This document shows, piece after piece, positions 1-64,000 of a stretch of 64,000 nt of DNA. Under the pieces are notes generated by a model. The model did not search any database. It was not told where the DNA came from and saw only the letters and a program-made list of their open reading frames with translations. The stretch is taken from sequence record PZ445427.1; one strand, written 5' to 3'. Each line of letters opens with the position of its first letter. Within the stretch, counting starts at the first letter, position 1. This DNA comes from a phage. Both the position numbers and the translations under genes were made by a program.

Positions 1-173
1 TCATCTTCACCACAGAAGCGACGGAAGCCAGCTTCAAAGTTAGGCAAGCTACATACTTCCTCTAGATCGTACTCATCCCACAAGGATTTCCCACTAGCAG
101 TATCAGTACGGAAAGCACGAACACCACTATCTACACTCAAACCTGCACCACTAACAACGATTAGTCTACGCAT
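1..173 (-). CDS. Sir2-like NAD-dependent deacetylase, N-terminal part (gene continues left of window)
   Basis: Minus-strand ATG at 173..171; translation MRRLIVVSGAGLSVDSGVRAFR... matches sirtuin GAGxSxxSGIxxFR NAD-binding motif; TAATG overlap with upstream gene. Confidence 0.5.
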   Translation of the reverse strand, partial: MRRLIVVSGAGLSVDSGVRAFRTDTASGKSLWDEYDLEEVCSLPNFEAGFRRFCGED

Positions 174-325
174 TATACGATTCCTTGCTTGAATCCTTCG
201 ATGATATTTTGGAGCAGAATTGCTTCTTCTGGGCGAACCTTCTCTTGCTTAATAAGTATATCCAAACCAGCAATACAGGTAGCTACTCCAGCATTATACC
301 CAGCATTCCACTGCTCCATGAGCAT
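173..325 (-). CDS. hypothetical small protein (50 aa, internal Met of track ORF 173..451)
   Basis: Track ORF 173..451 overlaps 336..539 in another frame; only the part after stop of 336..539 is likely coding. Confidence 0.25.
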   Translation of the reverse strand: MLMEQWNAGYNAGVATCIAGLDILIKQEKVRPEEAILLQNIIEGFKQGIV

Positions 326-335
326 ATTTTCTAAA

Positions 336-539
336 TTACTTTTTAGATTCTGATTCAAGAAGTCCATAAAGTTTTTCCTCCAATTCCATAATACGATTTT
401 CGTAAGAAGCACGCAGCTTCTCGATGGACAAAGCACGAACTGTAACTTCATCTGAATTGATCGCTAGCTGAGCTAGATCTTCTGTTTCCATACGTCCGTT
501 GTAAATTAAGCGATATTTAAGATGTTTTACGTTTTTCAT
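336..539 (-). CDS. hypothetical protein (67 aa)
   Basis: ORF with AAGGAAC RBS upstream of ATG 539; in operon with flanking minus-strand genes. Confidence 0.45.
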   Translation of the reverse strand: MKNVKHLKYRLIYNGRMETEDLAQLAINSDEVTVRALSIEKLRASYENRIMELEEKLYGLLESESKK

Positions 540-548
540 TCTTGTTCC

Positions 549-830
549 TTAGTTCTGTACTGTAAATTCATTCTTATCACAGTGAGCATAATAATACCCA
601 TACATACGATAAATTTTAACAGCCTTAGTAGATCCTTTGGATTCTTCATAATCAATCCAGAGCCACTTGTCTTTACCTACATAATGTACCCGAAACTTCT
701 TAACTTTCTTATCATTCCATGTTGCAACAACACGACGATAATCAAATCCGCCTAACCAATCGAGAGCCTTACGTTCATCACTAGGCTCTCCAAGATGTGA
801 AACATCTACTTTAGGAAGCAATTCGCTCAT
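549..830 (-). CDS. hypothetical protein (93 aa)
   Basis: ORF preceded by GAGGAG RBS and a T5-type promoter on minus strand. Confidence 0.6.
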   Translation of the reverse strand: MSELLPKVDVSHLGEPSDERKALDWLGGFDYRRVVATWNDKKVKKFRVHYVGKDKWLWIDYEESKGSTKAVKIYRMYGYYYAHCDKNEFTVQN

Positions 831-857
831 AGCTTTCTCCTCTCAAATTTATAAATC

Positions 858-886
858 AATTATACATAAGTTTTAGCTCGAAAGCA
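858..886 (-). promoter_or_regulatory. sigma70 promoter (minus strand) TTGCTT-17-TATAAT
   Basis: plus-strand attata 858..863 and aagcaa 881..886 give minus-strand -10/-35 with 17-bp spacer; followed by ATAAATTTGAGAGGAG box. Confidence 0.6.
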
Positions 887-889
887 AAT

Positions 890-920
890 AAAATAAAAGC
901 CAGGTCGACTAGCAACCTGG
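890..920 (-). terminator. rho-independent terminator downstream of nrdD
   Basis: Stem gccaggt/acctggc (898..904/914..920) followed on minus strand by TTTTATTT. Confidence 0.6.
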
Positions 921-928
921 CTGATTCA

Positions 929-2803
929 TTATTTAGCGCGAATGTCCTGATGTTTCACTCGACCCATAACCTCATGTTGTTTGCCTGGGTTAAATGGACG
1001 AGCACCTGGATTTCCAAGATATCCGCAAACTCGACGAGTTACCTCAAGAGTCTCAGGATCATGATTGCCACAAATTGGGCATTTGAAACCATCCTCAGAA
1101 GCTATAGTTTCACCCAAGAACCCACATTCCCCACAAGAGTCTACTGGAGTATTAATACCGAAGTAATGAACTTTACTTGCAGCATAGTTAATAACCCATT
1201 CCAGTGCATCAGGGAATCGTTTCATATCCGGTAATTCCACATAGGAAATGCACCCACCAGAAGCAATAGGAGTAAAGTTAGACTCATAATCAAACTTCAC
1301 ATTTGGAGCAACCTTACGTTCTACATCAAGGTGATGGGAATTAGTGTAATATCCTTTAGCCAGAATATCTTCATGCTCTGGGAAATACTCACGGTCTAGG
1401 CGACAGAAGCGATCACATAGAGATTCAGATGGTGTAGCATACAGACTATACCCTAATTGAGTCTCTTCCTTCTTCTGATCAGCACGATCACGCATGTATT
1501 GTAGCACACGTTGAACGAACTTGATACAAGACTCAGACATTGTATCTACATCTTTACCAAACATGAGTTGCAACATTTCGTGGCAGCCAATATATCCTAG
1601 GGATACAGAAGCACGCTTGTAGAAATGATCAAATACATATTCATCTGGCCCCAGACGTAATCCAAAGGCTCCTGACATATAGAGGATGGGCGCAGCTTTA
1701 GCTTGAATGTATTTTAAGCGATCAACCCTCCACTCCAATCCTTTTAACGCGGTATCCACACGCAGCTCAAGCAGATCGAAGAATAGATCAATATTTCCTT
1801 CCGCTTCGATAGCAATTCGAGGAAGGTTCACAGAAACAACACCTAAGTTATTACGGCCAGAAGTTTCACCATCTTCCGCAGCAGCTAGGAATGAACGACA
1901 GCCCATAGAGACTTTGTAGTCACCAGTAACTTCTACAACCTTATCATAACTGATATAGTCAGGATACATACGTTCAGCAGTACATTTCATAGCTAACTTC
2001 TTGATATCATAGTTAACATCACCAGGTTTCATGTTAACACCATCACGAAGTACAAATACCAGTTTAGGGAAGATAGCTGTACGTTTATTAATACCCAAAC
2101 CATCCATACGCACTTCTAAGATTGCTTTCTGTACAAGACGTGCTTCCCAAGAAGTTCCTAGACCAAAACCAAAGGTAATAAATGGACTCTGACCATTAGA
2201 GTTGAACATCGTATTGATCTCATACTCTAGACCCTGACAGGCATCGTAAACTTCCTTCTCAGTCATTTCCGTAGCCATTACAGATGCTTTAGCTTCATCC
2301 TTAGTCCAACGTTTTGCAAACGCATGATTCTTATCATAAGACTTACGAACATAAGGAGCCAATACTTCATCTAATCGGTCTACAGAAGTACCACCATATT
2401 GATGTGAACTAACCTGAGTGATAATCTGAGCTGTGATAGCAGCCGCAGTAGTAATAGAGTTTGGCGTACTGATTTCAGCATTACCAACCTTCATACCGTT
2501 TTTCAACATATCTTCCAAAGCAACCAGGCAACAGTTAGTCATACCTAACGCAGCGTAATCAGCATCATGGAAGTGAATATCACCAATCATGTGAGCATTT
2601 CGAATCTGGATTGGCATTTCTTCCAGAATCAGATATTTACTCAATTCCCCTGCAAGCATGTCCCTTTGTGTAGGGAAACGTTCTGAGGGCTTATTGGCAT
2701 TATTAAACAGCAGCTCTTCATCTGCTGAACCTTCGATAATTTCTTTGCAGTTTCGAATCAAGGACTGCATTCCTTTATACTTTAGTTCTTCATTGCGATT
2801 CAT
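929..2803 (-). CDS. nrdD: anaerobic ribonucleoside-triphosphate reductase (class III)
   Basis: 624 aa; C-terminal glycyl-radical motif RVCGYLG and CxxC...CxxC zinc site; AAGGAGG RBS. Confidence 0.9.
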   Translation of the reverse strand: MNRNEELKYKGMQSLIRNCKEIIEGSADEELLFNNANKPSERFPTQRDMLAGELSKYLILEEMPIQIRNAHMIGDIHFHDADYAALGMTNCCLVALEDMLKNGMKVGNAEISTPNSITTAAAITAQIITQVSSHQYGGTSVDRLDEVLAPYVRKSYDKNHAFAKRWTKDEAKASVMATEMTEKEVYDACQGLEYEINTMFNSNGQSPFITFGFGLGTSWEARLVQKAILEVRMDGLGINKRTAIFPKLVFVLRDGVNMKPGDVNYDIKKLAMKCTAERMYPDYISYDKVVEVTGDYKVSMGCRSFLAAAEDGETSGRNNLGVVSVNLPRIAIEAEGNIDLFFDLLELRVDTALKGLEWRVDRLKYIQAKAAPILYMSGAFGLRLGPDEYVFDHFYKRASVSLGYIGCHEMLQLMFGKDVDTMSESCIKFVQRVLQYMRDRADQKKEETQLGYSLYATPSESLCDRFCRLDREYFPEHEDILAKGYYTNSHHLDVERKVAPNVKFDYESNFTPIASGGCISYVELPDMKRFPDALEWVINYAASKVHYFGINTPVDSCGECGFLGETIASEDGFKCPICGNHDPETLEVTRRVCGYLGNPGARPFNPGKQHEVMGRVKHQDIRAK

Positions 2804-2832
2804 TATACCCTCCTTCTCTAACTAAGACTACT

Positions 2833-2861
2833 ATTATAACTCATTCGAAGGCGGATGTCAA
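2833..2861 (-). promoter_or_regulatory. consensus sigma70 promoter for nrdD (TTGACA-17-TATAAT)
   Basis: plus-strand attata 2833..2838 and tgtcaa 2856..2861 = perfect -10 and -35 on minus strand, 17-bp spacer, about 25 nt upstream of nrdD start. Confidence 0.65.
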
Positions 2862-2912
2862 CAATATTTTACTATAACATTCTGTAAATTGATCTGAGTC
2901 AAAAAATTTTAT

Positions 2913-2941
2913 TTGCCAACCTCTATTAAAAATAGTATAAT
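2913..2941 (+). promoter_or_regulatory. sigma70 promoter TTGCCA-17-TATAAT
   Basis: ttgcca 2913..2918, tataat 2936..2941 in divergent nrdD/phoH intergenic region. Confidence 0.45.
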
Positions 2942-3053
2942 CACGCGCCCGTGTACGCGATATAAAATGATTATCTAGTACCACACATCTCCCAATAAAA
3001 GCAAGCAAATTTTTTATTTAAAAGCAATATCATAGGCTTATTTAAAATTGTAG

Positions 3054-3082
3054 TTGCTTTCTCCCGTATATATTGGTATAAT
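3054..3082 (+). promoter_or_regulatory. sigma70 promoter TTGCTT-17-TATAAT (phoH)
   Basis: ttgctt 3054..3059, tataat 3077..3082. Confidence 0.55.
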
Positions 3083-3155
3083 ATATTTGTAAGTTGATAA
3101 ACAAGATCTTTTTGTTGATCCTCTGTTAGCGAAGTACACTATAGGAGTGTTATTT

Positions 3156-3908
3156 ATGGGAAAAGCACGTCAAAAAAGAGAGAACCGCAATGGTTCAAGA
3201 AAGCGTGGCAACAAGTACGAGAGTAACGTAATTCAAGCAGATTTCTCTGGTGATTACGCCAATCCAGTTGCTAAATCCCTAGTTGGTAAAAACCGTGAGC
3301 AAAAATCATATATCAATATGATCAAGAACAACACAGTGACTGTGGGTATTGGTGAACCAGGTACTGGTAAAACCTTTATTCCATCCGTTCTTGCAGCTCA
3401 GGAACTCGTAGACATTCACTCAGATATTGAGCAAGTGATCCTCGTGCGTCCGAACGAACCTCTAGGTAAATCTCTTGGTATGCTCCCAGGTGATCTGGCA
3501 GAAAAGCTAGAGCCTTGGTTGGAACCAATAGCCGATGGCATGAAATGGGCAATCGGTGATCACGCCTACAAAGGATATGTCGAACGTCAGAAAATTAAAT
3601 TCCTGGCTATCGAACATGCCCGTGGCCGAACTTTCAACAACTCCTATGTAATTGTCGATGAAGCTCAGAATATCTCCGTTGAAGCAATGATCTGTCTCTT
3701 GACTCGTGTAGGACAAGATTGTCGTTTAATTATCTGTGGGGATATAGCGCAGAAAGACATCAAGGGTGATTCAGGTCTAGCACTTCTTATGGAAGTCTAT
3801 GAGAAGTATGAAAACTCTCCTTTCTCTATGATCGAACTGATCGACAACGTTCGCTCACCAGAGTCTAAAGCATTCTACGATATCTTTAAGGATATGGGGA
3901 AGGTGTAA
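3156..3908 (+). CDS. phoH: PhoH-like ATPase
   Basis: Walker A GEPGTGKT, PhoH-like fold; likely start ATG 3156 after AGGAG (track start 3147 is GTG). Confidence 0.8.
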   Translation: MGKARQKRENRNGSRKRGNKYESNVIQADFSGDYANPVAKSLVGKNREQKSYINMIKNNTVTVGIGEPGTGKTFIPSVLAAQELVDIHSDIEQVILVRPNEPLGKSLGMLPGDLAEKLEPWLEPIADGMKWAIGDHAYKGYVERQKIKFLAIEHARGRTFNNSYVIVDEAQNISVEAMICLLTRVGQDCRLIICGDIAQKDIKGDSGLALLMEVYEKYENSPFSMIELIDNVRSPESKAFYDIFKDMGKV

Positions 3909-3909
3909 T

Positions 3910-4152
3910 ATGGGAAACGTCGTACATCTGCACCGCAAAACTAAGATCCACCGTACTTCACTGAGTGCTGCTAATATGATTACACGTAAGGAAGGGGAAG
4001 AAAGTCCTAAGACTACCCTAGCGTGGAAAATTGTAGCCTCTAATCCAAATCGGCCTTTTAATTATAATGAACTTTCAACATCAGTAGATATTCTTCTGAG
4101 GGCGAATGCGAAAGCAAAAGTAATTAATCAAGCCGAAAAACTAGACTGGTAA
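3910..4152 (+). CDS. hypothetical protein (80 aa)
   Basis: ORF directly coupled to phoH stop (TAATATG). Confidence 0.4.
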   Translation: MGNVVHLHRKTKIHRTSLSAANMITRKEGEESPKTTLAWKIVASNPNRPFNYNELSTSVDILLRANAKAKVINQAEKLDW

Positions 4153-4273
4153 TATAGAAGGCCTGGGTATGAAAATACTCGGGCCTTTTCTATCAGAAAA
4201 TTTTATTTGCCAAATGACTGAGAATAAAGTAAACTATTTCCTAAATCCTGATAACTACAAAAAGGAAAGCCAA

Positions 4274-6604
4274 ATGAGCCATCGCATAGAAAAAGTAATC
4301 AAACGTGACGGTACTGTAGAAGACTTTGCTCCTGAAAAACTCAATGGTTGGGCAGTGTATGGCTGCAAAACAGTTGATGTAAGCTGGTCATCCATCACTA
4401 TGGCTGCTCAAAAAACTCTACCTAAAGGTGTTGTAGACTCCGACACCCTAATGGATGCGTTAATTAAAGCCGCTGAAGGTCTTATCAAAGATAACCCAGC
4501 ATATGATGTGCCAGCTAAGGAATTACGTCTTGCGCAGATGCGTAAACGTCTATATGACTCCTTCGAGCCTCCTTCTCTGCGTTTCTTCCACGATCATATG
4601 GTTAGTGTTGGAGCTTGGGAAGACATGAGTGCATGGATTAGCGATGATCAGTTTGATGCTCTGAATCAAGTTATCGATCATGATCGCGATCGTTTATTCA
4701 CCAGTGGTGGACTGAAACAGTTCTTCGACAAGTATTCCCGTCGTAATATTGCAACTGGTGAAATTTATGAAACCCCGCAGTTTGCCTACATGGGCATGGC
4801 AATGGCGATGTTATCTCAACCTAACTGGACAATCCTAGATGCAATCGACCTCTACAATGCAATGTCGCTCCACAAAATCAACGTTCCTACTCCACCTCTC
4901 GTGGGTCTTAGGAGCAGCGACCGCGGTTTTGCTTCTTGTTGTCTTGTTGATAGTACTGATACCCTCGATTCAATCGACACAGCCGAGCATATCGTCTTCA
5001 AAATGGTCGCAGCCAGAGCGGGAATCGGGTATCATCTTGAAAGCCGATCAATTGCTGATCCGGTGCGAAATGGGGCATTCCCGCATTCCGGAAAACTGCC
5101 ATATTATCGACACATTGACCGTTCAGTAAAAGCTAACACTCAGCAAACCCGTGGCGGTTCTGCTACTGTGTCTTATCCATACTTCGATCCTGAAATCATT
5201 CAGTTGATGCAGGTTAAGCAGCAACGTGCTACAGACGAGAATAAAATCGATAAGATGGATTATTCTCTGAGCTTTAACAACCTTCTGTTAAAACGTTACC
5301 TGAAAAACGAAGATATTACGCTAATGTCCTACTTCTACGCACCAGAAGTTCATGAAGCGTTTTATGGTGAAGATGAGGCTAAGTTTGAAGAAATCTACGT
5401 GGCAGCGGAGAAACGTGTGGCATCTCTTACAAAGACCGACCACGAAGGAAAAACAATTCCAGCAGCTCCTAGAATCTCTGCAAAAGAAATCCTAGATACT
5501 TGGTTACGTATCCGTATGGAAACAGGGCGTATGTATGCTCATCACATTGGTGAATCTAACCGTCATGGTAACTTCCTTGACCCGATTCGTATGACCAACC
5601 TTTGTGTTGAAATTACTCAGCCAACCCGTCCATTCCATCACATTACGGAACTGTATAAAACCCAAGATCAGTTAGACGATATGCGTCCAGAAGATATTGG
5701 TGAAGTATCTCTGTGTAACTTAGGTGGTGTTGTACTAGGCCGCATGGAATCTCTGGCTGAATGGGAGAAAACTTGCTACATCCTTCTGAAATTCGTTGAT
5801 ACAATCATCGAGATTCAGGATTACCCATTCCCAACTATGGAATACACGGCTAAGAAACGTCGAAACGTTGGTATTGGCCTGATGAACGCAGCAGGTGCAA
5901 TGGCAGCAGAAGGTTTGGCTTACGAAGGTGTTGAAGCTCGTAACTGGATTCACCGTGAAGCTGAAAAACTGTCTTACTTCCTGCACAAAGCATCTGTACG
6001 TCTGGCTAAAGAACAAGGTGCATGTGACTGGTTTAATCGTACTAAGCCATCCAAAGGAACTCTGGTAATCGACACGTACAAGAAAACTGTTGATGAACTG
6101 GTAACCGTAGGTCTAGAAATGGATTGGGAATCTCTGCGTGCAGATATCCTGAAATACGGTATGCGTAACTCTGTTCTGACTGCTCAGATGCCGGGTGAAA
6201 GTTCCTCTGTACTGCTAGGTGTTACTAACTCTATTGAACCACCTCGTAAGATTGTATCTATCAAGGGTAGTGCAGTGAATAAAGTAATTGCAATTGCTCC
6301 AGGTGCAACCGATTGGGATACATTAATGAGCTATAAACTGGCTTATGATGTAGATCGTATCGAGTGGATCAAATGGGTAGCAACCATGCAGAAATTTTTC
6401 AGTCAGTCTATCAGTACGAATATGTACTATGACTACACCAAGTTTGAGAATGAAATCATTCCTGGTCCAGTAGTAGTTCGTGATTTCATGACTGCTGTTA
6501 AGTACGGTTGGAAAACTTGGTACTACGCTAACTTCAACACTGAAAATGGTGGTGGAGCTGGTGAAGAAGCAGCAGGTTGTGCATCCGGTGGTTGTAACCT
6601 ATAA
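4274..6604 (+). CDS. nrdA: ribonucleoside-diphosphate reductase large subunit (class Ia)
   Basis: ATP-cone VIKRDG start, C-terminal CxxxxC tail; start taken at ATG 4274 after AAAGGAAA (track ORF starts earlier at 4169). Confidence 0.9.
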   Translation: MSHRIEKVIKRDGTVEDFAPEKLNGWAVYGCKTVDVSWSSITMAAQKTLPKGVVDSDTLMDALIKAAEGLIKDNPAYDVPAKELRLAQMRKRLYDSFEPPSLRFFHDHMVSVGAWEDMSAWISDDQFDALNQVIDHDRDRLFTSGGLKQFFDKYSRRNIATGEIYETPQFAYMGMAMAMLSQPNWTILDAIDLYNAMSLHKINVPTPPLVGLRSSDRGFASCCLVDSTDTLDSIDTAEHIVFKMVAARAGIGYHLESRSIADPVRNGAFPHSGKLPYYRHIDRSVKANTQQTRGGSATVSYPYFDPEIIQLMQVKQQRATDENKIDKMDYSLSFNNLLLKRYLKNEDITLMSYFYAPEVHEAFYGEDEAKFEEIYVAAEKRVASLTKTDHEGKTIPAAPRISAKEILDTWLRIRMETGRMYAHHIGESNRHGNFLDPIRMTNLCVEITQPTRPFHHITELYKTQDQLDDMRPEDIGEVSLCNLGGVVLGRMESLAEWEKTCYILLKFVDTIIEIQDYPFPTMEYTAKKRRNVGIGLMNAAGAMAAEGLAYEGVEARNWIHREAEKLSYFLHKASVRLAKEQGACDWFNRTKPSKGTLVIDTYKKTVDELVTVGLEMDWESLRADILKYGMRNSVLTAQMPGESSSVLLGVTNSIEPPRKIVSIKGSAVNKVIAIAPGATDWDTLMSYKLAYDVDRIEWIKWVATMQKFFSQSISTNMYYDYTKFENEIIPGPVVVRDFMTAVKYGWKTWYYANFNTENGGGAGEEAAGCASGGCNL

Positions 6605-6613
6605 TAAAAACAA

Positions 6614-6640
6614 GGAGATCTTCGGGTCTCCTTTTTCTTT
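6614..6640 (+). terminator. rho-independent terminator after nrdA
   Basis: ggagatc-ttcg-ggtctcc hairpin then T-run. Confidence 0.6.
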
Positions 6641-6650
6641 GAAATTTTAC

Positions 6651-6679
6651 TTGCTAATCGCTACCAGATTTGCTATAAT
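6651..6679 (+). promoter_or_regulatory. sigma70 promoter TTGCTA-17-TATAAT (nrdB)
   Basis: ttgcta 6651..6656, tataat 6674..6679. Confidence 0.6.
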
Positions 6680-6710
6680 ATTCCTGAAATAGTGAGAAAG
6701 AGGAAAATCA

Positions 6711-7856
6711 ATGACTACTTTACTAAACCTGAATTGGGATCATACTAACGCTGACCTTTTCCTGGGCGATTCTCTTGGTATCGCAGATTACGTTCGTGTA
6801 GCACATCCTGAACTTGAGCGTCTAGCACTTCTGCAACGTTCTCAATTTTGGACTGAAACTGAAATCAGTCTGGAAGCTGATAAGAAACAATGGCCAAACC
6901 TCCCGCGTGATATCCAGGAAATTACTCTCCTGAACTTAGCATGGCAAACTCAAACAGATTCTTTCATTAGTCGTGCTCCTGAGGCAGCTATTATGCCACT
7001 TGTAAGCCGTCCTGAATTGGAAGGTATGCTCAAGCAGTGGAGCTACTTCGAAGATCTACATAGCCGTGCGTATAGTAACATTATTCGTAACGTTCTGACT
7101 GACCCAGCAGAATTTATTGATTCTGTAACTAAAAACCAAGAAGCATTTGCACGTATCGCAGATTCTGTTGAACTGTTTGATGAATTGTATCTGTTAGGTC
7201 AGTATTTCCTTGCAGTACGTGATCATCAGGGTGATAATACTTATCCAGAAACTGAGTTCCCTGAAGTTAAACGTGAAACTCAGGCTAAGCTGTTAGATGC
7301 TTACTTTGCAATCTACGGTCTGGAAGCAATGCAGTTCTACGCATCTTTTGCATGTACCTTTGCTCTAGCAGAGAACGATATTCTGCAAGGTATTGCCAAG
7401 AACCTGCAACTAATTGCTAAAGATGAAGCTCTGCACACTCAAATGTCTAAAGCTATCATCCAGATTATGTTTCAGCAGTTTGATAAAGATCTGGTAGATG
7501 AAGCATTAGCTAAAGCACCAGCACAACTCCTAAAAACTCTGAAAACTGAGATTGAATGGGGTCACTTTATCTTTAAAGGCCGTAGTCTGATTGGTTTGAA
7601 CGCAGAACTGCTTGAAGAATATCTTTACTTTGTAGGACGTAACGCATTTATGCATATTGGTGTAGAATGGCCAAGCCACTTACCTGTAATTACTAAGAAC
7701 CCTATTCCGTGGATTATGAACTGGTTGGATACTACGTCTTTACAACCTGCTCCGCAAGAGATTCAGATTGGTGCGGCATACCGCGTAGGTCAGGTCACAG
7801 AAACCTCTGCTGATACTCTGAAAGATCTTGGCAACGAATTTGAGGGTATGTTCTAA
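6711..7856 (+). CDS. nrdB: ribonucleoside-diphosphate reductase small subunit
   Basis: 381 aa, ferritin-like diiron R2 fold, AGAGGAAA RBS. Confidence 0.9.
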   Translation: MTTLLNLNWDHTNADLFLGDSLGIADYVRVAHPELERLALLQRSQFWTETEISLEADKKQWPNLPRDIQEITLLNLAWQTQTDSFISRAPEAAIMPLVSRPELEGMLKQWSYFEDLHSRAYSNIIRNVLTDPAEFIDSVTKNQEAFARIADSVELFDELYLLGQYFLAVRDHQGDNTYPETEFPEVKRETQAKLLDAYFAIYGLEAMQFYASFACTFALAENDILQGIAKNLQLIAKDEALHTQMSKAIIQIMFQQFDKDLVDEALAKAPAQLLKTLKTEIEWGHFIFKGRSLIGLNAELLEEYLYFVGRNAFMHIGVEWPSHLPVITKNPIPWIMNWLDTTSLQPAPQEIQIGAAYRVGQVTETSADTLKDLGNEFEGMF

Positions 7857-8386
7857 TGATAGCAGCAATCTATGCAACTGGGCCGAATGGGGAGTTCGGC
7901 CTCAACGGTAAACTCCCTTGGGGTTCTTTCAAAGAAGAACTAGATATCTTCTACGCTACTTTGGATTCTCTAGCACCTGATAATATTATTGTAGGAGCAG
8001 GAACTTGGTTAGCCTTCCCTGAGACTCTGCAAAAAAGAATACTAGGAGATTCTGACCTATTTATTTATGCAAATAGACCACTACCTAACTCTGTAGGATC
8101 AGCCACACGCATAAGTAACATTGGATACAGTCTACCTGATTTCCTCAAGGAAGAAGTAACTGTAGTATTAGGGGGAGCAACTCTGCTTCTTGAAATGTAT
8201 GTCAAAAATCATCTAGATATGGCGTATATCTCTACTATTACTTCAGCTACACCATTATCTGCTGATGTACATCTGCATCATCACATTACTTTAACTAATT
8301 CAATGGCAACTAGAATGGACTATGTAGCAGGACAGAATGCAGATAAAACACTTTCTTTCTTACAAGAATTGGTGATATTTAAATGA
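7856..8386 (+). CDS. frd: dihydrofolate reductase-like protein
   Basis: N-terminal GLNGKLPWG and IVGAGTW / VLGGATLL motifs as in phage DHFRs; translationally coupled to nrdB and thymidylate synthase. Confidence 0.6.
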
Positions 8387-9237
8387 GGCAATATATTGAA
8401 ACTGGAAAACGTATTCTAGAAGAGGGTGTATGGGTAACGAATCCTAGAACAGGGGTTCGTTGCCTAACTATTATTGATGCAGACTTTACCTTTAACGTAG
8501 GAGCAGGAGAACTGCCGCTAGTAACTACTCGTAAAGCATTTGCTAAACAAGCAATAATGGAAATGATCGGATATCTCCGTGGGTACGACTCAGCAGCACA
8601 ATTCCGCGCTATTGGTGTTAATACATGGAATGCTAATGCAAATGAAAATATTGCCTGGCTAGGTAATCCATTCCGTAAAGGCGAGGATGATATGGGACGA
8701 GTCTATGGTGTTCAAGGACGTCATTGGACTAATTCTGATGGTATGGTATTTGATCAGTTAGCCAAAGTCTATCATAATTTGAAAAGAGGGATTGACGATC
8801 GTGGAGAAATTTTAACTTTTTGGAACCCTGGGGAATTTCGTAAAGGATGCCTACGTCCGTGTATGCATACCCATCAATTCTCTATTTTAGGTGATACACT
8901 ATACCTAAACTCTTTCCAGAGGTCTAATGATTTCTTGCTGGGCCAAGTATTTAATATGGTGCAATGTTATGCACTTCTAGCTATTATGGCACAGATTACA
9001 GGTCTTAAGCCAGGTATTGCTCGTCAAAAGATTATCAATCTTCATATCTATGAAGATCAGTATAATGTTCTGATGGAGCACAAGCAATTCGATCGTAAAC
9101 CTTTTGCATCTCCTACTTTAGAAATCAATCCAAATATCCAAACTTTGGATGATGTATTAACGTGGGTAAATAAGGATGATTTTACTGTTCGTGGCTATGA
9201 ACACCATCCTGCTATTGCATACCCATTCACAGTCTAA
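8383..9237 (+). CDS. thyA: thymidylate synthase
   Basis: 284 aa; catalytic RPCMHTHQF motif; ATGA overlap with upstream gene. Confidence 0.85.
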
Positions 9238-9242
9238 TTCAA

Positions 9243-9267
9243 ATAGCCCTTCGGGGCTATTATATTT
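9243..9267 (+). terminator. rho-independent terminator
   Basis: atagccc-ttcg-gggctat hairpin followed by TATATTT. Confidence 0.55.
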
Positions 9268-9276
9268 AAATTTCAT

Positions 9277-9305
9277 TTGCTTACTGAGTGAAATTCAAAT
9301 ATAAT
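9277..9305 (+). promoter_or_regulatory. T5-type early promoter
   Basis: ttgctt 9277..9282, 17 bp, tataat 9300..9305. Confidence 0.6.
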
Positions 9306-9329
9306 ATATTTTATAAATTGGAGACACTT

Positions 9330-9584
9330 ATGGGACTCTTTAAAAAGAAAGTTTATTTAACACAAAGTCAAGAACGCAGGTTCTTAGCTCTGTCTCAGTA
9401 TTACCATTTACCTTTCGATCATTTCATAGAACGGGCGTTAGAACAATTCCTAGAAAAGGAATTAAGGGCAATTAGACCTGAACCGCCAAGAGCACCAAAT
9501 GATGCACAGAGAGGTCATCCACGTATCCCACCTATGCCGCCAGTTCCACCAGCGACTAGGGTCATTATAGAAGGTGAAAAATAA
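9330..9584 (+). CDS. ribbon-helix-helix-like small DNA-binding protein with Pro-rich tail
   Basis: ATG 9330 after GGAGA; N-terminal KKVYLTQSQERRFLALSQYY resembles RHH beta-strand/helix; C-terminal PRIPPMPPVPP. Confidence 0.45.
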   Translation: MGLFKKKVYLTQSQERRFLALSQYYHLPFDHFIERALEQFLEKELRAIRPEPPRAPNDAQRGHPRIPPMPPVPPATRVIIEGEK

Positions 9585-9853
9585 TGTCTATTCTTTTATC
9601 TGCTTTAGAAGCAAAACAAAATACTATTGCTAGTATTAAAAAGGAAGTAATTGACTTAGAGTCACTTATTGCCGTAGAGATTGACAAAGCCATCAAAGAT
9701 AAAGAATTTAACTGTCACATCCAGGGATTGACTGAATATTCAGAAAATGCTAGAAATAGCGTCATGCAAAAACTTAGCAAACTAGGTTATGTTGTGGAAG
9801 CTAAGTATGAGCAACGTGAAGGTTTTTGGCTTGAAATTGATTGGAGCAAATAA
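9584..9853 (+). CDS. hypothetical protein (89 aa)
   Basis: ORF translationally coupled (TAATG) on both sides. Confidence 0.5.
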   Translation: MSILLSALEAKQNTIASIKKEVIDLESLIAVEIDKAIKDKEFNCHIQGLTEYSENARNSVMQKLSKLGYVVEAKYEQREGFWLEIDWSK

Positions 9854-10329
9854 TGTCGGTTTTCCACATATATACAGATGGTGCATGTAAGGGCAATCCT
9901 GGTTTAGGTGCGTGGGGATTCGTTGTCTATAATGATAATGATGATCGTATTGGCTCTAAATCTGGCTTCAGCCATAAAACTACTAATAACGAAATGGAAC
10001 TTACTGCAATTGTTGAAGTTCTTCGTTGGTCTACTAAGAAAGATAATCGTCCAGTAATTATCTACACTGATTCTGCTTACTGCAAAAATGGTATGGAAAG
10101 CTGGATGTGGTCTTGGCAGAAGAAAGGATGGAAGAAAGGAGATGGTGAAACTCCTCTTAATCTAGAACTCTGGCAAGAAGCGTTTAAACTAACTCAACAG
10201 TATATTAATTTCCATGATACTAACCCAACCTTTGTTAAGGTTAAAGGTCACTCAGGTATTCGTGGTAATGAAGAAGTTGATGCTCTATGCAATACTGTAA
10301 TTACTGAGCAAGAACTTGCTGAGATGTAA
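9853..10329 (+). CDS. rnhA: ribonuclease H
   Basis: HIYTDGACKGNPG and ELTA motifs of RNase HI; ATG 9853 overlaps upstream stop. Confidence 0.8.
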   Translation: MSVFHIYTDGACKGNPGLGAWGFVVYNDNDDRIGSKSGFSHKTTNNEMELTAIVEVLRWSTKKDNRPVIIYTDSAYCKNGMESWMWSWQKKGWKKGDGETPLNLELWQEAFKLTQQYINFHDTNPTFVKVKGHSGIRGNEEVDALCNTVITEQELAEM

Positions 10330-10349
10330 TAAATAATTTAAAAATTCAC

Positions 10350-10378
10350 TTGCTTAAAGCCCTCGAATTTAGTATAAT
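10350..10378 (+). promoter_or_regulatory. T5-type early promoter
   Basis: ttgctt 10350..10355, 17 bp, tataat 10373..10378. Confidence 0.6.
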
Positions 10379-10405
10379 ATTCGTATTGAAAGTGAGGAGG
10401 GCTTT

Positions 10406-10684
10406 ATGCGAATTTACAACTCAAATTCATTAGGATTTAAACCTTTGAGAAAACGCGCACAATCTCCGCGTCAGATCAGAAAGGCAAATATTGGTGAGCC
10501 AGAAACTAGGCTTCCACCACCTCCGGAGCAGCGTCTAGTTTATCTAGATGAAGAATTAGCCGAAAGGGAACGCAAAGCTCAAGAAGAAATTGAGCGCAAG
10601 AAACTGTGTACTGCTCCTGCATATAACAAGGGTGGTTATCAGTACGTTTCCAGTGAGGAACAAGCTAAGATGATCGGCAGATAA
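10406..10684 (+). CDS. hypothetical protein (92 aa)
   Basis: GAGGAGGG RBS. Confidence 0.55.
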   Translation: MRIYNSNSLGFKPLRKRAQSPRQIRKANIGEPETRLPPPPEQRLVYLDEELAERERKAQEEIERKKLCTAPAYNKGGYQYVSSEEQAKMIGR

Positions 10685-10700
10685 TTTTTAAAAAATTCAT

Positions 10701-10729
10701 TTGCTAAACGCTTCAAAATTTCGTATAAT
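10701..10729 (+). promoter_or_regulatory. T5-type early promoter
   Basis: ttgcta 10701..10706, 17 bp, tataat 10724..10729. Confidence 0.6.
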
Positions 10730-10767
10730 ATATCTCATAAATTGATCAACAAAAAGGAAAACAAATA

Positions 10768-11283
10768 ATGGCTAAGCAGAAAAACGCAAAAACTCAGGCA
10801 GCTCCGGCAGTTAAAACTTTCGCTCAGACCGAAGCCAATCGTAAGGCTCGTCTGGAACGTCATCTGCGTAAGCATCCTACTGATGCTCAGGCTCAGACTG
10901 CCCTGAAGTCTGCGGCTCCGGTTCGCCAGAAGCCGAAGGCCAAGAACTCTACTCGCGCAACTGCTAAGCAGATTGTGTTCATCAAGGATGAAGGTCATAA
11001 GTCTGTACCGGTAACTCTGAGCTTTAACGGCGGTGCTGAGATGTTCGCCCGCAACGGTATGGCTCTGAAAGACTACGAAAAAGCAGTCAATCAGAAGCGT
11101 AAGCCAATGGCTGACGTAATGCGTGAATCCCGTGGACAGTTTGGCTCCGTTAAACCGAATATTTTCGGTGTAGAGTATAGCCGTGACAACGTTCGCGCTC
11201 TGTGCTACGGTATCGGTATTAAGTTTACTGGTGCTTCTGATCGTAAATCCGCTAAACCTACTCGTAAGCGTAAAGCGAAGTAA
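10768..11283 (+). CDS. basic (K/R/A-rich) hypothetical protein, highly expressed codon style
   Basis: 171 aa, AAAGGAAA RBS, strong codon bias (CTG, CGT, GCT); antisense ORF 10735..11307 is spurious. Confidence 0.6.
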   Translation: MAKQKNAKTQAAPAVKTFAQTEANRKARLERHLRKHPTDAQAQTALKSAAPVRQKPKAKNSTRATAKQIVFIKDEGHKSVPVTLSFNGGAEMFARNGMALKDYEKAVNQKRKPMADVMRESRGQFGSVKPNIFGVEYSRDNVRALCYGIGIKFTGASDRKSAKPTRKRKAK

Positions 11284-11344
11284 TGATTGATGGGGCGAAA
11301 GCCCCATATACTAACTCTTTCTCTGACTAATTAAGGATATTTTT

Positions 11345-11560
11345 ATGTTCTCTAAGAAACCACGTTCCGTTACTGAAATCGTTGCTTCCTTTACCACTAT
11401 TACTGATGAACTTCAAGCTCGTATTGAAGCTGACCAGAAAACTGCTGCTGATATTCAGAAACAGCAGGAAGAACTCGCTCTGAAACTGGCTGAAACCAAT
11501 AAGAGTGAAAAATCTGCTCAAACTATTAAGGAAAATATCCTTAAACTGCTGGGCAAGTAA
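11345..11560 (+). CDS. hypothetical coiled-coil protein (71 aa)
   Basis: AAGGA RBS. Confidence 0.5.
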   Translation: MFSKKPRSVTEIVASFTTITDELQARIEADQKTAADIQKQQEELALKLAETNKSEKSAQTIKENILKLLGK

Positions 11561-11601
11561 TTTAAATCAGGGGGCGAAAGCCCCTCTTATTTGGAGAAAC
11601 T

Positions 11602-11814
11602 ATGCGTAACTTCGTTGCAAAGAATGATTTTAACCGTGCTAGCACTCACAAGTCTGCTAGAGACTACACTCGTCTTTCTAAACATGAGCTTCTAGAAGAA
11701 ATCATGGAAGAAAACTGGGATGTTAGTGAAAATGGAACAGACCTGTTTGAAGAAGAGGAACTTCCTCTGAAAGACCCCAAACAGTGGGAGTCTATTAAAG
11801 AGACAGCTCTTTAA
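11602..11814 (+). CDS. hypothetical acidic protein (70 aa)
   Basis: GGAGA RBS. Confidence 0.5.
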   Translation: MRNFVAKNDFNRASTHKSARDYTRLSKHELLEEIMEENWDVSENGTDLFEEEELPLKDPKQWESIKETAL

Positions 11815-11844
11815 TAGTTTTCTACAACAATAAAGGACATAATT

Positions 11845-12546
11845 ATGAAATTCAAGCCCTTTGGTATGCTGGACATTGAATCTCTAGGTACTCCAGGAAA
11901 TTGCGGTACTACTCATATTGCAATGCCTTCTTTCGCTTTTGTAGCGATGCACGGAATTGATAAAGATCCTGATCTGGTATTCGTTACTCTAGACGTTCAA
12001 GATCAGCTTAATGCGGGTGCTAAGGTAACTGCCTCTACTATTGCATTCTGGATGGATCAAGCTAAAAACAGTCCATCTGCGCTCCATATTATGGAGGCTC
12101 TAAATGGTCGTAATCCTAAACTGATTGCCTTCCGTGATGGTAAGCATCACTGCACTAATGACGTAGGCTCTAATTATGCTGCCTTCTCTATGGCTCAGAA
12201 CATTATGGAATTGTCTCTAGGAGATAATGCTCTGTATTACGGCAATGGCCCAGAGTTTGATATGACAATCTACTCTGCAAATACGTTCCATGCCGGAACC
12301 CATGAAGAAATAGTTCCGTGGAAATTCTGGAACTTAGGTAACGTTCGATCTTTCCGTAATCAGTGGATGCAAGCTGGTTATAGCTATAAAGATCTAGAAG
12401 CCGAAGGTGCTAGCTGGGCAAAAGCTAAAATGGAAAAGATGGACACCATTCGTTATGGAATCTATCCTGTGAAGCATGATCCAGCATTCGATGCTTTAGT
12501 TGAAAGTTATTGTGTAGCCGTCATGATCGAAAAAATCAAAATTTGA
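11845..12546 (+). CDS. DEDDh-type 3'-5' exonuclease-like protein
   Basis: Exo I motif LDIES near N-terminus and Exo III motif HDPAFDA near C-terminus. Confidence 0.5.
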   Translation: MKFKPFGMLDIESLGTPGNCGTTHIAMPSFAFVAMHGIDKDPDLVFVTLDVQDQLNAGAKVTASTIAFWMDQAKNSPSALHIMEALNGRNPKLIAFRDGKHHCTNDVGSNYAAFSMAQNIMELSLGDNALYYGNGPEFDMTIYSANTFHAGTHEEIVPWKFWNLGNVRSFRNQWMQAGYSYKDLEAEGASWAKAKMEKMDTIRYGIYPVKHDPAFDALVESYCVAVMIEKIKI

Positions 12547-12547
12547 T

Positions 12548-12576
12548 TTGCTTTCAGCTCCAAAATTCTGTATAAT
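12548..12576 (+). promoter_or_regulatory. T5-type early promoter
   Basis: ttgctt 12548..12553, 17 bp, tataat 12571..12576. Confidence 0.6.
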
Positions 12577-12616
12577 ATATTCATAAATTTGAGAGAACAA
12601 CAAAAGGAAAACAATT

Positions 12617-12799
12617 ATGCCAGTATCTAAAAACGTCCGTAAAAATGGTAAAGTAGCAAAACGTAACCTGGGTCTGCGTCGTATGGCTGAACGTCAGTCC
12701 GGCATCCAGAAAATCTTTAACGTACTGAATCGCGCCAATCCGAATATTGATAACAGTTCTGATACTGTTCTGCGCACTCTGCTCGCAATCGGTCTGTAA
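12617..12799 (+). CDS. small basic protein (60 aa)
   Basis: AAAAGGAAA RBS. Confidence 0.5.
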   Translation: MPVSKNVRKNGKVAKRNLGLRRMAERQSGIQKIFNVLNRANPNIDNSSDTVLRTLLAIGL

Positions 12800-12853
12800 T
12801 AGACCGTTTTTAAAACAAATTCAAATCTCAAACTTCATATAAGGAAGCAAATA

Positions 12854-13492
12854 ATGACTACTCGTATCTCTAAAACTCGTGCTCTGGCAACTATCAAGTC
12901 TCTGGAAGCTAAAATCCGTAAAGCTACTGAACAACAGCTTTTGATTGCTGTTGGTGAAGGTAAAGACAAGAATCAAGTTGTCGTTGGTGCTGCAATCGAA
13001 GTAGATGCTCTGTCTACTCGTATTAAAACTGATTTCCAGTCTCTGCTGGATATGATGACCCAGCGTGATCATCTGAAAGCAGCGCTGATCAAGAGCAATG
13101 CTGAAACTGTTGTAGAGATCGGTTCCCGCTCTATGACTGTTGCGGAAGCAATCGAAGCTAAGCGTTCTATGGAACTCAAAGCTCAGTTGCTGGCTAACAT
13201 GCGTAAGCAGTTCCATGCTGCTACTGTTAAGTTTAACACTCAAAAGGCTCAGTTTGATGCCAAGTATGAGCGTTTGCAGGATACCATGGCTACCCGTGAC
13301 AAGAAGACTTCCGAGGATGAAGTTAAGATGCAGCTTAACCTGCTGGAACTCAAGAACACTCCGTTCCTGATCGATCCGCTGGAGCTGGAAAAGCTGATCA
13401 AGCAACACGACGAAGAGTACCAGGACTTTGCAACCAACGTTGACTTTGTTCTGTCTGAGTCCAACGCCTCTACTTTTATCGAAGTAGAGTAA
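12854..13492 (+). CDS. hypothetical protein (212 aa), highly expressed codon style
   Basis: TAAGGAAG RBS; antisense ORFs 12821..13408 and 13249..13464 are spurious. Confidence 0.6.
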   Translation: MTTRISKTRALATIKSLEAKIRKATEQQLLIAVGEGKDKNQVVVGAAIEVDALSTRIKTDFQSLLDMMTQRDHLKAALIKSNAETVVEIGSRSMTVAEAIEAKRSMELKAQLLANMRKQFHAATVKFNTQKAQFDAKYERLQDTMATRDKKTSEDEVKMQLNLLELKNTPFLIDPLELEKLIKQHDEEYQDFATNVDFVLSESNASTFIEVE

Positions 13493-13501
13493 TAATTTAA
13501 A

Positions 13502-13855
13502 AGACTAGTAAATCGGTAGACGAAAGCCCAAGCATCTTACCTCGCAGCAGCGGTTGAAATACGAGGTTAAATAAGACCGCTGACCATACTATAAAGTATA
13601 ATCTATTGGAGATTATGTTTATTACATCAGACATTTAATCTGACACGTAAAAACAAAAGGTCGTTGGTAGTACCAACACAACTTCAAAGATCAACGCTCA
13701 AGTATGAAAGCTGAAAAGTTAAAAGCACTCAAACTTCTAACCTTCTAAAGCTAAAAGATGCAAAGTATTCGTTGATGATTCAAACCCTAGATCAAAGGTA
13801 CATGGCTCATAAGATATGGCCTGTGGCGCCTCTAGGCTGTTTATCGGTTTACTAG
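13502..13855 (+). other. ORF-free structured region closed by long-range stem (candidate ncRNA or processed 3' UTR)
   Basis: agactagtaaatcgg at 13502.. pairs with ccggtttactagtct at about 13840..13855; no ORF of 60 aa or more and no tRNA motif inside. Confidence 0.3.
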
Positions 13856-13876
13856 TCTCTCAATTTAAAAATGTAT

Positions 13877-13905
13877 TTGCTAATTAGTTTAGTTTTCTAT
13901 ATAAT
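13877..13905 (+). promoter_or_regulatory. T5-type early promoter
   Basis: ttgcta 13877..13882, 17 bp, tataat 13900..13905. Confidence 0.6.
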
Positions 13906-13935
13906 ATATTTTTAAATTGATGAGACGAGGCTATT

Positions 13936-14253
13936 ATGATTTTTCATATTCTGATTGATGATGTGCGTAACCTTCATGGAATGGACATTATCATTCGAAC
14001 CCCCGAAGCCGCTGTTGAGTTTCTGAATAAAACCGATACCACAGGTCATTTCGTTTATATGGATAACGATCTGGCTGTAGATGGTATGGAAGGTTATCAA
14101 ATTCTTCGTTTACTCCTAGAATTTGGTCAGAGACCCAAGAAAGTGGTACTAGTAACCTCGAACCCAGTAGCTAAAGAGACCATGCGTAATGATCTCTTAG
14201 ACGAAGGGTATCAAGAAAGCCCTAATCGTATTGAGTACGATTGGCCGGAGTAA
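13936..14253 (+). CDS. CheY-like receiver-domain protein (orphan)
   Basis: ILIDDV acidic pocket, YMDNDLAVDGMEG around the putative phospho-Asp, VVLVTSNP; 105 aa. Confidence 0.4.
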   Translation: MIFHILIDDVRNLHGMDIIIRTPEAAVEFLNKTDTTGHFVYMDNDLAVDGMEGYQILRLLLEFGQRPKKVVLVTSNPVAKETMRNDLLDEGYQESPNRIEYDWPE

Positions 14254-14258
14254 ATAAA

Positions 14259-14708
14259 ATGAAGGCAGCTTTGCTTTTAATAGCTGCCCTAACCTATAGC
14301 TTCAATAGTCATGCGACCTACGACTCAAAGCAGATTGATTGCATTGCAAAAAATATCTACTTCGAAGCACGAGGTGAGGGCACTAAAGGAATGATCGCAG
14401 TTGCACAGGTTACTAAAAACCGTGTTAACTCTGGTACTTTTCCTGATTCTTACTGTAAAGTAGTATATCAGTCTAACCAGTTCTCTTGGGTGGCCAAGAG
14501 ACCAAAAGTTGATAAAACCGATGAGGCTTGGCAAGTTGCTAAGAATTTAGCTAGAGTGATATACTACGTTGATTTACCACAAGATCCAACACATGGAGCG
14601 TTATACTTCCATAGTGGTAAAGATAAACCGTACTGGACAAAGAAGTTTAAGAAAACAACGAAGATTCAAGGCCATACGTTCTACAAGCCTGTGGTTAAGA
14701 AAACTTAA
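14259..14708 (+). CDS. secreted SleB-like cell-wall hydrolase (Hydrolase_2 family)
   Basis: Start ATG 14259 after GGAG gives signal peptide MKAALLLIAALTYSFNSHA; motifs NIYFEARGE, AVAQVTKNRV, YQSNQFSWV. Confidence 0.6.
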   Translation: MKAALLLIAALTYSFNSHATYDSKQIDCIAKNIYFEARGEGTKGMIAVAQVTKNRVNSGTFPDSYCKVVYQSNQFSWVAKRPKVDKTDEAWQVAKNLARVIYYVDLPQDPTHGALYFHSGKDKPYWTKKFKKTTKIQGHTFYKPVVKKT

Positions 14709-14716
14709 AAATTCGA

Positions 14717-14745
14717 TTGCTTAAAGCCTTAAATTTCTGTATAAT
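14717..14745 (+). promoter_or_regulatory. T5-type early promoter
   Basis: ttgctt 14717..14722, 17 bp, tataat 14740..14745. Confidence 0.6.
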
Positions 14746-14776
14746 ACTTTCATAAATTAATGAGAGGAAGCGAAAT

Positions 14777-14947
14777 ATGAAATCAGTTGTAATTATTGGT
14801 GTTAATACTCGTGGTATCCGTACTACGAAAACAGTTAAAACTACTAACGTTGCTGAAATTACTACAAACCCTAAGAAGTTTGATTTCGCTAAAGTCTCGG
14901 CAGTTATGACAGAACAATCTTTTAACCAAGCACTGGGAATTAAATAA
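14777..14947 (+). CDS. small hypothetical protein (56 aa, below track cutoff)
   Basis: GAGAGGAAG RBS then ATG 14777; stop overlaps next start (TAATG). Confidence 0.45.
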   Translation: MKSVVIIGVNTRGIRTTKTVKTTNVAEITTNPKKFDFAKVSAVMTEQSFNQALGIK

Positions 14948-15390
14948 TGGAAGAGAATATTCTAAATGTTTTGCGTAGGGCTTTGCAGGAATCTAAGGTT
15001 GATGGTTCTGATAAAGAAGTAGCTAAAAGCTACCAGACCATAATCGGAGATCTTCAGCGTGTTGATAAAGACTTCATTACTTCTGAACAGTTTGTATCTT
15101 ATCTAAAAGCTCAACTGAAAAGCATTAATCAGACGAAAGCTAAACTTCACGGTCAAGACCTTGATAATTATAGCTTGCAGTCTGCTCAGTATGAGTATAT
15201 ACTGAACAAATGGCTACAACAGTATCTGCCGCCTCAGTTATCTGATTCTGAGATTCGCAAATACTTTGCAGAATTAGTTAAGTTGAACCCTGGGATTACA
15301 AAAGGTATGCTGATGAAAGCGATTAAGGAAGAGTTTCCTGGTCGTTACGACGGTGGCATTGCTGCTCAGGTTGCTGGCGAATTTAATTAA
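14947..15390 (+). CDS. YqeY/GatB-domain-like protein
   Basis: 147 aa; LNVLRRALQESK ... ELVKLNPGITKGMLMKAIKEEFPGRYDG resembles YqeY family. Confidence 0.45.
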   Translation: MEENILNVLRRALQESKVDGSDKEVAKSYQTIIGDLQRVDKDFITSEQFVSYLKAQLKSINQTKAKLHGQDLDNYSLQSAQYEYILNKWLQQYLPPQLSDSEIRKYFAELVKLNPGITKGMLMKAIKEEFPGRYDGGIAAQVAGEFN

Positions 15391-15398
15391 AAATTGAT

Positions 15399-15427
15399 TT
15401 GCTAAACGCCTCAAAATTCTGTATAAT
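15399..15427 (+). promoter_or_regulatory. T5-type early promoter (very close to classical P_N25 sequence)
   Basis: ttgcta 15399..15404, 17 bp, tataat 15422..15427, then AGATTCATAAATT. Confidence 0.65.
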
Positions 15428-16286
15428 AGATTCATAAATTAGAGAACAGCGAGCCGATTACGCTGAGTGAGTTTAGTGATTCCTACTAGGATAGCTATTC
15501 CACTGAATAGAGTCGGTGAGTTGGAGACTAGTAAGTACTCTGAGAGAGGCTACGAGCTAACGCTTATTGCTATTGATAGGGAACTGAAAATCTGCGGAAA
15601 ACTCGGGAGCTGTCCCGAAATCTCGTAAACTCTTCTCTAGTTTATGTTAGTGGGGTGTCGAACTGACTTATGTGATAACACTGCCGTCCTAGTATAAACG
15701 GTAATATCAAACCGTAACTGGTGGAAGATGCAGGTTCGAATCCTGCGGTCGGAAAGAATCAGATAACTCGGGCTTATACCGGATAAGCATTCGCTGCTGG
15801 AGTACATACTATGACGGTTCAGGAGGTACGCCACCTGATCAGTATTAGGTTAGAATCGAAACAGCTAAACCACGAGGAAACCTGACGGCCTCAACCAAAC
15901 TCGGAACTCGGGATCACTGCCTAGTGTGTGCCCCGTTTAACCTGAGACTAGGCATCCAGCTTCGCATCGAAAATCGGAGGTGCGATTCTAACAGACCGCG
16001 TGAATATGAGAGTGGGAAACGCTGACATGAGAGATGTCACTAATGGTGCCCAATAGTACAGGTAATTCGCGATAATTCCTGTTGAGCGGCAGCAGTAGGC
16101 TGGGAGTCATGACCTAAGCCTAACCGAGTTCTTCACATACGGAGAACATAACCACAAAGTCACCCTGACTTAAACTGGAAGATATTGTCTGACGGAAGGG
16201 CTGCAGAGCTTAATCTGAGGGGGCTGACCCTACCTACCGTCGGGTATCTTTAAGAGCTTTTATAAGAGTTCTTAAAAATACCTAAA

Positions 16287-16361
16287 CGGGGTGTAGTCTA
16301 AGGGATAGGCAGGAGTCTTCTAAATTCCTTTATGCAGGTTCGAATCCTGTCACCTCGGCCA
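16287..16361 (+). tRNA. tRNA-Arg(TCT)
   Basis: Acceptor cggggtg/cacctcg, anticodon loop cttctaa, T-arm gcagg-ttcgaat-cctgt, CCA encoded. Confidence 0.75.
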
Positions 16362-16387
16362 ATTTTATTAACTGCTAGGAAAATAAA

Positions 16388-16588
16388 GTGAAAACACGAT
16401 ATATAGTAAAAGTAGTAGGTGAACATTCACAAGTAAATACCACCGATGTTACAGCGCTAGCATTTGAAGTAGTCTCCGGTATAGTCATATTTCATAACGG
16501 AGATATCAAAGCTCCTGAATTTGCTGTGGATGCTAGCCTGTTTATTTCTGCAACTAAAGTAACTGTAGTAGCTAACTCTTCTAAATAA
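16388..16588 (+). CDS. hypothetical protein (66 aa, GTG start)
   Basis: AGGAAA RBS before GTG. Confidence 0.45.
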   Translation: MKTRYIVKVVGEHSQVNTTDVTALAFEVVSGIVIFHNGDIKAPEFAVDASLFISATKVTVVANSSK

Positions 16589-16599
16589 TAAGGAAATAT

Positions 16600-17544
16600 A
16601 TGTTTACTAAAAACACTAAAGAACTGACTTCCGATCAAAAAGTAATTCGTACTATTAAACGTTGGGGTGTTGGTGCTGTAGTTGGTCTTGGCGCTCTTAT
16701 TCTGGCTCTCAATTCCTACACAGTTGTTCAGGATGGTACTGTTAAGACTCAAACCTTCCTGGGTAAAGTTAGCCCGAACCCTGTACTGCCAGGCTTCCAT
16801 ATTGTTAACCCATTTGCTTCTTTTGATACTTTTAGTACGAAAGATATTTCTATGAAACTGGATAAACTTCAGGTTCCTAGCCAGGATAAGTTTAAGTCTA
16901 CTGTTGACATTACCGTTATGTTGCAGTTTGATGGTGCTAAAGCTCCTATGAACCGTGTTAACGCAGGTACTCAGGATCAGGCTCTGAACAAGTACGTTGA
17001 AGAGAAGATGCTATCTACGATTCGTGAGTTTGGTAAGTCTGTACCAAAAGCACAAGATCTGTTCGACGCTAAGATTCAGGCTCAACTGCAAACTGCTATT
17101 CAGCAAGAAGTAGAGGAGTATGCGCGTCCTTATGGTTACACCGTTAAGCAAGTATTCCTTCAGGATATTACTCTGCCACCGGTAATCATGGAACAGGTAC
17201 AGAACACCAAAGTTCGTGAAGAACAAGTTAACGCTGCAAAAGCTGAACTGGCTCGTGTTGAACAAGAAGCACAACAGAAAGTTAAGCAAGCTGAGGCAGA
17301 TCGTTCTGCTCGTGAAAACATGGCAGTAGCTAACGAACGTGACGCAGATGCTAAACTGTACGCAGCTAAGAAAGAAGCTGAAGCTAACGCCGCTCTGCAA
17401 CGTACCATTACTCCTGAAATGATTCGTTGGAAGCAGCTGGAAGTTGAAATGCTTCGTGCTGAAAAATACCAAGGTGGTGTACCGCAGACTGTTGTTGGTA
17501 CTGGCTATGATGGTCAAATGATCATGGATATGCGTAACAAGTAA
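16600..17544 (+). CDS. SPFH/band-7 (prohibitin/HflK-like) membrane protein
   Basis: N-terminal TM segment then SPFH-like core (VVQDGTVKTQTF, PGFH, DITV) and long coiled-coil tail. Confidence 0.6.
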   Translation: MFTKNTKELTSDQKVIRTIKRWGVGAVVGLGALILALNSYTVVQDGTVKTQTFLGKVSPNPVLPGFHIVNPFASFDTFSTKDISMKLDKLQVPSQDKFKSTVDITVMLQFDGAKAPMNRVNAGTQDQALNKYVEEKMLSTIREFGKSVPKAQDLFDAKIQAQLQTAIQQEVEEYARPYGYTVKQVFLQDITLPPVIMEQVQNTKVREEQVNAAKAELARVEQEAQQKVKQAEADRSARENMAVANERDADAKLYAAKKEAEANAALQRTITPEMIRWKQLEVEMLRAEKYQGGVPQTVVGTGYDGQMIMDMRNK

Positions 17545-17568
17545 TAGTTACACGTAATCTTCGAACCA

Positions 17569-17601
17569 AGCCCGCGTTTCCTCCGAGAGCGCGGGCTTTT
17601 C
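17569..17601 (+). terminator. rho-independent terminator
   Basis: agcccgcg ... cgcgggct hairpin then TTTTCT. Confidence 0.6.
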
Positions 17602-17611
17602 TGTATTTAAG

Positions 17612-17654
17612 ACAAAAGAAAAGCCCCTTACCTTTCGGCAGGGGCTTTGTTTTT
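17612..17654. terminator. bidirectional terminator between convergent transcription units
   Basis: aagcccct ... aggggctt hairpin flanked by A-run upstream and TTTGTTTTT downstream. Confidence 0.6.
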
Positions 17655-17861
17655 GGTTTAGAACCATATACTCTTGTTACAGCAACCACCCATACGGGAG
17701 ACCAATCTTGACTGAAAATCTACTCTAGGGGGCAGGATAAGAGTAGGCTTAAAGGCAAACGGATTGAACACCGGTATTTGCGTAAACATTGCTGGAGAGC
17801 AACAACGTGCTACAGGCATTGGGCAGCATGATGTAGGTTTTCTACAACACATATAAACTCC

Positions 17862-18281
17862 TTAGGATTTCTCCCCATTTTGCGCTTTTGCAACTTGACT
17901 TTGACAGAAACTATTAAACTTACCCATAAGTGAAACAAGTTGCTTCCCATCCTCTGTTTTAGCGAAGTCTTCGAAAAGGGCTAGAACAGCCTGTCCTTCC
18001 GCAGATACCTGCGGTTGTTGGGTTTGTTGAGTCATCTGCTGCTGTGGTTGCATTTGCTGAGGCATCATCTGCTGAGGCACCATTTGTTGCATTTGCATTT
18101 GCGGCTGCATTTGCATCTGGTTGATGTTTCCCTGCGGGTTTTGCAGGGAATTTTGCATTTGCTGTGCTTCTGCCAATCTCTGTTGCAACTGTTGTAAGTA
18201 GGGGTTATCCAGCCCCGGAACGGGCTGCTGGGAGCCCATACTTTGATTAAATCCGTTGTTCACAAAACCATATTTACTCAT
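17862..18281 (-). CDS. Q/M-rich low-complexity protein (139 aa)
   Basis: GGGGAGGAG RBS; central QMQMQPQMQMQQMVPQQMMPQQMQPQQQ tract. Confidence 0.6.
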   Translation of the reverse strand: MSKYGFVNNGFNQSMGSQQPVPGLDNPYLQQLQQRLAEAQQMQNSLQNPQGNINQMQMQPQMQMQQMVPQQMMPQQMQPQQQMTQQTQQPQVSAEGQAVLALFEDFAKTEDGKQLVSLMGKFNSFCQSQVAKAQNGEKS

Positions 18282-18303
18282 GATGGGCTCCTCCCCTTAA
18301 TTA

Positions 18304-19299
18304 TTAAGCCGGCAGTTTAGCCTGCAGACCAGCCAGAGTCTGAGTGATAGCACCAAGACTTACAGCGATTTGGTTGATTACCTGACCGTTAGCACCGCTA
18401 CCCTGAGCGATAGCTTCACGCAGACGGCATTCGTTCAGTTCGTCCTGAATACGCGCAGTAGTTACACCAGCGATTGCAGACTGAAGTTCACAGCAGCATT
18501 CAGCGATCTGACGTTCCAGAGCGTTCTGGTTAGCACAAGCCTGAGCAGCTACAGCAGCGAACTGGTTGTTAGTCTGGATAGACTGAGCAAACATGATCTG
18601 AGCGGTATCGAACTTGTCTTGAGCACGTGCGATCTGGTTAGCAGCGAAAGCTTGATCCATTTGACGAGAAAGATCGAACTGACCCTGAATAACATTACGA
18701 GTTTCCTGACAGATCTGGTTGGACAGGTTAGCACCAGTACCGTAGATCGTAGTCAGAAGCTGTTGAGTACTAGCAGCTTGAGCAGCTCCTACACCATTTA
18801 CTGCACTCAGAACAGCACCAGTACCCTGATTAGCTTCAGTACGAGTAGTGTTGATTGCAGCTAGAATACTTGCAGTATCCTGGTTAGAAAGGATCGCATC
18901 CACAGCAGTTCCCTCAGCGGCAACACCAGCACCGCGGCCAAAACCACCGAAACCACCGAATCCGCCTGTTAATAGAGCACCGATTAGGATAGCTCCGAAT
19001 AGACCCATACCTTCACCACCGAAAGCACCATTAGCAACTGCTGGGTAACCACCCATTAGGCCAGGGAAGCCACTAGTGAATACGTTTACTGGTTCTTGCA
19101 TTTTATGTTTTCCATGTTTATGACAATGTTCATCATCGTCATCTTCTTCATCATTTTCATCGTGTTCACGATGTTCTTTTTCGTAGGCCTTGACCTTCTC
19201 CCACTTTTTCTTGTCTGATTCTTCGTGACGACGCAGTTCTGCTGCTACGCCAGCGACCGTATCAGGACTCTTAGCTACTTCTTCTGTCATTTTTGACAC
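18304..19299 (-). CDS. membrane-anchored Gly/Ala/Gln-rich protein (331 aa)
   Basis: AGGAGGTG RBS; acidic His-rich segment, TM LFGAILIGALLTGGFGGFGGFG, A/Q-rich C-terminal half; antisense track ORFs inside are spurious. Confidence 0.6.
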   Translation of the reverse strand: MSKMTEEVAKSPDTVAGVAAELRRHEESDKKKWEKVKAYEKEHREHDENDEEDDDDEHCHKHGKHKMQEPVNVFTSGFPGLMGGYPAVANGAFGGEGMGLFGAILIGALLTGGFGGFGGFGRGAGVAAEGTAVDAILSNQDTASILAAINTTRTEANQGTGAVLSAVNGVGAAQAASTQQLLTTIYGTGANLSNQICQETRNVIQGQFDLSRQMDQAFAANQIARAQDKFDTAQIMFAQSIQTNNQFAAVAAQACANQNALERQIAECCCELQSAIAGVTTARIQDELNECRLREAIAQGSGANGQVINQIAVSLGAITQTLAGLQAKLPA

Positions 19300-19351
19300 C
19301 TCCTAGTATATAGAAAATGTGTGTCTCTTTGATCACTCATCCATATCATAT

Positions 19352-19380
19352 ACTTTACATTACCCCAGCGAAAATGTCAA
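19352..19380 (-). promoter_or_regulatory. sigma70 promoter (minus strand) TTGACA-17-TAAAGT
   Basis: plus-strand tgtcaa 19375..19380 gives minus -35; -10 TAAAGT 17 bp downstream. Confidence 0.45.
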
Positions 19381-19496
19381 GGGGTCTTTAAAAATTGCCC
19401 CCGGATTTTTAGTGGGGTAACAATTTCTGGACTTCACCACTCACCTGCTACCCTTAAGTGCCCTGCGATTTTCCACTAAAAAGTTTAAAAATTCGA

Positions 19497-19525
19497 TTGC
19501 TTGAATGCTAAATTCTCTGTATAAT
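19497..19525 (+). promoter_or_regulatory. T5-type early promoter
   Basis: ttgctt 19497..19502, 17 bp, tataat 19520..19525. Confidence 0.6.
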
Positions 19526-19555
19526 ATATTTATAAATTTGAGAGAGGAATCAAAT

Positions 19556-20611
19556 ATGATTAAGACTGGTCTAGTAATTGGTAAGTTCGCACCATTAACG
19601 CGTGGTCATATTAACCTAATAAACACAGCAGCAACTATGTGTGAACGAGTTATTGTTGTAGTTAGTCATGATAATCGTTGGCTGGATAAGCAGAACACAC
19701 GTGATCAGGAAGTATTACAGTTAAAGAATCGACTTCGTTGGTTAGAACAAACTTACGCGGATATTGAGCACATTTCGGTAGAGTACATTATTGAAGATGA
19801 TATTCCTGAATATCCGAATGGTTGGCCGGAATATGCTAGAATCCTTAATGAAAATTACGGACATTTGCCTGAGATCACCATTTTCTCTAGCGAACTAGAC
19901 TATGATGCAGAATATAAGAAATATCTGCCGAAGTTTGGTCATTATATTGTAGATTCTGATCGGACTCGTGTTCCAATCTCAGCTACAATGATTCGTAATG
20001 ATCTTATGAAGTATTGGGAGTTTCTTCCTAGCGTAGTTCGTAAAGATTACGTGCGTAAGGTTGTAATCATTGGGACTGAAAGCTCGGGAAAGACTACTTT
20101 AACAAAATACCTTGCGAAGCTATACAACACTTCGTGGGTAGAAGAATATGGCCGAACGTATTGTGAAGTTGATCTAGTTGGTAACGAAAATCTACTTACC
20201 AGTGAAGATTATAGTAAAATTGCGTTCAGACACAAAGAGCTAGAGTTTGAAGCAGAACGTACTGCAAATAAGATCATGTTTGTGGATACAAATGCTTTTA
20301 TTACTGAGTTCTACCACAGACTTTATGAACATCGTAAGAATCCTGTGGTTACAGCAATTGCAAAAGAAGAACATTACGATTTAGTAATTGTTCTAGCGCC
20401 TACTGTTAAGTGGGTAGATGATGGTTTACGTATTAACTCCGATCGTTCAATTACTTCTGAACTGTTCGAGCAGATGAAGAAAGAATTTCCAAATCAGTTC
20501 CCTGAAGGGCGTACTGTTTACATCGACTCCCCGGACTACAAAGTTCGTATGGACGAAGCAGTAAACGCAGTAGACTGGCTGATTCATCACTTTAACGTTG
20601 GAGAGTTTTAA
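19556..20611 (+). CDS. nadR: NadR-like bifunctional NMN adenylyltransferase / ribosylnicotinamide kinase
   Basis: GKFAPLTRGH nucleotidyltransferase motif and IIGTESSGKTTL P-loop; start ATG 19556 (track start 19505 lies in promoter). Confidence 0.7.
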   Translation: MIKTGLVIGKFAPLTRGHINLINTAATMCERVIVVVSHDNRWLDKQNTRDQEVLQLKNRLRWLEQTYADIEHISVEYIIEDDIPEYPNGWPEYARILNENYGHLPEITIFSSELDYDAEYKKYLPKFGHYIVDSDRTRVPISATMIRNDLMKYWEFLPSVVRKDYVRKVVIIGTESSGKTTLTKYLAKLYNTSWVEEYGRTYCEVDLVGNENLLTSEDYSKIAFRHKELEFEAERTANKIMFVDTNAFITEFYHRLYEHRKNPVVTAIAKEEHYDLVIVLAPTVKWVDDGLRINSDRSITSELFEQMKKEFPNQFPEGRTVYIDSPDYKVRMDEAVNAVDWLIHHFNVGEF

Positions 20612-20612
20612 T

Positions 20613-21290
20613 ATGACTAACTATCTTGTAAATGACTTTAAAAACTGGAAACCTTTGGAATATCTGTGGCTGTTTATAGCAGTCGCCTTTATTAGTTTAG
20701 CAAACTATAATGGTACAGCTCTAGATTGGGCTACTGCAATAACCAATGTGGTTTGTGTTATTCTGGTTGCAAAAGGACGTGTTTCCAACTATATTTGGGG
20801 CTTAGTGGGTGTTCTTACATATGGTATTACAGCTTTAAACGCAGATCTTTATGGTAACGCTGCACTAAACCTGCTATACTACGTTCCTATGCAGTTTTAT
20901 GGAATGTACTTATGGCATAAAAATAAGCCAAGTAATCTGCCAGATGTTCCAACTAAGGTTCTGACTAAAGCCCAAGCTCTGCTGACTCTAGGGATTCTAG
21001 CAGTAGCCACGTTAGGGTATGGTAGTTTCTTAGCTACTACGGCTGATCCATTCCCAATGTTGGATGCATTTACTGCGGTAGGTAGTGTGATCGCTATGTG
21101 GCTTATGGTTAAGCAGTATGCCGAGCAGTGGCTGATCTGGATTGCTATTAACATTGGTACTGTGTACATTTGGCTTGTAACTGCTCAATCTACAGGTGCA
21201 TCTTATGCAATCCTAGCAATGTGGCTAGTATTCTTAGGTAACTCTATTATGGGAGCCTATAAAGGATACTTTGTACGCGTTAACAAATAA
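20613..21290 (+). CDS. pnuC: PnuC-like nicotinamide riboside transporter
   Basis: Polytopic membrane protein immediately after nadR; start ATG 20613 after GGAGAG. Confidence 0.6.
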   Translation: MTNYLVNDFKNWKPLEYLWLFIAVAFISLANYNGTALDWATAITNVVCVILVAKGRVSNYIWGLVGVLTYGITALNADLYGNAALNLLYYVPMQFYGMYLWHKNKPSNLPDVPTKVLTKAQALLTLGILAVATLGYGSFLATTADPFPMLDAFTAVGSVIAMWLMVKQYAEQWLIWIAINIGTVYIWLVTAQSTGASYAILAMWLVFLGNSIMGAYKGYFVRVNK

Positions 21291-21296
21291 AGTAGT

Positions 21297-21325
21297 TATA
21301 GCCCTCGCTTAGAGGGCTATTATAC
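21297..21325 (+). terminator. hairpin, probable terminator
   Basis: tatagccctc-gctta-gagggctat stem-loop, weak U-tract. Confidence 0.4.
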
Positions 21326-21337
21326 AGAAATTTTCAC

Positions 21338-21366
21338 TTGCTTTATATAGAAAATTTCTGTATAAT
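21338..21366 (+). promoter_or_regulatory. T5-type early promoter
   Basis: ttgctt 21338..21343, 17 bp, tataat 21361..21366. Confidence 0.6.
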
Positions 21367-21396
21367 ATATTTATAAATTTGAGAGAGGAATCAAAC

Positions 21397-21693
21397 ATGA
21401 AACGCATTGTACTTGCATTGACTCTAGTATCTACTTCTGTATTTGCTGTTCCACAACAGGAACTTTGTCAAGTTCAGGTTTGTAATAAGTTAGAACGATT
21501 TACTTTGGATATTTGGTCACACATTAAAGATAATATGGGTGAACAGTGTTTTGATATTGTTCTGCCAAAAGAGCAGGCTGTTCCTGGTGCTGTTCTTAGC
21601 TCAGAGTCACGTTGGTGGCAGGGTTCTTCTATCAACCCAACTAAGAAGTCAGTGACACGTATCAAACAGGTATATCAGTGCAATGTTCAGTAA
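21397..21693 (+). CDS. secreted hypothetical protein (98 aa)
   Basis: ATG 21397 gives signal peptide MKRIVLALTLVSTSVFA; track start 21379 is TTG inside promoter box. Confidence 0.55.
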   Translation: MKRIVLALTLVSTSVFAVPQQELCQVQVCNKLERFTLDIWSHIKDNMGEQCFDIVLPKEQAVPGAVLSSESRWWQGSSINPTKKSVTRIKQVYQCNVQ

Positions 21694-21701
21694 AATTTCA
21701 C

Positions 21702-21730
21702 TTGCTTAATGCCGAAATTTTCTGTATAAT
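21702..21730 (+). promoter_or_regulatory. T5-type early promoter driving tRNA cluster
   Basis: ttgctt 21702..21707, 17 bp, tataat 21725..21730. Confidence 0.6.
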
Positions 21731-21744
21731 ATATTCATAAATTT

Positions 21745-21838
21745 GGAAGATTAACCCTAAAGGTAAGGGAGCTGTTTGCTAAACAGCCAGTAACTGTGGA
21801 GACACGGTGTGCCAGTTCGAATCTGGCATCTTCCTCCA
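21745..21838 (+). tRNA. tRNA-Ser(GCT)
   Basis: Acceptor ggaagat/atcttcc, anticodon loop ttgctaa, long variable arm, T-loop ttcgaat, CCA. Confidence 0.75.
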
Positions 21839-21843
21839 AATTT

Positions 21844-21921
21844 GGTTCTCAAGCTCATTTGGTATGAGCCGTCGCCTCATAAGCGAAAGGTAGGTAGGTT
21901 CGAATCCTCCGGGAGCCACCA
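21844..21921 (+). tRNA. tRNA-Met/Ile(CAT)
   Basis: Acceptor ggttctc/gggagcc with G-U pairs, anticodon loop ctcataa, T-arm with one mismatch. Confidence 0.55.
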
Positions 21922-21938
21922 ATTAATTAGGAGACTAT

Positions 21939-22124
21939 ATGTCTAGATTCTACGAAATGAAGAAAGCATTAGAAGAATGTCGGTGTAAGGACTGTCATGG
22001 TGGTGGTAGGCAGGATGATGCAGAACCTGGGGATATTTTCTGTAGAGAATGGGAATGTCCTACATGTAAAGGTACTGGTATCAACCCTGAATATGCAATT
22101 TGTCTAGACATTGAGCGAGGCTAA
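21939..22124 (+). CDS. small zinc-ribbon-like protein (61 aa)
   Basis: AGGAGA RBS; CxxC...CxxC. Confidence 0.5.
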   Translation: MSRFYEMKKALEECRCKDCHGGGRQDDAEPGDIFCREWECPTCKGTGINPEYAICLDIERG

Positions 22125-22125
22125 G

Positions 22126-22464
22126 ATGGATATTTTTACTACTCCGGCAATAAACCTTTTAGGTGTTGGCTTGTTCCAAGCTACGGTGTATCGTACCGAT
22201 GATTCTACTGATGTGGTAACGTTCATCGTACCTGAGTTCTTCCTAGAAAAGTTCTTTGAAGAGTTTGAGCAGTTCCGTGAAGAACACAATGCTCATTCCG
22301 ATATGGAAGATCTAGCAGCTATGTTCCCTGCGGTTTACGGCTATATCTTTGAAGGTAATGGCCTAGATCTTAATAAATCTGAACTCGTTGAACTTAATTG
22401 GGGCATCAATTTTGAGGTTGGCTCTCCATTCCCTCGATATTTCCAGGGTTTAGAGATTCGCTAA
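22126..22464 (+). CDS. hypothetical protein
   Basis: ATG 22126 after previous stop; track start 22111 is TTG. Confidence 0.5.
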   Translation: MDIFTTPAINLLGVGLFQATVYRTDDSTDVVTFIVPEFFLEKFFEEFEQFREEHNAHSDMEDLAAMFPAVYGYIFEGNGLDLNKSELVELNWGINFEVGSPFPRYFQGLEIR

Positions 22465-22472
22465 GATTACAT

Positions 22473-22549
22473 GGGGGTGTAATCGAATTGGCATAGGTAC
22501 TGGACTTAAAATTCAGGTTTTGTGGGTTCGAATCCCACCACCCCTACCA
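22473..22549 (+). tRNA. tRNA with anticodon TAA (Leu-like, short variable loop)
   Basis: Acceptor gggggtg/cacccct, anticodon stem ctgga/ttcag loop cttaaaa, T-arm gtggg-ttcgaat-cccac, CCA. Confidence 0.5.
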
Positions 22550-22564
22550 AATTAAGGAAATAAA

Positions 22565-22686
22565 ATGAAAGCTATTAAGAAAGCACTACGTAAATTTATG
22601 TACTGTCGTTTCCATAGTATTAAGGCTTCAACTAATGGTACGACTTACGATCGCTATGATCCTAAGTTTGGCTTACATTCTAAATA
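22565..22686 (+). CDS. small hypothetical protein (40 aa)
   Basis: AAGGAAA RBS then ATG; below track cutoff. Confidence 0.3.
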
Positions 22687-22700
22687 ACTGGAGATAATAA

Positions 22701-22907
22701 ATGGCTAATCCTGAAATTACTGCACAGCGCTTTATGCTGAAAGGTATTATTGCTGAAGCAGGCATGACAGAAGAAGTTGCAGATTTTCAAAAGCAGTTCC
22801 TAAATATTCTCACTCAAGCCAAAGAGCTAGGAGAGAAAGAACATGGCGCGGCTATTATGGCAATCACATTGGTTGGGCTTGATCTGGCAGAAGAATCAGG
22901 AGTTTAA
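22701..22907 (+). CDS. hypothetical protein (68 aa)
   Basis: GGAGA RBS. Confidence 0.5.
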   Translation: MANPEITAQRFMLKGIIAEAGMTEEVADFQKQFLNILTQAKELGEKEHGAAIMAITLVGLDLAEESGV

Positions 22908-22937
22908 CTCCTCCAAGCAGAAATTTTAAAAATGTAC

Positions 22938-22967
22938 TTGCTTTTTACTTAAGATTTCTGCTATAAT
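22938..22967 (+). promoter_or_regulatory. T5-type early promoter
   Basis: ttgctt 22938..22943, 18-bp spacer, tataat 22962..22967. Confidence 0.55.
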
Positions 22968-22997
22968 AGTTATATAAATTGATGAAGGAGTTAACGA

Positions 22998-23273
22998 ATG
23001 TCAAAACGTGTTACTTCAACTGGTGTTGAAAGTGCTGTTTGTAAATCCTGGGGTGGCTGGGAAGGTGAGATTGAATGGCTTTATTTCTACGATGTAGAAC
23101 TTCTGCCGGAAGTCAAAGCTAAATGTGTGGAAGCTGGTATGGCTCCTGATGCAAAGGCTGATATCGAAATCACCATGACTAAGCTAGAAGGTCGTGTAAT
23201 TACGCTCAATGATGATTATGAAGAAGTGTTCGAGCTTCCATTCAAACTGAGTGTCACTCCTAGCTTCGAGTAA
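22998..23273 (+). CDS. hypothetical protein (91 aa)
   Basis: AAGGAG RBS. Confidence 0.55.
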   Translation: MSKRVTSTGVESAVCKSWGGWEGEIEWLYFYDVELLPEVKAKCVEAGMAPDAKADIEITMTKLEGRVITLNDDYEEVFELPFKLSVTPSFE

Positions 23274-23309
23274 CTGATATAGCACTGAGCAAGTTCTTTA
23301 AAATTTGAC

Positions 23310-23338
23310 TTGCTCAGTCCTTCAAAACTTGATATAAT
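23310..23338 (+). promoter_or_regulatory. T5-type early promoter
   Basis: ttgctc 23310..23315, 17 bp, tataat 23333..23338. Confidence 0.55.
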
Positions 23339-23403
23339 ATTTATCTAATTTGGAAACATATTTAAAAGTGTTTAAATGAGAATTTTTGAATACTTCTAAA
23401 TAT

Positions 23404-23491
23404 GGGCGTTTATTCCGTAAGTGGTAGCGGAGGGGATTGTAAATCCCTGGTCATTGCGACTCGAGTGGTTCGACTCCATTAACGCCCACCA
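23404..23491 (+). tRNA. tRNA-Tyr(GTA)
   Basis: Acceptor gggcgtt/aacgccc, anticodon loop ttgtaaa, long variable arm, T-loop ttcgact, CCA. Confidence 0.75.
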
Positions 23492-23508
23492 AATTAAAGG
23501 TAAAGGAT

Positions 23509-24000
23509 ATGTATATTGATCGGATAATTCAAGAAGCTGCAAATAGGGGTATTATACAGTTGGGTTCACCCGCTGATATAAATAAAGATCTAATATTAGA
23601 AAGCCTCACATTTGGTACAGCTAACTTTGGTCGCGATAGTAATCGTCGATATAGCTTGAAGTTATCTGCACTATCTTTTATCAAGTATAACAAAAGTATT
23701 GGAGAAAAATCCAGCTGTGGTTTTATTTACGCAATAACTAACCCAGCTTGGGATAACTATGTAAAAATTGGTATGTCTTCTGATCCTAAAACAAGATTAA
23801 GAAATTACCAAACCTATTCTCCTTTACGTGATTATAAGTTAATACATTGGTCATTCTGGTTTAATGCTAGAGAAGCGGAGAAAATGCTTCATAATAGCTT
23901 TCCTGAACGGCTTAACGAATGGGTAGTGTTAGACAGAGGTGTAGACGAAATACTTTCCGAGTTTAACAATTTATCCAATAAGCAATTTAAGTCCTGTTAG
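23509..24000 (+). CDS. GIY-YIG nuclease-like protein (T5orf172-type domain)
   Basis: CGFIYAITN ... YVKIGMSSD ... RLRNY arrangement typical of GIY-YIG/T5orf172 domain; sits inside tRNA cluster; stop overlaps tRNA-Glu. Confidence 0.5.
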   Translation: MYIDRIIQEAANRGIIQLGSPADINKDLILESLTFGTANFGRDSNRRYSLKLSALSFIKYNKSIGEKSSCGFIYAITNPAWDNYVKIGMSSDPKTRLRNYQTYSPLRDYKLIHWSFWFNAREAEKMLHNSFPERLNEWVVLDRGVDEILSEFNNLSNKQFKSC

Positions 24001-24067
24001 ACAAACTGGTAAAGTCACTACCCTTTCAAGGTAGGATTTGCGGGTTCGATCCCCGCACAGGACGCCA
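23991..24067 (+). tRNA. tRNA-Glu(TTC)
   Basis: Acceptor gtcctgt/acaggac, anticodon stem ctacc/ggtag loop ctttcaa, T-arm gcggg-ttcgatc-cccgc, CCA. Confidence 0.7.
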
Positions 24068-24075
24068 ATTTCTGC

Positions 24076-24152
24076 ATTCCTAGAGTGTTACTGGACAGCA
24101 TGTCGGTCTCCAAAACCGTACGGTCTAGGTTCGAGTCCTAGTAGGTTTGCCA
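24076..24152 (+). tRNA. tRNA-Trp(CCA), acceptor stem imperfect
   Basis: Anticodon loop ctccaaa, T-arm ctagg-ttcgagt-cctag, CCA; 5' acceptor pairs only 5 of 7. Confidence 0.4.
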
Positions 24153-24158
24153 ATATTT

Positions 24159-24233
24159 GCACCTTTAGCTGAGATGGATTAGCGCTTGCCTGAAGAGCTT
24201 GAGAGGTTCGTTCAATTCGAACAGGGTGCACCA
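24159..24233 (+). tRNA. tRNA-Phe(GAA), weak anticodon stem
   Basis: Acceptor gcacctt/agggtgc, anticodon loop ctgaaga, T-arm gttcg-ttcaatt-cgaac, CCA. Confidence 0.45.
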
Positions 24234-24252
24234 ATTAATCAATATAAGGCTT

Positions 24253-24633
24253 ATGGAAACAAAAACGTGTAATAAGTGTGGAAATACATTTCCCTTGAGT
24301 ACGGACTACTTCTTTAAAAGTGGTAAGCAAGTCTCAGGAAAACAAAAATGGAAACCTATGTGCAAACAATGCGAAAGTATATCTCGTATTGAATACTATA
24401 ATAATACAATTGCCGAGGTTTTTCCTGACTTACATTGTGCTATTTGTGGGTATAACAAGTGTCCACAGGCGATTGATTTCCATCATTTAGAGCAGGATGA
24501 TAAAGAGTTTAATATTAGTGAAGCTAGACGGGGTACGTTTAACAAAGAAAAACTAATAGAAGAGCTTGAGAAATGTGTACCTTTATGCTGTAGGTGTCAC
24601 AGAGAATATCATGCTGGAGTTATTGAGCTTTAA
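24253..24633 (+). CDS. HNH endonuclease-like protein
   Basis: CAICGY...HHL...N...CCRCHREYH HNH/zinc motif; start ATG 24253 (track start 24199 overlaps tRNA). Confidence 0.65.
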   Translation: METKTCNKCGNTFPLSTDYFFKSGKQVSGKQKWKPMCKQCESISRIEYYNNTIAEVFPDLHCAICGYNKCPQAIDFHHLEQDDKEFNISEARRGTFNKEKLIEELEKCVPLCCRCHREYHAGVIEL

Positions 24634-24647
24634 ACTGAAAAATGTAG

Positions 24648-24676
24648 TTGCTTAAATCCTTAAAGTTCTGTATAAT
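24648..24676 (+). promoter_or_regulatory. T5-type early promoter
   Basis: ttgctt 24648..24653, 17 bp, tataat 24671..24676. Confidence 0.6.
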
Positions 24677-24704
24677 TATTATATAAATTGAACTGGAGAA
24701 CTAG

Positions 24705-24893
24705 ATGAAAGCACCTAAACCGAAATTAGTTAAGTTCGACTGCTGTGACACTGAAATCTTATTTACTAAGTTTGGTGAATTTAAGATGTGTGAATGTGGA
24801 ACATGTGGTTATGATCATGGTGATGGATATTATTGCAGAACCCTCGGGCCTTCTGAACTAATCCACTTCTCATGGCCGGAAAGTAAAGAATAA
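24705..24893 (+). CDS. small Cys-rich protein (62 aa)
   Basis: GGAGAA RBS; CCxxC...CxCGxC. Confidence 0.5.
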   Translation: MKAPKPKLVKFDCCDTEILFTKFGEFKMCECGTCGYDHGDGYYCRTLGPSELIHFSWPESKE

Positions 24894-24895
24894 TA

Positions 24896-24971
24896 CGACC
24901 GTTGGCTGAATGGCTTAGGCGGAGGCCTGCAAAACCTCCTTATGTGAGTTCGAATCTCATGCGGTCGTCCA
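24896..24971 (+). tRNA. tRNA-Cys(GCA)
   Basis: Acceptor cgaccgt/gcggtcg, anticodon region ctgcaaa, discriminator U, T-loop ttcgaat, CCA. Confidence 0.6.
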
Positions 24972-24978
24972 AATTTTA

Positions 24979-25061
24979 GGGTCGTTAGCCAAGCGGTTTG
25001 GCGGTGGACTGTTAATCCATGTCGAAAGACAACGTAGGTTCGAATCCTACACGGCCCGCCA
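24979..25061 (+). tRNA. tRNA-Asn(GTT) with unusually long variable arm
   Basis: Acceptor gggtcgt/acggccc, D stem gcca/tggc, anticodon stem gtgga/tccat loop ctgttaa, 13-nt variable arm (gtc-gaaa-gac), T-arm gtagg-ttcgaat-cctac, CCA. Confidence 0.6.
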
Positions 25062-25164
25062 TATTCTGTGTAGAGTTAAGTAAACCGGTAGCCAACCAGC
25101 TATCATTGCTGATATCGAATTCAGTCACAGATACCATTTTTCATTAACAACTGAGGAAATAGAT

Positions 25165-25350
25165 ATGACAACTCGTGCAATTGCTCGACTAGAAGCTGAT
25201 CGTGATAGTCTGATTAATAATATTAAGGTTTGGGATCAAGAAATTGAAAACCAAAAACTGACATTAATTCAAGATATGCAACAACAGAATGCCCGTCGTG
25301 AAGCTCTAAAAGAGGTTGAGGAAGCTATCGAAAAACTCAAAACTGAGTAA
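25165..25350 (+). CDS. hypothetical coiled-coil protein (61 aa)
   Basis: GAGGAAA RBS. Confidence 0.5.
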   Translation: MTTRAIARLEADRDSLINNIKVWDQEIENQKLTLIQDMQQQNARREALKEVEEAIEKLKTE

Positions 25351-25359
25351 ATAAATTAT

Positions 25360-25436
25360 GCGATCGGGGCTGGCTTGGTAATGGTACTCCCCTGTCACGG
25401 GAGAGAATGTGGGTTCGAATCCCATCGGTCGCGCCA
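25360..25436 (+). tRNA. tRNA-Asp(GTC)
   Basis: Acceptor gcgatcg/cggtcgc, anticodon stem ctccc/gggag loop ctgtcac, T-loop ttcgaat, CCA. Confidence 0.75.
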
Positions 25437-25442
25437 AATAAT

Positions 25443-25518
25443 ACATCCATAGCTCAATGGTTAGAGCTACCGCCTCTTAAGCGGAGGGTTCTAGGTTCAA
25501 GTCCTAGTGGGTGTACCA
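25443..25518 (+). tRNA. tRNA-Lys(CTT)
   Basis: Acceptor acatcca/tgggtgt, D stem gctc/gagc, anticodon loop ctcttaa, T-arm ctagg-ttcaagt-cctag, CCA. Confidence 0.65.
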
Positions 25519-25519
25519 A

Positions 25520-25731
25520 ACATCAGAGCAGCGTGATGTACTGCAAAGACCCAAAGTCCGGGGTGGACTTCTTGATTCAAAGGAGCAGGCATTAATTATC
25601 ATTCTAGCGTGGTGGAGAGGGGACACCAGCTTGCCGAGGGTAGAAGCTCGTTCGATTCGAGTGAAAGAATGGTTCTCGTAAATCCGCACAAGTGATAGTA
25701 GGTTCAAGTCCTACCTAGATTGACTCATTAT
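25520..25731 (+). other. unresolved tRNA-like region (two T-arm-like hairpins without canonical acceptor stems)
   Basis: gctcg-ttcgatt-cgagt at 25646..25662 and gtagg-ttcaagt-cctac at 25698..25714; no 7-bp acceptor partner found by eye. Confidence 0.3.
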
Positions 25732-25805
25732 GCGTTCGTAGTTAAAAGGTATAATTTTTGGTTGCCAACCAGAAGTTGAGGGTTCGATTCCCTCCGACCG
25801 CACCA
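25732..25805 (+). tRNA. tRNA-Gly(GCC)
   Basis: Acceptor gcgttcg/cgaccgc (1 mismatch), anticodon stem tttgg/ccaga loop ttgccaa, T-arm gaggg-ttcgatt-ccctc, CCA. Confidence 0.65.
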
Positions 25806-26053
25806 AATTTAGGTTTCTGCTTCCTAGAGAACTGACTCCTAGATAAACAAGGCGATGAGTTTCCGGCCGGTTCTAGTCGCTGAAAATCCTCCCGACCAGG
25901 TAGGTGTAAGTAAACGAAAGTTTACTTATTAAGTAAGTCCGACACATCGGCGGGTGTGTTCTAGTACTTAAAGAAGGTCTCGCAAACTTTCTCGCTAGCA
26001 TGAGTTGATAGCTCGGTGACTTACCTAATAAGTAAATTTATTAAAAAATGTAG

Positions 26054-26082
26054 TTGCTATTTAGCTTAATTCTCTGTATAAT
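26054..26082 (+). promoter_or_regulatory. T5-type early promoter
   Basis: ttgcta 26054..26059, 17 bp, tataat 26077..26082. Confidence 0.6.
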
Positions 26083-26114
26083 ATATTTTATAAAGTGAGT
26101 TAACAAAGAATATT

Positions 26115-26192
26115 CTCCGTGTAGCTCAGTTTGGCCAGAGCGTTTCGTTTGGGGCGATAGGGTCGGGGGTTCAAATCCTCCCACGGAGACCA
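26115..26192 (+). tRNA. tRNA-Pro(TGG)
   Basis: Acceptor ctccgtg/cacggag, anticodon loop tttgggg (G37), variable gggtc, T-loop ttcaaat, CCA. Confidence 0.7.
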
Positions 26193-26198
26193 AACAAT

Positions 26199-26276
26199 TG
26201 CGGGTTAGATCTCTGGTAGAGATCGCTAGTCTCATAAGCTAGAAAGAGGTAGGTTCGATTCCTACACCCGCTTCCA
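26199..26276 (+). tRNA. tRNA-Met/Ile(CAT)
   Basis: Acceptor tgcgggt/acccgct with 1:72 mismatch, anticodon stem ctagt/gctag loop ctcataa, T-arm gtagg-ttcgatt-cctac, CCA. Confidence 0.6.
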
Positions 26277-26297
26277 ATTTAATAGAAGGATTTCGAA

Positions 26298-26462
26298 ATG
26301 AAATTATTTCGTTTAAAAGTAAGTGATCTACGTTCTAGCAAAGATCGTAAGAAGTATCCACTAGCCCATTACGGTAAAGATGAAAATGAAGTGATGGCGG
26401 AATTTGGTATTAATCATCCTTACTTGAAAGTTCACTCTATTAAAGAAGTATACATGTATTAA
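26298..26462 (+). CDS. small hypothetical protein (54 aa)
   Basis: AAGGA RBS; between tRNAs; below track cutoff. Confidence 0.35.
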   Translation: MKLFRLKVSDLRSSKDRKKYPLAHYGKDENEVMAEFGINHPYLKVHSIKEVYMY

Positions 26463-26464
26463 AT

Positions 26465-26542
26465 TGACCGTTAACTCAACTGGATAAGAGTACCGAGCTT
26501 TTACCTCGTAGGTTCTGGGTTCGAATCCCAGACGGTCAACCA
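26465..26542 (+). tRNA. tRNA-Lys(TTT)
   Basis: Acceptor tgaccgt/acggtca, anticodon loop cttttac, T-arm ctggg-ttcgaat-cccag, CCA. Confidence 0.7.
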
Positions 26543-26559
26543 ATTTAAAGGAATTTGTT

Positions 26560-26877
26560 ATGAATATTAACAAAGTTCTAGGAACAATATCAGAAATGTC
26601 TGGTAGAGCTGGAAAACGCTTTACTGAATTATGTATTAAAAATCAAAAAGTACCAGAACATCAATGTCATTATTGTCGAGACTGTGAACAATACCATGAA
26701 ATGTGTGTGGTTGAAGATTGGGTCTGGGATCAGATAAGAAAAGAACAATCCAAAGATATTGTTCTATGTTTTACTTGTATGGAACGACGTTTAGGACGTA
26801 AAATTACTCTTAAAGATCTTAAACATGTTCCCTGTAACGCTCCTTACTTCATTGGTTTTAGAATGGAGAGATTTTGA
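26560..26877 (+). CDS. Cys-rich zinc-ribbon-like protein (105 aa)
   Basis: AAAGGAA RBS; CHYCRDC and CFTC motifs. Confidence 0.55.
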   Translation: MNINKVLGTISEMSGRAGKRFTELCIKNQKVPEHQCHYCRDCEQYHEMCVVEDWVWDQIRKEQSKDIVLCFTCMERRLGRKITLKDLKHVPCNAPYFIGFRMERF

Positions 26878-27010
26878 TGATAATCTGGTTTTACTTAATG
26901 AAACAAAAAGTCAAGCAGTACAACGTATTTTCTGCTGATTTTACTATTGGAATGTTCTTAGCGGGATTATGTGAGTTTCTGTTTGAAGCCTACATCATAG
27001 GAAGTCTTTT

Positions 27011-27084
27011 GCTCGGTTAGTTTAATGGGAGAACCCCGTCTTTACACGGCGGTTGCGATAGTTCGATTCTATCACCGAGTACCA
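27011..27084 (+). tRNA. tRNA-Val(TAC)
   Basis: Acceptor gctcggt/accgagt, anticodon stem ccgtc/ggcgg loop tttacac, T-arm gatag-ttcgatt-ctatc, CCA. Confidence 0.7.
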
Positions 27085-27103
27085 ATTAACTCAAAATAAG
27101 GAA

Positions 27104-27463
27104 TTGCAAATGCAATTATCAAGCAAGGTTCAAGGCTATTTCGGGCATGTAACAATGGAGTTCGCTATCTCTAAAGGTTGGGACTTCGAACAAGATCTAG
27201 CTGAATTCTACAAAGATATTGATCTGAATGTACCGTACATAGGACTCTCTACTGGTCAAGAGATCACAGAAGGCGATGTGTTCAAGGCAAGTCAAGGTGA
27301 GGTAACACCTAGTTTTGCCGAGTTCTGGTTAGGTATTACTTTGAAAGAAGATGCACCGGATGGTGGTGTGGTTATGCAGAGTATGCACTCTGGAAGCTCT
27401 GACTACCTTTTCGTTAGTGACGTTAAGGAAATACAAGAAATCTGCAAAAATGTACTTGCTTGA
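27104..27463 (+). CDS. hypothetical protein (119 aa)
   Basis: AAGGAA RBS. Confidence 0.55.
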   Translation: MQMQLSSKVQGYFGHVTMEFAISKGWDFEQDLAEFYKDIDLNVPYIGLSTGQEITEGDVFKASQGEVTPSFAEFWLGITLKEDAPDGGVVMQSMHSGSSDYLFVSDVKEIQEICKNVLA

Positions 27464-27484
27464 TGCTTAATTTCTTGTTATAAT
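27456..27484 (+). promoter_or_regulatory. T5-type early promoter
   Basis: ttgctt 27456..27461, 17 bp, tataat 27479..27484. Confidence 0.6.
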
Positions 27485-27727
27485 ATTTATATAAATTGAT
27501 GGGGAGAAATCCTCATCAAAGTTCACTAAGGTATTAGCTCGACCTAGGACTGGCTGCCAAAAAGCACGATCCCTACGACTTGGGAGAAGTTCTAGATTAG
27601 TCCACTAGATTCAGTGGCAACTGAATAGTGTATCGGGTTTGTGAAGAGCGGTTATCCTCTACTGGCTAATGTCTGAGGGTAATACGCACACCGAGCTAAT
27701 AGCCTTAGTAAACTAGAAGGAATATCT

Positions 27728-27991
27728 ATGTTTGATCTTAAAGATATGGCTAAGAAACTAATGTCGCAACGTTATCAACAAAGAACCCTCCATAAACGAG
27801 TTTCCGATATGAAGAAACGTTGCAATAATGCTAAGTATTATAATAGTCTTAATAAACTATCTGATGTAGATCTTGCTAAAACTGAAGCAATATATAATCA
27901 CTTAGTAGTAGAATCTGATATAGTGAATAAAGATATTGCTAGGCTAGAAGCTCAGATTGTAGCAACTGTTCTCGATATGTATAGAGAATAA
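27728..27991 (+). CDS. hypothetical protein (87 aa)
   Basis: AGAAGGAA RBS; preceded by about 240-nt ORF-free leader. Confidence 0.5.
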   Translation: MFDLKDMAKKLMSQRYQQRTLHKRVSDMKKRCNNAKYYNSLNKLSDVDLAKTEAIYNHLVVESDIVNKDIARLEAQIVATVLDMYRE

Positions 27992-28000
27992 ATAAATTTT

Positions 28001-28079
28001 GGGGAATGGGTCTGCATGGAGTGGACACCTCGCTTGCACCGAGGACATCAGAACGGTTCGATTCCGTTATTCTCCACCA
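28001..28079 (+). tRNA. tRNA-Ala(TGC)
   Basis: Acceptor ggggaat/attctcc with G3-U70, anticodon stem cctcg/cgagg loop cttgcac, T-arm aacgg-ttcgatt-ccgtt, CCA. Confidence 0.65.
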
Positions 28080-28085
28080 AAATTC

Positions 28086-28161
28086 GGGGTCATAGGTTAT
28101 TTGGTTAAACTTACTGCCTTGCAAGCAGTGGAACTCAGTTCAATTCTGAGTGACTCCACCA
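28086..28161 (+). tRNA. tRNA-Ala(TGC) second copy (divergent sequence)
   Basis: Acceptor ggggtca/tgactcc with G3-U70, anticodon stem actgc/gcagt loop cttgcaa, T-arm ctcag-ttcaatt-ctgag, CCA. Confidence 0.6.
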
Positions 28162-28180
28162 AACAAATTAAGGAAATAAT

Positions 28181-28399
28181 ATGGTATTCTTAGCAGCCTC
28201 TGTAGTTCTTGCAGCTTTAGCACTAGCTATCTATTTTAGAACTATTAAAGATTTAGCTAAAGAAAAGAAAACTTTCTTTACTGATTATTCTTGGGGCGCT
28301 CCATATACCGTCCGCTTTATCAGCTTAGAAGCTATGCTGATAATGGTATTCAGTGGTATAGGTTCCGTTGTTACAGGGTTACTATTTATTTCTAACTAA
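28181..28399 (+). CDS. small membrane protein (72 aa)
   Basis: AAGGAAA RBS; two hydrophobic segments. Confidence 0.5.
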   Translation: MVFLAASVVLAALALAIYFRTIKDLAKEKKTFFTDYSWGAPYTVRFISLEAMLIMVFSGIGSVVTGLLFISN

Positions 28400-28406
28400 A
28401 TAAAAT

Positions 28407-28487
28407 GGGGATGTGGCGAAATTGGCAGACGCGCTAGATTTAGGCTCTAGTCTTCGGGTGTGGGTTCGAGTCCCTCCATCCCTACCA
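28407..28487 (+). tRNA. tRNA-Leu(TAG)
   Basis: Acceptor ggggatg/catccct, anticodon stem ctaga/tctag loop tttaggc, long variable arm, T-loop ttcgagt, CCA. Confidence 0.7.
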
Positions 28488-28661
28488 AACATTGGATTAA
28501 CTCATGATGAAAACTCCTATAACTGATATCTGGTTAGCTGTTAATACATTAACTAAAGAGTATGTGTTTATAGAGTATGGTCAGAGGTATGACCAAAAGA
28601 TGTATAATCTCATACTTCCAGTATCCGCTAATGAAGTTTATGATTTAATCCTGAGATCTAC

Positions 28662-28752
28662 GGAAGAGCAAATCGATTAGGTGACGAAAACCGCTTGGAA
28701 AGTGGCTGACTGGTAAAACGGCTTGAGAGTTCGAATCTCTCTTCTTCCGCCA
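28662..28752 (+). tRNA. tRNA-Ser(GGA)
   Basis: Acceptor ggaagag/ttcttcc, anticodon loop ttggaaa, long variable arm, T-arm gagag-ttcgaat-ctctc, CCA; 91 nt. Confidence 0.55.
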
Positions 28753-28774
28753 AACAACTTACTAGGAAACTAAT

Positions 28775-29131
28775 ATGTCAGAAGTGACAATCTATAATGA
28801 AATGCTTGGCAAAATTTTTACTAGTGTATGCCAAGACCAAGATACTCTTATCTTCATTTGTACTGATGGTAAGAACTATAAGTTTTATCATGAGCAGGAC
28901 TGCTGTGAAGATGTTCATATAGATGATATTATTGGTGATTTACATGACCTTTTAGGTTATCCAATCATAGAAGCAGAGGAAGTAATCACACACGCTACAG
29001 AAGATTGGGATTCAGTAACCCATACATGGTATAAGTTTGCCACAGCTAAAGGCTGTGTAACCGTTAAATGGCATGGTTCTAGTAATGGTTATTACTCTGA
29101 ATCTGTAAACTTTGTAATATACGAACAATAG
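28775..29131 (+). CDS. hypothetical protein (118 aa)
   Basis: AGGAAA RBS. Confidence 0.55.
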   Translation: MSEVTIYNEMLGKIFTSVCQDQDTLIFICTDGKNYKFYHEQDCCEDVHIDDIIGDLHDLLGYPIIEAEEVITHATEDWDSVTHTWYKFATAKGCVTVKWHGSSNGYYSESVNFVIYEQ

Positions 29132-29219
29132 AAGATAGGACGTAGTGGTACGTAACCGGTCTTGAAAACCGGCCCGCTGTAGTGATATGGTGATGGTTCG
29201 ACTCCATTATCTTCTGCCA
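29130..29219 (+). tRNA. tRNA-Ser(TGA)
   Basis: Acceptor agaagat/atcttct perfect, anticodon stem ccggt/accgg loop cttgaaa, long variable arm, T-loop ttcgact, CCA. Confidence 0.75.
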
Positions 29220-29356
29220 AATCTTGAAGTATGCCGGAATCGGTAGACGGGGCTTCCTAAAGGGCGTAAGGGGAACATCCACTCCTCATAAGATACCCGA
29301 AAACGAGGCTGAGATAAATGGTCTATCTCGTGAAGGTTCAAGTCCTTCTGCTTCTT
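29220..29356 (+). other. unresolved tRNA-like structured region
   Basis: Hairpin gagata-aatggtc-tatctc followed by T-arm-like gaagg-ttcaagt-ccttc; no canonical acceptor stem found. Confidence 0.3.
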
Positions 29357-29577
29357 GATATTCAATGGCTCAAAGAGTAACGGTGCACCTTTCTAGAGAA
29401 TTTCCTGGGCGAGAATCCAGGTGTAATCAACTAGTTGTTAGTGTGATGAGTTTCGGAGAGCCGCCACAATTGAAAATTCGTACTCGTCTTGAGCTTCGTG
29501 CAATAGAAGATAACTTGATTAGTATTCTAGAAAATGCTATTTGAGGATGGTTTCGCTAACCCTGCGAGTTTTCAATT

Positions 29578-29654
29578 GTGGCTATATCATAATTGGTTAA
29601 TGATCCTGATTGTGAATCAGGCCTATGTGGATTCGAGTTCCACTAGCCACCCCA
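29578..29654 (+). tRNA. tRNA-His(GTG)
   Basis: Acceptor gtggcta/tagccac, anticodon stem cctga/tcagg loop ttgtgaa, T-arm gtgga-ttcgagt-tccac, CCA. Confidence 0.75.
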
Positions 29655-29660
29655 AATATT

Positions 29661-29735
29661 GCGTCCTTATTTCAACGGAAAGAATGTAAAGCTACGAACT
29701 TTACGATCGGGGTTCGATTCCCTGAGGATGCACCA
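29661..29735 (+). tRNA. tRNA-Arg(ACG)
   Basis: Acceptor gcgtcct/aggatgc, anticodon stem taaag/cttta loop ctacgaa, T-arm cgggg-ttcgatt-ccctg, CCA. Confidence 0.7.
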
Positions 29736-29759
29736 ATTAACTTAAACAGGAAAATAATA

Positions 29760-29960
29760 ATGGCTGATTTCTGTAAAGAATGCTCTATCGATATGTGGGG
29801 CAAAGATACACAAGATCTTTCTGGTCTTATCACTGAAGCCGAGGTTAAAGAGGGCTACGGTGCTGTAGTAATCTGCGAAGGTTGTGGTATTATCCGTGTT
29901 GATCATGAAGGCAAACGCCTTGAAGAACCTGAGCCAATCGCAACGGTTCCTGTAGAGTAA
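29760..29960 (+). CDS. small zinc-ribbon-like protein (66 aa)
   Basis: ATG 29760 after AGGAAAA; CxxC...CxxC; track ORF 29625.. overlaps tRNAs and is rejected as start. Confidence 0.5.
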   Translation: MADFCKECSIDMWGKDTQDLSGLITEAEVKEGYGAVVICEGCGIIRVDHEGKRLEEPEPIATVPVE

Positions 29961-29968
29961 AGAATTAT

Positions 29969-30044
29969 TGGGATGTAGATCAATTGGCAGATCGTCGGCC
30001 TCTGACTCCGAAGGTTCCACGTTCGATCCGTGGCATCCCAGCCA
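29969..30044 (+). tRNA. tRNA-Gln(CTG)
   Basis: U1-A72 acceptor tgggatg/catccca, anticodon loop ctctgac, T-arm ccacg-ttcgatc-cgtgg, 3' end CCCAGCCA. Confidence 0.7.
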
Positions 30045-30050
30045 AACAAT

Positions 30051-30126
30051 TGGAGAGTAGTGTAACGGTTAGCACAACGGCCTTTGACTCCGTTAATGGT
30101 AGGTTCGATTCCTCCTTCTCCAGCCA
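30051..30126 (+). tRNA. tRNA-Gln(TTG)
   Basis: U1-A72 acceptor tggagag/ttctcca, anticodon loop ctttgac, T-loop ttcgatt, CCA. Confidence 0.65.
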
Positions 30127-30132
30127 ATTTAT

Positions 30133-30207
30133 GCGTGATTAGTTCAGTGGCTAGAATAACTGGCTTCCAACCAGTAGACACGAGTTCGACTCTCGTATCC
30201 CGCACCA
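30133..30207 (+). tRNA. tRNA-Gly(TCC)
   Basis: Acceptor gcgtgat/atcccgc (1 mismatch), anticodon stem actgg/ccagt loop cttccaa, T-arm acgag-ttcgact-ctcgt, CCA. Confidence 0.7.
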
Positions 30208-30223
30208 AATATAAGGAAACGTT

Positions 30224-30466
30224 ATGGACGTTTTTGAGTTTCGTAATAAAAGCCCCAATAGGCGCGTTTTGATTATTGGTGAAACATATCGAGCTTATGA
30301 GCAAGAAGATGGTTCGGTTTTACTAAACGATGAAAAGCAAGGTTATAGCTTTTATCCAGAAGAAACGTATGAAGAATTTCGTACCAAGTTTCTCTTACCA
30401 GACTGGCTAGCAGTAGCCGAGCAACGAGAATCCGAAGATGGCAGAAAACCTAAAATTAAAGGTTGA
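30224..30466 (+). CDS. hypothetical protein (80 aa)
   Basis: AAGGAAA RBS. Confidence 0.55.
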   Translation: MDVFEFRNKSPNRRVLIIGETYRAYEQEDGSVLLNDEKQGYSFYPEETYEEFRTKFLLPDWLAVAEQRESEDGRKPKIKG

Positions 30467-30612
30467 CAAACAAAAGAAATACGTTGAGGTTGAATTAGGC
30501 GAAGAACGCTTAAAGCTATCCTTCGAGTTTCTTCAGCAGTTGGCGATGACAGTAATGTCTGATAAGTCTCCTGTATTTGAGAAAGAAATCCCGTTGAAAT
30601 GACGGGTTTATT

Positions 30613-30687
30613 GCTCCTAAAGCATTGCTGGCGATGCAGTTGCCTTGTAAGCATCTGAACCGGGTTCGATTCCTGGTGGGAGCACCA
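30613..30687 (+). tRNA. tRNA-Thr(TGT)
   Basis: Acceptor gctccta/tgggagc, D stem gcat/atgc, anticodon loop cttgtaa, T-arm ccggg-ttcgatt-cctgg, CCA. Confidence 0.7.
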
Positions 30688-30702
30688 AATTTAAAAATTC
30701 AT

Positions 30703-30731
30703 TTGCCTTCTCTCTTATTTCTTGTTATAAT
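30703..30731 (+). promoter_or_regulatory. T5-type early promoter
   Basis: ttgcct 30703..30708, 17 bp, tataat 30726..30731. Confidence 0.55.
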
Positions 30732-30761
30732 ATTTATATAAATTAATGAGAGGGAAACCAA

Positions 30762-31055
30762 ATGAAACGTTATCTTTCTGTCGTATTCCAAACGGGTGGT
30801 CAACGCTACACTTACGAATTTCCTGAGTCTTGGAAAATCAAAGAGGGTGATCAAGTTGTTGTGTTAACACCTCGTGAAGGCTTCAAAGTAGTAACGGTTA
30901 AACAAGTATTTCCAAAAGATCACGAACCATCTAAGTCTCTTAACTATAAGATGATTCATGGTCTGGTACGAAAAGTACCTAGAACAGAAGTCGAAGTAGA
31001 TAAAACTGGAGAAGCTAAATACCAGTATACCTCTTACTTAGACGAAATGATGTAA
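30762..31055 (+). CDS. hypothetical protein (97 aa)
   Basis: GAGAGGGAAA RBS. Confidence 0.55.
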   Translation: MKRYLSVVFQTGGQRYTYEFPESWKIKEGDQVVVLTPREGFKVVTVKQVFPKDHEPSKSLNYKMIHGLVRKVPRTEVEVDKTGEAKYQYTSYLDEMM

Positions 31056-31056
31056 T

Positions 31057-31132
31057 GCTCCGATAGTTCAAACGGTTAGAACAGGCGACCGATAATCGTC
31101 AAATCTTGGTTCGATCCCAAGTCGGAGTACCA
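31057..31132 (+). tRNA. tRNA-Ile(GAT)
   Basis: Acceptor gctccga/tcggagt, anticodon stem ggcga/tcgtc loop ccgataa, T-arm cttgg-ttcgatc-ccaag, CCA. Confidence 0.6.
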
Positions 31133-31138
31133 AATTAT

Positions 31139-31211
31139 AGTTAGTTGGCAGAGTGGTTATGCACCTCCTTCATACGGAGTGACTACAGTGGTTCAAATCC
31201 ACTACTAACTA
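31139..31211 (+). tRNA. tRNA-Met/Ile(CAT), CCA not encoded
   Basis: Acceptor agttagt/actaact perfect, anticodon loop ttcatac, T-arm agtgg-ttcaaat-ccact. Confidence 0.6.
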
Positions 31212-31583
31212 CTAAACAGAGGATCAGGTCATTGTACCAGATCCTGCTGAGAAGAGAGTCCACATTCTATAAATGGCCGGGCGTGACAGCAGGAAGTAGA
31301 CTGCAACTCCATGCTATCCAGGAGTATAAATGTAGAAGCTAGGACTTTAGATAGCCATTGTCTTAGCGTGAGCAATCACGTAGTTGCAACAGACCTGGAA
31401 GATCGCAACGTTAAAATCAAAGTTCCAGTGCTTATTTATCTAATCGAGACCATCAATCTCACCGGAATGCTAGCACCCCAACAGTAGCTAGTGATTAGAT
31501 AATAAGCAAGCCTGCCTTCCAGTTTTTATCTTGCTTCTGGGTTAACAAAAAGCTGAGCCAAATTCTAACATCAGGGAGATCTA

Positions 31584-31952
31584 ATGAAAGCATATCAAAG
31601 TCTTAAGTCTGGCGTAATTAACATTGTTCATAACAATCAGATCATTCAACTATATTCTAAAGATGGTGAACTTAAACAGAAAGTTCTAGTCGAAGATCTA
31701 GAAGGTATCACACCTCACTTTGACCCTGAGGCCTTTCGCATTGTAGATGTGGAAGTGGTTCCTCAAGTCGAGGGTGGTCAGCACCTAAATGTCAATGTGT
31801 TAAGCCGTGATCAGCTTTTGGATGCACAGAAACATCCTGAAAAATATCCTCAGTTGACCATCCGTGTCTCTGGCTATGCTGTTCGATTTAACGCATTGAC
31901 GCGTGAACAACAGAACGACGTTATTAGTCGTACATTTACTCAGGCGATATAA
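31584..31952 (+). CDS. grcA: autonomous glycyl radical cofactor (GrcA/YfiD-like)
   Basis: 122 aa; [11 protein letters not shown] and [32 protein letters not shown] closely match the GrcA / pyruvate formate-lyase C-terminal glycyl-radical domain. Confidence 0.8.
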
Positions 31953-32033
31953 TGGGGTTTGGATACGATTTCTCCCAGCTACGCAAGGTAGTCGAGCAAA
32001 CTCCATTTATCTCCCAAGTTTTAGGAGAAATGT

Positions 32034-32333
32034 GTGGATCGAGCATTAAGACGCCATCACCGGCAACGTGTGAAAAACAACCGAAAGAAGTATTGGACAG
32101 TATTCCCTCATGAAGAAAGTCCTAAGCGGTTAGGCATTATTACTACCACGCCTTGCATCTGTTCTTGTTGGATGTGTGGGAATCCTCGCAAATACTATAA
32201 GAATAGTAAAGCAGGTATGAAAATCTCGGAGATTAAAAAGATGGATGCAATGATTATGGGCACCACCTTTACAGGTGGTATCTCTGATGAATTCGACGGT
32301 TTTGTAACTCAAGATATTGTTGAAATTATCTAA
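32034..32333 (+). CDS. hypothetical protein (start uncertain)
   Basis: Track ORF; overlaps an alternative 53-aa ORF at 31952..32113; no clear RBS. Confidence 0.3.
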   Translation: MDRALRRHHRQRVKNNRKKYWTVFPHEESPKRLGIITTTPCICSCWMCGNPRKYYKNSKAGMKISEIKKMDAMIMGTTFTGGISDEFDGFVTQDIVEII

Positions 32334-32342
32334 TTAATAATA

Positions 32343-32378
32343 AACCCCAGCTATTGAATAAGTAGTCTGGGGTTTTCT
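32343..32378 (+). terminator. rho-independent terminator
   Basis: aaccccag ... ctggggtt hairpin then TTTCTT. Confidence 0.6.
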
Positions 32379-32397
32379 TGTATGTAGGATTTTCGAA

Positions 32398-32583
32398 ATG
32401 AAAATTTTTAAAGTGAACTATAGAGGCCTGTGGTTAGGTGGTACAGCTATTGTTGTTGCGGAAACTGCGGAAGAAGCAATCGAACTGGCTAGAAACCATA
32501 GAAGTTCTATAGAGTTCGAAGATGCGAGGGTAGAAGAACTCCCAAGCAGTGGGGTAGTATACAACGACAACGGAGATTACTAA
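32398..32583 (+). CDS. hypothetical protein (61 aa)
   Basis: Track ORF, weak RBS. Confidence 0.4.
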   Translation: MKIFKVNYRGLWLGGTAIVVAETAEEAIELARNHRSSIEFEDARVEELPSSGVVYNDNGDY

Positions 32584-32641
32584 TGTTATATTTTGAAGTT
32601 CGTCCACATTAAGTTAATTCAAAAGACTTAATGGAGGTAAT

Positions 32642-32989
32642 ATGAGCCGTACTTATCGTAAACAATCTGGTGATCAGTGGTGGAAATCAAAAGCTAAGTA
32701 TACTCAGGAGTACACTCTCCTCAAAGGTAGTGGCTACTGGATTCGAGTTACTTACGCTAAATCCTGGGATGAAGTAGAGCAGGAAATGAAGGAAGCAACT
32801 ATCCGCAACGAGAAAAAGGATGGTTACAACTGGGATTCTGTTAGCAAGAATGTTAAGTGGCATTCTAACAAAATGGTTCGTCAAGGGAATCGTCAAGAAC
32901 TCCACCGTGTAATGAGAGATCCAGAAAATTACGACTATAATCGCGACCATGACATGCGTAAGCGTGGTTTATGGTGGTGCTACGACTAA
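32642..32989 (+). CDS. hypothetical protein (115 aa)
   Basis: GGAGG RBS. Confidence 0.55.
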   Translation: MSRTYRKQSGDQWWKSKAKYTQEYTLLKGSGYWIRVTYAKSWDEVEQEMKEATIRNEKKDGYNWDSVSKNVKWHSNKMVRQGNRQELHRVMRDPENYDYNRDHDMRKRGLWWCYD

Positions 32990-32995
32990 GGAAAT

Positions 32996-33493
32996 ATGGA
33001 AACCTGGAAAGACATAACAGGTTTTGAGGGTAAATACCAGATATCTAATAAGGGGAATGTCTCTAGTTATTTATCTGGTAAAATTCTCAAACCCCAAGTA
33101 AATAGACAAGGGTATCTTGTCATCAACCTATATTATGAAGTAGGTAAAGCTAGAAAATTTAGGATACACAGACTTGTAGCTGAGCACTTTATACCTAATC
33201 CAGATAATAAACCCTTCGTTAATCATCTGGATGGTGATAAGTCAAATAATGACGAGGATAACCTAGAATGGAGCACCTCGGAAGAGAATAATAGACATGC
33301 CCGTGAAAATGGTTTAGCTAATTGGGCGAAAGGGGAACAGCATGGTAGGTGTAAACTATCTGATGCAGATATCTTTTGGATAAGAAGTCATTATCAGCCA
33401 AGAAACCGAGAATTTGGTCAAGCTGCTTTAGCTAGGATGTTCGGTGTAAGTCAACCTCACATATCGTATATAATTAACGGGCATAAAAGGTAA
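32996..33493 (+). CDS. HNH homing endonuclease (NUMOD4 + HNH)
   Basis: GFEGKYQISNKGNV NUMOD4 motif and HRLVAEHFIPNP...NHLDGDKSNN...NLEW HNH motif; C-terminal HTH-like tail. Confidence 0.85.
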   Translation: METWKDITGFEGKYQISNKGNVSSYLSGKILKPQVNRQGYLVINLYYEVGKARKFRIHRLVAEHFIPNPDNKPFVNHLDGDKSNNDEDNLEWSTSEENNRHARENGLANWAKGEQHGRCKLSDADIFWIRSHYQPRNREFGQAALARMFGVSQPHISYIINGHKR

Positions 33494-33509
33494 AAATGAA
33501 ATAATTCAT

Positions 33510-33538
33510 TTGCTAAAGAACCTCTTTATTGATATAAT
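33510..33538 (+). promoter_or_regulatory. T5-type early promoter
   Basis: ttgcta 33510..33515, 17 bp, tataat 33533..33538. Confidence 0.6.
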
Positions 33539-33569
33539 ATTTATATAAATTGATAGAGAGGGCTTTGAA

Positions 33570-33851
33570 ATGAAAACTCGCCTAGACTGTGCTGTTCATG
33601 TACTTGAGCATGATATTGTTGGGACTTGTATGTCTTATCATGAAGCAGGTAAAATGATTGTTAAACGTGTTGCTGATGTTTGTAGTTTGAAAATCACCGA
33701 AGATGAAGCAGACGAACTGCTTGGACAGGCAATAGAGAAAACAGAAATTTTCTTGTGCGATTCTTGTTCTTGGTGGTGTGAAGCTCACGAACATTCTTTC
33801 AATGATTATGATGTATGCCGTGACTGTAAAGAGGACGATGAAGATGAATAA
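33570..33851 (+). CDS. Cys-rich acidic protein (93 aa)
   Basis: AGAGAGGG RBS. Confidence 0.55.
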   Translation: MKTRLDCAVHVLEHDIVGTCMSYHEAGKMIVKRVADVCSLKITEDEADELLGQAIEKTEIFLCDSCSWWCEAHEHSFNDYDVCRDCKEDDEDE

Positions 33852-34143
33852 GTTTATTATTGCTCTGGTAATTTCAGCAGTCAGTTTCGGTTCTCTGGCA
33901 TCTACCAAAGTTTCTATGAAAAATGGTAATGTTAAAGTTCAGCAGAATGGCATTACCACCGAATATGGTAAAGTACGTGATGTAAAAGAACGTAATGGCA
34001 AAGTAGAAATATATACTAATAAAAACTTCTCTACTCCGGCTGTTACTGTTAGTAAACGTGGTGAAATCACTACTCAACGTACTAATAGTTCTGATTCTTT
34101 TACTTGCCGTTATGACTGCGGCTTTGAAGGTGAAGATGAGTAA
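33844..34143 (+). CDS. secreted protein with signal peptide (99 aa)
   Basis: ATG 33844 gives MNKFIIALVISAVSFGSLA signal peptide; track start 33778 rejected. Confidence 0.5.
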   Translation: MNKFIIALVISAVSFGSLASTKVSMKNGNVKVQQNGITTEYGKVRDVKERNGKVEIYTNKNFSTPAVTVSKRGEITTQRTNSSDSFTCRYDCGFEGEDE

Positions 34144-34555
34144 TTTAGACCCTAGAATTAAACATGCAGTTGAAGAAATCCAAGATCAAATCGATGAGGA
34201 TTTCACTGTTTGGTCAAGATTTGGTAATGGTGAAGGTTGTCAGCTTTATAGCATGAAAATGGGTATCTCGATTGAACTTAGTATCAATCCCGAGGGTAAC
34301 GTAGAAGCCCAACCCATGTTCAGTGTTCCAGGCTTCTCTGGATTTGTTATGGGCATGAAACTATGTCTACCAAATAAACATCTTTACCGTGTTATCTGTC
34401 AGCTAGAAACAATTAAACATTTCTTGCCAGAAGATAACATTAATGACTACTATCATGAAGTTGTAGCAGCTTACATGATGAAAGAACGCAAACGTCGGAG
34501 AGCAGAACGTGAAAGAGCTAAATCTCAACAGTCTAGTACAGATTCCAGCAACTGA
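34136..34555 (+). CDS. hypothetical protein (139 aa)
   Basis: ATG 34136 (MSNLDPRIKHAVEE); track start 34058 is upstream in overlap. Confidence 0.5.
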   Translation: MSNLDPRIKHAVEEIQDQIDEDFTVWSRFGNGEGCQLYSMKMGISIELSINPEGNVEAQPMFSVPGFSGFVMGMKLCLPNKHLYRVICQLETIKHFLPEDNINDYYHEVVAAYMMKERKRRRAERERAKSQQSSTDSSN

Positions 34556-34805
34556 TGCTGTACTAGACTTCCTCAAGCAGGAACATATTAAGTTCTGGAC
34601 TAACTATGCAGAACAGTACGAAGAAACTTCTAGTGCAATAACATTCGCGGATAAACGAATAGCTGAGTATACAGATCCTAGAGTTAAAAATGGTATGATT
34701 ACCTTACCACTTTGGGATGTAATGGAAAAGTTTGGTAAAGATTTGTGCCCAGGTTGTATACCATTGTTTGTTACTATTCTAATTGACGAAAAGGATCTTA
34801 AATGA
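34509..34805 (+). CDS. hypothetical protein (GTG start, uncertain)
   Basis: Track ORF begins with GTG overlapping previous gene by 47 nt. Confidence 0.3.
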   Translation: MKELNLNSLVQIPATDAVLDFLKQEHIKFWTNYAEQYEETSSAITFADKRIAEYTDPRVKNGMITLPLWDVMEKFGKDLCPGCIPLFVTILIDEKDLK

Positions 34806-35086
34806 TTATCTCTCCATTTGCTTTGTGGTTTGTTATTGGTGCAGTTGTCGCGATTTACAGTCTGATTGATGATCTGTATATCTCTAAAAATAAAGATGTT
34901 ATTCTTTATGTTATAAACAAATATCGTCCGCCAGAATTAGCAGAATTTGACGATGAAAAGATGTTCAAATTCATTATGTCAGGTATGCTTATTATGGACA
35001 CCTTGTTCGGGCCAGTAGCTACTTATTTCTTCTTCCGTAAAACTCGTAAGATGAAAAAGTTCCGTGCTGAAATGCAGAGCAAGTAA
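34802..35086 (+). CDS. membrane protein (94 aa)
   Basis: ATGA overlap start; two hydrophobic segments. Confidence 0.5.
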   Translation: MIISPFALWFVIGAVVAIYSLIDDLYISKNKDVILYVINKYRPPELAEFDDEKMFKFIMSGMLIMDTLFGPVATYFFFRKTRKMKKFRAEMQSK

Positions 35087-35202
35087 AGAACTCGCGTAGG
35101 ACCGAGTTGCGTCACCTGCAACTGTTACGGATAAGGGAGTCGTGCCCCTTAGTGCGGTAAGTGGTGAGTTGGTCGCTGACCTCAACTTTAACTGGAGATA
35201 TC

Positions 35203-35550
35203 ATGAGCTTTATTTTATTTATTGTAGCAGCATGGTTTATTATTGGTTTAGGCTATGCTATTGCAGTTATTCGTCATCTGGATGAATATTCTGCTGAATG
35301 GTTTATTAAGTACCTACGTTTAGACGATCAAGAACACGAGTTCGACAGTGCTGAGGAAAGACAGGCTGTCCAGTCAATGACTCCCAAAGAATGCTTGCTT
35401 TACATGCGTGTAATTGGTTTCTTTGGACTGTTGGTAGCGGGGCCGCTAGGTCTTACTATTGCTCCCTACAAAGAAGTTGTTGACGACATTAAACTATGGA
35501 GAACCGCTGGATCGCTACGTCGTGCTAGAGAATTAAGTAAACAAGAGTGA
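35203..35550 (+). CDS. membrane protein (115 aa)
   Basis: ATG 35203 after GGAGA; track start 35161 is upstream alternative. Confidence 0.5.
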   Translation: MSFILFIVAAWFIIGLGYAIAVIRHLDEYSAEWFIKYLRLDDQEHEFDSAEERQAVQSMTPKECLLYMRVIGFFGLLVAGPLGLTIAPYKEVVDDIKLWRTAGSLRRARELSKQE

Positions 35551-35585
35551 TGATAATCACCTCCTAGCAAGAATAATAATGACAA

Positions 35586-35620
35586 AGCCCAGCCTGCAAT
35601 TTTGCGACTGGGCTATTTTT
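35586..35620 (+). terminator. rho-independent terminator
   Basis: agcccag ... ctgggct hairpin then TTTTT. Confidence 0.6.
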
Positions 35621-35635
35621 GTAATAAAATTTCAG

Positions 35636-35664
35636 TTGCTCAGATGCCACAAGTATTGTATAAT
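35636..35664 (+). promoter_or_regulatory. T5-type early promoter
   Basis: ttgctc 35636..35641, 17 bp, tataat 35659..35664. Confidence 0.55.
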
Positions 35665-35695
35665 ATGTTTATAGATTGAGGCAAAAGGATAATTT

Positions 35696-36394
35696 ATGAG
35701 AATCATTTCAAAGTTCAATGATGTATACGATTTGCAGAATAGTTTATTTGATCCAGATCGTGTCTGGGAGCGTAAAACTGAAGAGCTGCTAGTAAAAGTA
35801 ACTGACGATGTAGAAAAGAATATCGTTCATAATCGTCAGGTGTTTCGTGAGGGTTCCTTATCCTTCCGTGGTGACTTCGAATACTCAGTAAATCCACTGT
35901 TTATTGCAGGCGAAGTTTACTGGTTACATGAACTGTCCTGCTGGCATCCAGCATTCAGTTTCAAAACGTTCAACATCGATGCTGTGTTCGATAAAATGGA
36001 AGAAATGGGATTACATGCCCGTTCTTACTTACTAGATAAGAATCGTGGTGATGTTCGTGAAACCATGCGAGATATGTTGGTTGAAGCAAAACCTAAAGCA
36101 GAACGTATCTTATCTGAACTGCGCGTACCAATTGCATATGTGAAAGGTATTAAGAAGAACGATAACGATGATGTTCGTAACTTCGTAATTCAGACAAACA
36201 TTCGTTTCCATCAGTCAGGTATTCCGTGGCAGGAAATTGAAAGTAACTTATACCGTTTACACCAAGTTCTCGAACAGTATATCTTCGGTGTACTAGGAAC
36301 TGGTGAGCCTGATATGATTACCGTATCAGATAAAGACAGGTTAGCAGCACATGGATTTGATACAAAAACTTCTTTCAGGAATATGGCAAGGTAA
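35696..36394 (+). CDS. hypothetical protein (232 aa)
   Basis: AAAAGGA RBS. Confidence 0.55.
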   Translation: MRIISKFNDVYDLQNSLFDPDRVWERKTEELLVKVTDDVEKNIVHNRQVFREGSLSFRGDFEYSVNPLFIAGEVYWLHELSCWHPAFSFKTFNIDAVFDKMEEMGLHARSYLLDKNRGDVRETMRDMLVEAKPKAERILSELRVPIAYVKGIKKNDNDDVRNFVIQTNIRFHQSGIPWQEIESNLYRLHQVLEQYIFGVLGTGEPDMITVSDKDRLAAHGFDTKTSFRNMAR

Positions 36395-36800
36395 GTGGTA
36401 TATCCTGGGAGCTGGTCTTGCGATAGGTATCGGATTCGGTGCTTATCACTTAGTAAATAAGGTTGAAACCCTAGCTGGGGATCTTGCAATTGCGACTAAA
36501 AAGATCTCCACTCTAGAGACTTCCCTTAATAAGGTGAAAACTGAGAGTGAACTTCGTGAGACTCGAATGAACCAGTATTTCACAATGAATAATATTTCGC
36601 AAGCAGATCTAGACAAAAAGATTAAGCAGTTAGATAAAGCTCTTAGTCGTCAAGATGTTATCGCTGCAAAGCCTGGATTGGTAACATTAATTGCTAAAAA
36701 GCAGAATAAAGAGTTCGAGGAAAGATTAGCATGTTTAACTGGAAACTTGGAGTACTGCTCGCAGCCGCAATCACAATCACAGGCTGTGCAGAAGAAATAA
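36351..36800 (+). CDS. membrane-anchored coiled-coil protein (i-spanin-like)
   Basis: N-terminal TM WYILGAGLAIGIGFGAY then coiled-coil; overlaps next gene. Confidence 0.4.
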   Translation: MDLIQKLLSGIWQGKWYILGAGLAIGIGFGAYHLVNKVETLAGDLAIATKKISTLETSLNKVKTESELRETRMNQYFTMNNISQADLDKKIKQLDKALSRQDVIAAKPGLVTLIAKKQNKEFEERLACLTGNLEYCSQPQSQSQAVQKK

Positions 36801-37084
36801 AACCAGAGCCATCTCATGAGTTAAAGCAAGCTCATGTTGACTGGCCTAAAGGACTTCAGCCGTGTAGCTTTGATTTCAAATTCGAAAAGAAATTAGCTAC
36901 AAATGGTGAAGATGGCGTAGTAGTTGTTGTACCTTACAAAGATTGGAATGCAAAAGCAAAATGCGAGGAAGCAGTTTACTCTTACATTTCACGACTGACC
37001 GGTATGGTTTGCTTCTATCGTCAAGATTTACAAGAAAAACGTTGCTTAGTTTACTATCCACCCATTACAAATAGGAAAGATTAA
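36731..37084 (+). CDS. lipoprotein (o-spanin-like), overlapping upstream gene by 70 nt
   Basis: GAGGAAAG RBS; signal peptide with lipobox LLAAAITITGC. Confidence 0.45.
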   Translation: MFNWKLGVLLAAAITITGCAEEIKPEPSHELKQAHVDWPKGLQPCSFDFKFEKKLATNGEDGVVVVVPYKDWNAKAKCEEAVYSYISRLTGMVCFYRQDLQEKRCLVYYPPITNRKD

Positions 37085-37836
37085 TGTCAGTATTAGTCGG
37101 TTTACATGGTGAGGCTGGTGCGGGAAAAGATACCGTTGCAGAATTAATGATTGACTGGTGTAATGACACGTTCCCAACGTGTTTATCCCGTCGTTATAGT
37201 TTTGCTAAACCCGTTTACGAACTTGCATCCGTAATCCTCGGGGTAACCCCAGAGTTTCTGGGAGAGCGCAGGGGAAAAGAGATTGACCAATGGTTTACAG
37301 TCACACAATCTCAATTGGAGCGAGCTAGAGACGTATGGTTTAAGTATGGTATCGATAAGTTTGAGGACTTCTCGTACGTTTGGCCGATATTTGAAGGAAA
37401 ATACCTTGATCCTCAGCAGTTAATTGGGCAAGCTGATGATGCGCTGTATAGCGTATTTATCTCCCCAAGAAAAATGCTACAGCTTGTAGGTACTGAGTTA
37501 GGAAGGCAGCTGGTGCATGAACGCATTTGGCTCATAATTCTGGAGCAATCCATCGATAAAGACGACCCAGACGTCGCAATCGTTACCGATGTGCGTTTCC
37601 CCAATGAGGGAGAGCTAATCATGGAAACCAATACTCTAGATATGGATTCCATGCTTATTAAGGTTGAATCTGGTATTACTAATAAGTATCGCATCGAGAC
37701 AGATCATCCGTCTGAAAGCGGTATTCCTGAAAAATACATTTCTCATAAATTTGAGAATACCTTCAACGGACTTGATGCACTTCGTACCGATGTGTACCAC
37801 TTCTGTGACTTAGAGCTAGAACCACTAGTTGGATAA
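37084..37836 (+). CDS. dnk: deoxynucleoside monophosphate kinase
   Basis: GLHGEAGAGKDT P-loop and overall similarity pattern to phage dNMP kinases (T4 gp1 type). Confidence 0.65.
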   Translation: MSVLVGLHGEAGAGKDTVAELMIDWCNDTFPTCLSRRYSFAKPVYELASVILGVTPEFLGERRGKEIDQWFTVTQSQLERARDVWFKYGIDKFEDFSYVWPIFEGKYLDPQQLIGQADDALYSVFISPRKMLQLVGTELGRQLVHERIWLIILEQSIDKDDPDVAIVTDVRFPNEGELIMETNTLDMDSMLIKVESGITNKYRIETDHPSESGIPEKYISHKFENTFNGLDALRTDVYHFCDLELEPLVG

Positions 37837-37848
37837 TTAAGGATCACT

Positions 37849-38448
37849 ATGACTAATAAGAAAGAAGAAAAGACTAACCTGTTTCACACTGTTCGCCAAT
37901 CTAACGAATATACCTTTTTCTTTGATGAAGAATTAGGCTCACCGGATGAGTATCGTGATCTATCAATGATACTGATGCAGGCTGGTGAAGATGATGAAAT
38001 TAATCTGATGATTAATGGGCCTGGTGGTTACGTTGATACTGCTGCACAACTATCTAACCTAATCGCTAACTGTCGTGGAACGGTTATTGGACACCTGCTC
38101 GGTCCTAGTGCTTCTGCTTACTGCACAATCTTCCTGTCTTGCCATGGTTGGGTTGTACATCCACATGCTACGCTTATGGGACATACGTTCTCTGGCGGAT
38201 TCTGTGAGAAAGGTCAAGAAATCAAGAAAGCCTATGAATCTTACAACCAGTTTGTAGAAGATATGATGCTCGATGTTTACTTCCCGTTCTTCTCTATTGA
38301 CGAGATCGAGGACATGGTAAAAGAGAATAAGAATATCTACCTCAACAGCAAAGAAATCAATAAGCGTATTGAAATTTTGGCGAATTATCGCAAAGAGCAA
38401 TATAGTAAAGCTCAAGCTCCACATCCAGAAGAACATGGAGAAGTGTAA
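37849..38448 (+). CDS. ClpP-family serine peptidase-like protein
   Basis: LMINGPGGYV and GPSASAYC resemble ClpP/S14 core motifs. Confidence 0.45.
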   Translation: MTNKKEEKTNLFHTVRQSNEYTFFFDEELGSPDEYRDLSMILMQAGEDDEINLMINGPGGYVDTAAQLSNLIANCRGTVIGHLLGPSASAYCTIFLSCHGWVVHPHATLMGHTFSGGFCEKGQEIKKAYESYNQFVEDMMLDVYFPFFSIDEIEDMVKENKNIYLNSKEINKRIEILANYRKEQYSKAQAPHPEEHGEV

Positions 38449-38457
38449 GTAGTTTTA

Positions 38458-38489
38458 AGCCAGAGTTTAACGACTCTGGCTTTTCTTTT
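38458..38489 (+). terminator. rho-independent terminator
   Basis: agccagag ... ctctggct hairpin then TTTCTTTT. Confidence 0.6.
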
Positions 38490-38551
38490 GCCTAAAATTC
38501 TTCTTGACAACGACAAAAAATTATGCTCCAGAAGTGATCTTTAAAAACACG

Positions 38552-38580
38552 TTGTAATTTTCCTCTAGAATTAGTATAAT
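38552..38580 (+). promoter_or_regulatory. sigma70 promoter TTGTAA-17-TATAAT (lysis cassette)
   Basis: ttgtaa 38552..38557, tataat 38575..38580. Confidence 0.5.
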
Positions 38581-38604
38581 GGTAATGGTTAGAGGAGGTT
38601 ACAA

Positions 38605-39261
38605 GTGGAAAAGTTTCTACAACTATTAACGGTACTGCTCCAAGAAGCGAAAGATCCAGCTTCGCTACTAAAACGTCTGCTAACTATCTTAGTTGCTGTC
38701 ATTATTTTCTTGTTTGTAAGTAACACTAGCGAGGTGATGTCATTTTTAAAGACTTTCTCCACGTCTGCGGTTTTACAGGATGTTCAAACCCAAAGGATAG
38801 ATAACTTTCCTAATGTAGCACGAGAAAAGAGCATGGTTCTTTTCTCTCAGACGGGTGCGGATGCTGTTTTTGTAGTCAAGTATAAACCCGATGCTATAAA
38901 CGATTATTCGAACATTATTGCATGGGAAAGCAATGCGCAATTGGATAGGGCTGACTTGGCCGATAAAGCAGTAAACAAGACGTCTGAACTTTATAGACGT
39001 CACCTGGAAGGCTTTAACTACGCTTCGGATTTAAGTGTAAAAGTAAATAAATATATGGGGTCAAATATACCCGCGTTTAAGAACGTTACTTTTAATTACG
39101 TCTATACTTGTCCGTATTTCAACCTAAATAATATCTATGCTGGATACATAGGTATTGCCTGGAAGGATAAACCCGTAGATACAGCTGACTCGGAACAATT
39201 TAAGGAGTACTTAACAAAGCTTTGCTCACCGCAGCAAAGATCATTAGGTAGATCTATATGA
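38605..39261 (+). CDS. holin (T5-type)
   Basis: GTG start after AGAGGAGG; 218 aa with single N-terminal TM; immediately upstream of and overlapping endolysin. Confidence 0.7.
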   Translation: MEKFLQLLTVLLQEAKDPASLLKRLLTILVAVIIFLFVSNTSEVMSFLKTFSTSAVLQDVQTQRIDNFPNVAREKSMVLFSQTGADAVFVVKYKPDAINDYSNIIAWESNAQLDRADLADKAVNKTSELYRRHLEGFNYASDLSVKVNKYMGSNIPAFKNVTFNYVYTCPYFNLNNIYAGYIGIAWKDKPVDTADSEQFKEYLTKLCSPQQRSLGRSI

Positions 39262-39671
39262 GTTTTAAATTTGGTAAAAATAGCGAAAAACAATTAGCAA
39301 CTGTTAAGCCCGAGCTACAAAAGGTAGCTCGTAGGGCTTTAGAACTATCCCCATATGATTTCACAATCGTACAAGGTATTCGTACAGTAGCACAAAGTGC
39401 CCAAAACATTGCTAATGGTACTTCATTTTTGAAAGACCCTAGCAAAAGTAAGCATGTAACTGGAGACGCTATCGATTTTGCACCATATATTAATGGTAAG
39501 ATTGATTGGAAAGATCTGGAAGCATTTTGGGCTGTTAAGAAGGCTTTTGAACAAGCTGGTAAGGAACTTGGTGTCAAACTTCGTTTTGGTGCCGACTGGA
39601 ATAGTTCTGGTGATTATCATGATGAGATCGATCGTGGTACTTACGACGGTGGTCACGTAGAATTAGTCTGA
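39258..39671 (+). CDS. lys: endolysin, L-alanyl-D-glutamate peptidase (M15-type)
   Basis: 137 aa; Zn-binding H...D...H pattern (SKHVTGDAIDF ... GGHVELV) as in T5 Lys. Confidence 0.8.
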   Translation: MSFKFGKNSEKQLATVKPELQKVARRALELSPYDFTIVQGIRTVAQSAQNIANGTSFLKDPSKSKHVTGDAIDFAPYINGKIDWKDLEAFWAVKKAFEQAGKELGVKLRFGADWNSSGDYHDEIDRGTYDGGHVELV

Positions 39672-39681
39672 TAATAAATCA

Positions 39682-39705
39682 AGGCGGGGTAATTCCCGCC
39701 TTTTA
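39682..39705 (+). terminator. rho-independent terminator
   Basis: aggcggg-gtaatt-cccgcct then TTTT. Confidence 0.6.
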
Positions 39706-39746
39706 AAGCAAAGGGGGCTTTAAAAACTTAATGATAGGAGAAAGCC

Positions 39747-40163
39747 ATGTTTGCAGAACTATTCACCATGATATTACTAGGAATATGGAAAATAAGCCTA
39801 GTAGTTTTCATCTTAATGATAATTCTCACTGTTGTCGCACTAGTTACCCAAAATGATACATTAAAGAAAGTCGTTCATGGGCTAGAGTATATAATTATGG
39901 GCACATTCGGCGTTTGCAAATGCAACTGCCAGAGGAATACGAAATATTGTTGGCTTTGGATGGAGTTAGAGAACTGCATCACAGTAGCCCTGGCTGTCTC
40001 ATTCGGTATGATTCTTATGGCCCTTACTCTAGCATTGATACCACTGATGTTAGCTGGGGGAGTCACGGCTTATTTCACCCTTTTCTCCCCTATACTTATG
40101 TATTCAATATATCCAATAACTATGTACTTAGTTAGGAAGAGATTCCCACATCAAGCACACTAA
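39747..40163 (+). CDS. polytopic membrane protein (138 aa)
   Basis: AGGAGAAAG RBS; four hydrophobic segments. Confidence 0.55.
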   Translation: MFAELFTMILLGIWKISLVVFILMIILTVVALVTQNDTLKKVVHGLEYIIMGTFGVCKCNCQRNTKYCWLWMELENCITVALAVSFGMILMALTLALIPLMLAGGVTAYFTLFSPILMYSIYPITMYLVRKRFPHQAH

Positions 40164-40175
40164 TATAAAAAAGTA

Positions 40176-40204
40176 GTTGACTTTCCGCTGAAATTTTTAT
40201 ATAA
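40176..40204 (+). promoter_or_regulatory. T5-type early promoter
   Basis: ttgact 40176..40181, 17 bp, tataat 40199..40204. Confidence 0.6.
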
Positions 40205-40238
40205 TATTTGTATAAATTGAATCAGAGGAGTTTCACAA

Positions 40239-40649
40239 ATGTCAGATCGTTACTATACTCAGATGGCTAACCATTACAATATGGCTCCGTATGAATTGAA
40301 CATCGCATTACGTGACCTCGATTCACCAGAGCGTGCAAAACTTGAGAAAAAGGCGGGAATTCGTATGTCTAGCAATGGCAAGAAACTTACTCGTATTGAC
40401 TTAAATACCATGCTAATGGAAGAGCTTGGCGTGAATATTGAAGGTCAGAAGTTGCCTCTCAATGTTCTTGAAACGATGCTGGATATAGTCAAAAAGAAAA
40501 CCTATAAGAAAGTACAAGTACCGGAAGGCAGGCTAAAAGCCCCTTATCAGGCTGCTGTATCTGAGTGCTTAGGTGCTACCTTAGATCTTAGCACTGCAAC
40601 TGTTAAAGTGATGAAGGCATTTTTGGAGGCCATTAATAAACATGAGTAA
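40239..40649 (+). CDS. hypothetical protein (136 aa)
   Basis: AGAGGAG RBS. Confidence 0.55.
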   Translation: MSDRYYTQMANHYNMAPYELNIALRDLDSPERAKLEKKAGIRMSSNGKKLTRIDLNTMLMEELGVNIEGQKLPLNVLETMLDIVKKKTYKKVQVPEGRLKAPYQAAVSECLGATLDLSTATVKVMKAFLEAINKHE

Positions 40650-40932
40650 ATTAGTATATCTATTAAAGGGATCTACCTGCAATCCGTGCAAAATGTTCGA
40701 GCCTGTATTTGATAAAGTAGTACAGGACTACAGTCTAGAAGTTCATAAAGAGACTGATAACACAGAACTTATGCAGAAATTTGGCGTTCGTCAGGTTCCT
40801 GTAGTAGTTTTAGCAGATCGTCTCCCGAATGGTCGTGTGGAAGCCAACCACATTCTGATTGGTCGTCAGCTTCGTAAAGAAACTATGCACGATGCAATCA
40901 AAAACTTCCTGGAAGATAATCCAGAAGATTAA
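40642..40932 (+). CDS. thioredoxin/glutaredoxin-like protein (CNPC active site)
   Basis: N-terminal GSTCNPCKMFEP CxxC motif in thioredoxin-fold context. Confidence 0.55.
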   Translation: MSKLVYLLKGSTCNPCKMFEPVFDKVVQDYSLEVHKETDNTELMQKFGVRQVPVVVLADRLPNGRVEANHILIGRQLRKETMHDAIKNFLEDNPED

Positions 40933-40940
40933 TAAATCCA

Positions 40941-40970
40941 ACCCAGATCTTAGCTGATCTGGGTTTTTTA
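40941..40970 (+). terminator. rho-independent terminator
   Basis: acccagatc ... gatctgggt hairpin then TTTTTTATT. Confidence 0.65.
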
Positions 40971-40974
40971 TTAC

Positions 40975-41003
40975 TTGCTTTCTGCTAAAAATTTTGATAT
41001 AAT
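40975..41003 (+). promoter_or_regulatory. T5-type early promoter
   Basis: ttgctt 40975..40980, 17 bp, tataat 40998..41003. Confidence 0.6.
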
Positions 41004-41034
41004 ATATGTATAAATTGATGAGAGGAGTATCACA

Positions 41035-41415
41035 TTGAATTACGCATATCTTATAATACATAACAACGTGGTCTGTGGTACTCGTGCTGTAGAGATGGGA
41101 ATCACAGAAGAAAAGTATAAGTCACTGCCTGAAAAGGAGCAAGAATATTATGTTGAGCAAGCTGCTTGGGAATATGCTGAAGTTTATCCCGAAGAACGTG
41201 AAGGCCGTGTTACTATTGTTGTTGCTCTGGGGCTGGTGGGCTGTGATACCGAAGTTGATACAGATCTAGAAACACTTGAAGAATGGGAAGAGCTGGATAT
41301 TGCAGAGCAAAATGCTATTATCCGTGAATCTTTCTGGGAAGCAGTAGACTGTCACGTTGTATTTGAGCCAAACGATACAGAAGCTGAAAAACACACTAAT
41401 TGGATGACTCGATAA
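41035..41415 (+). CDS. hypothetical acidic protein (TTG start)
   Basis: GAGAGGAG RBS 6 nt before TTG 41035. Confidence 0.45.
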   Translation: MNYAYLIIHNNVVCGTRAVEMGITEEKYKSLPEKEQEYYVEQAAWEYAEVYPEEREGRVTIVVALGLVGCDTEVDTDLETLEEWEELDIAEQNAIIRESFWEAVDCHVVFEPNDTEAEKHTNWMTR

Positions 41416-42278
41416 TGAAAAAAGAATTTAACCTGCATGAAATGTTAGTAGTACCAGATGATGTTAACCTGTTCTTCGTAGGAGATATTCACGGCTGTAA
41501 TGATATGCTGGAAGATGCTCTTAAACTAGCAGGGTATAAAGAGAAGCGTGATTATGTTGTCTGTGTTGGCGACCTAATTGACCGTGGCCCGCAGAACTTA
41601 CAGGTTCTAGCCAAATTCTTATATAACCCACGCTTCCGTAGCGTTCGTGGCAACCATGATCAGTTTATGATTGCTGGTGACTATGCCAACTGGATGTATA
41701 ATGGTGGAATGTGGGCAATGAATGATCTGGATACCGATACAATTAAAGGTATCGCAGAAGATATGGCAGTTAAAATGCCAGTATTCATGACTGTACTCCA
41801 TCGTGGCAAGAAATACGGTGTTGTTCATGGTGGAATACCATTCCAATATAAAGATGCGGGATTCGATGTACATACACCTAATTGGGACGATATTATTGAT
41901 CATATCGCTGCAAGTGAAAATGATCCTAATGATCATCCTAGTTATTACATTGAGCCATATCTATGGGATCGTGATGTAATTCAGGAAATTGGTTTTCATC
42001 TGTCTAAGCAAGGTGCAGAGCACCCCTATTTCCAGCGTTATACAGGATTTAAAGATGAACTGACTGTGGAAGTGCCAGAAGTTGAAAGTGTAGATTTCGT
42101 ATTCCATGGTCACACTGGTGTTCCTTACCCAATTCTGTACAAGAACCGTGTTTATCTCGATACTGGCGGTGTTTTCAACGGGCAGTTGACGGTTGCGCAA
42201 GTTAATGATGAAGCTGGTAAGATTATGACATTTACCACTGACAAAGATGATAGCTGTGGTGTACAGAGGATTCTATAA
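41415..42278 (+). CDS. Ser/Thr protein phosphatase (calcineurin-like, lambda-PP type)
   Basis: GDIHGC, GDLIDRG, RGNHDQ motifs; ATG 41415 overlaps upstream stop. Confidence 0.8.
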   Translation: MKKEFNLHEMLVVPDDVNLFFVGDIHGCNDMLEDALKLAGYKEKRDYVVCVGDLIDRGPQNLQVLAKFLYNPRFRSVRGNHDQFMIAGDYANWMYNGGMWAMNDLDTDTIKGIAEDMAVKMPVFMTVLHRGKKYGVVHGGIPFQYKDAGFDVHTPNWDDIIDHIAASENDPNDHPSYYIEPYLWDRDVIQEIGFHLSKQGAEHPYFQRYTGFKDELTVEVPEVESVDFVFHGHTGVPYPILYKNRVYLDTGGVFNGQLTVAQVNDEAGKIMTFTTDKDDSCGVQRIL

Positions 42279-42646
42279 TGGAACGTGAAGAACGTTATGT
42301 AGTTATAAAGCTGTCTGATATTGAGAAAGCCCTAGAATTAGGGCATATCACTCAGAGTAACTTTACCACTTTGGAACATATCTTGTCCAAACTATGGTAT
42401 AGTCGAGCACAACGTGGTAAAGAAGATCTCAAAACCGTCGTGGTAGAGCATGATTGGCCAGAGTACGAAGAAGTCTGGAAAATGCTAGAGAATCGTGTTG
42501 GTTTTGAGCAAGCACGACAGGAAGAACTTGACAAAGGATATCAAGAAGCGAAAGAGCACCATGAGGTTTATGATGAAATATTCAAACTTCGTGGTATTAG
42601 TAGTTATTGTCAGGGTTGGAATAAATATGCGGAGGAAGTTCTGTAA
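42278..42646 (+). CDS. hypothetical protein (122 aa)
   Basis: ATGA overlap coupling. Confidence 0.5.
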   Translation: MEREERYVVIKLSDIEKALELGHITQSNFTTLEHILSKLWYSRAQRGKEDLKTVVVEHDWPEYEEVWKMLENRVGFEQARQEELDKGYQEAKEHHEVYDEIFKLRGISSYCQGWNKYAEEVL

Positions 42647-42852
42647 TGAAGAGATTACTACTAGTATCAGTACTAATACTAGCTGGATGTGATCCTTATG
42701 ATAATAGTATGAGATTCACCGCAGAAGATACTAGACACTTGTGTGATGTAGCTGGAGGTGAGCTGGATAATTCCAGCATCCAAATTGGACTCACAAAAGG
42801 TATATTCTACGATAGTTATACTATTACCTCAACTTGTGTAAGGAATAAGTAA
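42646..42852 (+). CDS. small lipoprotein (68 aa)
   Basis: Signal peptide with lipobox LILAGC. Confidence 0.5.
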   Translation: MKRLLLVSVLILAGCDPYDNSMRFTAEDTRHLCDVAGGELDNSSIQIGLTKGIFYDSYTITSTCVRNK

Positions 42853-43442
42853 TGAAAGTTAAATTCTGGTCGGATTTGCACCTAGACCATCCTGGAACTC
42901 TTCGCTTCCGTCCGTGGTTTAAGAACATGAAAGAGCACGATGAATATATCCTAGATACTTTGTCCAAGCACATTGGCAAGCGTACAAAACTTGTATTGCT
43001 AGGAGATATTGCCGTGGGGCGTGAAGGGTTGGCTAAATTGAAGTCGGTTATCCACAATGTGCCTAACCAATTAATCATGGGCAACCACGATGCTGAACGT
43101 CAGGGTCTGCGTATTAAAGATCTTGTAGACGTTTATGATGATATTCAGGCTCTAGGTAAGCAAACAGGTGGTGGCAAGAAGTTTTGGCTGTCACACTGTC
43201 CATTGCACGAAGCAGAACTTCGTGGTAAGCTAAACATTCACGGACATGTGCACACCAATTCTGTGCGTGACCCACGTTATATCAACGTCTCTTTTGAGAT
43301 GAGCAAGACTCCTATTCCTCTAGAGGATATTGTGTCTGGCAAGTTCACAAGCTATGATAAAGTGGTTAACTGCACTACTGGTGAAATACTCCAAATCGAT
43401 GAAGATGTGGCGGCGGTATTGAGAGGAGATATCAATGTTTGA
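42852..43442 (+). CDS. metallophosphoesterase
   Basis: DLHLDH, GNHD, GHVH motifs. Confidence 0.7.
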   Translation: MKVKFWSDLHLDHPGTLRFRPWFKNMKEHDEYILDTLSKHIGKRTKLVLLGDIAVGREGLAKLKSVIHNVPNQLIMGNHDAERQGLRIKDLVDVYDDIQALGKQTGGGKKFWLSHCPLHEAELRGKLNIHGHVHTNSVRDPRYINVSFEMSKTPIPLEDIVSGKFTSYDKVVNCTTGEILQIDEDVAAVLRGDINV

Positions 43443-43537
43443 TTTTGATGGCATGGCTCGTGAGATATTTATAGCAATAGGTATAGTAGTTCTTATCTCT
43501 TTCTTTACGGGCCTAGGCTTAGGCCTTTTATTTTAAA
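43436..43537 (+). CDS. small hydrophobic peptide (33 aa)
   Basis: ATG overlapping upstream stop; single TM-like segment; below track cutoff. Confidence 0.25.
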
Positions 43538-43544
43538 ACTTCAT

Positions 43545-43573
43545 TTGCTAAAATGCTTAGTTTTCTGTATAAT
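43545..43573 (+). promoter_or_regulatory. T5-type early promoter
   Basis: ttgcta 43545..43550, 17 bp, tataat 43568..43573. Confidence 0.6.
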
Positions 43574-43603
43574 TACTTTATAAATTGATGAGAAGGAATC
43601 AAA

Positions 43604-44035
43604 ATGCAAAAGATTGATAAAGCACTCTTAATCGCAACAGCAGATAAGTTTGAGCAAGTTAAAGCTACTTTTAAGGCAGTCTTTCAGTCCTATGTTCAAG
43701 ACAAATCGAACCCGATTTCTGAGCGTTTGATGATGTGGGAATGTTTTGCTTGCAATGCTCTGCTAATTTCCGATTATAAGGGAGAAGTATCTGAGGAATT
43801 GCATGAGATCTTTATTAATGAGGATACTCCACGCTATCAGTTAGTGAACTTCCAAGATCTAGCTGAGCAAGTTATTCCTGATGATCTTTGGGACAAGTAT
43901 TACGGTGATCCTGAAGAAGATGGTATGGAACCTGAGAAGTGCATCGAACTGATCTGTAAGGATCACCCTGAAATTGCTGAGAAATTTGAGCTAGTATTTG
44001 CTTCTGAGTTCTCAGGTTTCGTTAACGATTGGTAA
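43604..44035 (+). CDS. hypothetical acidic protein (143 aa)
   Basis: AGAAGGAA RBS. Confidence 0.55.
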   Translation: MQKIDKALLIATADKFEQVKATFKAVFQSYVQDKSNPISERLMMWECFACNALLISDYKGEVSEELHEIFINEDTPRYQLVNFQDLAEQVIPDDLWDKYYGDPEEDGMEPEKCIELICKDHPEIAEKFELVFASEFSGFVNDW

Positions 44036-44051
44036 GTAAATAAAAAATTCA

Positions 44052-44080
44052 GTTGCTTTTAGCTTTAAAATTCTGTATAA
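44052..44080 (+). promoter_or_regulatory. T5-type early promoter
   Basis: ttgctt 44052..44057, 17 bp, tataat 44075..44080. Confidence 0.6.
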
Positions 44081-44113
44081 TAAGTTCATAAATTAATGAG
44101 AGAGGAAATTCTA

Positions 44114-44365
44114 ATGGAAAACATGACTAAAACTGAAATGGCTAACGTTCTGGCAATTCTCCTCGATATGCAGGGTTTTGAAGGTCAGCTCATGAAGATG
44201 TCTATTCCGGCAATGAAAAAGATGTATGATTCTCTGAACAAGAATGCTATGGCATTCAACCTTGCAAAACAAGAAGCACGTTTTGCAAAAGAGCATCAGG
44301 CAACTGCGGAACGTCGTGCAGCATCTTTTGAGCGTGAAGTTAAGCAACTGAAAGGTAAAAAATAA
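44114..44365 (+). CDS. hypothetical protein (83 aa)
   Basis: ATG 44114; track start 44096 is the ATG inside the conserved promoter box ATGAGAGAGG. Confidence 0.5.
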   Translation: MENMTKTEMANVLAILLDMQGFEGQLMKMSIPAMKKMYDSLNKNAMAFNLAKQEARFAKEHQATAERRAASFEREVKQLKGKK

Positions 44366-44778
44366 TGACTTACGGCCAATTCTTCTATACACTAGGGCTT
44401 GGTGCCCTAGTTTCACTCTGTATTTCGATGGGCACGACGGGCTATATGCTTAGTCAAAGAGATGCAGATCTACCAAAACCAGTAACTAAAGAAGTATACG
44501 TTTACTCCAGTCCTGAAGTACAAGCAATAGCGGAACGTAATAAAATGCTCGCAGAAGCAAACGTTGCACTTAAACAAACAGAATTAGATGAAGCGTTATC
44601 GAAATATTCTGGGGTTGAAGTAGTAGATGCCTACAAAATGGAAGACTCAATTGAAGTCAAGCTTCAAATTGAAGAGGGTAAAAGATTCTGTAAAATGAAT
44701 GATTCCTCCTTAGTAAAAATTAAGTTTTATGAAACTATAAGCCCCTACATTAAATGTAGTAATGGAGTAACGGATTAA
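44365..44778 (+). CDS. membrane protein (137 aa)
   Basis: Overlapping start; N-terminal TM. Confidence 0.5.
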   Translation: MTYGQFFYTLGLGALVSLCISMGTTGYMLSQRDADLPKPVTKEVYVYSSPEVQAIAERNKMLAEANVALKQTELDEALSKYSGVEVVDAYKMEDSIEVKLQIEEGKRFCKMNDSSLVKIKFYETISPYIKCSNGVTD

Positions 44779-45059
44779 TGATTACAGAAATTTTAATTGG
44801 ATTGCTGGTTCTCACGACTTTAGCAGCAATTGGTGGAATCATTGGCATTCTTAATGCTAATAAAAATATGGAAGCAATGAAGGCCACCAATAATGCGCTT
44901 TGGGAAAAATATATAGCTGCTGAAAAAGATATCGAAGACACGCAAAGACGTTCAGATCTTCTTAAAGAAAAGCTAAAGAATGTTGAAGCTCTTGTTGGTA
45001 ACACTAAACTTCCTATTAAAGTCCTGCGCGCTCAGGTAATCACGGAGATTAAGAAATGA
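44778..45059 (+). CDS. membrane protein (93 aa)
   Basis: Overlapping start; N-terminal TM then coiled-coil. Confidence 0.5.
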   Translation: MITEILIGLLVLTTLAAIGGIIGILNANKNMEAMKATNNALWEKYIAAEKDIEDTQRRSDLLKEKLKNVEALVGNTKLPIKVLRAQVITEIKK

Positions 45060-45301
45060 TGTTAATTATCTTAGCTTTTTATCTGGTTATTGTTGGTGTT
45101 CTGGTTACTAAGTATCACACCTGGACTCCAAAGAACGTTGGTAAAGTAGCGCTGTTTGTTCTGCCAGTTCCTATCATCATTGTTGCTATGTTGTTCACGA
45201 TGTTGGCAGGTAAAGTGACAAAAACTGATGTAAAACGCATTGTAGACGAACTACAGCAATCTTCTGACCTGATCGAGGATATTCTGAAAGATGAAGCTTA
45301 A
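45056..45301 (+). CDS. membrane protein (81 aa)
   Basis: ATGA overlap; two TM segments. Confidence 0.5.
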   Translation: MMLIILAFYLVIVGVLVTKYHTWTPKNVGKVALFVLPVPIIIVAMLFTMLAGKVTKTDVKRIVDELQQSSDLIEDILKDEA

Positions 45302-45623
45302 TTTTAGTGAATTAACCCTGCTGGACGAGTTTCTAGGTTTTGTTACTGAACGTGGGTTTATTAACGTAGACCCCCAGACACTAGAAGTCCTTCAATCTAT
45401 CCAGAATAAAACTAAAACAGATCTGGAAGACTTATGGCGACCGCTTTCTGAGTTAACTCCTCTTAATATGAAAGTGATTGTTAAAAATATTGAAACTGGT
45501 GAAGAACGTGAGATGGTTCGTAAAGAACTAGCTAATAGTTATTCTCCAGAGTCCTTAGTGATGCATCATGACGATGAACCAGAAACACTTTGGACAGCCC
45601 ATTACGTTTGGCGTCTACCTTGA
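45291..45623 (+). CDS. hypothetical protein (110 aa)
   Basis: Track ORF in coupled gene run. Confidence 0.5.
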   Translation: MKLNFSELTLLDEFLGFVTERGFINVDPQTLEVLQSIQNKTKTDLEDLWRPLSELTPLNMKVIVKNIETGEEREMVRKELANSYSPESLVMHHDDEPETLWTAHYVWRLP

Positions 45624-45722
45624 TTGATTTAACAACTGTTACGGCAATCTTAATCTTCGGTTTAGTGGTTGCCGTTTTCATAATCATTGAGCAGGCCAAA
45701 GTAATACGGAGACTTAAAAACA

Positions 45723-45923
45723 ATGCTAAGACTTCTTAGTTCCAAGCTCTCCCAATCCATTTGGGAGTATTTTATAATTCTACCAGCTTTTATGTTAAGT
45801 TGTGCAATCATTAACATTATGTATCAAGAAGCTGGTTGGACAGTCCAAGATTTCCACATTTCACAAGTTCTTCCTTTCATGTATGAAGGCGTTATCGCAG
45901 CAATAAATGGAGTTCGTAAATGA
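45723..45923 (+). CDS. small membrane protein (66 aa)
   Basis: Track ORF; hydrophobic core. Confidence 0.45.
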   Translation: MLRLLSSKLSQSIWEYFIILPAFMLSCAIINIMYQEAGWTVQDFHISQVLPFMYEGVIAAINGVRK

Positions 45924-46387
45924 CAGCACTGCAAAGATTACAGAATTACTGGTTTGATGACCAATTTAATGATTTATTCATCCAGTTGTTTGTCGAAACG
46001 AACGGACGTTTTAACTACCGCTTCTTTAATACTTTCCATGAAACGAAGTTCTCGCATACAGAGATTAACGCAGCGATTCAAGATCTCACTGGTTCTAAGG
46101 TAATTCCTTATCGTGATGTAGATTTTGCACCTGACTGTTTTGGTTTTGAACTGTTTAAGAAAGCATATAAGTTTGGTAAGTTCGAAGATGCACGACATTG
46201 GGTTCATGACTTCTGGTATAATACCGATATCGTCCCTAGCCGTGTACTGATCCTCAACTGGATTGCTAAACAACATCCGCCGAAGGCACAATCGGCATTC
46301 CTTCCAACTGATACAGGAAATCTTTACCATGACACAAAAGAAAAATCCAGTGCTAGAGCAGATGAAGCAGTTGGAGAAGCAGATTGA
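45920..46387 (+). CDS. hypothetical protein (155 aa)
   Basis: ATGA overlap start. Confidence 0.5.
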   Translation: MTALQRLQNYWFDDQFNDLFIQLFVETNGRFNYRFFNTFHETKFSHTEINAAIQDLTGSKVIPYRDVDFAPDCFGFELFKKAYKFGKFEDARHWVHDFWYNTDIVPSRVLILNWIAKQHPPKAQSAFLPTDTGNLYHDTKEKSSARADEAVGEAD

Positions 46388-46712
46388 GGAAGGAAGCGTT
46401 GATGGACAGTCAATTGTCAATCATGCTTTTGATCTTACAGTAGGATGTGCTAATCCGCTGGTGGCAGGTGAAACAGCAGATATTCTTGGGCTTTTAATGG
46501 CAGTTGGCCAGTTAATCGAGATTACCCAAGAAGAGCTAGACAATGATGAAGAAGTAACTGTTCATGATGTTCTCGGTGCTCTAGATCTGATTGTTAATGC
46601 TTATGCCTATAAACGCCGCCACTCAATTGATGAATATCTAGTTTCTCGTGAGATTACCGAATCTCTTCTGGAAACTGCTGATATGGCCTTAAACGGCAAG
46701 CAACTTCACTAA
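46329..46712 (+). CDS. hypothetical protein (127 aa)
   Basis: ATG 46329 after AGGAAA; track start 46263 is upstream in overlap. Confidence 0.5.
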   Translation: MTQKKNPVLEQMKQLEKQIEEGSVDGQSIVNHAFDLTVGCANPLVAGETADILGLLMAVGQLIEITQEELDNDEEVTVHDVLGALDLIVNAYAYKRRHSIDEYLVSREITESLLETADMALNGKQLH

Positions 46713-46719
46713 TCCTAGA

Positions 46720-46747
46720 GGCCAGGACTTAATTGTTCTGGCCTTTC
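46720..46747 (+). terminator. hairpin, probable terminator
   Basis: ggccag ... ctggcc hairpin then TTTCG. Confidence 0.4.
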
Positions 46748-46756
46748 GTGTATACT

Positions 46757-47275
46757 ATGAGAGATAAAATAAACGAATTACTTTATGAGGAAGCACTACA
46801 ATTCCCCATAAATAGATTCACTAAATCAGATGGATCTATTAATAGAACTAAGCTCAAACAACTTCATCCAGACTTCCAGCAAGATGCACTTAATCTTATC
46901 TTTATTAGAAGAGCTGTAGAAGCACATGGTAAGTTCTTTGGATATGAAAGAGTTAAGTATAGAACAATGCAACAGCAGGTTGAGGTCTATTGTCCAGATC
47001 ATGATGGCTACTTCTTGCAAACTGCACGGTCTCACTTAGAAGGATACGGTTGCCGATTATGTGCGCATAAAGTTGTGACACGCTTAACAGAATATGGAGT
47101 GTACACCGTACCAGCACCTTTCCACAAATTTGTAGTTGACGGTGAGCACATAATTTGGTATAATAAAGATCAAAAGTTAAAACAGGAGTTAAAGAAAGAT
47201 GGAGTACGTAGTCTGGTCAAACCCCTTAGCTCTACTCTCCCACAAACTGTTCAAGACGACGTGGGGAAGGCATGA
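46757..47275 (+). CDS. hypothetical protein (172 aa)
   Basis: ATG 46757; 3' end overlaps next ORF by 77 nt in another frame. Confidence 0.45.
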   Translation: MRDKINELLYEEALQFPINRFTKSDGSINRTKLKQLHPDFQQDALNLIFIRRAVEAHGKFFGYERVKYRTMQQQVEVYCPDHDGYFLQTARSHLEGYGCRLCAHKVVTRLTEYGVYTVPAPFHKFVVDGEHIIWYNKDQKLKQELKKDGVRSLVKPLSSTLPQTVQDDVGKA

Positions 47276-47483
47276 AGTCTTTATAGATACAAATCCTTAC
47301 CCAAATAATCATCCATTAGTTCCTACATTATTTAAGGTAAAAATTGATGGTAAAGAATATTTACTAGATTCTTTTGGGCATGAGTTTGTAATAGAAGCCA
47401 TAGAAGATAATAGTATCTCTATGCGTGAAGTAATTAATAGAGCAGCCAACTTTGATAAGAGTTGGATGCTAATCTGGGGTTAA
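47199..47483 (+). CDS. hypothetical protein (94 aa), overlaps upstream ORF
   Basis: AAAGAAAG RBS-like before ATG 47199. Confidence 0.4.
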   Translation: MEYVVWSNPLALLSHKLFKTTWGRHEVFIDTNPYPNNHPLVPTLFKVKIDGKEYLLDSFGHEFVIEAIEDNSISMREVINRAANFDKSWMLIWG

Positions 47484-47484
47484 T

Positions 47485-47670
47485 ATGGAAACACTACTTC
47501 TTGTACTACTAGGTGGCTCACTCTTAACCATTCTAGGCTTGATAATTGTATGCAGTCGCCTCAATGTTAAGAATCTAGAATTAAATAGTGAGAATGAGAT
47601 TCTTAACCGAGAAATTAAACAACATAATATCGCAGCTCGTAAGCTGTTAGATAAACTGGAGAATAGATAA
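47485..47670 (+). CDS. small membrane protein (61 aa)
   Basis: N-terminal TM then coiled-coil. Confidence 0.5.
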   Translation: METLLLVLLGGSLLTILGLIIVCSRLNVKNLELNSENEILNREIKQHNIAARKLLDKLENR

Positions 47671-48281
47671 TGTTTACACAACAAACCATTAAAGTAGTTG
47701 CAGATCATGAACTCGACACATGGGATTACAGCTTTAAAGATCTGACTGCTACAGTACAGTTTAAATCTATGCAACTGTCGTTTTTGCACACTGATCTTCA
47801 AGGTTGCAAGGAATTTCAGGCTAAACTCATGAATGCTCGTGCTATCTTTGGCACAGCTCGCATCCCGGCAGATAATCTGATTAATGCACTAATCGATGCG
47901 GGGTATAAACTCATGAAGACTGAGGTGAACCGCCCTAGTACTCCAGTGACTATTCGGGATCCATGGCAGTCAGGGCCAATCGCAATGCTGAATAATTCTG
48001 ATAAAAGATTAATGTCGGATATGCACAATGTTCCTTGTGGTGGCGTGGTAAGCAATACACAATCATATAAGTTTGGGGAAGCATCTAGCGTAGACGAGTG
48101 GGATAAAGCTGGCGTTGCAATGATGGGCTTTGCAAAAGATCGCGGAGCACAAGAAGACTCCGGAGTTTCTAGGAACTCATATACTATTCGTTTGAGCAAT
48201 CCTAGCAAAGAAGGTGAGCTTGAAGAAATGTTAACGAAAGTATTCGAAGCTATTGATGCAGATAAAGCTAGAGGTCGTTAA
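47670..48281 (+). CDS. hypothetical protein (203 aa)
   Basis: TAATG coupling. Confidence 0.55.
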   Translation: MFTQQTIKVVADHELDTWDYSFKDLTATVQFKSMQLSFLHTDLQGCKEFQAKLMNARAIFGTARIPADNLINALIDAGYKLMKTEVNRPSTPVTIRDPWQSGPIAMLNNSDKRLMSDMHNVPCGGVVSNTQSYKFGEASSVDEWDKAGVAMMGFAKDRGAQEDSGVSRNSYTIRLSNPSKEGELEEMLTKVFEAIDADKARGR

Positions 48282-49171
48282 TGGGATTTTATAGTAATAG
48301 AAAGCCGAAAGGTGTAGTTGGTAAATTCGCGGTGGAAGAGAGACCTTTTCCACCGGTCGATGTAGAGAAACTACGTGAACTTCTCGAAATGTTAGAGGGC
48401 TGCCATGAACGTTGTTACTCTGAGCTTTCTTTAAACGAGAAACGTGTTGTTGAGATGTTCTGTATTCGGTCAGCTAGAACAGTTAGAGGTACTTCTCCAA
48501 AAGATGAAATAAAAGAATACAGAGTTCTAGTGATGCATGCTTGGGCACAACGTTTTGCAGTTCATTCACTTCAGGAATGGTTTAATCTTCCAGCATATAA
48601 AGACTTCCATGTTTATGAAGATGAAGTTATGAATTATAATGAGTTGTACGGTTTGTCATTTAAAAAGACAGGCTCACCAATGCATGATGCACTCAATTCA
48701 TTCCCTGATCATTATCTTCCAGTTCGTGAATACAGAGATCGTGAGGGAAATAAACCTTGCTTCACTATATGGAATAAGTCTAAGACAATATCTGATCTAG
48801 ACAATTATTGGTTCCGCACAAAAGAAGGATTCCTAGGAACAGAACCTTTACCTAAGGATCTCAAGCCTATCCTCCCACCTGTGAAACCTAAGCATGAAGT
48901 AACGATTGCTATTAATAGAATAATTCTAGGAGCAGATGATCTTACTAAACAAATCGCCGCAGTTATTGCAGTTCTGTTTGAAGGTACAAAATCTTCCCCA
49001 CGTTATGAAAAGCTAACTGATAACAAATTGCAGATACCTAACGAGTTGTACGAGAGTTCATGTAAGATCTATGATAACTTCAGTAAAGTAGATTACCCTG
49101 TGAGATCCATCAAAGAACTCATGGAGTATGCGGAGATGGGGATGAAAGGAAATCTCATGTTCGATGAATAA
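48281..49171 (+). CDS. hypothetical protein (296 aa)
   Basis: TAATG coupling; last gene before repeat region. Confidence 0.55.
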   Translation: MGFYSNRKPKGVVGKFAVEERPFPPVDVEKLRELLEMLEGCHERCYSELSLNEKRVVEMFCIRSARTVRGTSPKDEIKEYRVLVMHAWAQRFAVHSLQEWFNLPAYKDFHVYEDEVMNYNELYGLSFKKTGSPMHDALNSFPDHYLPVREYRDREGNKPCFTIWNKSKTISDLDNYWFRTKEGFLGTEPLPKDLKPILPPVKPKHEVTIAINRIILGADDLTKQIAAVIAVLFEGTKSSPRYEKLTDNKLQIPNELYESSCKIYDNFSKVDYPVRSIKELMEYAEMGMKGNLMFDE

Positions 49172-49178
49172 ACTCTAC

Positions 49179-49207
49179 TTGACGTTATGATTTCTGCATG
49201 TTATAAT
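49179..49207 (+). promoter_or_regulatory. strong sigma70 promoter TTGACG-17-TGtTATAAT pointing into ORF-free repeat region
   Basis: ttgacg 49179..49184, extended -10 tg at 49199..49200, tataat 49202..49207. Confidence 0.55.
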
Positions 49208-49213
49208 AACTCT

Positions 49214-49400
49214 ATGAAATAACATAGAATAAAGAGATCCACCCGGATACGGATGGTGGATGGGAAACTTCTATTTCCCCCGTAGCTTGTCGGAGGGCTA
49301 GGGAAATCTTCAGAAGTTTTGTACCATCTCACGCAATTCGTATCCCAGGGGTGGAGCATCTCTCACAATCCCTTGGGGATCTTATACTTATATAAAAACT
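49214..49400 (+). ncRNA. candidate structured non-coding RNA
   Basis: Promoter-proximal ORF-free GC-rich segment with multiple local hairpins (gggaaacttctatttccc; cccagggg ... cccttgggg). Confidence 0.3.
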
Positions 49401-49456
49401 AATACTGTTGAATAGATAAATTAACGTTCAAGATGATACACTTGTTGCCGCCGCTC

Positions 49457-49650
49457 TTCCTAGGATGGCACAACACTTTCTAGTAGACTCCTAAGTTTCT
49501 AGGAAAACTCACACCAACTCAGGCGGTTTTCATATTCCTAGAAACTCTAGCAATAGGCGGTTTAATACAGGGCGGTTATTTCTAGGAGACATTTTTCCAA
49601 AACACATTTCTGGAAATTGCTATCGGATTTGCACTCTGTGTTTCTAGAAA
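49457..49650. repeat. array of about 8 TTCTAG(G/A)A motifs with 3 interspersed (A/G)GGCGGTT motifs
   Basis: tcctagga 49459, ttctagta 49479, ttctagga 49498, tcctagaa 49536, ttctagga 49580, ttctggaa 49609, ttctagaa 49643; ggcggtt at 49522, 49556, 49571. Confidence 0.6.
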
Positions 49651-50222
49651 TTTATGGTCGGATTTGCACAATTGCCTAAGTTTTCATGAACACATACTCT
49701 CCTGAAAATAACAGCATTATTTCGGGCCGAAGGCCCATGATTGCCTGAGTTTTTAGAGCCACAGGAATTTTCACTTGTCAAGCTATTTTGCCCCATTTTG
49801 CTAATAAAATTTCGCATAATCTCGCCCCACGCCCAATTATCCCAAAACATCCCACATTATCCCCAAAAACGCAGCAAACTAGGCGTTGCACGCCCTTCCA
49901 GCTGCTACTTTCGTAGTTCCTCCCAAAATCTCATCGGATTCGCACTTCTCCCCAAACTCACACAATCACACACCCTCCAATCGAAGTCACAAAAATCTTG
50001 TCGGTTCTGCACACCTTAACACTTGTCGGATTTGCACATATTCTAGTAAATCCAGCTGGATTGCATCGCAGTTGCGGATTGCTGGAGTTTTTAGGAAAAT
50101 TCATTGTCGGATTCGCACACTGTAAAAATATTTCCCATCGGATTTGCACACTACCAAAAATTGTCGGATTCGCACATGCACGCTGGCACGTAATCCATGG
50201 TGGCAAATGTCGGATTTGCACA
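49622..50222. repeat. dispersed array of about 9 copies of GTCGGATT(T/C)GCACA
   Basis: Copies at about 49622, 49657, 49932, 50000, 50025, 50106, 50137, 50163, 50209 plus 2 degenerate copies near 50057..50085. Confidence 0.7.
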
Positions 50223-50257
50223 AAAGCGCAGGGCAAAATGAAAATGCCCTGCCTGCC

Positions 50258-50405
50258 GAAATGCGAATGATAATGAGATTGATTCGCATTTGAGAAGTTG
50301 AATGCGAATGATAATGATTCGCGTTTAGAAAGGGGAATGAGAATGGTTATCCTTTACAGAGTTGAATACGAATGAGTCGCATTTAGAAAGCGAAGTGAGA
50401 AACAC
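50258..50405. repeat. three tandem palindromic units AATGCGAAT-N-ATTCGCATT
   Basis: gaatgcgaatgataatga...gattcgcattt repeated at 50260, 50301, 50367. Confidence 0.6.
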
Positions 50406-50416
50406 TGTTATTTAAG

Positions 50417-50425
50417 TTATCCACA
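50417..50425 (+). promoter_or_regulatory. consensus DnaA box TTATCCACA
   Basis: Exact 9-mer; two 8/9 copies TTATCAACA at 50478 and 50490. Confidence 0.55.
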
Positions 50426-50506
50426 GGTTTATTAACAGCACGATTTGACTTGACAAAATCCTAGTGATTTTGAGGCGTTATCAACAGACTTATCAACAGG
50501 TTATTC

Positions 50507-50526
50507 TACTGTATATTTATACAGTA
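50507..50526. promoter_or_regulatory. LexA (SOS) box-like palindrome TACTGTATATTTATACAGTA
   Basis: 19/20 match to TACTGTATATATATACAGTA consensus (CTGT-N8-ACAG). Confidence 0.5.
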
Positions 50527-50555
50527 TTCCTGCGTAGTGAATAACTCTAATATAG

Positions 50556-50587
50556 CTCTAAAACGCTCTCAAACGCATTCTAACGCG
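50556..50587 (+). repeat. 31-bp direct repeat copy 1 (tctaaaacgctctcaaacgcattctaacgcg)
   Basis: Second copy at 54824..54854 with 3 mismatches. Confidence 0.6.
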
Positions 50588-50627
50588 TTTATTTTTGGAG
50601 GACGTATTTTAATAAGGGGAAATTTGA

Positions 50628-50668
50628 GGAAGGCCAGAAAAAGCGGGGCCGATAGTTGCGCCCCGTTA
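50628..50668 (-). terminator. rho-independent terminator (minus strand)
   Basis: cggggc ... gccccg hairpin; minus strand reads stem then CTTTTTCT. Confidence 0.5.
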
Positions 50669-50671
50669 TTA

Positions 50672-50866
50672 TTAGTCCGGTATTTGATGGGAGAACTCTA
50701 CGCTTTCACCGTAGGAATCTACTAGATTAGTGTAGTAACCATACTCATCATATATAAGTTTGTCATACTCTTGATTCTCACAAATTGCGCGGTTTTCTTT
50801 TGTATCTTCTACATAGAATGTATCCACGGTAACACTAGTTTTACGAATAACAATTTTATCACTCAT
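50672..50866 (-). CDS. hypothetical protein (64 aa)
   Basis: Track ORF, last gene of minus-strand operon inside IR-bracketed cassette. Confidence 0.5.
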   Translation of the reverse strand: MSDKIVIRKTSVTVDTFYVEDTKENRAICENQEYDKLIYDEYGYYTNLVDSYGESVEFSHQIPD

Positions 50867-50883
50867 AGTAACGCCCTCTTTTA

Positions 50884-51144
50884 TTAGTATTCTGTATTAG
50901 TTATAACTATAGCCGTATTTTCTAATTGTCCAGCACTTTCCGCTAAAAATGTAATATGTGCTGTATTGTTAATATAGATTGACTTATGCGCATTTCTTAA
51001 AGCATAAGCCCACCCACGGATCGCTGGCAAAATCTTGTCAAGCGATATATTTTGCGCTCTCAATTCCTTAGCGCGTACTGCCATTGCTTCATGTGCTTCA
51101 GTCAGTCCCTTAACTGTAAAAATACCGTTGCCGTGGTTGATCAT
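50884..51144 (-). CDS. hypothetical protein (86 aa)
   Basis: Track ORF, minus-strand operon. Confidence 0.5.
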   Translation of the reverse strand: MINHGNGIFTVKGLTEAHEAMAVRAKELRAQNISLDKILPAIRGWAYALRNAHKSIYINNTAHITFLAESAGQLENTAIVITNTEY

Positions 51145-51270
51145 AGTGCCATTGCTCCTAGAATGAGAATGATTATCAATATCATTGTAAAGCCATTACC
51201 AAATCGTAAACGCTGGGAATGTTTCCCAGCGGTATTATTAGATTTATGGCTTTGTGTTTTTCGCCACCAG

Positions 51271-51471
51271 CTATTCACGGTAAACGCTCCAACCGTCTAG
51301 CTTCCATTCCTCCCCCTTGCGAATATTGAAAAACCAATCATTAAAATTGTAACCATCTTCCGACATGATCACGCCGTTTTCTTTCATGTACAAAAACTCA
51401 TCGCTAGTAAAATATTGATTACTAACTTTGAAACCTTGTTTCATTTTTTCTAACGCTTCATCTTTAGTCAT
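51271..51471 (-). CDS. hypothetical protein (66 aa)
   Basis: Track ORF, 4-nt overlap with upstream gene. Confidence 0.5.
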   Translation of the reverse strand: MTKDEALEKMKQGFKVSNQYFTSDEFLYMKENGVIMSEDGYNFNDWFFNIRKGEEWKLDGWSVYRE

Positions 51472-51812
51472 TGTGCAATTTCCCGAAACGCTGTTTCAAT
51501 ACTTTCAGCGGTTGATTGAATATATGCGCCTTTCATAATCAGGCGCTCTGTACATACTTTGCGGAAAATGTCAATAAATTCATTTTCATTTTCTGCTACT
51601 AATGGCTCACCCATAACCTGTACATCACATGCGCCAAAAGTAAGAAACTGGAAGGCAAGCTCGCGAGCAACAACGGCATTAATCTTATAATGTGATTTGC
51701 CCTCATAGATATTAACCACGCCTTTATAAACTGGTGAAAGCTGATTTAAATAGCTTGCTAATAATGCCGGACGGCAATTAGTAACAAAACGATTACCCTC
51801 GTAAATAACCAT
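51468..51812 (-). CDS. hypothetical protein (114 aa)
   Basis: Track ORF, minus-strand operon. Confidence 0.55.
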   Translation of the reverse strand: MVIYEGNRFVTNCRPALLASYLNQLSPVYKGVVNIYEGKSHYKINAVVARELAFQFLTFGACDVQVMGEPLVAENENEFIDIFRKVCTERLIMKGAYIQSTAESIETAFREIAQ

Positions 51813-51921
51813 TTGTCAAGCTCCTAAAGCTGGGAAAATATCAGGTACATTTTTAAAACAAATGCAGCGAATGAGCAAACAACGCCAACGGTAGCAAACG
51901 CTAGAGCAATATATAAGGATC

Positions 51922-52134
51922 TCATAATACCCCACGAAAAGCAGCGTAAAAGGTGGCAAAGTGTTTAACCGTTTCGGCTACCAAATTTCCGCGCTTGTCA
52001 AATTTCTTTTCAGTAACACGGAAAGCGTTTTTGTTACGTGCTACATATTCGATTTTACAATCTGGACGCTCAAACGTGTTAACATCCACCAGCTTAAAAC
52101 CTTTAGAACGGGCAAGGGAAACATTCTTTAACAT
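51922..52134 (-). CDS. hypothetical protein (70 aa)
   Basis: Track ORF; preceded on minus strand by extended -10 TGTTATAAT (plus 52192..52200). Confidence 0.5.
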   Translation of the reverse strand: MLKNVSLARSKGFKLVDVNTFERPDCKIEYVARNKNAFRVTEKKFDKRGNLVAETVKHFATFYAAFRGVL

Positions 52135-52191
52135 TTGCTTAACTCCTAGAAATCAGGGAAAATTTTCAATCCACCGTTTCGGTGTAAAGGC

Positions 52192-52200
52192 ATTATAACA
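52192..52200 (-). promoter_or_regulatory. extended -10 promoter element TGTTATAAT (minus strand)
   Basis: plus-strand attataaca; no clear -35. Confidence 0.35.
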
Positions 52201-52228
52201 AAAAAGGCCGCCGATTAGGGCGACCTTT
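52200..52228 (-). terminator. rho-independent terminator (minus strand)
   Basis: Minus strand reads aggtcgccc-taat-cggcggcct then TTTTTTGT. Confidence 0.55.
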
Positions 52229-52241
52229 ACAAAACTTTACA

Positions 52242-52763
52242 TTACATATATCTGATTATTGCATCGCCGTATAGCTCGCTTTCAGATCGTAACACTTGCT
52301 CGAAACGCTGGTATTCTAGCGCCCTGTTTTCTTTTGGGAAATAGCAAGCGTTTTCTAGTGCCTTTTGATAAACATGCAATTCATTATCAAAACGCTGAAC
52401 GATCCCCAGTTCTAGCAAGGCTTTATATACTTCATCCTCACCATGACCACCATTAACAAATTGATAACTTTTCGTGAATTGCCAGCGGTACGCCGTTGCG
52501 CCCACGTCTGGATTTTCTACCATGTTGCAATCGTCACACTCGCAATCATTAGCAGACTCATCACAATTCTGACAGATTTCATGATTGCTAAAACTGGAGG
52601 CGTTTTCCATCGCCATTTCATGCAACGGCGTTTCAATATCGCCAGCGAAAAAATGTTCTACGCTTGCCCATTGTTCGCCGTGGGTATTAGTGTAACAGTA
52701 CACTAGTGCAATGATCGGATGATCAATATGTGATCCGGTTACTACGTCGCCATACTTTGACAT
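52242..52763 (-). CDS. hypothetical Cys-rich protein (173 aa)
   Basis: Track ORF; CQNCDESANDCECDDC cluster. Confidence 0.55.
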   Translation of the reverse strand: MSKYGDVVTGSHIDHPIIALVYCYTNTHGEQWASVEHFFAGDIETPLHEMAMENASSFSNHEICQNCDESANDCECDDCNMVENPDVGATAYRWQFTKSYQFVNGGHGEDEVYKALLELGIVQRFDNELHVYQKALENACYFPKENRALEYQRFEQVLRSESELYGDAIIRYM

Positions 52764-52777
52764 TAATTAGTCTCCTA

Positions 52778-53086
52778 TTAATTAGCAGGGAAATAAAGAG
52801 AATTTGCTACATCGTAAAATCCTTTATTCAAGAAAATTACGTCATCACGGACTATTTCATCCATTCCATAATCCAGCAAAGTTTCATCTACAAAAATACA
52901 TAGCCAGCCATAACCACGATCAAAGAAAGCATGATAATTATTCGCGCTTTCTACATGTTCCCATAAAAAGGGACGGCCTTGCTTTTCCCATATAGGAATA
53001 TTGCTTTGATCGTCTGAATAATTAACGTGTGGGCTATTCGGCATCTTTTCGGCTAATTGCGTCAACATGATTTGATTCAGTTGCAT
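52778..53086 (-). CDS. hypothetical protein (102 aa)
   Basis: Track ORF. Confidence 0.5.
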   Translation of the reverse strand: MQLNQIMLTQLAEKMPNSPHVNYSDDQSNIPIWEKQGRPFLWEHVESANNYHAFFDRGYGWLCIFVDETLLDYGMDEIVRDDVIFLNKGFYDVANSLYFPAN

Positions 53087-53118
53087 AATAAGTAGTCTCC
53101 TAACAATTAACAGGGAAA

Positions 53119-53145
53119 TAGTAAAGCGGGGAAATAATCCCCGCT
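53119..53145 (-). terminator. hairpin terminator (minus strand)
   Basis: agcgggga-aataa-tccccgct; same stem recurs at 56588. Confidence 0.45.
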
Positions 53146-53153
53146 AGTTATTA

Positions 53154-54149
53154 TTATTCTGTTTCGGTGTTTTGGGTAAAGGTAGAAATGTCAATACCTT
53201 TTACCATTTCATCGATCATTTCAGCAATATTGAAACTTTGTACCATTTCCAACATTGCCGCTTCCATTGCCGCGCCTGCTACCGCTTTAGCTTTCGCATT
53301 AGTCGGGGCGTACTGGTCAACCGCTACACTCAGCAGGTTAGCGATCACTACACGACCAATCGGCGTATCAATATACCCTTTAATCATAAACGGCGCTTTT
53401 TTCGCCGCTACTTTTGTGATTTGAGTCAGTGCAATTTTACCCGCTTCCAGTTTAGCAGCGTTAACAACGGCGGATTTATTAGCGGCAACGATAGAAGATA
53501 CTTTAGACATAATATTTCCTTTATTTTCAGTAGTTTGCGCATTTGCGCTTGAAGTTTGAGAGTTTACAGCCTGTTTTGTTACGTTGTCAAGCGGTAAAAG
53601 TGTAAATCCAGCGTTTGCAACGTTTGATTCATTCCCATACTCTAAATAATCGTTAGGGATCAACATGTTACCGCTAGCGCGTTCAAAACACAATACGCCA
53701 GTTGTTTCGATTGCGTCACTATCAGCACGTTTAATGGCGCTTGTCAATTCGCCCCAAATACTAGATAGTAAATCTTCTACATCGCTGGAATTAATACCAT
53801 TTACGCGAGTAGCGAAAACCATTTCCTTTTCTTGTACATTGTAACCACGGGCAATATAGCTTTTTTCGTCGTGACCTACAATGATAAAATCAATATCGCT
53901 TCCCCGCTGATTTCGCATGATGTGATAGTCACGGTTGTAAAGCACTAGAACGCGGGTAGGGTCTAGTAGTTGTGTGAAATCACTTAAACAATAATGAGTA
54001 TCATTATTATCTAAAATATCATCGTGAATCTTTTCAACCATTGCCGCCGTATGTTGTAGGCTTGCTGGACTTGATCCGTCTAGCAGGTTGCGCAAACTAC
54101 CCTTAATAATAGTGGCGTTTGCTGGTACTGCAATTCTTACAGTAGACAT
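53154..54149 (-). CDS. hypothetical protein (331 aa)
   Basis: GGGAGACAAAGA RBS; first gene of cassette. Confidence 0.6.
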   Translation of the reverse strand: MSTVRIAVPANATIIKGSLRNLLDGSSPASLQHTAAMVEKIHDDILDNNDTHYCLSDFTQLLDPTRVLVLYNRDYHIMRNQRGSDIDFIIVGHDEKSYIARGYNVQEKEMVFATRVNGINSSDVEDLLSSIWGELTSAIKRADSDAIETTGVLCFERASGNMLIPNDYLEYGNESNVANAGFTLLPLDNVTKQAVNSQTSSANAQTTENKGNIMSKVSSIVAANKSAVVNAAKLEAGKIALTQITKVAAKKAPFMIKGYIDTPIGRVVIANLLSVAVDQYAPTNAKAKAVAGAAMEAAMLEMVQSFNIAEMIDEMVKGIDISTFTQNTETE

Positions 54150-54396
54150 TTCTTTGTCTCCCTCGTTAATCGGTGAGTGAATGATATAGATAATTGTTCG
54201 CTAGGGGCAAGAAAAAAGAAAAGGTTTTTTATTTCTTGCTTACTGCCTGTTTTTATGATAACCGCGCGTTTTCTATTTCTAGCTCTCTGTAAGCGTACAC
54301 AAGGCTTTATTATAGTAAGGGGTAATGCTGAAAAACCGCTTAGAACGCGTTTTAGGCCGCTTAAATTTGATTGCGGTTGTTACTGCTACCATTCTA

Positions 54397-54416
54397 CCCT
54401 GTATATTTATACAGTA
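54397..54416. promoter_or_regulatory. LexA (SOS) box-like palindrome (core CTGTATATTTATACAG identical to 50509..50524)
   Basis: ccctgtatatttatacagtagg. Confidence 0.5.
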
Positions 54417-54436
54417 GGATAACCTGTACATAAGTC

Positions 54437-54445
54437 TGTGGATAA
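54437..54445 (-). promoter_or_regulatory. consensus DnaA box (TGTGGATAA)
   Basis: Exact reverse complement of TTATCCACA. Confidence 0.55.
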
Positions 54446-54485
54446 GTCGCCAAAACGTCGCCTATTACGTCAAGTTATTTTGTGC

Positions 54486-54494
54486 TGTGGATAA
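54486..54494 (-). promoter_or_regulatory. consensus DnaA box (TGTGGATAA)
   Basis: Exact reverse complement of TTATCCACA; 8/9 copy at 54770. Confidence 0.55.
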
Positions 54495-54823
54495 CTTTGT
54501 GAATAACCTAAATGATAGTGGTTCTCACTTAGCCGATAGTTTCTTATAGTTATTATTTCTCTTTAATTTATAAATATATTATATAATATGAAATAGTTAG
54601 TTGGCTAATAGGTTTTTAGAGTATTAATAGTCTGCTAACTGTTTCGGCTGTTACAATCCACCAGCGTGATTATCATCCTAGCGATTGTTAGTCTACTAAT
54701 GCTCTGATGCACGTCCAGACTTATTTGTCAATGAAAAATAACAGCAGAAAATACTTTTTTGAAAAATCAAGTGGATAACTCATTAAATTTCATTTTTGCT
54801 TTTTGTATAAGTTATTAACAGGG

Positions 54824-54854
54824 TCTAAAACGCTCTGTAACGCATTCTAAGCGC
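54824..54854 (+). repeat. 31-bp direct repeat copy 2
   Basis: tctaaaacgctctgtaacgcattctaagcgc. Confidence 0.6.
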
Positions 54855-54921
54855 CTCAAAGGAAAAGATAGGCAATCATAAGGGGTACACCGAGAAAACC
54901 TCACCACGAGGATTTTAGATT

Positions 54922-54949
54922 TTGTCAAGTAGGGCAAAGCAAATATAAA
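54922..54949 (+). promoter_or_regulatory. candidate sigma70 promoter TTGTCA-16-TATAAA
   Basis: ttgtca 54922..54927, tataaa 54944..54949. Confidence 0.35.
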
Positions 54950-55180
54950 TGAAAAAATTACTTGCTAAAATGGTTGTTTTGGTGTTATTCGCGCGCCTGT
55001 TTCATTAAATTTAGTGCGCCGCTGGACGTTTGCGGGTAGTGGTTTTCTTTACGTTTCTTTACAAAAATACGCTTGCGCCATTTTCGGGAATAACCTATTA
55101 TTTATCTCGTAGGACGGCAAGACGGAAACGAAAGGCCAGACTACAACGGCGGGGAAGTTTACCGCCATGCTCTTTAAAAA

Positions 55181-55206
55181 CTAGGGAACATCTTAAAGCC
55201 TATCGG
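55181..55206. repeat. 26-bp inverted repeat, left copy (partner 55468..55495)
   Basis: ctagggaacatcttaaagcctatcgg vs reverse complement of ccgataggttttaagatgttccccgtag; flanked by 12-bp direct repeat gctctttaaaaa at 55169 and 55501. Confidence 0.6.
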
Positions 55207-55240
55207 CGGTAAACTTATACATTATAAGGAATCGACGATA

Positions 55241-55459
55241 ATGATCAAATCAAAAAACGCTTTAGTGATTAGTGCAAAACCTGCTAGCCCACTGGATAGC
55301 AGAACAAAAAATTTGTTGACAGTAGCGCAACGATCTGTAAAATACAGATTCAAGCAATACAAGAAAGGCAAGCAACAAGGGCTGGAAATGGTGTGGCGTA
55401 ATATAATGATTGATTTATATAACTCACATCAAATCGAAAAAAGTTTAAAAAACGCTTGA
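55241..55459 (+). CDS. hypothetical basic protein (72 aa) bracketed by inverted repeats
   Basis: Track ORF; lies exactly between the 26-bp IR copies. Confidence 0.45.
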   Translation: MIKSKNALVISAKPASPLDSRTKNLLTVAQRSVKYRFKQYKKGKQQGLEMVWRNIMIDLYNSHQIEKSLKNA

Positions 55460-55484
55460 CACGCTAGCCGATAGGTTTTAAGAT
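55456..55484 (+). promoter_or_regulatory. candidate sigma70 promoter TTGACA-17-TAAGAT
   Basis: ttgaca 55456..55461 overlapping right IR copy. Confidence 0.4.
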
Positions 55485-55495
55485 GTTCCCCGTAG
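55468..55495. repeat. 26-bp inverted repeat, right copy
   Basis: See 55181..55206. Confidence 0.6.
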
Positions 55496-55623
55496 TAACT
55501 GCTCTTTAAAAATTTGGATAACGGTAATGTTTAGGCTAACTCCTAGCGGATTATAATCTAATAGCGTTTCAAAGTATCGAGGCGCTATTGTGGAATAATC
55601 CCCAATAAACCGGAGTATTAAAA

Positions 55624-55875
55624 ATGCAAAACGTTATTACCGCGCCGAAAGTAGGTCAATCTGTATTCATTCCTTTTGTAACTAAAACGGATGAATTAAC
55701 CGGAAAAGCCGAACGTATTAAAGGTGCGGCGCTTGATCCCTTTGATAAGATTGAAGCGGTCTATGCGGAAACGGAACGCAGTAACCACGGCAAGCCTATT
55801 TATAACGTCCGTGTTAAATCTGGCGACGTTGTAAAAATCATTCAGAAAGATGATAAATGGCAAGCTATCGCATAA
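55624..55875 (+). CDS. hypothetical protein (83 aa)
   Basis: GGAGTATTAAAAATG initiation region (motif shared by several genes in this block). Confidence 0.55.
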   Translation: MQNVITAPKVGQSVFIPFVTKTDELTGKAERIKGAALDPFDKIEAVYAETERSNHGKPIYNVRVKSGDVVKIIQKDDKWQAIA

Positions 55876-56161
55876 ATTAATGCGCCTTACATATCATGCT
55901 TAGTTAGGCAATAAAGATAACTCGAAATATTCCTAGCGTGAACGGAATAATAAACAGCGTATAAATACAATGTTGCCTTATTAATTCTCTGGCAAGCCGG
56001 ATAAGGTGAGAATATAAATATATTCGGGAATTAATAAACCGCTTGAAACTGGAAATAAAAATAAAATGTTTCCGTTATATATTCTAGCTAATAGAATATA
56101 TAGCGATTAACATTTAGTTAATCATAATCCCTTAATTAATAATTGAATGGAGTATTAAATT

Positions 56162-56578
56162 ATGTCTAACGTTAAAACCGAAAAAACCGCAAAATTCTCT
56201 TGGAACGAAGAAAACACCGAAAAGGCTGTTTCTATGTATTCTGAAATGGTCGCTAAAAGCGGAATTGAATTTGCTAACAGTGACGGCCTGAAAGAAATTG
56301 CCGCCGCCGTTGGCGCTGCAAGCCCTGTTTCTGTACGTTCTAAACTGACAAGCGCAAAAGCGTACCAGAAAAGTGATAAACCGCGTAAAGTTGGCGGCGG
56401 GTCTAGTGTCCGTAAAGCTCACTATGTGCGCGTTATGGCTAAACATGCCATTGATGCTGGCGTTATCAAAGACGCTGATGATCTGGCAAGTCTGGAAAGT
56501 GCAAAACTGGAAACGCTGGAAGCCGTAGCGCAATTGTTAGGCGTAGCGGAGGAAGTAAAACAGGCCGCAGGTGAATAA
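56162..56578 (+). CDS. hypothetical protein (138 aa), possible A2-like pre-early DNA-binding protein
   Basis: GGAGTATTAAATTATG; position immediately upstream of the A1-like gene; identity is positional inference only. Confidence 0.35.
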   Translation: MSNVKTEKTAKFSWNEENTEKAVSMYSEMVAKSGIEFANSDGLKEIAAAVGAASPVSVRSKLTSAKAYQKSDKPRKVGGGSSVRKAHYVRVMAKHAIDAGVIKDADDLASLESAKLETLEAVAQLLGVAEEVKQAAGE

Positions 56579-56587
56579 ATTTTAATT

Positions 56588-56612
56588 AGCGGGGATTATT
56601 CCCCGCTATAAT
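56588..56612 (+). terminator. hairpin, probable terminator
   Basis: agcgggga-ttatt-ccccgct then ATAATTT. Confidence 0.45.
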
Positions 56613-56636
56613 TTCCCTTTGACCGGAGTTATTAAA

Positions 56637-56864
56637 ATGATCTTCTTCCCTAGTGAAGCGTTTATTTTAGGTTTATTTATAGTTGCCGCTATATTTATAT
56701 TTAATTACGGCAAATATATAATCTCTATTATCGGCATTAATTCAGCTTATGCCGCTGATATGTTTAAACGTCAAGCTAATAAACAAAAATATCTAGCGAT
56801 TATATTTTTAACGCTGGCTATTAGTTGCGGTTTTAGTTCTAGTCTTATGCCAATTCTAGAATAA
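56637..56864 (+). CDS. small membrane protein (75 aa)
   Basis: ATG 56637 after GGAGTTATTAAA; two TM segments; track start 56619 is upstream. Confidence 0.5.
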   Translation: MIFFPSEAFILGLFIVAAIFIFNYGKYIISIIGINSAYAADMFKRQANKQKYLAIIFLTLAISCGFSSSLMPILE

Positions 56865-56972
56865 TATTGCAAATTATAACGCCTTTTAAATTGTCCTCAC
56901 TTCAGGCAAGGCGTTATATTTGGCAATATTGCCAGTATTAATATTTATCCCTTTATAGGAGTTGATTTAGTT

Positions 56973-58637
56973 ATGAATATTTCCGCAGAAAAACAAGCTC
57001 AAATTCTGAAAATGGCCGCAGATTTTAACTTCTACGGTAAGCGTTTACGCGCTACTAAATTGGAAGTTTGCGACGATATTTCAAAAGCTGTTTATGATAC
57101 GCCGAAACATTCGACCGCAATTTGTGACTGGTTGGAAGCAAATAAGCCAGCGAAACCGAAAGCGGCAAAAGCTGAAAAGGCGATTAAAAATGATGATCGC
57201 CCCGAAGCGGCGGGGATTGTTTCTAGTACCGTCGAACAATGGGAAGTTAAATCCGGTCGCCGTTTTATTCTAACGTCGATTCAAAATAATACTTTCCCGC
57301 ATAAAAACTTTTTAGCAAGTCTGGAAAAATTCGCTGAATATTGCGGCGCTGAATTGCTGGTTAGTAAATTCATTTATAATAAAAATGGATTCCAGAATGG
57401 GGAAGGTAGCGACGGCATCAAATACGATCCCGCATTTAATAAATATATTTGCGAGAAAAACGTATTTTTAAATAATCGCCGCTTTGCTTTCATGGCTGAA
57501 ATTAACGTTTTACCAACGGCAGATTATCCGCTTTCAGGATTCGCAGAAACCGCCACGGCTTTAAATATTGAAGGGCTGGCAATCGGTCACGCTAAAATCA
57601 CCGCTGAAAGTGTACCAGCGTTAAAAGGTGAAGTAGTGCGCCGTATGTATTCAACCGGAACGGCGACACTAAAAAACTATATCCAGCAAAAGGCGGGACA
57701 AAAAGCCGAGGCTTTACATAATTTCGGCGCTTTGCTGGTAGAGTTTGACGACGACGGAGAATTTTATTGCCGCCAGCTTGAAACAATGGACGAAAGCGGA
57801 ATGTTCTACGATTTGAACGTGTGCGCTATCGCTACCGGATGTTATGAAACATCGGGCCATGTTCTAGGCTTGCAATATGGCGATATTCACGCCGAAAAAT
57901 TAGATGATGAATGCGCCGTTGCTTCATGGGCTAGTGAAAACAGCTTGCTTGATATTCTCAAGCCTAAATATCAATTTATTCATGATGTGCATGATTTTAC
58001 ATCGCGTAACCATCACAACCGCGCTAGTGGTGTATTCCTTGCTAAACAGTACGCCGCCGGACGTGATAAAGTTATTGATGATCTTATCGATACTGGACGC
58101 GTTTTAGAGTCTATGGAGCGTGATTTCTCTCAAACAATCATTGTGGAATCCAACCATGATTTAGCTCTTTCACGCTGGCTAGATGATCGTAACGCAAACA
58201 TTAAAGACGATCCCGCAAACGCGGAATTGTATCACCGTCTAAACGCTGCGATTTACGCCGCTATTGCTGAAAAGGATGATACCTTTAACGTTCTAGATTA
58301 CGCCTTGCGTAGTGTCGCAGGTTGCGAATTTAACGCTATTTTCCTGACGACAGACCAATCATTTAAAATCGCTGGCATTGAATGCGGCGTACACGGTCAC
58401 AATGGCATTAACGGCAGTCGGGGCAATCCTAAGCAGTTTAAAAAGTTGGGACGCCTTAACACTGGTCATACTCATACGGCTAGCATTTACGGCGGCGTTT
58501 ATACCGCTGGCGTGGCGGGGTCGCTTGATATGGGCTACAACGTGGGCGCGTCAAGCTGGACGCAAACGCATTTAATTACCTATGCAAACGGGCAACGTAC
58601 TTTGATTGATTTCAAAAACGGTAAATTCTTTGCATAA
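56973..58637 (+). CDS. A1: calcineurin-like metallophosphoesterase nuclease, T5 A1-like pre-early protein
   Basis: 554 aa; full set of metallophosphoesterase motifs (GDIH, IHDVHD, ESNHD, GVHGHNG, TGHTHT); TAGGAG RBS; assignment to T5 A1 rests on size, motif set and gene context. Confidence 0.5.
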   Translation: MNISAEKQAQILKMAADFNFYGKRLRATKLEVCDDISKAVYDTPKHSTAICDWLEANKPAKPKAAKAEKAIKNDDRPEAAGIVSSTVEQWEVKSGRRFILTSIQNNTFPHKNFLASLEKFAEYCGAELLVSKFIYNKNGFQNGEGSDGIKYDPAFNKYICEKNVFLNNRRFAFMAEINVLPTADYPLSGFAETATALNIEGLAIGHAKITAESVPALKGEVVRRMYSTGTATLKNYIQQKAGQKAEALHNFGALLVEFDDDGEFYCRQLETMDESGMFYDLNVCAIATGCYETSGHVLGLQYGDIHAEKLDDECAVASWASENSLLDILKPKYQFIHDVHDFTSRNHHNRASGVFLAKQYAAGRDKVIDDLIDTGRVLESMERDFSQTIIVESNHDLALSRWLDDRNANIKDDPANAELYHRLNAAIYAAIAEKDDTFNVLDYALRSVAGCEFNAIFLTTDQSFKIAGIECGVHGHNGINGSRGNPKQFKKLGRLNTGHTHTASIYGGVYTAGVAGSLDMGYNVGASSWTQTHLITYANGQRTLIDFKNGKFFA

Positions 58638-58689
58638 TTAAATTTAATCGGCGGTTGAAATATACCGCCATTAATAAAAGGTTTATTAA

Positions 58690-58968
58690 ATGGCTAGTAA
58701 AATTAATATATCTATCCCTGATAGCAATTGTTTAGAAGATATTGCATGGTCTGAAATGTCTTTTGATAGTTGCGTTTATTTAGTTACCCGTGGAATGTAC
58801 GCGGGAATGTATGCCGTATGGGATAGTAATATTGGCGAAAATATGATCTTTTTCGGAAAAGATTCTATTCAGGTAATGACAGGCGATTACCTTAATCAAG
58901 AAAGGAAAGACGGCGACGAAACATATTTTCGTAAAACTGATTTATCTTTAAATGTATTTTTTCAATAA
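58690..58968 (+). CDS. hypothetical protein (92 aa)
   Basis: Track ORF. Confidence 0.5.
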   Translation: MASKINISIPDSNCLEDIAWSEMSFDSCVYLVTRGMYAGMYAVWDSNIGENMIFFGKDSIQVMTGDYLNQERKDGDETYFRKTDLSLNVFFQ

Positions 58969-59000
58969 ATCCCGTAATTAAATAATCTGGAGTCATAAAC

Positions 59001-59393
59001 ATGAAACAACAAAATATTCCTTTTGACCGCGCTACTTCTTCCATCGTTCTAGTTTATTCTAACGGCGAACGTTATCACGTTGAAGCGGGGCAAGTTAATT
59101 TCGATTTGCTAAATTATAATGACGCTTTGCAGGTTACTACCTTTGCTTATGATACCGGCAAAGTGGCAAGCCATACGAAAGCAAAAGGCGTTTACGCTGA
59201 TACTTTGACAGTGCAAACAATCATTATTGATGCGCTTAAATCCGGTCTAGCGTTTGCAGTTGTTAAGCCGTGTCCGGTCTGCAATCCCGAAGCTAGCGCA
59301 ATGGTTTATACTTGCGCGGGGATTCGTTCTAGCGTACATGGTGAAGATCTTAGTTTTATTGGTGACGCGCTAGCGTATGGCCTCACTAACTAA
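59001..59393 (+). CDS. hypothetical protein (130 aa)
   Basis: CTGGAG RBS. Confidence 0.5.
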   Translation: MKQQNIPFDRATSSIVLVYSNGERYHVEAGQVNFDLLNYNDALQVTTFAYDTGKVASHTKAKGVYADTLTVQTIIIDALKSGLAFAVVKPCPVCNPEASAMVYTCAGIRSSVHGEDLSFIGDALAYGLTN

Positions 59394-59480
59394 TAGTTAA
59401 TTGAACATTGCCAGCTAATCTAATATAATTAGCTGGCAAGATTGAATTAACCTAAATCCCTTAAATGGAGAATGTAACAA

Positions 59481-60215
59481 ATGAATCAAGTCAACATGAA
59501 TATTACCCGCACTTTCCCGCATATTTCCCGCGTTATGATTTGGGATTTAGACGGAACGATTATAAATTCTTTCCATCGTGTAGCGCCTTGCTTTGATGAT
59601 AACGGGAATTTAGATTTAAATAAGTATTCTCGCGAAGCCTGCAAACATGATTTAATTATGCAAGATTCTTTATTGCCGTTGGTTGAATATATGCGCCAAT
59701 GTATGAATGATGCAAATACATTAAATATAATTTGTACCGCGCGCTTAATGTCTAAAAGCGATTATTTTTATTTACGCAAACAAGGCTTGCGAGGGCGCGG
59801 AAATAGTAATATTCGCGTATTTTCCCGCGATACATTACATAAATACTTTGATGCAAATAAGGTTAGCGAAATATATCACAGTAAAGACGCTGTATATAAA
59901 TCTTATTACTTTGAACTGTTTAAACAGCTATATCCTAACGCTGATTTTACAATGATTGATGATCATAAAGGTGTATTATCGGCGGCGGCAAGTGCTGGAT
60001 TTAAAACGCTGGACGCTCAAGCCGTTAATGATATCCTATCAATCGGCGTAACATTGATCGGTGAAACCTTTATTGATGAATCGCTTGATGATGATAACGA
60101 TTATCAATTCCTAGCCGAACGTTTAAAAATGTGTTGGGAAGGTATGACCGAGGAAGAACGCGCGGAATATAGTACCACTCCGCAACAATTCATTGATAAA
60201 TTAAAAGTTGCCTAA
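59481..60215 (+). CDS. dmp: HAD-superfamily 5'-deoxyribonucleotidase (T5 Dmp-like)
   Basis: 244 aa; HAD motif I IWDLDGTIINS; TGGAGA RBS; last gene of the pre-early-like block. Confidence 0.55.
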   Translation: MNQVNMNITRTFPHISRVMIWDLDGTIINSFHRVAPCFDDNGNLDLNKYSREACKHDLIMQDSLLPLVEYMRQCMNDANTLNIICTARLMSKSDYFYLRKQGLRGRGNSNIRVFSRDTLHKYFDANKVSEIYHSKDAVYKSYYFELFKQLYPNADFTMIDDHKGVLSAAASAGFKTLDAQAVNDILSIGVTLIGETFIDESLDDDNDYQFLAERLKMCWEGMTEEERAEYSTTPQQFIDKLKVA

Positions 60216-60227
60216 CAATTAAAAATA

Positions 60228-60264
60228 AAATAGTCACACTGTGTAATGATAACATGGTGTGACT
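60228..60264 (+). terminator. 10-bp perfect hairpin after dmp-like gene
   Basis: atagtcacac ... gtgtgactat; no clear U-tract. Confidence 0.35.
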
Positions 60265-60378
60265 ATTAGCTTGCTAAGTACCGGGGCGGTAATGAGACTC
60301 ATTCTCATCTAGGGAACCTCTGGGCACACCTTCATGTGTAATCTTATGAGATTTCGAGAATTGGTAATTAGCGCTAAC

Positions 60379-60624
60379 TTAGGAGGAACACCGGTCTACC
60401 GGCTTGTCTCCTGATTCTGACATACGAAATCTCCTCCGCGATGCCCGAGATCCATCCGACCACTCTCGCTCAAACTCCTCCCGTTTCTCCGCAAACTTCC
60501 GCTCCCTTTCCGAAAGCTCCCGCGATACTCCCGCAATATATTCACGATGCTTATTAATCGCCCCGAGTGTTCCGAAGATTCCCGCAAGCACCCTGATAAT
60601 AAAGATAGCTACAAAGCTAAACAT
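60379..60624 (-). CDS. small membrane-anchored charged protein (81 aa)
   Basis: Track ORF; N-terminal TM then ERERKFAEKREEFERE. Confidence 0.45.
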   Translation of the reverse strand: MFSFVAIFIIRVLAGIFGTLGAINKHREYIAGVSRELSERERKFAEKREEFEREWSDGSRASRRRFRMSESGDKPVDRCSS

Positions 60625-60811
60625 CTAATTCCCTCTCAAGTTGGTGAATACGTGCCCGATCATTACGTTGGGAGTCCAGTAACTTATCCATATTAATATT
60701 CAGTTGGGTGACTTTATCCTCTAGCCGCTGTATACGATTACGATGTGACGTCATATATCCAACAATCCAGACAAGCCATACTACAAGTGTAATAAGTCCT
60801 AGCCAATCCAT
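60617..60811 (-). CDS. small membrane protein with coiled-coil tail (64 aa)
   Basis: Track ORF; 8-nt overlap with downstream gene. Confidence 0.45.
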   Translation of the reverse strand: MDWLGLITLVVWLVWIVGYMTSHRNRIQRLEDKVTQLNINMDKLLDSQRNDRARIHQLERELDV

Positions 60812-60916
60812 TATTTGTCTCCCCGCAGCTTACGTTCTATACGAGCTAAGTGGTTATCTAGAATGCACTGTCCGATAATTACCACAACTAGTAAAGCAAT
60901 AATTACTACTTCCATT
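60812..60916 (-). CDS. small hydrophobic peptide (34 aa)
   Basis: ATG at 60916 on minus strand; MEVVIIALLVVVIIG...; below track cutoff. Confidence 0.25.
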
Positions 60917-60987
60917 ATAACCACCCCGCCATAGCTGCTAACCAAAAGAGTACAAAGATAAAGAATAACACAGTCCCGAATCCGAAA

Positions 60988-61302
60988 CTATTTATCCAAC
61001 TTTCGTACACTTCCCCGCGTCTGTTCTTTCTTCTGTTGTCGTCTGACATCTCTTTGCTTCTCCTGTAGTCCTGGTATTTGGAATATCCTAGCAATTGCAC
61101 GAACCATTATGACCGTCCCGATAAGATCCATTACTTCATCGAAGCCGGATTCTTCTAGTAAGAAGGATGTTCCCATCACATCTTCCATTGTATCTTCTAT
61201 GACGTCTTGAATGATTTCGTTAATTGCATCATGTATTGCTTTAGTCCTGGGATCTATTTCAAAGTTAACAGGTTCCTGAAAGGCCTTTTCTTCATCTTGC
61301 AT
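60988..61302 (-). CDS. hypothetical acidic protein (104 aa)
   Basis: Track ORF; overlaps alternative ORF 60915..61100 in another frame. Confidence 0.4.
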   Translation of the reverse strand: MQDEEKAFQEPVNFEIDPRTKAIHDAINEIIQDVIEDTMEDVMGTSFLLEESGFDEVMDLIGTVIMVRAIARIFQIPGLQEKQRDVRRQQKKEQTRGSVRKLDK

Positions 61303-61376
61303 TGTGTTTGCTACCTGTACCTCATCCCAGAAATAAAAATTTTTGTTTACTTCGAGATCTTTTTACTTTATACTAA

Positions 61377-61643
61377 TTACAAGTGACCAGATTGTTCTAG
61401 TTTAAATTTGCAATCGCCATATTTGAGGTCAAACTGTGACAAATCCCACCACCCAAACTTAGTGCGTAACTGAGTTTTAGGGAATCGGTAGCCCACAGTA
61501 CGTGCTTCTCGAATATCTAAAGCATAGTGTTCTTCACCAACATGACCATAAGACTTCACGTATGCCTTACAGAATGGCTCGGGAGCTGGTACACAACCAG
61601 TCAACACTACTGCTGCAACTACGATAGCTAATAACTTTTTCAT
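61377..61643 (-). CDS. lipoprotein (88 aa), possibly Llp-like receptor-blocking lipoprotein
   Basis: Signal peptide with lipobox VVLTGC; divergently transcribed from adjacent receptor-binding-protein-like gene, as T5 llp is from oad. Confidence 0.45.
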   Translation of the reverse strand: MKKLLAIVVAAVVLTGCVPAPEPFCKAYVKSYGHVGEEHYALDIREARTVGYRFPKTQLRTKFGWWDLSQFDLKYGDCKFKLEQSGHL

Positions 61644-61726
61644 AATCGTTCCTCTGTTTAATTTATAAATATATTATAGCAAAATAGAGGGATCTAAGCA
61701 AATACATTTTTAAAGAAGGAGATTGT

Positions 61727-63508
61727 ATGAGTTTTTTCGCAGGAAAATTTAGTGATGGTAAAACTGTATTATCGCTAAACGCTGCTAATGGTGGTGATAC
61801 TGGTGAACACTACTCTCCAAATACTAATAGTATCTTTCACTCAGATATGCCTTTCGTCCTGGTTGATGGGACTTATGAAGCGGCTCTAGGTAATGCAGGT
61901 AATGGATACTTTGTTACTCAGATGCCTTGGGATATTATAAATATTAAATCCAATGATCCGGGTAGAGTTATATTAACTGCTATTGAGATTAATGGTACCC
62001 ATAGAGGATTCCTCAATGGTACTCAATCTCAGGTTGGTAGCTATTTAACTCTTGCGGAGGATCCAGGTTTTAGAGCATTCGCTCAAGTAGGCTTAAGTTC
62101 TGCTTTTGCAATCGGCGATAGTCTAGCACACGGTACTTATATTTATAATAGTGGATTAGGACATGAAGAGTCTATAGCCAGACAAGGTACTGGCGGAACA
62201 ATTATACAATCATCAGATGTGGGTATAGTGAGACCTGGGGGTGTTCCGGTAGGGGAAGCGGTTGCCAGAGCATATGAAATGCTTGGATTTCCTAGAGGAA
62301 CTATTAATGTACCTATAAATGCCGGAGATTTAAACTATTGGGATCCTAACTGGCAGGCACCTATTGGTTCTGCCGGTAGAGGTCATGATCATTTCTACGT
62401 ATGTAACTCAAATATTCGCAGCTATATAGGTAAGAAAAAAGAAATACCGGCAAATGTAAATCATATCTATTCCTCCCCTACTTTTCCTTATCTATATACC
62501 TGTAGAGGTTCGGCTAGTAATATGGGTTCTCAGTCTGTTAACACTGTTTATATTCAGGACTGGTATAATATTACACCTACTAAGGTTATCTGGTATGTTT
62601 TAAACCTACGTTACTCTAATGGTAATATGGTGGTTTCTGGTAATCCATTTACTGGTTCTGATATCCTTATCTCTCCATCTAACTTTACTATTAAAGGGGT
62701 AAGTTTACCTAACTCTGGTTATAAATTTATTAATCAGAATGCCTTTGGTAATCTAGGTTATCGTTCAGATATGGAATATATAGGTAATAATGCTGCGTAT
62801 ACTGGGGTTTTTGGGGATACTACTGCGCGATGTGAATTCATTGGCTCTAGCAATGGTGGATTATGGTCTCCAGTTAACTATGGGGGTGCTGCCTCTCAGA
62901 TTAGTTTATATAAGTTTGGTGCAGGTAAACAATGGTATGTAGATACTAATAGTAATTCCATAGGAAATGAACATGGTCCAGTTTGGAGTCCCTCTACAGT
63001 TCCACTACGATTATTCCCTGGTAACGTTGCTAGTACTTATGTTGGGGATGATATAAATCCATCTTACCCAGCGGCAGGCAACTATTATCAGCCTTTAGCT
63101 ACTGTATGGTTGGGTCTGCCTAATGCTCATTCTACTATTATACTAACCACTGAAGTTATTATGGGTAATATTAATACTGCTGGAATGCCTGTGCGTACTT
63201 ACGGAGGTAGTGCTTGGCAGGTACAAGGTAGACGGCAACAAAGTTATACTGCTGGTGATGGTATATTTCATCAAATACTAACATTGCCTCCAGGATATCT
63301 AGTACCATATCATAGTACTACAGCATATAGTTATACACAGGAATGGGCGAGCCGACCAGATAGTATGATTTTTAGAAGGAATGGTTATATTTATACTATT
63401 AAAAACCTTGGTAATGGCAACGTTGAGTTGGGTGTTATTATCCATGCTGCAGAAGCAGCTGCTATCTTCTTACCAAGACTACGTGTAACAGTTCAACGCC
63501 TAACCTAA
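61727..63508 (+). CDS. tail receptor-binding protein-like (pb5/Oad-like), 593 aa
   Basis: GGAGA RBS; large Gly/Asn/Ser/Tyr-rich beta-type protein; position next to lipoprotein gene; identity by context and composition only. Confidence 0.45.
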
Positions 63509-63518
63509 AGGAGGATAT

Positions 63519-64000
63519 ATGGCAAATGATGTATTAGTTCCCGATCTCATGTCTCCCGAAGGCATGGATGTTATTGAAGCCTATTTACAGTGTAGTAGCG
63601 ACGTTCCTGCCGCCGCTCGTAGTCTTGGTATGTCCGAGATTGCATTTCGTGATATAATGAATCGTGGAGAAGTTAAAAACTATCTCAACGATATATTTAT
63701 GGAAAGCGGCTTCCGTAACCGTGACCGTTTATTCGGAGTTCTTGATGAAGTTATCAAGCGTAAGCTGGAAGAACTTGAAGAAACTGGCATGGGTTCTGAC
63801 CAGGATATCATGGATATTCTCTGGAAGGCGCATAAGATGAAGATGGAAGAAATGAAAATGATGGTAGAACTGGAGAAAGTGAAGGCAGCAGCTCGTACTC
63901 CGGCTAACCAGACTAACATTCAGAATAATATTATTGCTGGAAGTGGTGACGAAAACTATATGAATCTTATTACCGCTCTAGCAGGAGGGGGTAAGAGATA
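63519..64000 (+). CDS. HTH-containing protein, 5' part (terminase small subunit-like); continues beyond window
   Basis: AAAGGAGGA RBS; N-terminal [16 protein letters not shown] helix-turn-helix then coiled-coil. Confidence 0.35.

What the first reader, a model, noticed from the sequence alone, without database searches (positions are those of the whole stretch)
25520..26045. tRNA-cluster segments that do not resolve into canonical tRNAs
25520..25731 contains two consecutive T-arm-like hairpins without a 7-bp acceptor partner; 25806..26045 is a further 240 nt with no ORF and no tRNA motif; 29220..29356 has a perfect 6-bp hairpin followed by a T-arm-like hairpin. These could be degenerate or intron-containing tRNAs, tRNA-derived regulatory RNAs, or processing signals.
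Basis: seen in the sequence. Interest (0 to 1): 0.45.

Follow-up and report, generated by a model that had tools for sequence, protein, structure and literature searches.

The report
Small non-tRNA RNAs in phage tRNA cluster
The gaps in this T5-like phage's tRNA cluster hold small structured RNA genes, most of them counterparts of "stable RNAs of unknown function" already annotated in phage T5, plus two conserved pieces nobody has annotated; the finding is real but largely already known.

Summary
The window is an Epseptimavirus, a T5 relative, 99.5% identical to phage SuperGirl. ARAGORN and Rfam find 29 ordinary tRNAs and none in the flagged gaps. Most of the gaps match misc_RNA features of the T5 record AY543070:
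- 25600-25724 = RNA2, "tRNA-like stable RNA" (88% identity).
- 25931-26033 = RNAIV.
- 26034-26098 = early promoter P13a.
- 29223-29366 = RNA1 (81%).

Covariation supports each fold. RNA2 is a tRNA scaffold (8-bp acceptor, D arm, T arm) whose anticodon loop is replaced by a conserved branched insert. 20 of its 35 pairs are compensated once the Erwinia and Enterobacter phage homologues are added, and both of those encode 3' CCA. RNA1 is a class-II-type tRNA-like RNA with a rod-like 41-nt insert. RNAIV is a closing stem plus three hairpins.

Two pieces have no T5 counterpart and no sound annotation:
- Segment A (25519-25599) is in 132 phage genomes. It is 96% identical to the Klebsiella-phage copy, while shared tRNAs are about 74% identical.
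- Segment B (25806-25930) is in 188 genomes.

They are not spliced tRNAs, pseudogenes or ORFs. Function is unknown. Verdict: real, mostly already known, modest interest.

The parts
25519..25599 (+). Segment A: an 81-nt structured spacer RNA module running from the CCA end of tRNA-Lys(CTT) to the first base of RNA2. Three hairpins: 25528-25531/25541-25544, 25549-25552/25561-25564, and 25569-25574/25578+25580-25584. No T5 counterpart; annotated nowhere as an RNA.
   Evidence: Present in 132 phage records, about 50 Epseptimavirus and about 78 Klebsiella Sugarlandvirus. It fills the inter-tRNA gap exactly in four different contexts. All 14 proposed pairs hold in 5 variants, and 4 pairs are compensated in phage Eos. 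It is 96.3% identical to the Klebsiella copy, against a 73.6% median for 20 shared tRNAs. No Rfam match and no E. coli match.
25600..25724 (+). Orthologue of T5 RNA2 ('tRNA-like stable RNA with unknown functions'). Helices:
- acceptor 25600-25607/25715-25722
- D-like arm 25610-25614/25624-25628
- anticodon-stem analogue 25630-25633/25689-25692
- extension helix 25638-25641/25682-25685
- inner T-arm-like hairpin 25646-25650/25658-25662
- small hairpin 25666-25669/25673-25676
- 5-nt variable loop
- T arm 25698-25702/25710-25714
There is no encoded CCA (G-ACT in place of G-CCA).
   Evidence: 88% identity over 125 nt to AY543070 rna2. With 14 variants, 5 pairs are compensated. With 16 homologues, 20 of 35 pairs are compensated, 98.9% of cells are paired, and 0 of 500 shuffles reach the observed values. 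The covariance model also matches ordinary tRNAs end to end. The KEY and KKP_3711 homologues encode CCA.
25732..25805 (+). Ordinary tRNA-Gly(GCC), inside the range given in the finding. T5 lacks it.
   Evidence: ARAGORN; Rfam tRNA at 61.1 bits; presence and absence among relatives.
25806..25930 (+). Segment B: a 125-nt run of four hairpins. B1 is about 25807-25844. The B2 core AAACAAGGCGAT..TTTCCGGCCGG..GTCGCT is about 25851-25881. A third hairpin is about 25888-25904. B3 (AAGTAAAC-GAAA-GTTTACTT, extended to 10 pairs) is 25906-25929. No T5 counterpart except a remnant of the 3' strand of B3.
   Evidence: Present in 188 phage records; most carry no annotation there and a few have a 'hypothetical protein' over it. 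The sub-modules are swapped between phages. RNAalifold gives four hairpins but few informative compensations. T5 keeps only AAAGTTTACTTATT.
25931..26033 (+). Orthologue of T5 RNAIV ('stable RNA with unknown functions'). A closing stem (about 25933-25940 with 26015-26024) encloses three hairpins. The long middle hairpin has an invariant 7-nt loop, CTCGCAA.
   Evidence: Its position matches T5 rnaIV, immediately upstream of promoter P13a. Twenty variants give 9 compensated pairs, 99.4% paired, and 0 of 500 shuffles reach the observed count.
26034..26098 (+). Early sigma-70 promoter, the orthologue of T5 P13a. The -35 hexamer TTGCTA is at 26054-26059 and the -10 hexamer TATAAT at 26077-26082. It drives tRNA-Pro and tRNA-fMet downstream.
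   Evidence: 92% identity to the T5 P13a feature. It is the best + strand promoter match in 24500-26400.
29223..29366 (+). Orthologue of T5 RNA1 ('tRNA-like stable RNA'). Helices:
- acceptor 29226-29231/29349-29354
- D arm 29232-29236/29241-29245
- anticodon stem 29251-29256/29305-29310, continued by 29262-29264/29296-29298
- hairpin 29269-29274/29283-29288 with an 8-nt loop that is invariant in 14 of 15 variants (one T5 record differs by one base)
- long variable arm 29311-29316/29324-29329
- T arm 29332-29336/29344-29348
There is no CCA.
   Evidence: 81% identity over 144 nt to AY543070 rna1. ARAGORN in intron mode calls it 'tRNA-Phe(aaa)' with a 41-nt insert. Fifteen variants give 7 compensated pairs and 99.5% paired.
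29367..29577 (+). Context: orthologues of T5 RNAI (29367-29470; conserved ends GGCTC.../...GAGCC-G-CCA, interior replaced) and of T5 RNAIII (29471-29577; 96% identity), running up to tRNA-His.
   Evidence: The RNAIII fold has z = -3.16.
25064..25136 (+). Context: orthologue of T5 RNA3 ('putative tRNA-like RNA'), 2 nt after tRNA-Asn, ending in ACCA.
   Evidence: 97% identity to AY543070 rna3.

Best explanation
The flagged segments are a string of small, structured, non-coding RNA genes embedded in the early tRNA operon of a T5-like phage. Three are orthologues of RNAs the depositors of the T5 genome list as stable RNAs of unknown function (RNA2, RNAIV, RNA1). One stretch is the early promoter P13a. 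Two are conserved modules never annotated as RNAs (segment A, segment B).

How they most likely arise (inferred). They are transcribed together with the flanking tRNAs from sigma-70 early promoters. They are cut out of the polycistronic precursor by the host enzymes that mature the neighbouring tRNAs: RNase P at each tRNA or tRNA-like 5' end, and RNase E plus exonucleases at 3' ends. They then persist because their ends are closed in stems.

What RNA1 and RNA2 are (shown). They are tRNA mimics. They keep an acceptor stem, a D arm and a T arm, but carry a conserved rod or branched domain where the anticodon loop should be, so they cannot decode.

What they most likely do (inferred, roughly 30% belief). 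They use the tRNA scaffold for processing, stability and entry into tRNA-binding sites, while the conserved insert binds a partner, for example a host tRNA-directed enzyme or defence nuclease. Segments A and B most likely act as structured operon spacers that either give a trans-acting small RNA or organise precursor folding and processing.
For: - Identity: the window is 99.5% identical to Epseptimavirus SuperGirl. blastn of the AY543070 misc_RNA and promoter features places RNA2, RNAIV, P13a, RNA1, RNAI, RNAIII, RNA2H and RNA3 in the window in T5 order.
- Not tRNAs.
- Structure under selection:
  - RNA2: 20 of 35 pairs compensated, and all 7 helices carry at least one compensated pair (5 pairs on the unfitted alignment).
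  - RNA1: 7 pairs.
  - RNAIV: 9 pairs.
  - Segment A: 4 pairs.
  - Controls with the 3' partners slid give 28-57% paired, against 99-100% observed.
- Sequence under selection: 56 consecutive RNA2 columns (43-98) carry a single substitution in 14 Tequintavirus and Epseptimavirus variants. Most modules are 87-97% identical to the window, against 76-82% for neighbouring small ORFs and the promoter region, and 96-99% for real tRNAs. Segment A is 96% identical across genera whose tRNAs are about 74% identical.
- tRNA mimicry: the RNA2 covariance model matches genuine tRNAs end to end at 20-28 bits. The KEY and KKP_3711 homologues have a 7-bp acceptor, a discriminator base and an encoded CCA.
- Co-transcription and processing context: the modules abut tRNAs with gaps of 0-7 nt, and there is no + strand terminator in 24500-26400.
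- T5 depositors call these molecules 'stable RNA'.
Against: - No expression or end-mapping data for this phage could be examined.
- The whole T5 tRNA region can be deleted without loss of viability in the laboratory (Glukhov et al. 2018, as cited in PMC11464382). T5 itself lacks segments A and B. So any function is accessory.
- Covariation for segment A comes from a single diverged lineage (Eos), and covariation for segment B is weak.
- The RNA2 count of 20 compensated pairs was made on an alignment fitted to the model, which leans towards that structure.
- Nothing computed here identifies a binding partner, so the decoy/adaptor function is conjecture.
Confidence: 0.75

Rival explanations
1. 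The segments act only in cis. They are structured spacers that insulate neighbouring tRNAs from misfolding and position RNase P and RNase E cleavages in the polycistronic precursor. After release they have no role of their own.
For: The modules fill inter-tRNA gaps exactly, with 0-7 nt spacing. Segment B and its sub-hairpins are swapped or absent between phages. T5 does without segments A and B. The region is dispensable in the laboratory.
Against: Most tRNA pairs in the same cluster are separated by only 6-7 nt without any such spacer, so spacers are not needed for processing. Insulation would select for structure, not for the near-invariant 56-nt RNA2 core or for 96% identity of segment A across genera. 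The T5 record lists RNA2, RNAIV and RNA1 as stable molecules.
Confidence: 0.25
2. They are decaying tRNA pseudogenes and neutral junk left by duplication, deletion and homing-endonuclease traffic in the tRNA cluster.
For: The cluster is mosaic and carries homing endonucleases in T5. Truly degenerate tRNA-like remnants do exist at 15682-15755 and 28665-28752. RNA2 has two T arms and an Arg-like loop, suggesting a partial duplication of a tRNA. RNA2 in this window has lost the CCA that its KEY and KKP_3711 homologues encode.
Against: Compensatory substitutions keep 99-100% of pairs in RNA1, RNA2, RNAIV and segment A. The non-tRNA insert is the most conserved part of RNA2. Most of these modules are better conserved than neighbouring ORFs. 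RNA2 is retained from E. coli, Salmonella, Enterobacter and Erwinia phages.
Confidence: 0.07
3. RNA1 and RNA2 are intron-containing tRNA genes that are spliced into working tRNAs.
For: ARAGORN in intron mode calls 29225-29356 as a tRNA with a 41-nt intron. At an 80% threshold it calls 25605-25724 as a tRNA with a 27-nt intron.
Against: From established knowledge, bacterial tRNA introns are self-splicing group I introns of roughly 200 nt or more, and the protein-dependent splicing of short introns is archaeal and eukaryotic. No intron family matches. The predicted 'exon' tRNAs have poor or arbitrary anticodon loops (AAA; AGG). The insert covaries as a stable helix and is conserved. There is no encoded CCA, unlike 28 of 29 real tRNAs here. 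T5 lists the 125-nt and 144-nt forms as the stable RNAs.
Confidence: 0.03
4. The segments encode small proteins, as some GenBank records of related phages annotate ('hypothetical protein' over segment A/RNA2 and over segment B).
For: ORF 25511-25681 (56 aa, GTG start) matches a CDS in SuperGirl. Segment A contains AAAGGAG followed by ATG in the Klebsiella phages.
Against: That ORF starts inside tRNA-Lys and runs through segment A into RNA2. The frame is closed in the Klebsiella context, and the D-loop of RNA2 has a 1-nt indel among relatives. The segment B ORF is broken by 1-nt and 5-nt indels. The substitutions are compensatory for RNA pairing rather than synonymous. The Klebsiella ATG reads straight through tRNA-Phe.
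Confidence: 0.03

Closest known systems
Phage T5 stable RNAs RNA2, RNAIV and RNA1 (misc_RNA features rna2, rnaIV, rna1 of GenBank AY543070 and AY692264; the Ksenzenko laboratory annotation)
   Same: Orthologous sequence: 88% for RNA2, about 69-81% for RNAIV, 81% for RNA1. Same order and neighbours (RNA2, then RNAIV, then P13a, then tRNA-Pro; tRNA-Ser(UGA), then RNA1, RNAI, RNAIII, then tRNA-His). Same strand as the tRNAs. Same predicted folds, kept by compensatory changes.
   Different: This phage belongs to another genus (Epseptimavirus). Between RNA2 and RNAIV it carries tRNA-Gly(GCC) plus segment B, and before RNA2 it carries tRNA-Lys(CTT) plus segment A, all of which T5 lacks. Its RNAIV has diverged strongly in sequence. 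None of these RNAs is annotated in the closest relatives' records.
Phage T4 'RNA species I and II' in the T4-type tRNA gene cluster
   Same: Small non-tRNA RNA genes embedded in a phage tRNA cluster (PMC2330249, Figure 1 legend). From my own knowledge, they are co-transcribed and processed with the tRNAs and their function has been unknown for decades.
   Different: No detectable sequence similarity: the sensitive blastn search of the region against 50,697 phage records returned T5-like phages apart from matches to the embedded tRNA-Gly. Different phage family. Their structures were not compared here.
E. coli tRNA-operon spacer RNAs acting in trans (the 3' external transcribed spacer of glyW-cysT-leuZ, which acts as a sponge for small RNAs)
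   Same: An RNA released from the spacer or trailer of a tRNA precursor by tRNA processing that has its own function. This is the nearest precedent for segments A and B. The precedent is discussed in PMC6191717 and PMC8383071, found.
   Different: No sequence similarity to E. coli. No evidence here for Hfq binding or for pairing with any small RNA. Segments A and B are phage-borne and internal to the operon.
Non-decoding tRNA mimics: the tmRNA tRNA-like domain, bacterial Y-RNA-like YrlA, and gammaherpesvirus MHV68 tRNA-like RNAs (from my own knowledge)
   Same: An acceptor/T-arm scaffold processed by tRNA enzymes, with no functional anticodon and a second domain that carries the function.
   Different: ARAGORN's tmRNA mode and permissive Rfam scans find no match to tmRNA, YrlA or any other family. 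RNA2 is only 125 nt, with no pseudoknots, no G3-U70 pair and no credible tag reading frame.

Membership tests
Canonical tRNA (Rfam RF00005; ARAGORN default) | Detected at the family's curated threshold or by the default tRNA finder | tested here: not met
   No call in 25519-25731, 25806-26114 or 29220-29577. Nothing for tRNA in these gaps even at E up to 10.
Canonical tRNA (Rfam RF00005; ARAGORN default) | 7-bp acceptor stem, D arm, and T arm with a T-loop | tested here: met
   Met for RNA2 and RNA1 only, with compensatory support. The RNA2 model matches real tRNAs end to end. Not met for RNAIV, segment A or segment B.
Canonical tRNA (Rfam RF00005; ARAGORN default) | 5-bp anticodon stem closed by a 7-nt anticodon loop | tested here: not met
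   In RNA2 the stem analogue opens into an insert of about 55 nt with two hairpins. In RNA1 it continues as a rod with a 41-nt insert.
Canonical tRNA (Rfam RF00005; ARAGORN default) | Encoded 3' CCA, as in the other tRNA genes of this cluster | tested here: not met
   28 of 29 called tRNAs encode CCA. RNA2 has G-ACT and RNA1 has none. The RNA2 homologues in KEY and KKP_3711 do encode CCA.
T5 RNA2 (AY543070 rna2) | Sequence homology over the full length | tested here: met
   88% over 125 nt, E = 2e-40. 148.8 bits with the covariance model (the window sequence was used in building the model).
T5 RNA2 (AY543070 rna2) | Conserved position in the tRNA cluster, upstream of RNAIV, P13a and tRNA-Pro | tested here: met
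T5 RNA2 (AY543070 rna2) | Accumulates as a stable RNA in infected cells | not testable with these tools
   Only the depositor's note in the T5 record supports this. No RNA data are available for this phage.
T5 RNAIV (AY543070 rnaIV) | Homology, position directly upstream of P13a, and a shared fold | tested here: met
   81% over the 5' 53 nt and about 69% overall. Same position. 9 compensated pairs and 99.4% paired.
T5 RNA1 (AY543070 rna1) | Homology, position between tRNA-Ser(UGA) and RNAI/RNAIII/tRNA-His, and a shared fold | tested here: met
   81% over 144 nt. Order confirmed. 7 compensated pairs.
Intron-containing bacterial tRNA (group I intron in the anticodon loop) | Intron with a group I fold, roughly 200 nt or more, matching Rfam Intron_gpI | tested here: not met
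   The inserts are 41 nt and about 55 nt. No intron family matches at E up to 10.
tmRNA | tRNA-like domain with alanine identity, plus a tag reading frame and pseudoknots | tested here: not met
   ARAGORN's tmRNA mode found none in 24900-30300. The only Rfam tmRNA-type hit is a 17-nt T-arm match inside tRNA-Gly.
tRNA-operon spacer-derived small RNA (3'ETS-leuZ type) | Lies in a transcribed spacer of a tRNA operon, bounded by tRNA processing sites | tested here: met
   Segments A and B abut tRNA 3' CCA ends and the next RNA's 5' end, with no promoter or terminator between them.
tRNA-operon spacer-derived small RNA (3'ETS-leuZ type) | Released fragment is stable and pairs with other RNAs in trans | not testable with these tools
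   This needs RNA-seq, RIL-seq or similar experiments. No target was sought computationally.

The most novel reading that the evidence does not exclude
RNA2 and RNA1 are purpose-built tRNA decoys or adaptors. The tRNA scaffold gets them processed, CCA-tailed and admitted to tRNA-binding sites. The conserved non-anticodon domain then captures or blocks a host factor, for example a tRNA-cleaving defence nuclease or a tRNA-modifying enzyme. Segment A is an ultra-conserved, trans-acting small RNA exchanged as an exact 80-nt cassette between phage genera. Together they would make the T5-type 'tRNA cluster' a counter-defence RNA island rather than just a codon-supply locus.
Probability: 0.15. Interest if true: 0.65.

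Novelty: new member of a known kind. Interest (0 to 1): 0.3.

Why it matters
T5-like phages are now central to work on tRNA-targeting bacterial defences. T5's own tRNA-Lys neutralises the PARIS system (PMC11464382). Yet their tRNA clusters are annotated as tRNAs plus 'hypothetical proteins'.

This analysis shows that the gaps hold at least five conserved structured RNAs per cluster. No Rfam family matched the gaps scanned here, and no RNA is annotated there in any relative's record examined, while some records carry spurious CDS calls over them. The folds and homologue sets given here are enough to build RNA families, correct the annotations, and design deletion and decoy tests for RNAs whose function has, to my knowledge, been open since the 1980s.

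The practical gain is modest, because most of these RNAs were already recorded for T5.

Tried and rejected
- Rfam at gathering and permissive thresholds: only tRNAs, plus chance hits (plastid UTR, snoRNA and lncRNA models).
- tmRNA: none found. The 8-codon frame MVLVNPHK inside the RNA2 core was considered as a tag and rejected, for three reasons:
  - it has no alanine identity pair;
  - it has no convincing ribosome-binding site;
  - it carries a nonsynonymous change between lineages.
- IMG/VR scans for the RNA2 core, segment A and segment B returned few contigs (22, 2 and 6), and among those compared no variant more diverged than the GenBank relatives.
- The single metagenome scan for the segment A motif gave 9 chance matches and 2 Sugarlandvirus-like contigs.
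- E. coli genomes have no match to segment A, so a host origin is not supported.
- tRNA-Leu ancestry of RNA1: the D-loop motif GGAATCGGTAGACG lines up with tRNA-Leu(TAG) at the same positions, but the score does not exceed shuffles. It is suggestive only.
- tRNA-Arg reading of RNA2: ARAGORN calls the 5' 70 nt of the KKP_3711 homologue 'tRNA-Arg(ccg)', but only 4 of 7 acceptor pairs are Watson-Crick, and KEY has a deletion in that loop. It was rejected as a functional tRNA and kept as a hint of origin.
- RNAalifold's single long hairpin for the RNA2 core was replaced by a two-hairpin model, because KKP_3711 keeps the inner TTCGATT hairpin with 4 of its 5 pairs changed.
- A pseudoknot in segment A (5' tail ACATCA with loop TGATGT) is possible on sequence, but I judge it sterically doubtful and it shows no covariation.
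- MAFFT mis-registered the Eos and KKP_3711 rows, so pair counts for them were made on a model-based alignment (A7) or a hand alignment.
- The original 1980s T5 RNA papers and the T4 genome review were not held in the paper library. No T5 transcriptome paper covering these RNAs was found.
Full report
**What the window is.** The 1-kb neighbourhood is 99.5% identical to Escherichia phage SuperGirl and about 99% identical to EPS7, both in the genus Epseptimavirus, family Demerecviridae, relatives of T5. ARAGORN finds 29 tRNA genes, all on the + strand, between 16287 and 31212. Rfam's tRNA model confirms 25 of them in 18000-36000.

**Checking the observation.**
- No tRNA is called in 25519-25731, 25806-26114 or 29220-29577. 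Permissive Rfam scans of these gaps find nothing credible.
- The two T-arm-like hairpins exist, at 25646-25662 and 25698-25714. So does the 6-bp hairpin plus T arm at 29311-29348.
- The strict T-arm motif occurs 24 times in the window against 0.14 expected. Three hits are outside called tRNAs: 15733, 25701 and 29335.
- The statement that there is no acceptor partner is wrong. 25600-25607 pairs with 25715-25722: 7 of 8 pairs here, and all 8 in most relatives.

**What the segments are.** The T5 record AY543070, and the st0 record AY692264, annotate a set of misc_RNA features in the T5 tRNA region, each described as a stable RNA, a tRNA-like stable RNA or (rna3) a putative tRNA-like RNA: rna2, rnaIV, rna1, rnaI, rnaIII, rna2H and rna3. 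The records also annotate early promoters. blastn of those features against the window gives this map:

| T5 feature | Window coordinates | Identity |
|---|---|---|
| RNA2 | 25600-25724 | 88% |
| RNAIV | 25931-26033 | 81% over the 5' half |
| promoter P13a | 26034-26098 | 92% |
| RNA1 | 29223-29366 | 81% |
| RNAI | 29367-29466 | ends only |
| RNAIII | 29471-29576 | 96% |
| RNA2H | from 27532 | 96% over 113 nt |
| RNA3 | 25064-25136 | 97% |

The promoter hexamers TTGCTA-17-TATAAT lie at 26054-26082, and there is no + strand terminator in 24500-26400. Two pieces have no T5 counterpart: segment A (25519-25599) and segment B (25806-25930).

- ARAGORN in intron mode calls 29225-29356 a 'tRNA-Phe(aaa)' with a 41-nt insert and a long variable arm.
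- RNA2 is called only at an 80% threshold. It comes out either as two overlapping half-tRNAs or as a tRNA with a 27-nt 'intron'.
- Nothing is called in segment A, segment B or RNAIV, and no tmRNA is found.

**RNA2.**
- Fourteen distinct variants from T5-like genomes show 56 consecutive columns (43-98) with a single substitution. The D-like and T stems change by compensatory substitutions.
- My tRNA-like model and RNAalifold agree on the acceptor stem, the D-like arm, an anticodon-stem analogue, an extension helix and the T arm. Five pairs are compensated, and 0 of 500 shuffles reach the observed count.
- Two diverged homologues settle the rest:
  - Enterobacter phage KKP_3711 has the same gene order as the window. 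It keeps the inner TTCGATT hairpin with 4 of its 5 pairs changed, and it ends in G-CCA.
  - Erwinia phage KEY has an entirely different but complementary acceptor stem (AGACAAT/ATTGTCT), followed by A-CCA. Its D-like stem is compensated, and so is one pair of its anticodon-stem analogue.
- A covariance model built from the 14 variants finds 16 homologues. It also matches ordinary tRNAs end to end at 20-28 bits, skipping the insert.
- On the model-based alignment, 20 of 35 pairs are compensated, every helix has at least one compensated pair, and 98.9% of cells are paired (28-44% when the 3' partners are slid). That alignment leans towards the model.
- So RNA2 is a tRNA scaffold with a 5-nt variable loop, in which a two-hairpin domain of about 55 nt replaces the anticodon loop. 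In this window the CCA is mutated to ACT, whereas 28 of 29 real tRNAs encode CCA.

**RNA1.** Fifteen variants support an acceptor stem, a D arm, a 6-bp anticodon stem that continues through a 3-bp helix into a 6-bp hairpin, a 6-bp variable arm and a T arm. The hairpin's 8-nt loop is invariant in 14 of the 15 variants. Seven pairs are compensated and 99.5% of cells are paired. Its D-loop lines up with the tRNA-Leu type, but not significantly.

**RNAIV.** Twenty variants of three sequence types support a closing stem and three hairpins, with 9 compensated pairs and 99.4% of cells paired. Sequence identity to the window's copy is only about 69%.

**Segment A.**
- It occurs in 132 phage records. 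Most carry no annotation there, and some have a 'hypothetical protein' over it.
- It fills the space from a tRNA (or tRNA-like) CCA end to the next 5' end in four contexts:
  - Lys(CTT) to RNA2, in this window and in KKP_3711
  - Lys(TTT) to Phe, in phage Eos
  - an unannotated tRNA-like element to Phe, in Klebsiella phages
- Three hairpins hold in all 5 variants. Of the 18 columns that differ between Eos and the window, the 8 in paired positions form 4 clean compensatory doubles.
- It is 96.3% identical to the Klebsiella phage copy, while 20 shared tRNAs have a median identity of 73.6% and a maximum of 85.1%.
- It has no match in E. coli genomes.

**Segment B.**
- It occurs in 188 records and reads as four hairpins.
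- The first hairpin is replaced by unrelated hairpins in some phages. The core and the last hairpin (GAAA loop) are nearly invariant, so covariation is weak.
- T5 retains only the 3' strand of the last hairpin right after RNA2. This suggests that T5 lost tRNA-Gly(GCC) plus segment B by deletion.

**Selection.** Across 22 Tequintavirus and Epseptimavirus loci, real tRNAs are about 96-99% identical to the window. Most RNA modules are 87-97% identical, and the small ORFs and the promoter region 76-82%. The overlapping ORFs are not credible: they cross tRNA and RNA boundaries, and they are broken by indels or context changes in relatives.

**Mechanism.**
- Shown: the identity, order and strand of the modules, their folds, the purifying selection on them, and the tRNA-like scaffold of RNA1 and RNA2.
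- Inferred from established tRNA-operon biology: co-transcription from early promoters, excision by RNase P, RNase E and exonucleases, and stability from closed ends.
- Conjectured: the tRNA mimics use the conserved insert to bind a host factor.
- The region is dispensable for T5 in the laboratory, so any role is conditional.
- Homing endonucleases in the T5 and T4 tRNA clusters give a plausible engine for the cassette-like mosaicism. T4 SegB recognises the T-arm motif.

**Comparison and novelty.**
- RNA2, RNAIV and RNA1 are orthologues of already annotated T5 RNAs, so that part is already known.
- Segments A and B are unannotated members of the same kind of element.
- T4's RNA species I and II and the E. 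coli 3'ETS-leuZ spacer RNA are analogues, not relatives.
- No Rfam family matched the gaps scanned here.
Most of it is explained by existing T5 annotation. What remains of interest is the unknown function and the unusually conserved segment A.

Noticed in passing
window 25519-25599 vs L028:5001-5080 (Klebsiella phage vB_Kpn_IME260): Segment A is 96.3% identical across two phage genera whose 20 shared tRNAs are only about 74% identical (maximum 85%). The identity starts and stops exactly at the tRNA boundaries. This means either cassette-like lateral transfer or extreme sequence constraint.
   Followed up: partly
window 15682-15755: A degenerate tRNA-like element that ARAGORN calls only at a lowered threshold, as 'tRNA-Ser(act)'. 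It has a perfect T arm (GCAGG-TTCGAAT-CCTGC at 15730-15746) and lies about 530 nt upstream of tRNA-Arg(TCT), outside the main cluster.
   Followed up: partly
window 28665-28752: A degenerate tRNA-Ser(GGA), seen only with ARAGORN's lowered threshold. It probably corresponds to T5 tRNA-Ser2(GGA), which one T5 record (AY587007) flags as a pseudogene.
   Followed up: no
L002:2074-2180 (Stitch), L009 about 8283-8390; L028:4904-5000 (Klebsiella IME260); L008 and L026 (OSYSP type): Further unannotated tRNA-like modules that end in an acceptor stem plus ACCA but have aberrant middles. One is about 104 nt. One is 97 nt. One is about 75 nt, with the loop TACTTCG and an 11-nt T loop. Such elements appear to be common in Demerecviridae tRNA clusters.
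   Followed up: no
L003:2628-2660 (T5) vs window 25725-25930: Directly after RNA2, T5 keeps only AAAGTTTACTTATT, the 3' strand of the last hairpin of segment B. The T5 arrangement therefore looks like a deletion of tRNA-Gly(GCC) plus most of segment B.
   Followed up: partly
L001:1638-1713 (SuperGirl), also Stitch; corresponds to window 25437-25442: The closest relatives have a 76-nt spacer containing a hairpin-rich element (closing stem TTTGCAG/CTGCAAA) between tRNA-Asp and tRNA-Lys(CTT), where this window has only a 6-nt spacer.
   Followed up: no
window 25511-25681 (+); L001:1782-1952: A 56-aa ORF is annotated as a hypothetical protein in SuperGirl (bas29_0105) and other relatives. It starts inside tRNA-Lys and runs through segment A into RNA2, so it is almost certainly a spurious gene call.
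   Followed up: partly
window 29367-29470: The RNAI orthologue keeps the T5 ends (GGCTC... and ...GAGCC-G-CCA, an acceptor-like stem with an encoded CCA), but its interior is replaced by unrelated sequence.
   Followed up: no
window 25971-25993 (RNAIV middle hairpin): The long hairpin of RNAIV ends in an invariant 7-nt loop, CTCGCAA. This fits the anticodon-loop pattern Y-U-NNN-R-N, in an RNA with a cloverleaf-like topology but oversized arms.
   Followed up: no
window 25633-25639 vs T5-type homologues: The loop TGCCGAG in RNA2 (TGGCGAG in T5-type phages) resembles an arginine anticodon loop (CCG or GCG) with G in place of U33. Together with the two T arms, it hints that RNA2 arose from a tRNA-Arg by partial duplication.
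   Followed up: partly

What the first reader, a model, noticed from the sequence alone, without database searches (positions are those of the whole stretch)
29455..29585. Long-range inverted repeat sequestering the 5' end of tRNA-His
gccacaattgaaaa (about 29462..29475) is the exact reverse complement of ttttcaattgtggc (about 29568..29581), which overlaps the first nucleotides of tRNA-His (29578..29654). In a primary transcript this 12-14 bp helix would enclose about 90 nt and pair with the tRNA 5' acceptor strand, suggesting a processing or regulatory structure.
Basis: seen in the sequence. Interest (0 to 1): 0.45.

Follow-up and report, generated by a model that had tools for sequence, protein, structure and literature searches.

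The report
Processing helix joining RNA III and tRNA-His
The inverted repeat is a real, evolutionarily conserved 20-base-pair RNA helix that closes the phage T5 "RNA III" stable-RNA gene and ties up the first bases of tRNA-His, most likely as a cutting site that separates the RNAs of one long precursor.

Summary
The repeat is real and longer than reported: 29463-29482 pairs with 29563-29582 (20 bp, two G·U), enclosing 80 nt and covering +1 to +5 of tRNA-His. In this window alone it is only suggestive (about 10% of shuffled windows reach its score). Comparison settles it. All T5-like phages examined keep a 16-25 bp helix onto the tRNA-His 5' end, with 14 different arm pairs, many compensatory changes, G·U but no A·C, and at least five unrelated enclosed sequences. 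No other tRNA in the window has such a helix, nor do tRNA-His genes of three unrelated phages.

The window is an Epseptimavirus. The region is orthologous to three stable RNAs of unknown function annotated in phage T5: RNA1, RNAI and RNAIII. The 59-aa ORF here is spurious. The T5 mature ends fall inside the helix with a 2-nt 3' overhang, as after a staggered RNase III-type cut. That cut would release RNAI (trimmed to CCA), RNAIII and tRNA-His starting at U-1.

Best reading: a precursor-processing stalk, a known kind. The nuclease is inferred. The speculative extension is that the cut gives tRNA-His its extra 5' nucleotide, because no G-1 is encoded.

The parts
29223..29366 (+). Orthologue of T5 RNA1 (T5s03), a tRNA-like stable RNA of 144 nt. 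It is context for the finding, being the first of three stable RNAs between tRNA-Ser and tRNA-His.
   Evidence: Same length as T5 RNA1 and 81% identical. Neither ARAGORN nor Rfam calls it.
29367..29466 (+). Orthologue of T5 RNAI (T5s02). Its closing stem is GGCUC (29367-29371) with GAGCC (29458-29462), followed by G-CCA (29463-29466). That 3' GCCA forms the outermost 4 nt of the left arm.
   Evidence: The T5 annotation ends RNAI at ...GAGCCGCCA. The closing stem and inner stems covary (UA:8 CG:3; the C-N-C/G-N-G stem shows 5 pair types). The MFE structure places the stem directly against the long helix.
29463..29482 (+). Left (5') arm of the long-range helix P1: GCCACAAUUGAAAAUUCGUA.
29467..29470 (+). 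4-nt spacer CAAU between mature RNAI and RNAIII. It is inferred to be left on the RNAI precursor by the staggered cut and then trimmed back to CCA.
   Evidence: T5 shows a gap of 4 nt (CAAT) between the rnaI and rnaIII features. The trimming step is inference.
29471..29576 (+). Orthologue of T5 RNAIII (T5s01), 106 nt. On its own it folds with a 12-bp terminal stem (29471-29482 with 29563-29574) and a 2-nt 3' overhang (29575-29576). Inner hairpins are 29483-85/29491-93, 29494-97/29506-09, 29514-26/29533-45 and 29549-52/29558-61.
   Evidence: 96.4% identical to T5 spacer+RNAIII, with the same length. MFE structure. It matches the covariance model built from the larger 150-nt relatives at 42.6 bits, E about 4e-10.
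29563..29582 (+). Right (3') arm of P1: UGCGAGUUUUCAAUUGUGGC. It comprises the 3' end of RNAIII, U-1 and +1 to +5 of tRNA-His.
29470..29471 (+). Inferred cleavage position on the left strand, between U29470 and U29471.
   Evidence: 5' end of T5 RNAIII transferred to window coordinates. The nuclease is inferred.
29576..29577 (+). Inferred cleavage position on the right strand, between U29576 (-2) and U29577 (-1). It is offset by 2 bp from the left cut.
   Evidence: The 3' end of T5 RNAIII and the annotated 5' end of T5 tRNA-His (U-1).
29577..29654 (+). tRNA-His(GUG). G1-C72, C73 and CCA are encoded. Position -1 is U (29577), not G.
   Evidence: ARAGORN and Rfam give 29578-29654/29651. T5 RefSeq annotates the tRNA from U-1, the only one of 18 compared T5 tRNAs with an extra 5' nt.

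Best explanation
The inverted repeat is the closing helix (P1) of the orthologue of phage T5 stable RNA 'RNAIII'. RNA1, RNAI, RNAIII and tRNA-His are transcribed as one precursor.

In that precursor, 20 nt pair with another 20 nt. The first stretch runs from the 3' CCA end of RNAI into the 5' end of RNAIII. The second runs from the 3' end of RNAIII through U-1 into +1 to +5 of tRNA-His. The resulting duplex stacks on the RNAI closing stem and outcompetes the tRNA-His acceptor stem.

A double-strand-specific endonuclease, most likely host RNase III, makes a staggered cut in the middle of the duplex, at 29470|29471 and 29576|29577. This single event separates three RNAs:
- the RNAI precursor, whose extra CAAU is trimmed back to CCA;
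- RNAIII, with a 12-bp terminal stem and a 2-nt 3' overhang;
- tRNA-His, whose freed 5' strand can then form the acceptor stem.

Shown here: the helix, its conservation by covariation, its RNA-strand polarity, the orthology to T5 RNAI and RNAIII, and the position of the T5-annotated ends inside the helix. Inferred: the identity of the nuclease, the order of events, and that the T5 ends apply to this phage.
For: 1. A 20-bp helix is present in the window. The precursor folds with full P1 at -89.9 kcal/mol, against -80.4 with the cloverleaf enforced (z = -4.4).

2. In 23 loci from five genera or clades, a 19-25 bp helix joins an upstream segment to the leader plus +2 to +8 of tRNA-His. The loci cover Epseptimavirus, Tequintavirus, Sugarlandvirus, Erwinia KEY and Pantoea AAS21, and Pectobacterium My1. 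Vibrio phage phi 3 (Ermolyevavirinae) has a 16-bp helix.

3. Cognate arm pairs score 40-48. Shuffled upstream sequence reaches at most 33, and arms from different groups score 15-35.

4. On an alignment made by MAFFT alone, P1 is 98.5% paired and 9 of 18 pairs change on both sides. None of 500 shuffles reach this, and slid controls are 30-41% paired.

5. The 14 distinct arm pairs contain 252 Watson-Crick pairs, 27 G·U in the + sense, 0 A·C and 3 other mismatches. The covariance model scores the + strand far above the - strand.

6. The helix persists while the enclosed sequence exists in at least 5 forms: 80 nt, 37 nt, 107-118 nt, the AAS21 insert, and phi 3.

7. T5 RefSeq annotates rna1, rnaI, rnaIII and tRNA-His here, with a 4-nt gap between rnaI and rnaIII. 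The window is 96.4% identical to T5 over the spacer plus RNAIII.

8. The RNAIII 5' end pairs with A29574 and its 3' end is 29576, which gives a 2-nt 3' overhang. That is the pattern RNase III leaves (PMC6212723).

9. Two other T5 stable RNAs, RNAIV and RNA2H, also have annotated ends inside long precursor stems. The RNAIV stalk is present in the window at 25918-25939/26018-26039.

10. No promoter is annotated between T5 P13b and tRNA-His, and none stands out in the window.

11. RNase III is reported to take part in maturation of phage T4 tRNAs (PMC4810235).
Against: - No RNA end-mapping or RNase III data exist for this phage. The T5 ends come from a database annotation whose experimental basis I could not read.
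- A 2-nt 3' overhang can also arise from RNase P cleavage followed by 3' exonuclease trimming that stops near a duplex.
- The two base pairs between the inferred cuts are A-U and U-A, whereas E. coli RNase III sites usually have at least one G-C there (PMC6212723).
- In Sugarlandvirus the helix sits 2-3 nt further upstream relative to tRNA +1. In phi 3 it is only 16 bp. The cut geometry therefore cannot be identical everywhere.
- The annotated RNAIV ends give a 1-nt overhang, not 2.
- The helix score in this window alone is reached by about 10% of shuffled windows.
Confidence: 0.6

Rival explanations
1. The helix is only the structural terminal stem of the stable RNAIII, serving as a folding scaffold and protection against exonucleases. 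Under this reading the overlap with tRNA-His is a by-product of tight gene packing. RNase P makes the tRNA-His 5' end and hence the RNAIII 3' end. RNase E or another enzyme makes the RNAIII 5' end. Exonucleases trim both RNAs back to the duplex.
For: RNAIII alone folds with a 12-bp terminal stem. In AAS21 the RNAIII-like RNA keeps its own closing helix even though another element separates it from tRNA-His. U at -1 is the usual RNase P context (own knowledge). The missing G-C pair between the inferred cuts fits RNase III less well.
Against: The helix is kept when the RNAIII body is replaced by a 37-nt hairpin (S114, S113, phiR2-01) or by unrelated sequence (phi 3, the AAS21 insert). Each time it again includes the first nucleotides of tRNA-His. 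That points to the junction being under selection rather than the RNAIII body. The outer 8 bp lie outside mature RNAIII yet covary. The RNAIII 5' end lies in the middle of a perfect duplex, a poor site for single-strand-specific RNase E.
Confidence: 0.22
2. The helix is a regulatory sequestration device. It blocks RNase P and keeps tRNA-His immature until a signal melts or cuts it. Candidate signals are the stage of infection, RNase III activity or a phage factor.
For: The full helix is predicted to be about 9.5 kcal/mol more stable than the conformer with the tRNA cloverleaf. The feature is specific to tRNA-His among the 29 tRNAs.
Against: No ligand-binding or switch-like alternative structure was found. 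No Rfam riboswitch or leader family matches. The enclosed RNA varies freely, which does not fit a conserved sensor. The annotated stable products argue for constitutive processing.
Confidence: 0.1
3. The feature acts at the DNA level. The arms would be terminal inverted repeats or recombination or homing sites that border an exchangeable cassette in the mosaic tRNA region.
For: BLAST homology breakpoints fall at the arms: 29473, 29566/7 and 29445. Different cassettes sit between the arms. In AAS21 an extra element is flanked by a 7-bp direct repeat, AATTGTG. HNH endonuclease genes are common in this region.
Against: Non-Watson-Crick positions are 27 G·U in the transcript sense and 0 A·C. The arm sequences themselves change while staying complementary, which a protein-recognised site would not do. 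The right arm is part of a functional tRNA. The annotated RNA ends fall inside the helix.
Confidence: 0.04
4. The repeat is a chance inverted repeat lying inside a real 59-aa protein-coding gene (29365-29544). Close relatives annotate this ORF as a hypothetical protein.
For: The ORF exists and is annotated in Sepoy, Sw2 and BSP22A. About 10% of shuffled windows contain a helix of equal score.
Against: The reading frame is not conserved. T5-type genomes have a TAA before the left arm and a 1-nt indel near the end. Sugarlandvirus has a 1-nt insertion after codon 7. Substitutions follow base pairing, not codons. T5 annotates the same DNA as two stable RNAs.
Confidence: 0.02

Closest known systems
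Phage T5 stable RNAs RNAIII (rnaIII, T5s01) and RNAI (rnaI, T5s02), annotated in RefSeq NC_005859
   Same: They occupy the same position (tRNA-Ser ... RNA1-RNAI-RNAIII-tRNA-His). RNAIII has the same length of 106 nt and is 96.4% identical. RNAI has the same GGCUC...GAGCC-G-CCA ends.
   Different: The record says only 'stable RNA with unknown functions' and annotates no helix or processing role. In the window's own genus the DNA is annotated as a hypothetical ORF. The middle of RNAI is replaced in the window, giving 66% identity overall.
RNase III processing stalks of bacterial rRNA operons (helices formed by the flanks of 16S and 23S rRNA)
   Same: A long-range helix is formed by sequences flanking a stable RNA. 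A staggered double cut leaves 2-nt 3' overhangs, and the ends are finished by other nucleases (PMC6212723; PMC6582327 abstract).
   Different: Here the 3' strand of the stalk is the leader plus the first 5 nt of a tRNA. The 5' strand contains the CCA end of another small RNA. The stalk is only 20 bp, and the two pairs between the cuts are A-U.
RNase III-dependent maturation in the phage T4 tRNA cluster (McClain 1979; Gurevitz and Apirion 1983; Pragai and Apirion 1981 for the cut upstream of tRNA-Gln)
   Same: This is a phage tRNA operon that also encodes stable RNAs of unknown function (species 1 and 2). Host RNase III is reported to take part in tRNA maturation there (PMC4810235). That a cut in the 5' leader is needed for tRNA-Gln is from my own memory and was not re-read.
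   Different: It concerns a different phage family and a different tRNA. I could not verify whether the T4 site pairs with the tRNA body. No sequence relationship was tested.
Genome-encoded G-1 of bacterial tRNA-His, retained by RNase P because it pairs with C73
   Same: Both concern an extra 5' nucleotide on tRNA-His. The window tRNA has the E. coli acceptor stem GUGGCUA/UAGCCAC with C73 (E. coli sequence from own knowledge; identity rules in PMC9976931).
   Different: Position -1 is U and cannot pair with C73, so the RNase P route to an N-1 end is not available. T5 nevertheless annotates the tRNA from U-1.
Local RNase III hairpins of phage T7 (R1.1 type)
   Same: These are phage transcripts cut by host RNase III to separate the units of a polycistronic RNA (own knowledge; PMC1540722 listed).
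   Different: T7 sites are short local hairpins with an internal loop and usually a single cut. Here the duplex is long-range and uninterrupted and encloses a structured RNA.

Membership tests
Orthologue of T5 RNAIII (stable RNA, T5s01) | Lies immediately 5' of tRNA-His and 3' of RNAI in the tRNA region | tested here: met
   The T5 feature table and the window layout show the same order.
Orthologue of T5 RNAIII (stable RNA, T5s01) | Sequence and length match T5 RNAIII | tested here: met
   106 of 110 positions are identical over the spacer plus RNAIII, with no indels.
Orthologue of T5 RNAIII (stable RNA, T5s01) | Accumulates as a stable RNA of about 106 nt in infected cells | not testable with these tools
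   This needs a Northern blot or RNA-seq of cells infected with this phage.
RNase III double-cleavage site | About two turns (20 bp or more) of mostly uninterrupted dsRNA | tested here: met
   The helix is 20 bp with 2 G·U and no bulges. It is 19-25 bp in 22 related loci and 16 bp in phi 3.
RNase III double-cleavage site | Products carry 2-nt 3' overhangs | tested here: met
   This is met by transfer of the T5-annotated ends. The 5' U29471 pairs with A29574 and the 3' end is 29576. The evidence is indirect because it rests on annotation rather than a mapping experiment.
RNase III double-cleavage site | The two pairs between the cuts are paired and usually include a G-C (PMC6212723) | tested here: inconclusive
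   Both are paired (A29469-U29576 and U29470-A29575), but neither is G-C. This is a preference, not a rule.
RNase III double-cleavage site | Cleavage depends on rnc in vivo, or is reproduced by purified RNase III | not testable with these tools
Conserved structured RNA (closing helix kept by covariation) | Compensatory changes beyond what relatedness explains, on an alignment not fitted to the structure | tested here: met
   On MAFFT alignment A1, 98.5% of cells are paired and 9 of 18 pairs have double changes. None of 500 shuffles reach this, and slid controls are 30-41% paired.
Any Rfam 15 family (riboswitch, ribozyme, leader, sRNA) | Match to a covariance model | tested here: not met
   No hit in 29220-29577 at E up to 1. 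No hit in the corresponding region of five relatives at E up to 5.
Protein-coding gene (59-aa ORF 29365-29544) | Reading frame conserved among relatives | tested here: not met
   Relatives carry stop codons and frame-shifting indels.
Intrinsic terminator or attenuator | Short GC-rich hairpin followed by a U-tract that ends the transcript before the tRNA | tested here: not met
   Only a weak 5-bp consensus match was found at 29552-29568, within the number expected from shuffles. T5 annotates a stable RNA running up to the tRNA.
DNA transposon-like terminal inverted repeats | Symmetric mismatch pattern on both strands, arms conserved in sequence, target-site duplication | tested here: not met
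   There are 27 G·U against 0 A·C. The arms vary but stay complementary. No direct repeat flanks the window element.

The most novel reading that the evidence does not exclude
The staggered cut in this helix, rather than RNase P, would create the mature 5' end of tRNA-His at U-1. This would give a phage tRNA-His with no encoded G-1 the extra 5'-phosphorylated nucleotide that HisRS needs.

If so, every T5-like phage keeps a double-stranded 'ruler' over the tRNA-His 5' end, whatever RNA it encloses. The 40-year-old 'stable RNAs of unknown function' RNAI and RNAIII would then be, at least in part, the other halves of that ruler.

In favour:
- The helix is specific to tRNA-His.
- It is re-created with unrelated partners in AAS21 and phi 3.
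- U-1 is annotated in T5.
- The 5'-phosphate at position -1 is the critical identity element (PMC9976931).

Against:
- Sugarlandvirus has a register shift and U73.
- tRNA-His genes of the unrelated phages KNP2 and Arno18 also have U-1 but no helix.
Probability: 0.13. Interest if true: 0.8.

Novelty: new member of a known kind. Interest (0 to 1): 0.5.

Why it matters
The result gives a concrete, testable role to part of the T5 stable RNAs, which are annotated only as having unknown function. Their paired ends would form the processing stalk of the RNAI-RNAIII-tRNA-His precursor.

It also corrects annotation. In many Epseptimavirus genomes this DNA is called a hypothetical protein. It is better described as two structured RNAs that are not in Rfam, including a 150-nt relative with four covarying helices.

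T5 tRNAs are now known to counter tRNA-targeting defences such as PARIS and retrons. How each phage tRNA is matured therefore matters.

If the cut also sets the U-1 end of tRNA-His, it would be an RNase P-independent route to the histidine identity element.

Tried and rejected
- **Rfam.** Scans of the window (15-33 kb) and of five related loci found only tRNAs and nothing in the leader.
- **Coding reading.** The 59-aa ORF was rejected because its frame is not conserved.
- **Promoter and terminator scan.** Nothing exceeded shuffle expectation, so there is no evidence that transcription starts or stops between the arms.
- **Window-only statistics.** These are not decisive.
- **General feature of the tRNA cluster?** No. 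The other 28 tRNAs score 28 or less at the 5' end and 26 or less at the 3' end.
- **General feature of phage tRNA-His?** No. KNP2, Arno18 and FIfi106 score 16-19.
- **Ribozyme motifs.** I looked by eye for hammerhead-like and other ribozyme cores in the 150-nt relatives and found none. This is unsupported by any model.
- **Model R1 on Vibrio phage phi 3.** It did not recognise the enclosed RNA, so homology of that body is not claimed.
- **Collection scans.** IMG/VR and metagenome scans for the conserved hairpin added only Sugarlandvirus-like and My1 copies.
- **Literature.** Searches for T5 RNAI/RNAIII, T5 transcript mapping and the T4 RNase III papers found no readable primary source.

Full report
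**Observation.** GCCACAATTGAAAA is at 29463-29476 and TTTTCAATTGTGGC is at 29569-29582. The repeat finder extends them to 18 nt at 94% complementarity. With G·U allowed the helix is 20 bp, 29463-29482 with 29563-29582, enclosing 80 nt. ARAGORN and Rfam place tRNA-His at 29578-29654, so the right arm covers -15 to +5.

The window alone does not prove the helix is non-random. Exact 14-mer inverted repeats with loops of 400 nt or less average 0.24 per dinucleotide-shuffled window. The 20-bp score was reached in 4 of 40 shuffled windows. However, among the 29 tRNAs only tRNA-His has such a helix onto its 5' end (score 45, all others 28 or less).

**What the window is.** The region is 99% identical to Epseptimavirus phages (Sepoy, EscoHU1, Stitch), which are T5-like Demerecviridae. 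More than 560 phage records match it. Close relatives annotate a hypothetical protein across the left arm, corresponding to the 59-aa ORF 29365-29544.

**Comparative evidence.** I fetched the leader of tRNA-His from 23 loci. A 19-25 bp helix joins an upstream segment to the leader plus the first 2-8 nt of tRNA-His in every one. The arm sequences differ between clades:
- GCCACAAUUGAAAAUUCGUA in the window and T5 types;
- GCCACAAUUGAAGUCUUUAG in S114, S113 and phiR2-01;
- CCAAAUUUGAGUAUCAUCG in Sugarlandvirus;
- GCUACAAGUGAGAGCUAUAG in Pectobacterium My1 (identified);
- GAUCACAAUUGAACAUCAUUG in Erwinia KEY.

Cognate arms score 40-48. Shuffled upstream sequence never exceeds 33, and arms from different groups score 15-35. 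The distant Vibrio phage phi 3 has a 16-bp helix covering -13 to +3. The 14 distinct arm pairs contain 252 Watson-Crick pairs, 27 G·U in the transcript sense, no A·C and 3 other mismatches. My scoring favoured G·U, so that contrast is partly built in.

On a MAFFT-only alignment of eleven long-form elements, the helix is 98.5% paired with double changes in 9 of 18 pairs. No shuffle out of 500 reaches this, and slid controls are 30-41% paired. tRNA-His genes of three unrelated phages have no such helix.

**The enclosed sequence is variable; the helix is not.** Between the arms there are at least five versions:
- 80 nt in the window and T5;
- a 37-nt hairpin;
- a 107-118-nt RNA with three further covarying helices and an invariant GGAGGUCUGAUCAGCCCUC hairpin;
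- a separate element in AAS21 that sits between that RNA and tRNA-His and forms its own 25-bp helix onto +1 to +8;
- an unrelated 140 nt in phi 3.

A covariance model built from the long form matches the window element at 42.6 bits. The window form is therefore a reduced relative of the long form. None of these RNAs is in Rfam.

**Identity.** The T5 reference genome annotates, in transcription order just before tRNA-His:
- RNA1, 144 nt, 'tRNA-like stable RNA';
- RNAI, 107 nt;
- a 4-nt gap;
- RNAIII, 106 nt.

All three are described as having unknown function. The window carries the orthologues: RNA1 at 29223-29366, RNAI at 29367-29466, the spacer CAAU at 29467-29470 and RNAIII at 29471-29576. 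Spacer plus RNAIII is 96.4% identical to T5 and of equal length.

The 59-aa ORF is therefore spurious. Its frame is broken in T5-type and Sugarlandvirus genomes, and its substitutions follow base pairing. RNAI begins GGCUC and ends GAGCC-G-CCA. Its closing stem covaries and directly abuts the long helix.

**Mechanism.** Placed on the helix, the T5 ends are informative. The RNAIII 5' end (U29471) pairs with A29574, and the RNAIII 3' end is U29576. Mature RNAIII therefore has a 12-bp terminal stem with a 2-nt 3' overhang. The complementary product is RNAI carrying CAAU, also with a 2-nt overhang, plus tRNA-His starting at U-1.

This is the pattern left by a staggered RNase III double cut (PMC6212723). 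The 4-nt gap is explained by trimming back to CCA. T5 annotates tRNA-His from U-1, the only one of 18 compared T5 tRNAs with an extra 5' nucleotide relative to ARAGORN.

Further support comes from three observations:
- Two other T5 stable RNAs, RNAIV and RNA2H, also have annotated ends inside long precursor stems. The RNAIV stalk is the 22-bp helix 25918-25939/26018-26039 in the window.
- In the uncut precursor the full helix is predicted to beat the tRNA cloverleaf by about 9.5 kcal/mol. Cleavage would therefore be needed before the acceptor stem can form.
- No promoter is annotated in T5 between P13b and tRNA-His, and none stands out in the window, which is consistent with co-transcription.

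**Caveats.**
- The nuclease is inferred.
- The basis of the T5 ends could not be read.
- The two pairs between the cuts are A-U, whereas E. coli sites usually include a G-C.
- The annotated RNAIV overhang is 1 nt.
- The helix is shifted 2-3 nt in Sugarlandvirus and is only 16 bp in phi 3.
- RNase P followed by exonuclease trimming could yield similar RNAIII 3' ends.

**Comparison and novelty.** The RNA genes are already annotated in T5, and processing stalks cut by RNase III are a known kind. Examples are rRNA operons and, by report, the T4 tRNA cluster (details from memory). Three things are new here:
- recognition that the RNAI 3' end, both RNAIII ends and the tRNA-His 5' end form a single covarying duplex across Demerecviridae;
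- the specificity of this duplex to tRNA-His;
- its persistence while the enclosed RNA is swapped.

**Speculative reading.** The phage tRNA-His has the E. coli acceptor stem and C73 but U instead of G at -1. The 5'-phosphate of nucleotide -1 is the key HisRS determinant (PMC9976931). The cut might therefore be what supplies an N-1 end. I give this about 13%, mainly because of the Sugarlandvirus geometry and because unrelated phages with U-1 lack the helix.

Noticed in passing
window 25918-25939 / 26018-26039: A 22-bp long-range helix with a 78-nt loop lies between tRNA-Gly and tRNA-Pro. It corresponds to the precursor stem around T5 stable RNA 'RNAIV' (T5s05), whose annotated ends lie inside the same stem. 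T5 RNA2H shows the same arrangement.
   Followed up: partly
window 29223-29466: Orthologues of T5 RNA1 (tRNA-like, 144 nt) and RNAI (ending GAGCC-G-CCA) are present. Neither ARAGORN nor Rfam calls them, and close relatives annotate them as a hypothetical protein. RNAI has covarying stems, and its middle exists in two unrelated versions.
   Followed up: partly
window 29577-29654; L008 854-930; L031; L032: tRNA-His of T5-like phages has the E. coli acceptor stem and C73 but U, not G, at -1. Sugarlandvirus tRNA-His additionally has U73. Unrelated phages KNP2 and Arno18 also have U-1, while FIfi106 has G-1. How these tRNAs satisfy HisRS is unclear.
   Followed up: partly
window 55184-55207 / 55467-55490: This is the strongest long-range inverted repeat in the window (24 bp, score 58). 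It flanks a 72-aa ORF at 55241-55459 on the + strand.
   Followed up: no
window 13502-13522 / 13838-13858: A 21-bp inverted repeat encloses 315 nt with no + strand ORF of 40 aa or more. The left arm contains ATCGGTAGACG, as in the tRNA-like RNA1.
   Followed up: no
L029 (Pantoea phage AAS21) 637-809: An extra element of about 160 nt is inserted between the RNAIII-like RNA and tRNA-His. It is flanked by the direct repeat AATTGTG and closed by its own 25-bp helix that reaches +8 of the tRNA. It is annotated as a small CDS.
   Followed up: partly
L008, L013, L018, L025-L030 (long-form RNAIII relatives): A structured RNA of about 150 nt has four covarying helices, conserved UCUAACC and an invariant GGAGGUCUGAUCAGCCCUC hairpin containing the palindrome CUGAUCAG. 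It has no Rfam match.
   Followed up: partly
window about 28663-28752: Phage Sepoy annotates a second tRNA-Ser here, overlapping a small CDS. Neither ARAGORN nor Rfam calls a tRNA at this place in the window.
   Followed up: no
window 21318-21368 and 21719-21731: There is a perfect hairpin of about 18 bp. Its left arm is also complementary to a 13-mer lying 14-26 nt upstream of tRNA-Ser (21745).
   Followed up: no
window 23357-23373 / 23388-23404: A local leader hairpin ends exactly at +1 of tRNA-Tyr. Its score of 28 is the second highest among the 29 tRNAs.
   Followed up: no

Follow-up and report, generated by a model that had tools for sequence, protein, structure and literature searches.

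The window analysed here is a stretch of 64,000 nucleotides of phage DNA (PZ445427.1), and a short gene at 31584..31952 is the subject of this report. By its database matches, the window is from a T5-like phage of the Demerecviridae, of the Epseptimavirus type. A megablast search with the locus found 450 phage records with 80-99% identity, and the related records that were retrieved were all Demerecviridae. The window encodes class Ia and class III ribonucleotide reductases (RNRs), a PhoH homologue and a Sir2-like fragment, and it has 29 tRNA genes clustered at 16287-31212. The Sir2-like fragment (3..248, minus strand) is the N-terminal part of an NAD-dependent deacylase with the GAGxS motif, which is cut by the window edge and is so annotated in phage beppo. 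In the tRNA searches, a borderline tRNA-like match at 15683..15754 (plus strand) was found by Rfam only, with 29.3 bits against a gathering score of 29, and is absent from the ARAGORN calls. Conversely, tRNAs for Tyr, one Ala and His (23404..23491, 28001..28079 and 29578..29654, plus strand) were called by ARAGORN only and are absent from the Rfam gathering-score list. Degenerate tRNAs or tRNA-like molecules of the kind annotated in T5 may underlie these discordant calls. The gene of interest and its surroundings contain the following features.

30703..30731, plus strand: sigma-70 promoter-like site TTGCCT-17-TATAAT with TG, whose surroundings are 94% identical to the annotated T5 early promoter P11
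30762..31055, plus strand: T5.058-like ORF, upstream member of the unit of the GrcA-like gene
31057..31132, plus strand: tRNA-Ile, upstream in the same unit
31139..31212, plus strand: tRNA-Met, upstream in the same unit
31574..31578, plus strand: Shine-Dalgarno sequence GGGAG, 5 nt 5' of the ATG of the GrcA-like gene
31584..31952, plus strand: GrcA/Y06I-family gene with ATG start and TAA stop, 122 aa; orthologous to T5.056, homologous to T4 vs.6/Y06I
31584..31766, plus strand: N-terminal half (aa 1-61), diverged GrcA/Y06I N-terminal region
31767..31949, plus strand: glycyl-radical domain (aa 62-122), from Pfam, PDB, blastp and fold matches
31872..31874, plus strand: GGC codon of Gly97, the predicted radical glycine, within RVSGYAV (aa 94-100)
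32034..32333, plus strand: 99-aa ORF in the position of T5.055, last gene of the unit, containing CICSCWMC
32342..32379, plus strand: rho-independent terminator with a 9-bp stem (AAACCCCAG/CTGGGGTTT) followed by a T-tract; the stem is shared with the annotated T5 terminator after T5.055

The P11-like site is likely the start of the transcription unit that contains the GrcA-like gene, and this gene is most likely transcribed early, together with the small upstream ORF, tRNA-Ile, tRNA-Met and the T5.055-like ORF, since the promoter and terminator signals are homologous to those of T5. The terminator hairpin has a folding energy of -19.7 kcal/mol (z -5.8); it was missed by the automatic terminator scan because its loop is longer than 8 nt, and it was located using the T5 annotation and folding. 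In phage T5 itself, the orthologue T5.056 (NC_005859), which is annotated as a 'putative acetyltransferase-related protein' with a match to IPR001150, has the same setting: it lies 3' of tRNA-Ile/tRNA-Met and 5' of T5.055, in a unit bounded by P11 and the terminator. A Tequintavirus orthologue is about 90% identical in protein. The two loci differ in that tRNA-Met abuts T5.056 in T5, whereas an unrelated spacer of 371 nt (31213..31583) separates tRNA-Met from the GrcA-like gene in the window. This spacer has no similarity to its counterpart in Tequintavirus genomes, where the tRNA is either directly next to the gene or there is a 64-aa ORF, and only the final 26-40 nt before the ATG are conserved between them. 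Rfam and relaxed ARAGORN searches of the 371-nt spacer found no RNA, and a convincing ORF is also absent from it. The tRNA region of T5 carries several annotated 'stable RNAs of unknown function'.

Several small ORFs surround the gene. A 53-aa ORF (31952..32113, plus strand) overlaps the stop codon of the GrcA-like gene (TAATG) and also the 99-aa ORF at 32034..32333; it is annotated in phage SIA3lw and has no Pfam family. No Pfam family was found for the 99-aa ORF either, and its CICSCWMC motif makes a small zinc-binding protein possible. About 1 kb downstream of the unit, an HNH homing endonuclease (NUMOD4 and HNH_3; 32996..33493, plus strand) is encoded, which is typical for the mobile-element-rich early region of T5-like phages. 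Except for DUF7295 and this endonuclease, Pfam searches of the flanking small ORFs found no families.

The product of the gene is a phage protein of the GrcA (YfiD)/Y06I family of autonomous glycyl-radical cofactors, as judged from several searches. First, the 122-aa protein contains three motifs of the GrcA/PFL type (PFL, pyruvate formate-lyase) at aa 63-73, 94-103 and 106-119, and the heptapeptide RVSGYAV is exact at aa 94-100. Second, the Pfam family Gly_radical (PF01228) matches aa 62-103 with 66.3 bits (E 4.1e-18; gathering score 22.2 bits). Third, in a sequence search of the PDB, the closest solved structure is 6owr, E. coli YfiD/GrcA (E 2.2e-29 over aa 50-121), and the PFL structures 1h16/1cm5 align with aa 61-121 (PFL 698-758) in 61 of 61 columns without a gap (E 1.6e-26). 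Gly97 of the phage protein aligns with Gly102 of E. coli GrcA and Gly734 of PFL. When 20 phage and bacterial members were aligned, 36 columns were invariant, and these include the whole conserved block with aa 106-119. The T5-like protein retains all those residues of the radical loop and the flanking helices which do not vary among functional family members. The first-pass annotation had described a 122-aa protein with the hallmark C-terminal domain of GrcA/PFL and its radical glycine, and this description holds, as both the glycine and the flanking motif are conserved in the alignment to E. coli GrcA and the PFL C-terminus. The protein also stands alone, being encoded by an ORF of 122 codons with its own Shine-Dalgarno sequence and stop codon, and an adjacent pfl-like ORF is absent.

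Among the NCBIfam models, the top matches of the protein are three GrcA models. Its score against the equivalog model TIGR04365 (spare_glycyl, GrcA) is 118.3 bits, which is below the cutoff of 170, because the N-terminal half is strongly diverged and only aa 54-121 are aligned. We therefore file the protein as a member of the phage Y06I-type branch and not as an equivalog of bacterial GrcA. Two other identities were considered and rejected. A complete PFL or 2-ketobutyrate formate-lyase can be dismissed for a protein of 122 aa, as against about 760 for the enzyme, without the ten-stranded catalytic barrel or Cys418/Cys419, and the PFL model TIGR01255 (744 positions) is matched only at positions 683-743, with 84 bits against a cutoff of 994. 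Since the barrel and both cysteines are absent, the protein cannot be a formate acetyltransferase, and such labels in GenBank are misnomers. A class III RNR subunit can be dismissed as well, as blastp comparisons with phage and E. coli NrdD were insignificant and the NCBIfam matches include no NrdD or NrdG family.

For the N-terminal half, profile comparisons (hhalign) of the T5-like sequences with those of the phage Y06I type gave a probability of 95.4% (E 1.9e-8), and the phage Y06I type in turn matched the N half of bacterial GrcA with a probability of 99.2% (E 3e-19). The direct comparison of T5-like and bacterial GrcA N halves by hhalign was not significant (18.9%), and thus the T5-like N half is homologous to that of bacterial GrcA only transitively, with the phage-type sequences as a bridge. 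By these comparisons, it belongs to the GrcA/Y06I N-terminal region but has diverged strongly. In the 20-sequence alignment it is the most diverged of the family and has a 12-residue insertion of its own. In an AlphaFold2 model built with 98 homologues (mean pLDDT 77.5), aa 2-36 are predicted to form a beta meander of four strands (pLDDT about 85), after which come the helix, the Gly hairpin and the second helix of the radical domain. In Foldseek searches, the modelled C-terminal half superposes on YfiD and PFL, and also on many other glycyl-radical enzymes with an rmsd of about 1.2 A over 42 residues. According to this model, the phage N half is possibly folded. NMR shows the N half of YfiD to be disordered, although binding to cleaved PFL and efficient activation depend on it (PMC8683613). 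Because of this importance for binding and activation, the affinity of the T5-like protein for its target could differ.

Homologues of the gene are widespread. A tblastn search of 50,697 phage records found a homologue in 1584 of them, including about 440 T5-like records with at least 90% identity and a large group of T4-like phages with about 50% identity across all 122 residues. Jumbo phages, among them RaK2 and fHe-Yen9, and phages of Aeromonas are also represented, and homologues from Vibrio phages were found by protein search in addition. Among the matches listed, the hosts are Escherichia, Salmonella, Klebsiella, Shigella, Enterobacter, Aeromonas, Yersinia and Citrobacter, and almost all carriers are phages of PFL-bearing Enterobacterales, Aeromonas and Vibrio. 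The protein of the window is 100% identical in the Salmonella phages beppo, Stitch and STG2.

The selection on the gene was analysed with six T5-like orthologues (the window, T5_ev219, SHSML-45, EC142, Spc35 and SIA3lw), and the frame of 122 codons is intact in all six. The dN/dS values were 0.05-0.18 for nearly all pairs and above 0.2 for none. For the N half they were 0.07-0.20, and for the C half 0-0.11, except for one near-identical pair with a value of 0.28 that is based on two substitutions. These ratios indicate that both halves are under purifying selection, which excludes a decaying pfl fragment. It could still be argued that the gene is a decaying or non-expressed passenger derived from a host pfl-type gene, as the region around the locus is variable, with many small ORFs, tRNAs and homing endonucleases, and the sequence immediately upstream differs between genera. 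However, the intact frame in 6 of 6 orthologues, the conservation among the roughly 440 T5-like records and dN/dS values far below 1 all speak against it, as do the good Shine-Dalgarno sequence, the conserved promoter and terminator, and a phage-type N half that is common to T4-like and jumbo phages. We consider such a passenger extremely improbable.

The origin of the radical domain in T5-like phages appears to be old. At the nucleotide level, its identity to E. coli grcA, pflB and tdcE is 70-73% in the window gene, and at third codon positions the identity is just 45-50%, by which a recent capture of the T5-like gene from the host is ruled out. In contrast, T4 vs.6 has an identity of 95.7% to E. 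coli grcA in its C-terminal 186 nt (third positions: 95%), and these are joined to an N half of the phage type. This combination indicates that T4 vs.6 is a mosaic produced by recent recombination with host grcA in the T4 lineage.

The same domain bears on the question of which host enzyme would be served. Over 62 residues of the radical domain (blastp), the phage protein shares 52 with E. coli TdcE, 49 with GrcA, 47 with PflB and 47 with T4 Y06I. TdcE is thus the closest, and the tail after the glycine differs from that of TdcE at one position only, which explains the label '2-ketobutyrate formate-lyase' in several GenBank records and means that TdcE may be a target, or a further one. It could be proposed that the protein is tuned to TdcE, or equally to TdcE and PflB, rather than being specific for PflB. 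That TdcE can replace PFL also favours this proposal, as far as can be taken from the entry of Sawers et al. 1998 in the references of PMC12338860. However, the advantage of TdcE amounts to a few residues in a very conserved domain, the phage protein has KHPEKYPQ as in GrcA where TdcE has EHPEKYPN, and the third-position identity, which is similarly low for all the host genes, gives no sign of a recent derivation from tdcE. Moreover, with about 80% identity between TdcE and PflB, a spare part may not discriminate between them. A protein tuned in this manner is therefore unlikely in our opinion.

The window also contains a gene for another glycyl-radical protein, and its position and description are as follows.

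929..2803, minus strand: nrdD, class III RNR of 624 aa without ATP-cone (NF006732, 837.6 bits)

The first-pass annotation had placed nrdD at these coordinates, and the match to the anaerobic RNR model establishes it there on the minus strand; the plus-strand translation of 929..2803 is full of stop codons. The alignment of the phage NrdD begins at residue 113 of E. coli NrdD and at profile position 88 of 712, so that the N-terminal ATP-cone is absent, and conservation between the two proteins is high in the C-terminal radical region. It had also been stated that no NrdG activase is visible in the window, and the same was found beyond it. Searches by tblastn with E. coli NrdG and PflA as queries (E up to 10) found no homologue in the window, the complete genome of the Tequintavirus T5_ev219 or the 49 kb of beppo outside the window, and the matches were only noise with E above 0.1. 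The CxxxCxxC motif was also looked for in six frames, and no protein of activase size with this motif was found in T5_ev219. Neither activase is annotated in T5_ev219 or in the 49-kb part of beppo, where an ORF of at least 80 aa with CxxxCxxC is also absent. In the six frames of the window, CxxxCxxC occurs as five chance matches, none of them in an NrdG- or PflA-like protein. NrdG genes are present in T4-like phages, in 293 Vibrio phages and in phages of Enterococcus and Clostridium. As the T5-like phages have no activase, both of their glycyl-radical proteins must rely on NrdG and PflA of the host. Judging from the two protein sequences, this reliance fits the conservation of the NrdD C-terminus and the exact RVSGYAV. 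This heptapeptide is the minimal substrate peptide of the PFL activase.

It had been speculated that the GrcA-like protein might rescue a damaged NrdD, that is, act as a spare part for phage or host NrdD after oxygen cleavage. For this, one can point to the presence of both genes in one genome, to the absence of a phage NrdG, and to the fact that all glycyl-radical enzymes suffer the same oxygen cleavage, for which spare parts of other enzymes have been speculated (PMC8683613). However, the evidence from sequence, fold and genome organization is against such a link. The best E values of blastp against the C-termini of phage and E. coli NrdD were 28 and 67, which means no similarity, and the protein has the RVSGYAV loop and lacks both the NrdD motif RVCGYLGNP and the preceding Cys4 zinc motif. 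No NrdD structure is among the best 50 fold-search matches, which are YfiD, PFL and PFL-like enzymes. In addition, 29 kb separate the two genes, which are on opposite strands and belong to different transcription units. Their distributions in phages differ as well: phages of Enterococcus, Clostridium and the like, which have NrdG, are not among the ten commonest organism names for GrcA homologues, and neither are the Vibrio phages, 293 of which have NrdG. The proposed link to class III RNR thus found no support, and we regard a role in NrdD repair as very improbable.

For the function of the protein, the known systems are more informative. E. coli YfiD and T4 Y06I are the two PFL spare parts that have been validated experimentally (PMC8683613; PMC13450708). 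The PFL-activating enzyme (PFL-AE) activates each of them, and either one can then reconstitute the catalytic centre of PFL after cleavage by oxygen (Wagner et al. 2001, via PMC8683613); the Y06I work is Wagner et al. 2001 BBRC 285:456, cited in PMC8683613. The T5-like protein is similar to T4 Vs.6/Y06I in several ways. Both are stand-alone phage proteins of about 120 aa that align over the full length with 51% identity (blastp, E 4e-36), both start with MKAYQ and have the phage-type N half, and the block at aa 106-119 is identical. Both genes are also in the early region of a large virulent enterobacterial phage. They differ in other respects. First, the C-terminal domain of T4 is nearly that of E. 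coli GrcA (59 of 62 aa), whereas that of the T5-like protein is old and equidistant from the host genes. Second, T4 encodes NrdG, but the T5-like genomes encode no activase. Third, the biochemical tests were made with Y06I. Compared with E. coli GrcA, the phage protein is of the same size class, its C-terminal domain has 74% identity (aa 51-122, E 2e-29) and an equally placed radical glycine, and the presumed activase (PflA) and target (cleaved PFL) would be the same; the N halves, however, have no directly detectable similarity, and a beta meander is predicted for the phage protein where YfiD is disordered. With PflB (1h16, 2pfl) and TdcE, the phage protein aligns over 61 residues without a gap and has the same fold, but it consists of a radical domain and a short N half only.

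With these comparisons, the GrcA/YfiD-like identity given in the first-pass annotation is retained, and the rescue of host PFL, one of the two roles it had offered, appears as the best-supported function on the precedent of T4 Y06I. Our main explanation, which we hold to be probably correct, is that the gene encodes an early-expressed spare part that repairs oxygen-cleaved host PFL (PflB and/or TdcE). The GrcA-like protein would be made early in infection from the P11-type promoter, and the radical SAM enzyme PflA of the host would remove a hydrogen atom from Gly97 within the RVSGYAV loop. Once activated, the C-terminal domain (aa 62-122) would insert into host PFL that has been cut at Gly734 by oxygen, with the diverged N half aiding in docking, and the PFL paralogue TdcE may be a second target of insertion. 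By this, the conversion of pyruvate to acetyl-CoA and formate would be restored, and the fermentative supply of ATP and acetyl-CoA would be sustained in the microaerobic infected cell. T5-type phages destroy the host DNA early, so that the stress-induced grcA of the host would no longer be inducible, and this may be a plausible reason for the phage to have its own copy. Of this scheme, the analysis shows the gene with its domain, motifs, homology to validated proteins, conservation, selection and transcription signals as well as the lack of a phage activase, whereas PflA as the activase, the enzyme that is targeted and the benefit to physiology are inferred.

An opposite effect on the host can also be imagined. 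Host-mimicking inhibitors are often carried by phages, and the protein, with an exact PflA substrate peptide and a diverged, possibly folded N half that could alter its behaviour, might serve as a decoy or modulator which titrates host PflA or occupies PFL and thereby shuts down or redirects pyruvate metabolism. However, a decoy would not require the entire domain intact, and in the phage protein the invariant loop and helix residues are all kept and the dN/dS of the C half is very low. Moreover, the homologous Y06I of T4 restores PFL activity in vitro (PMC8683613). A decoy is thus quite improbable. It is improbable, too, that the T5-like member has become a broader donor of the radical domain, for PflD, YbiW, TdcE or uncleaved inactive PFL, and would reprogram fermentation. 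This reading is suggested because the N half is diverged, under selection and possibly folded, the tail is TdcE-like, and two glycyl-radical proteins are encoded without an activase.

The kind of gene described here is already known, as phage spare parts for PFL have been known since T4 Y06I (2001) and T5.056 has been annotated for two decades. In GenBank, identical proteins of beppo and bux are already named 'glycyl radical cofactor', and the orthologue of T5_ev219 is annotated as 'putative autonomous glycyl radical cofactor GrcA'. The novelty that the first-pass annotation implied was therefore overstated. In the literature on T5-like phages or Tequintavirus combined with pyruvate formate-lyase or glycyl radical, we found no paper that studies the T5-like member, and in a paper on T5-like proteogenomics we found nothing on the GrcA-like gene. 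The naming in the databases is inconsistent. The same protein goes by at least eight product names in phage records, such as 'ribonucleotide reductase subunit', 'pyruvate formate-lyase', 'formate acetyltransferase' and '2-ketobutyrate formate-lyase', and the feature annotated at the homologous match in phage T2 is called 'tail sheath monomer'. The discordant product names are annotation errors worth correcting.

In conclusion, this gene remains of interest because two glycyl-radical proteins are present without an activase, because its product has a diverged N half and a tail like that of TdcE, and because the databases name it inconsistently. In particular, since the two glycyl-radical proteins are encoded without an activase, requirements for host genes can be predicted for infection under anaerobic or microaerobic conditions, and these predictions would be relevant to the use of such phages in the gut.
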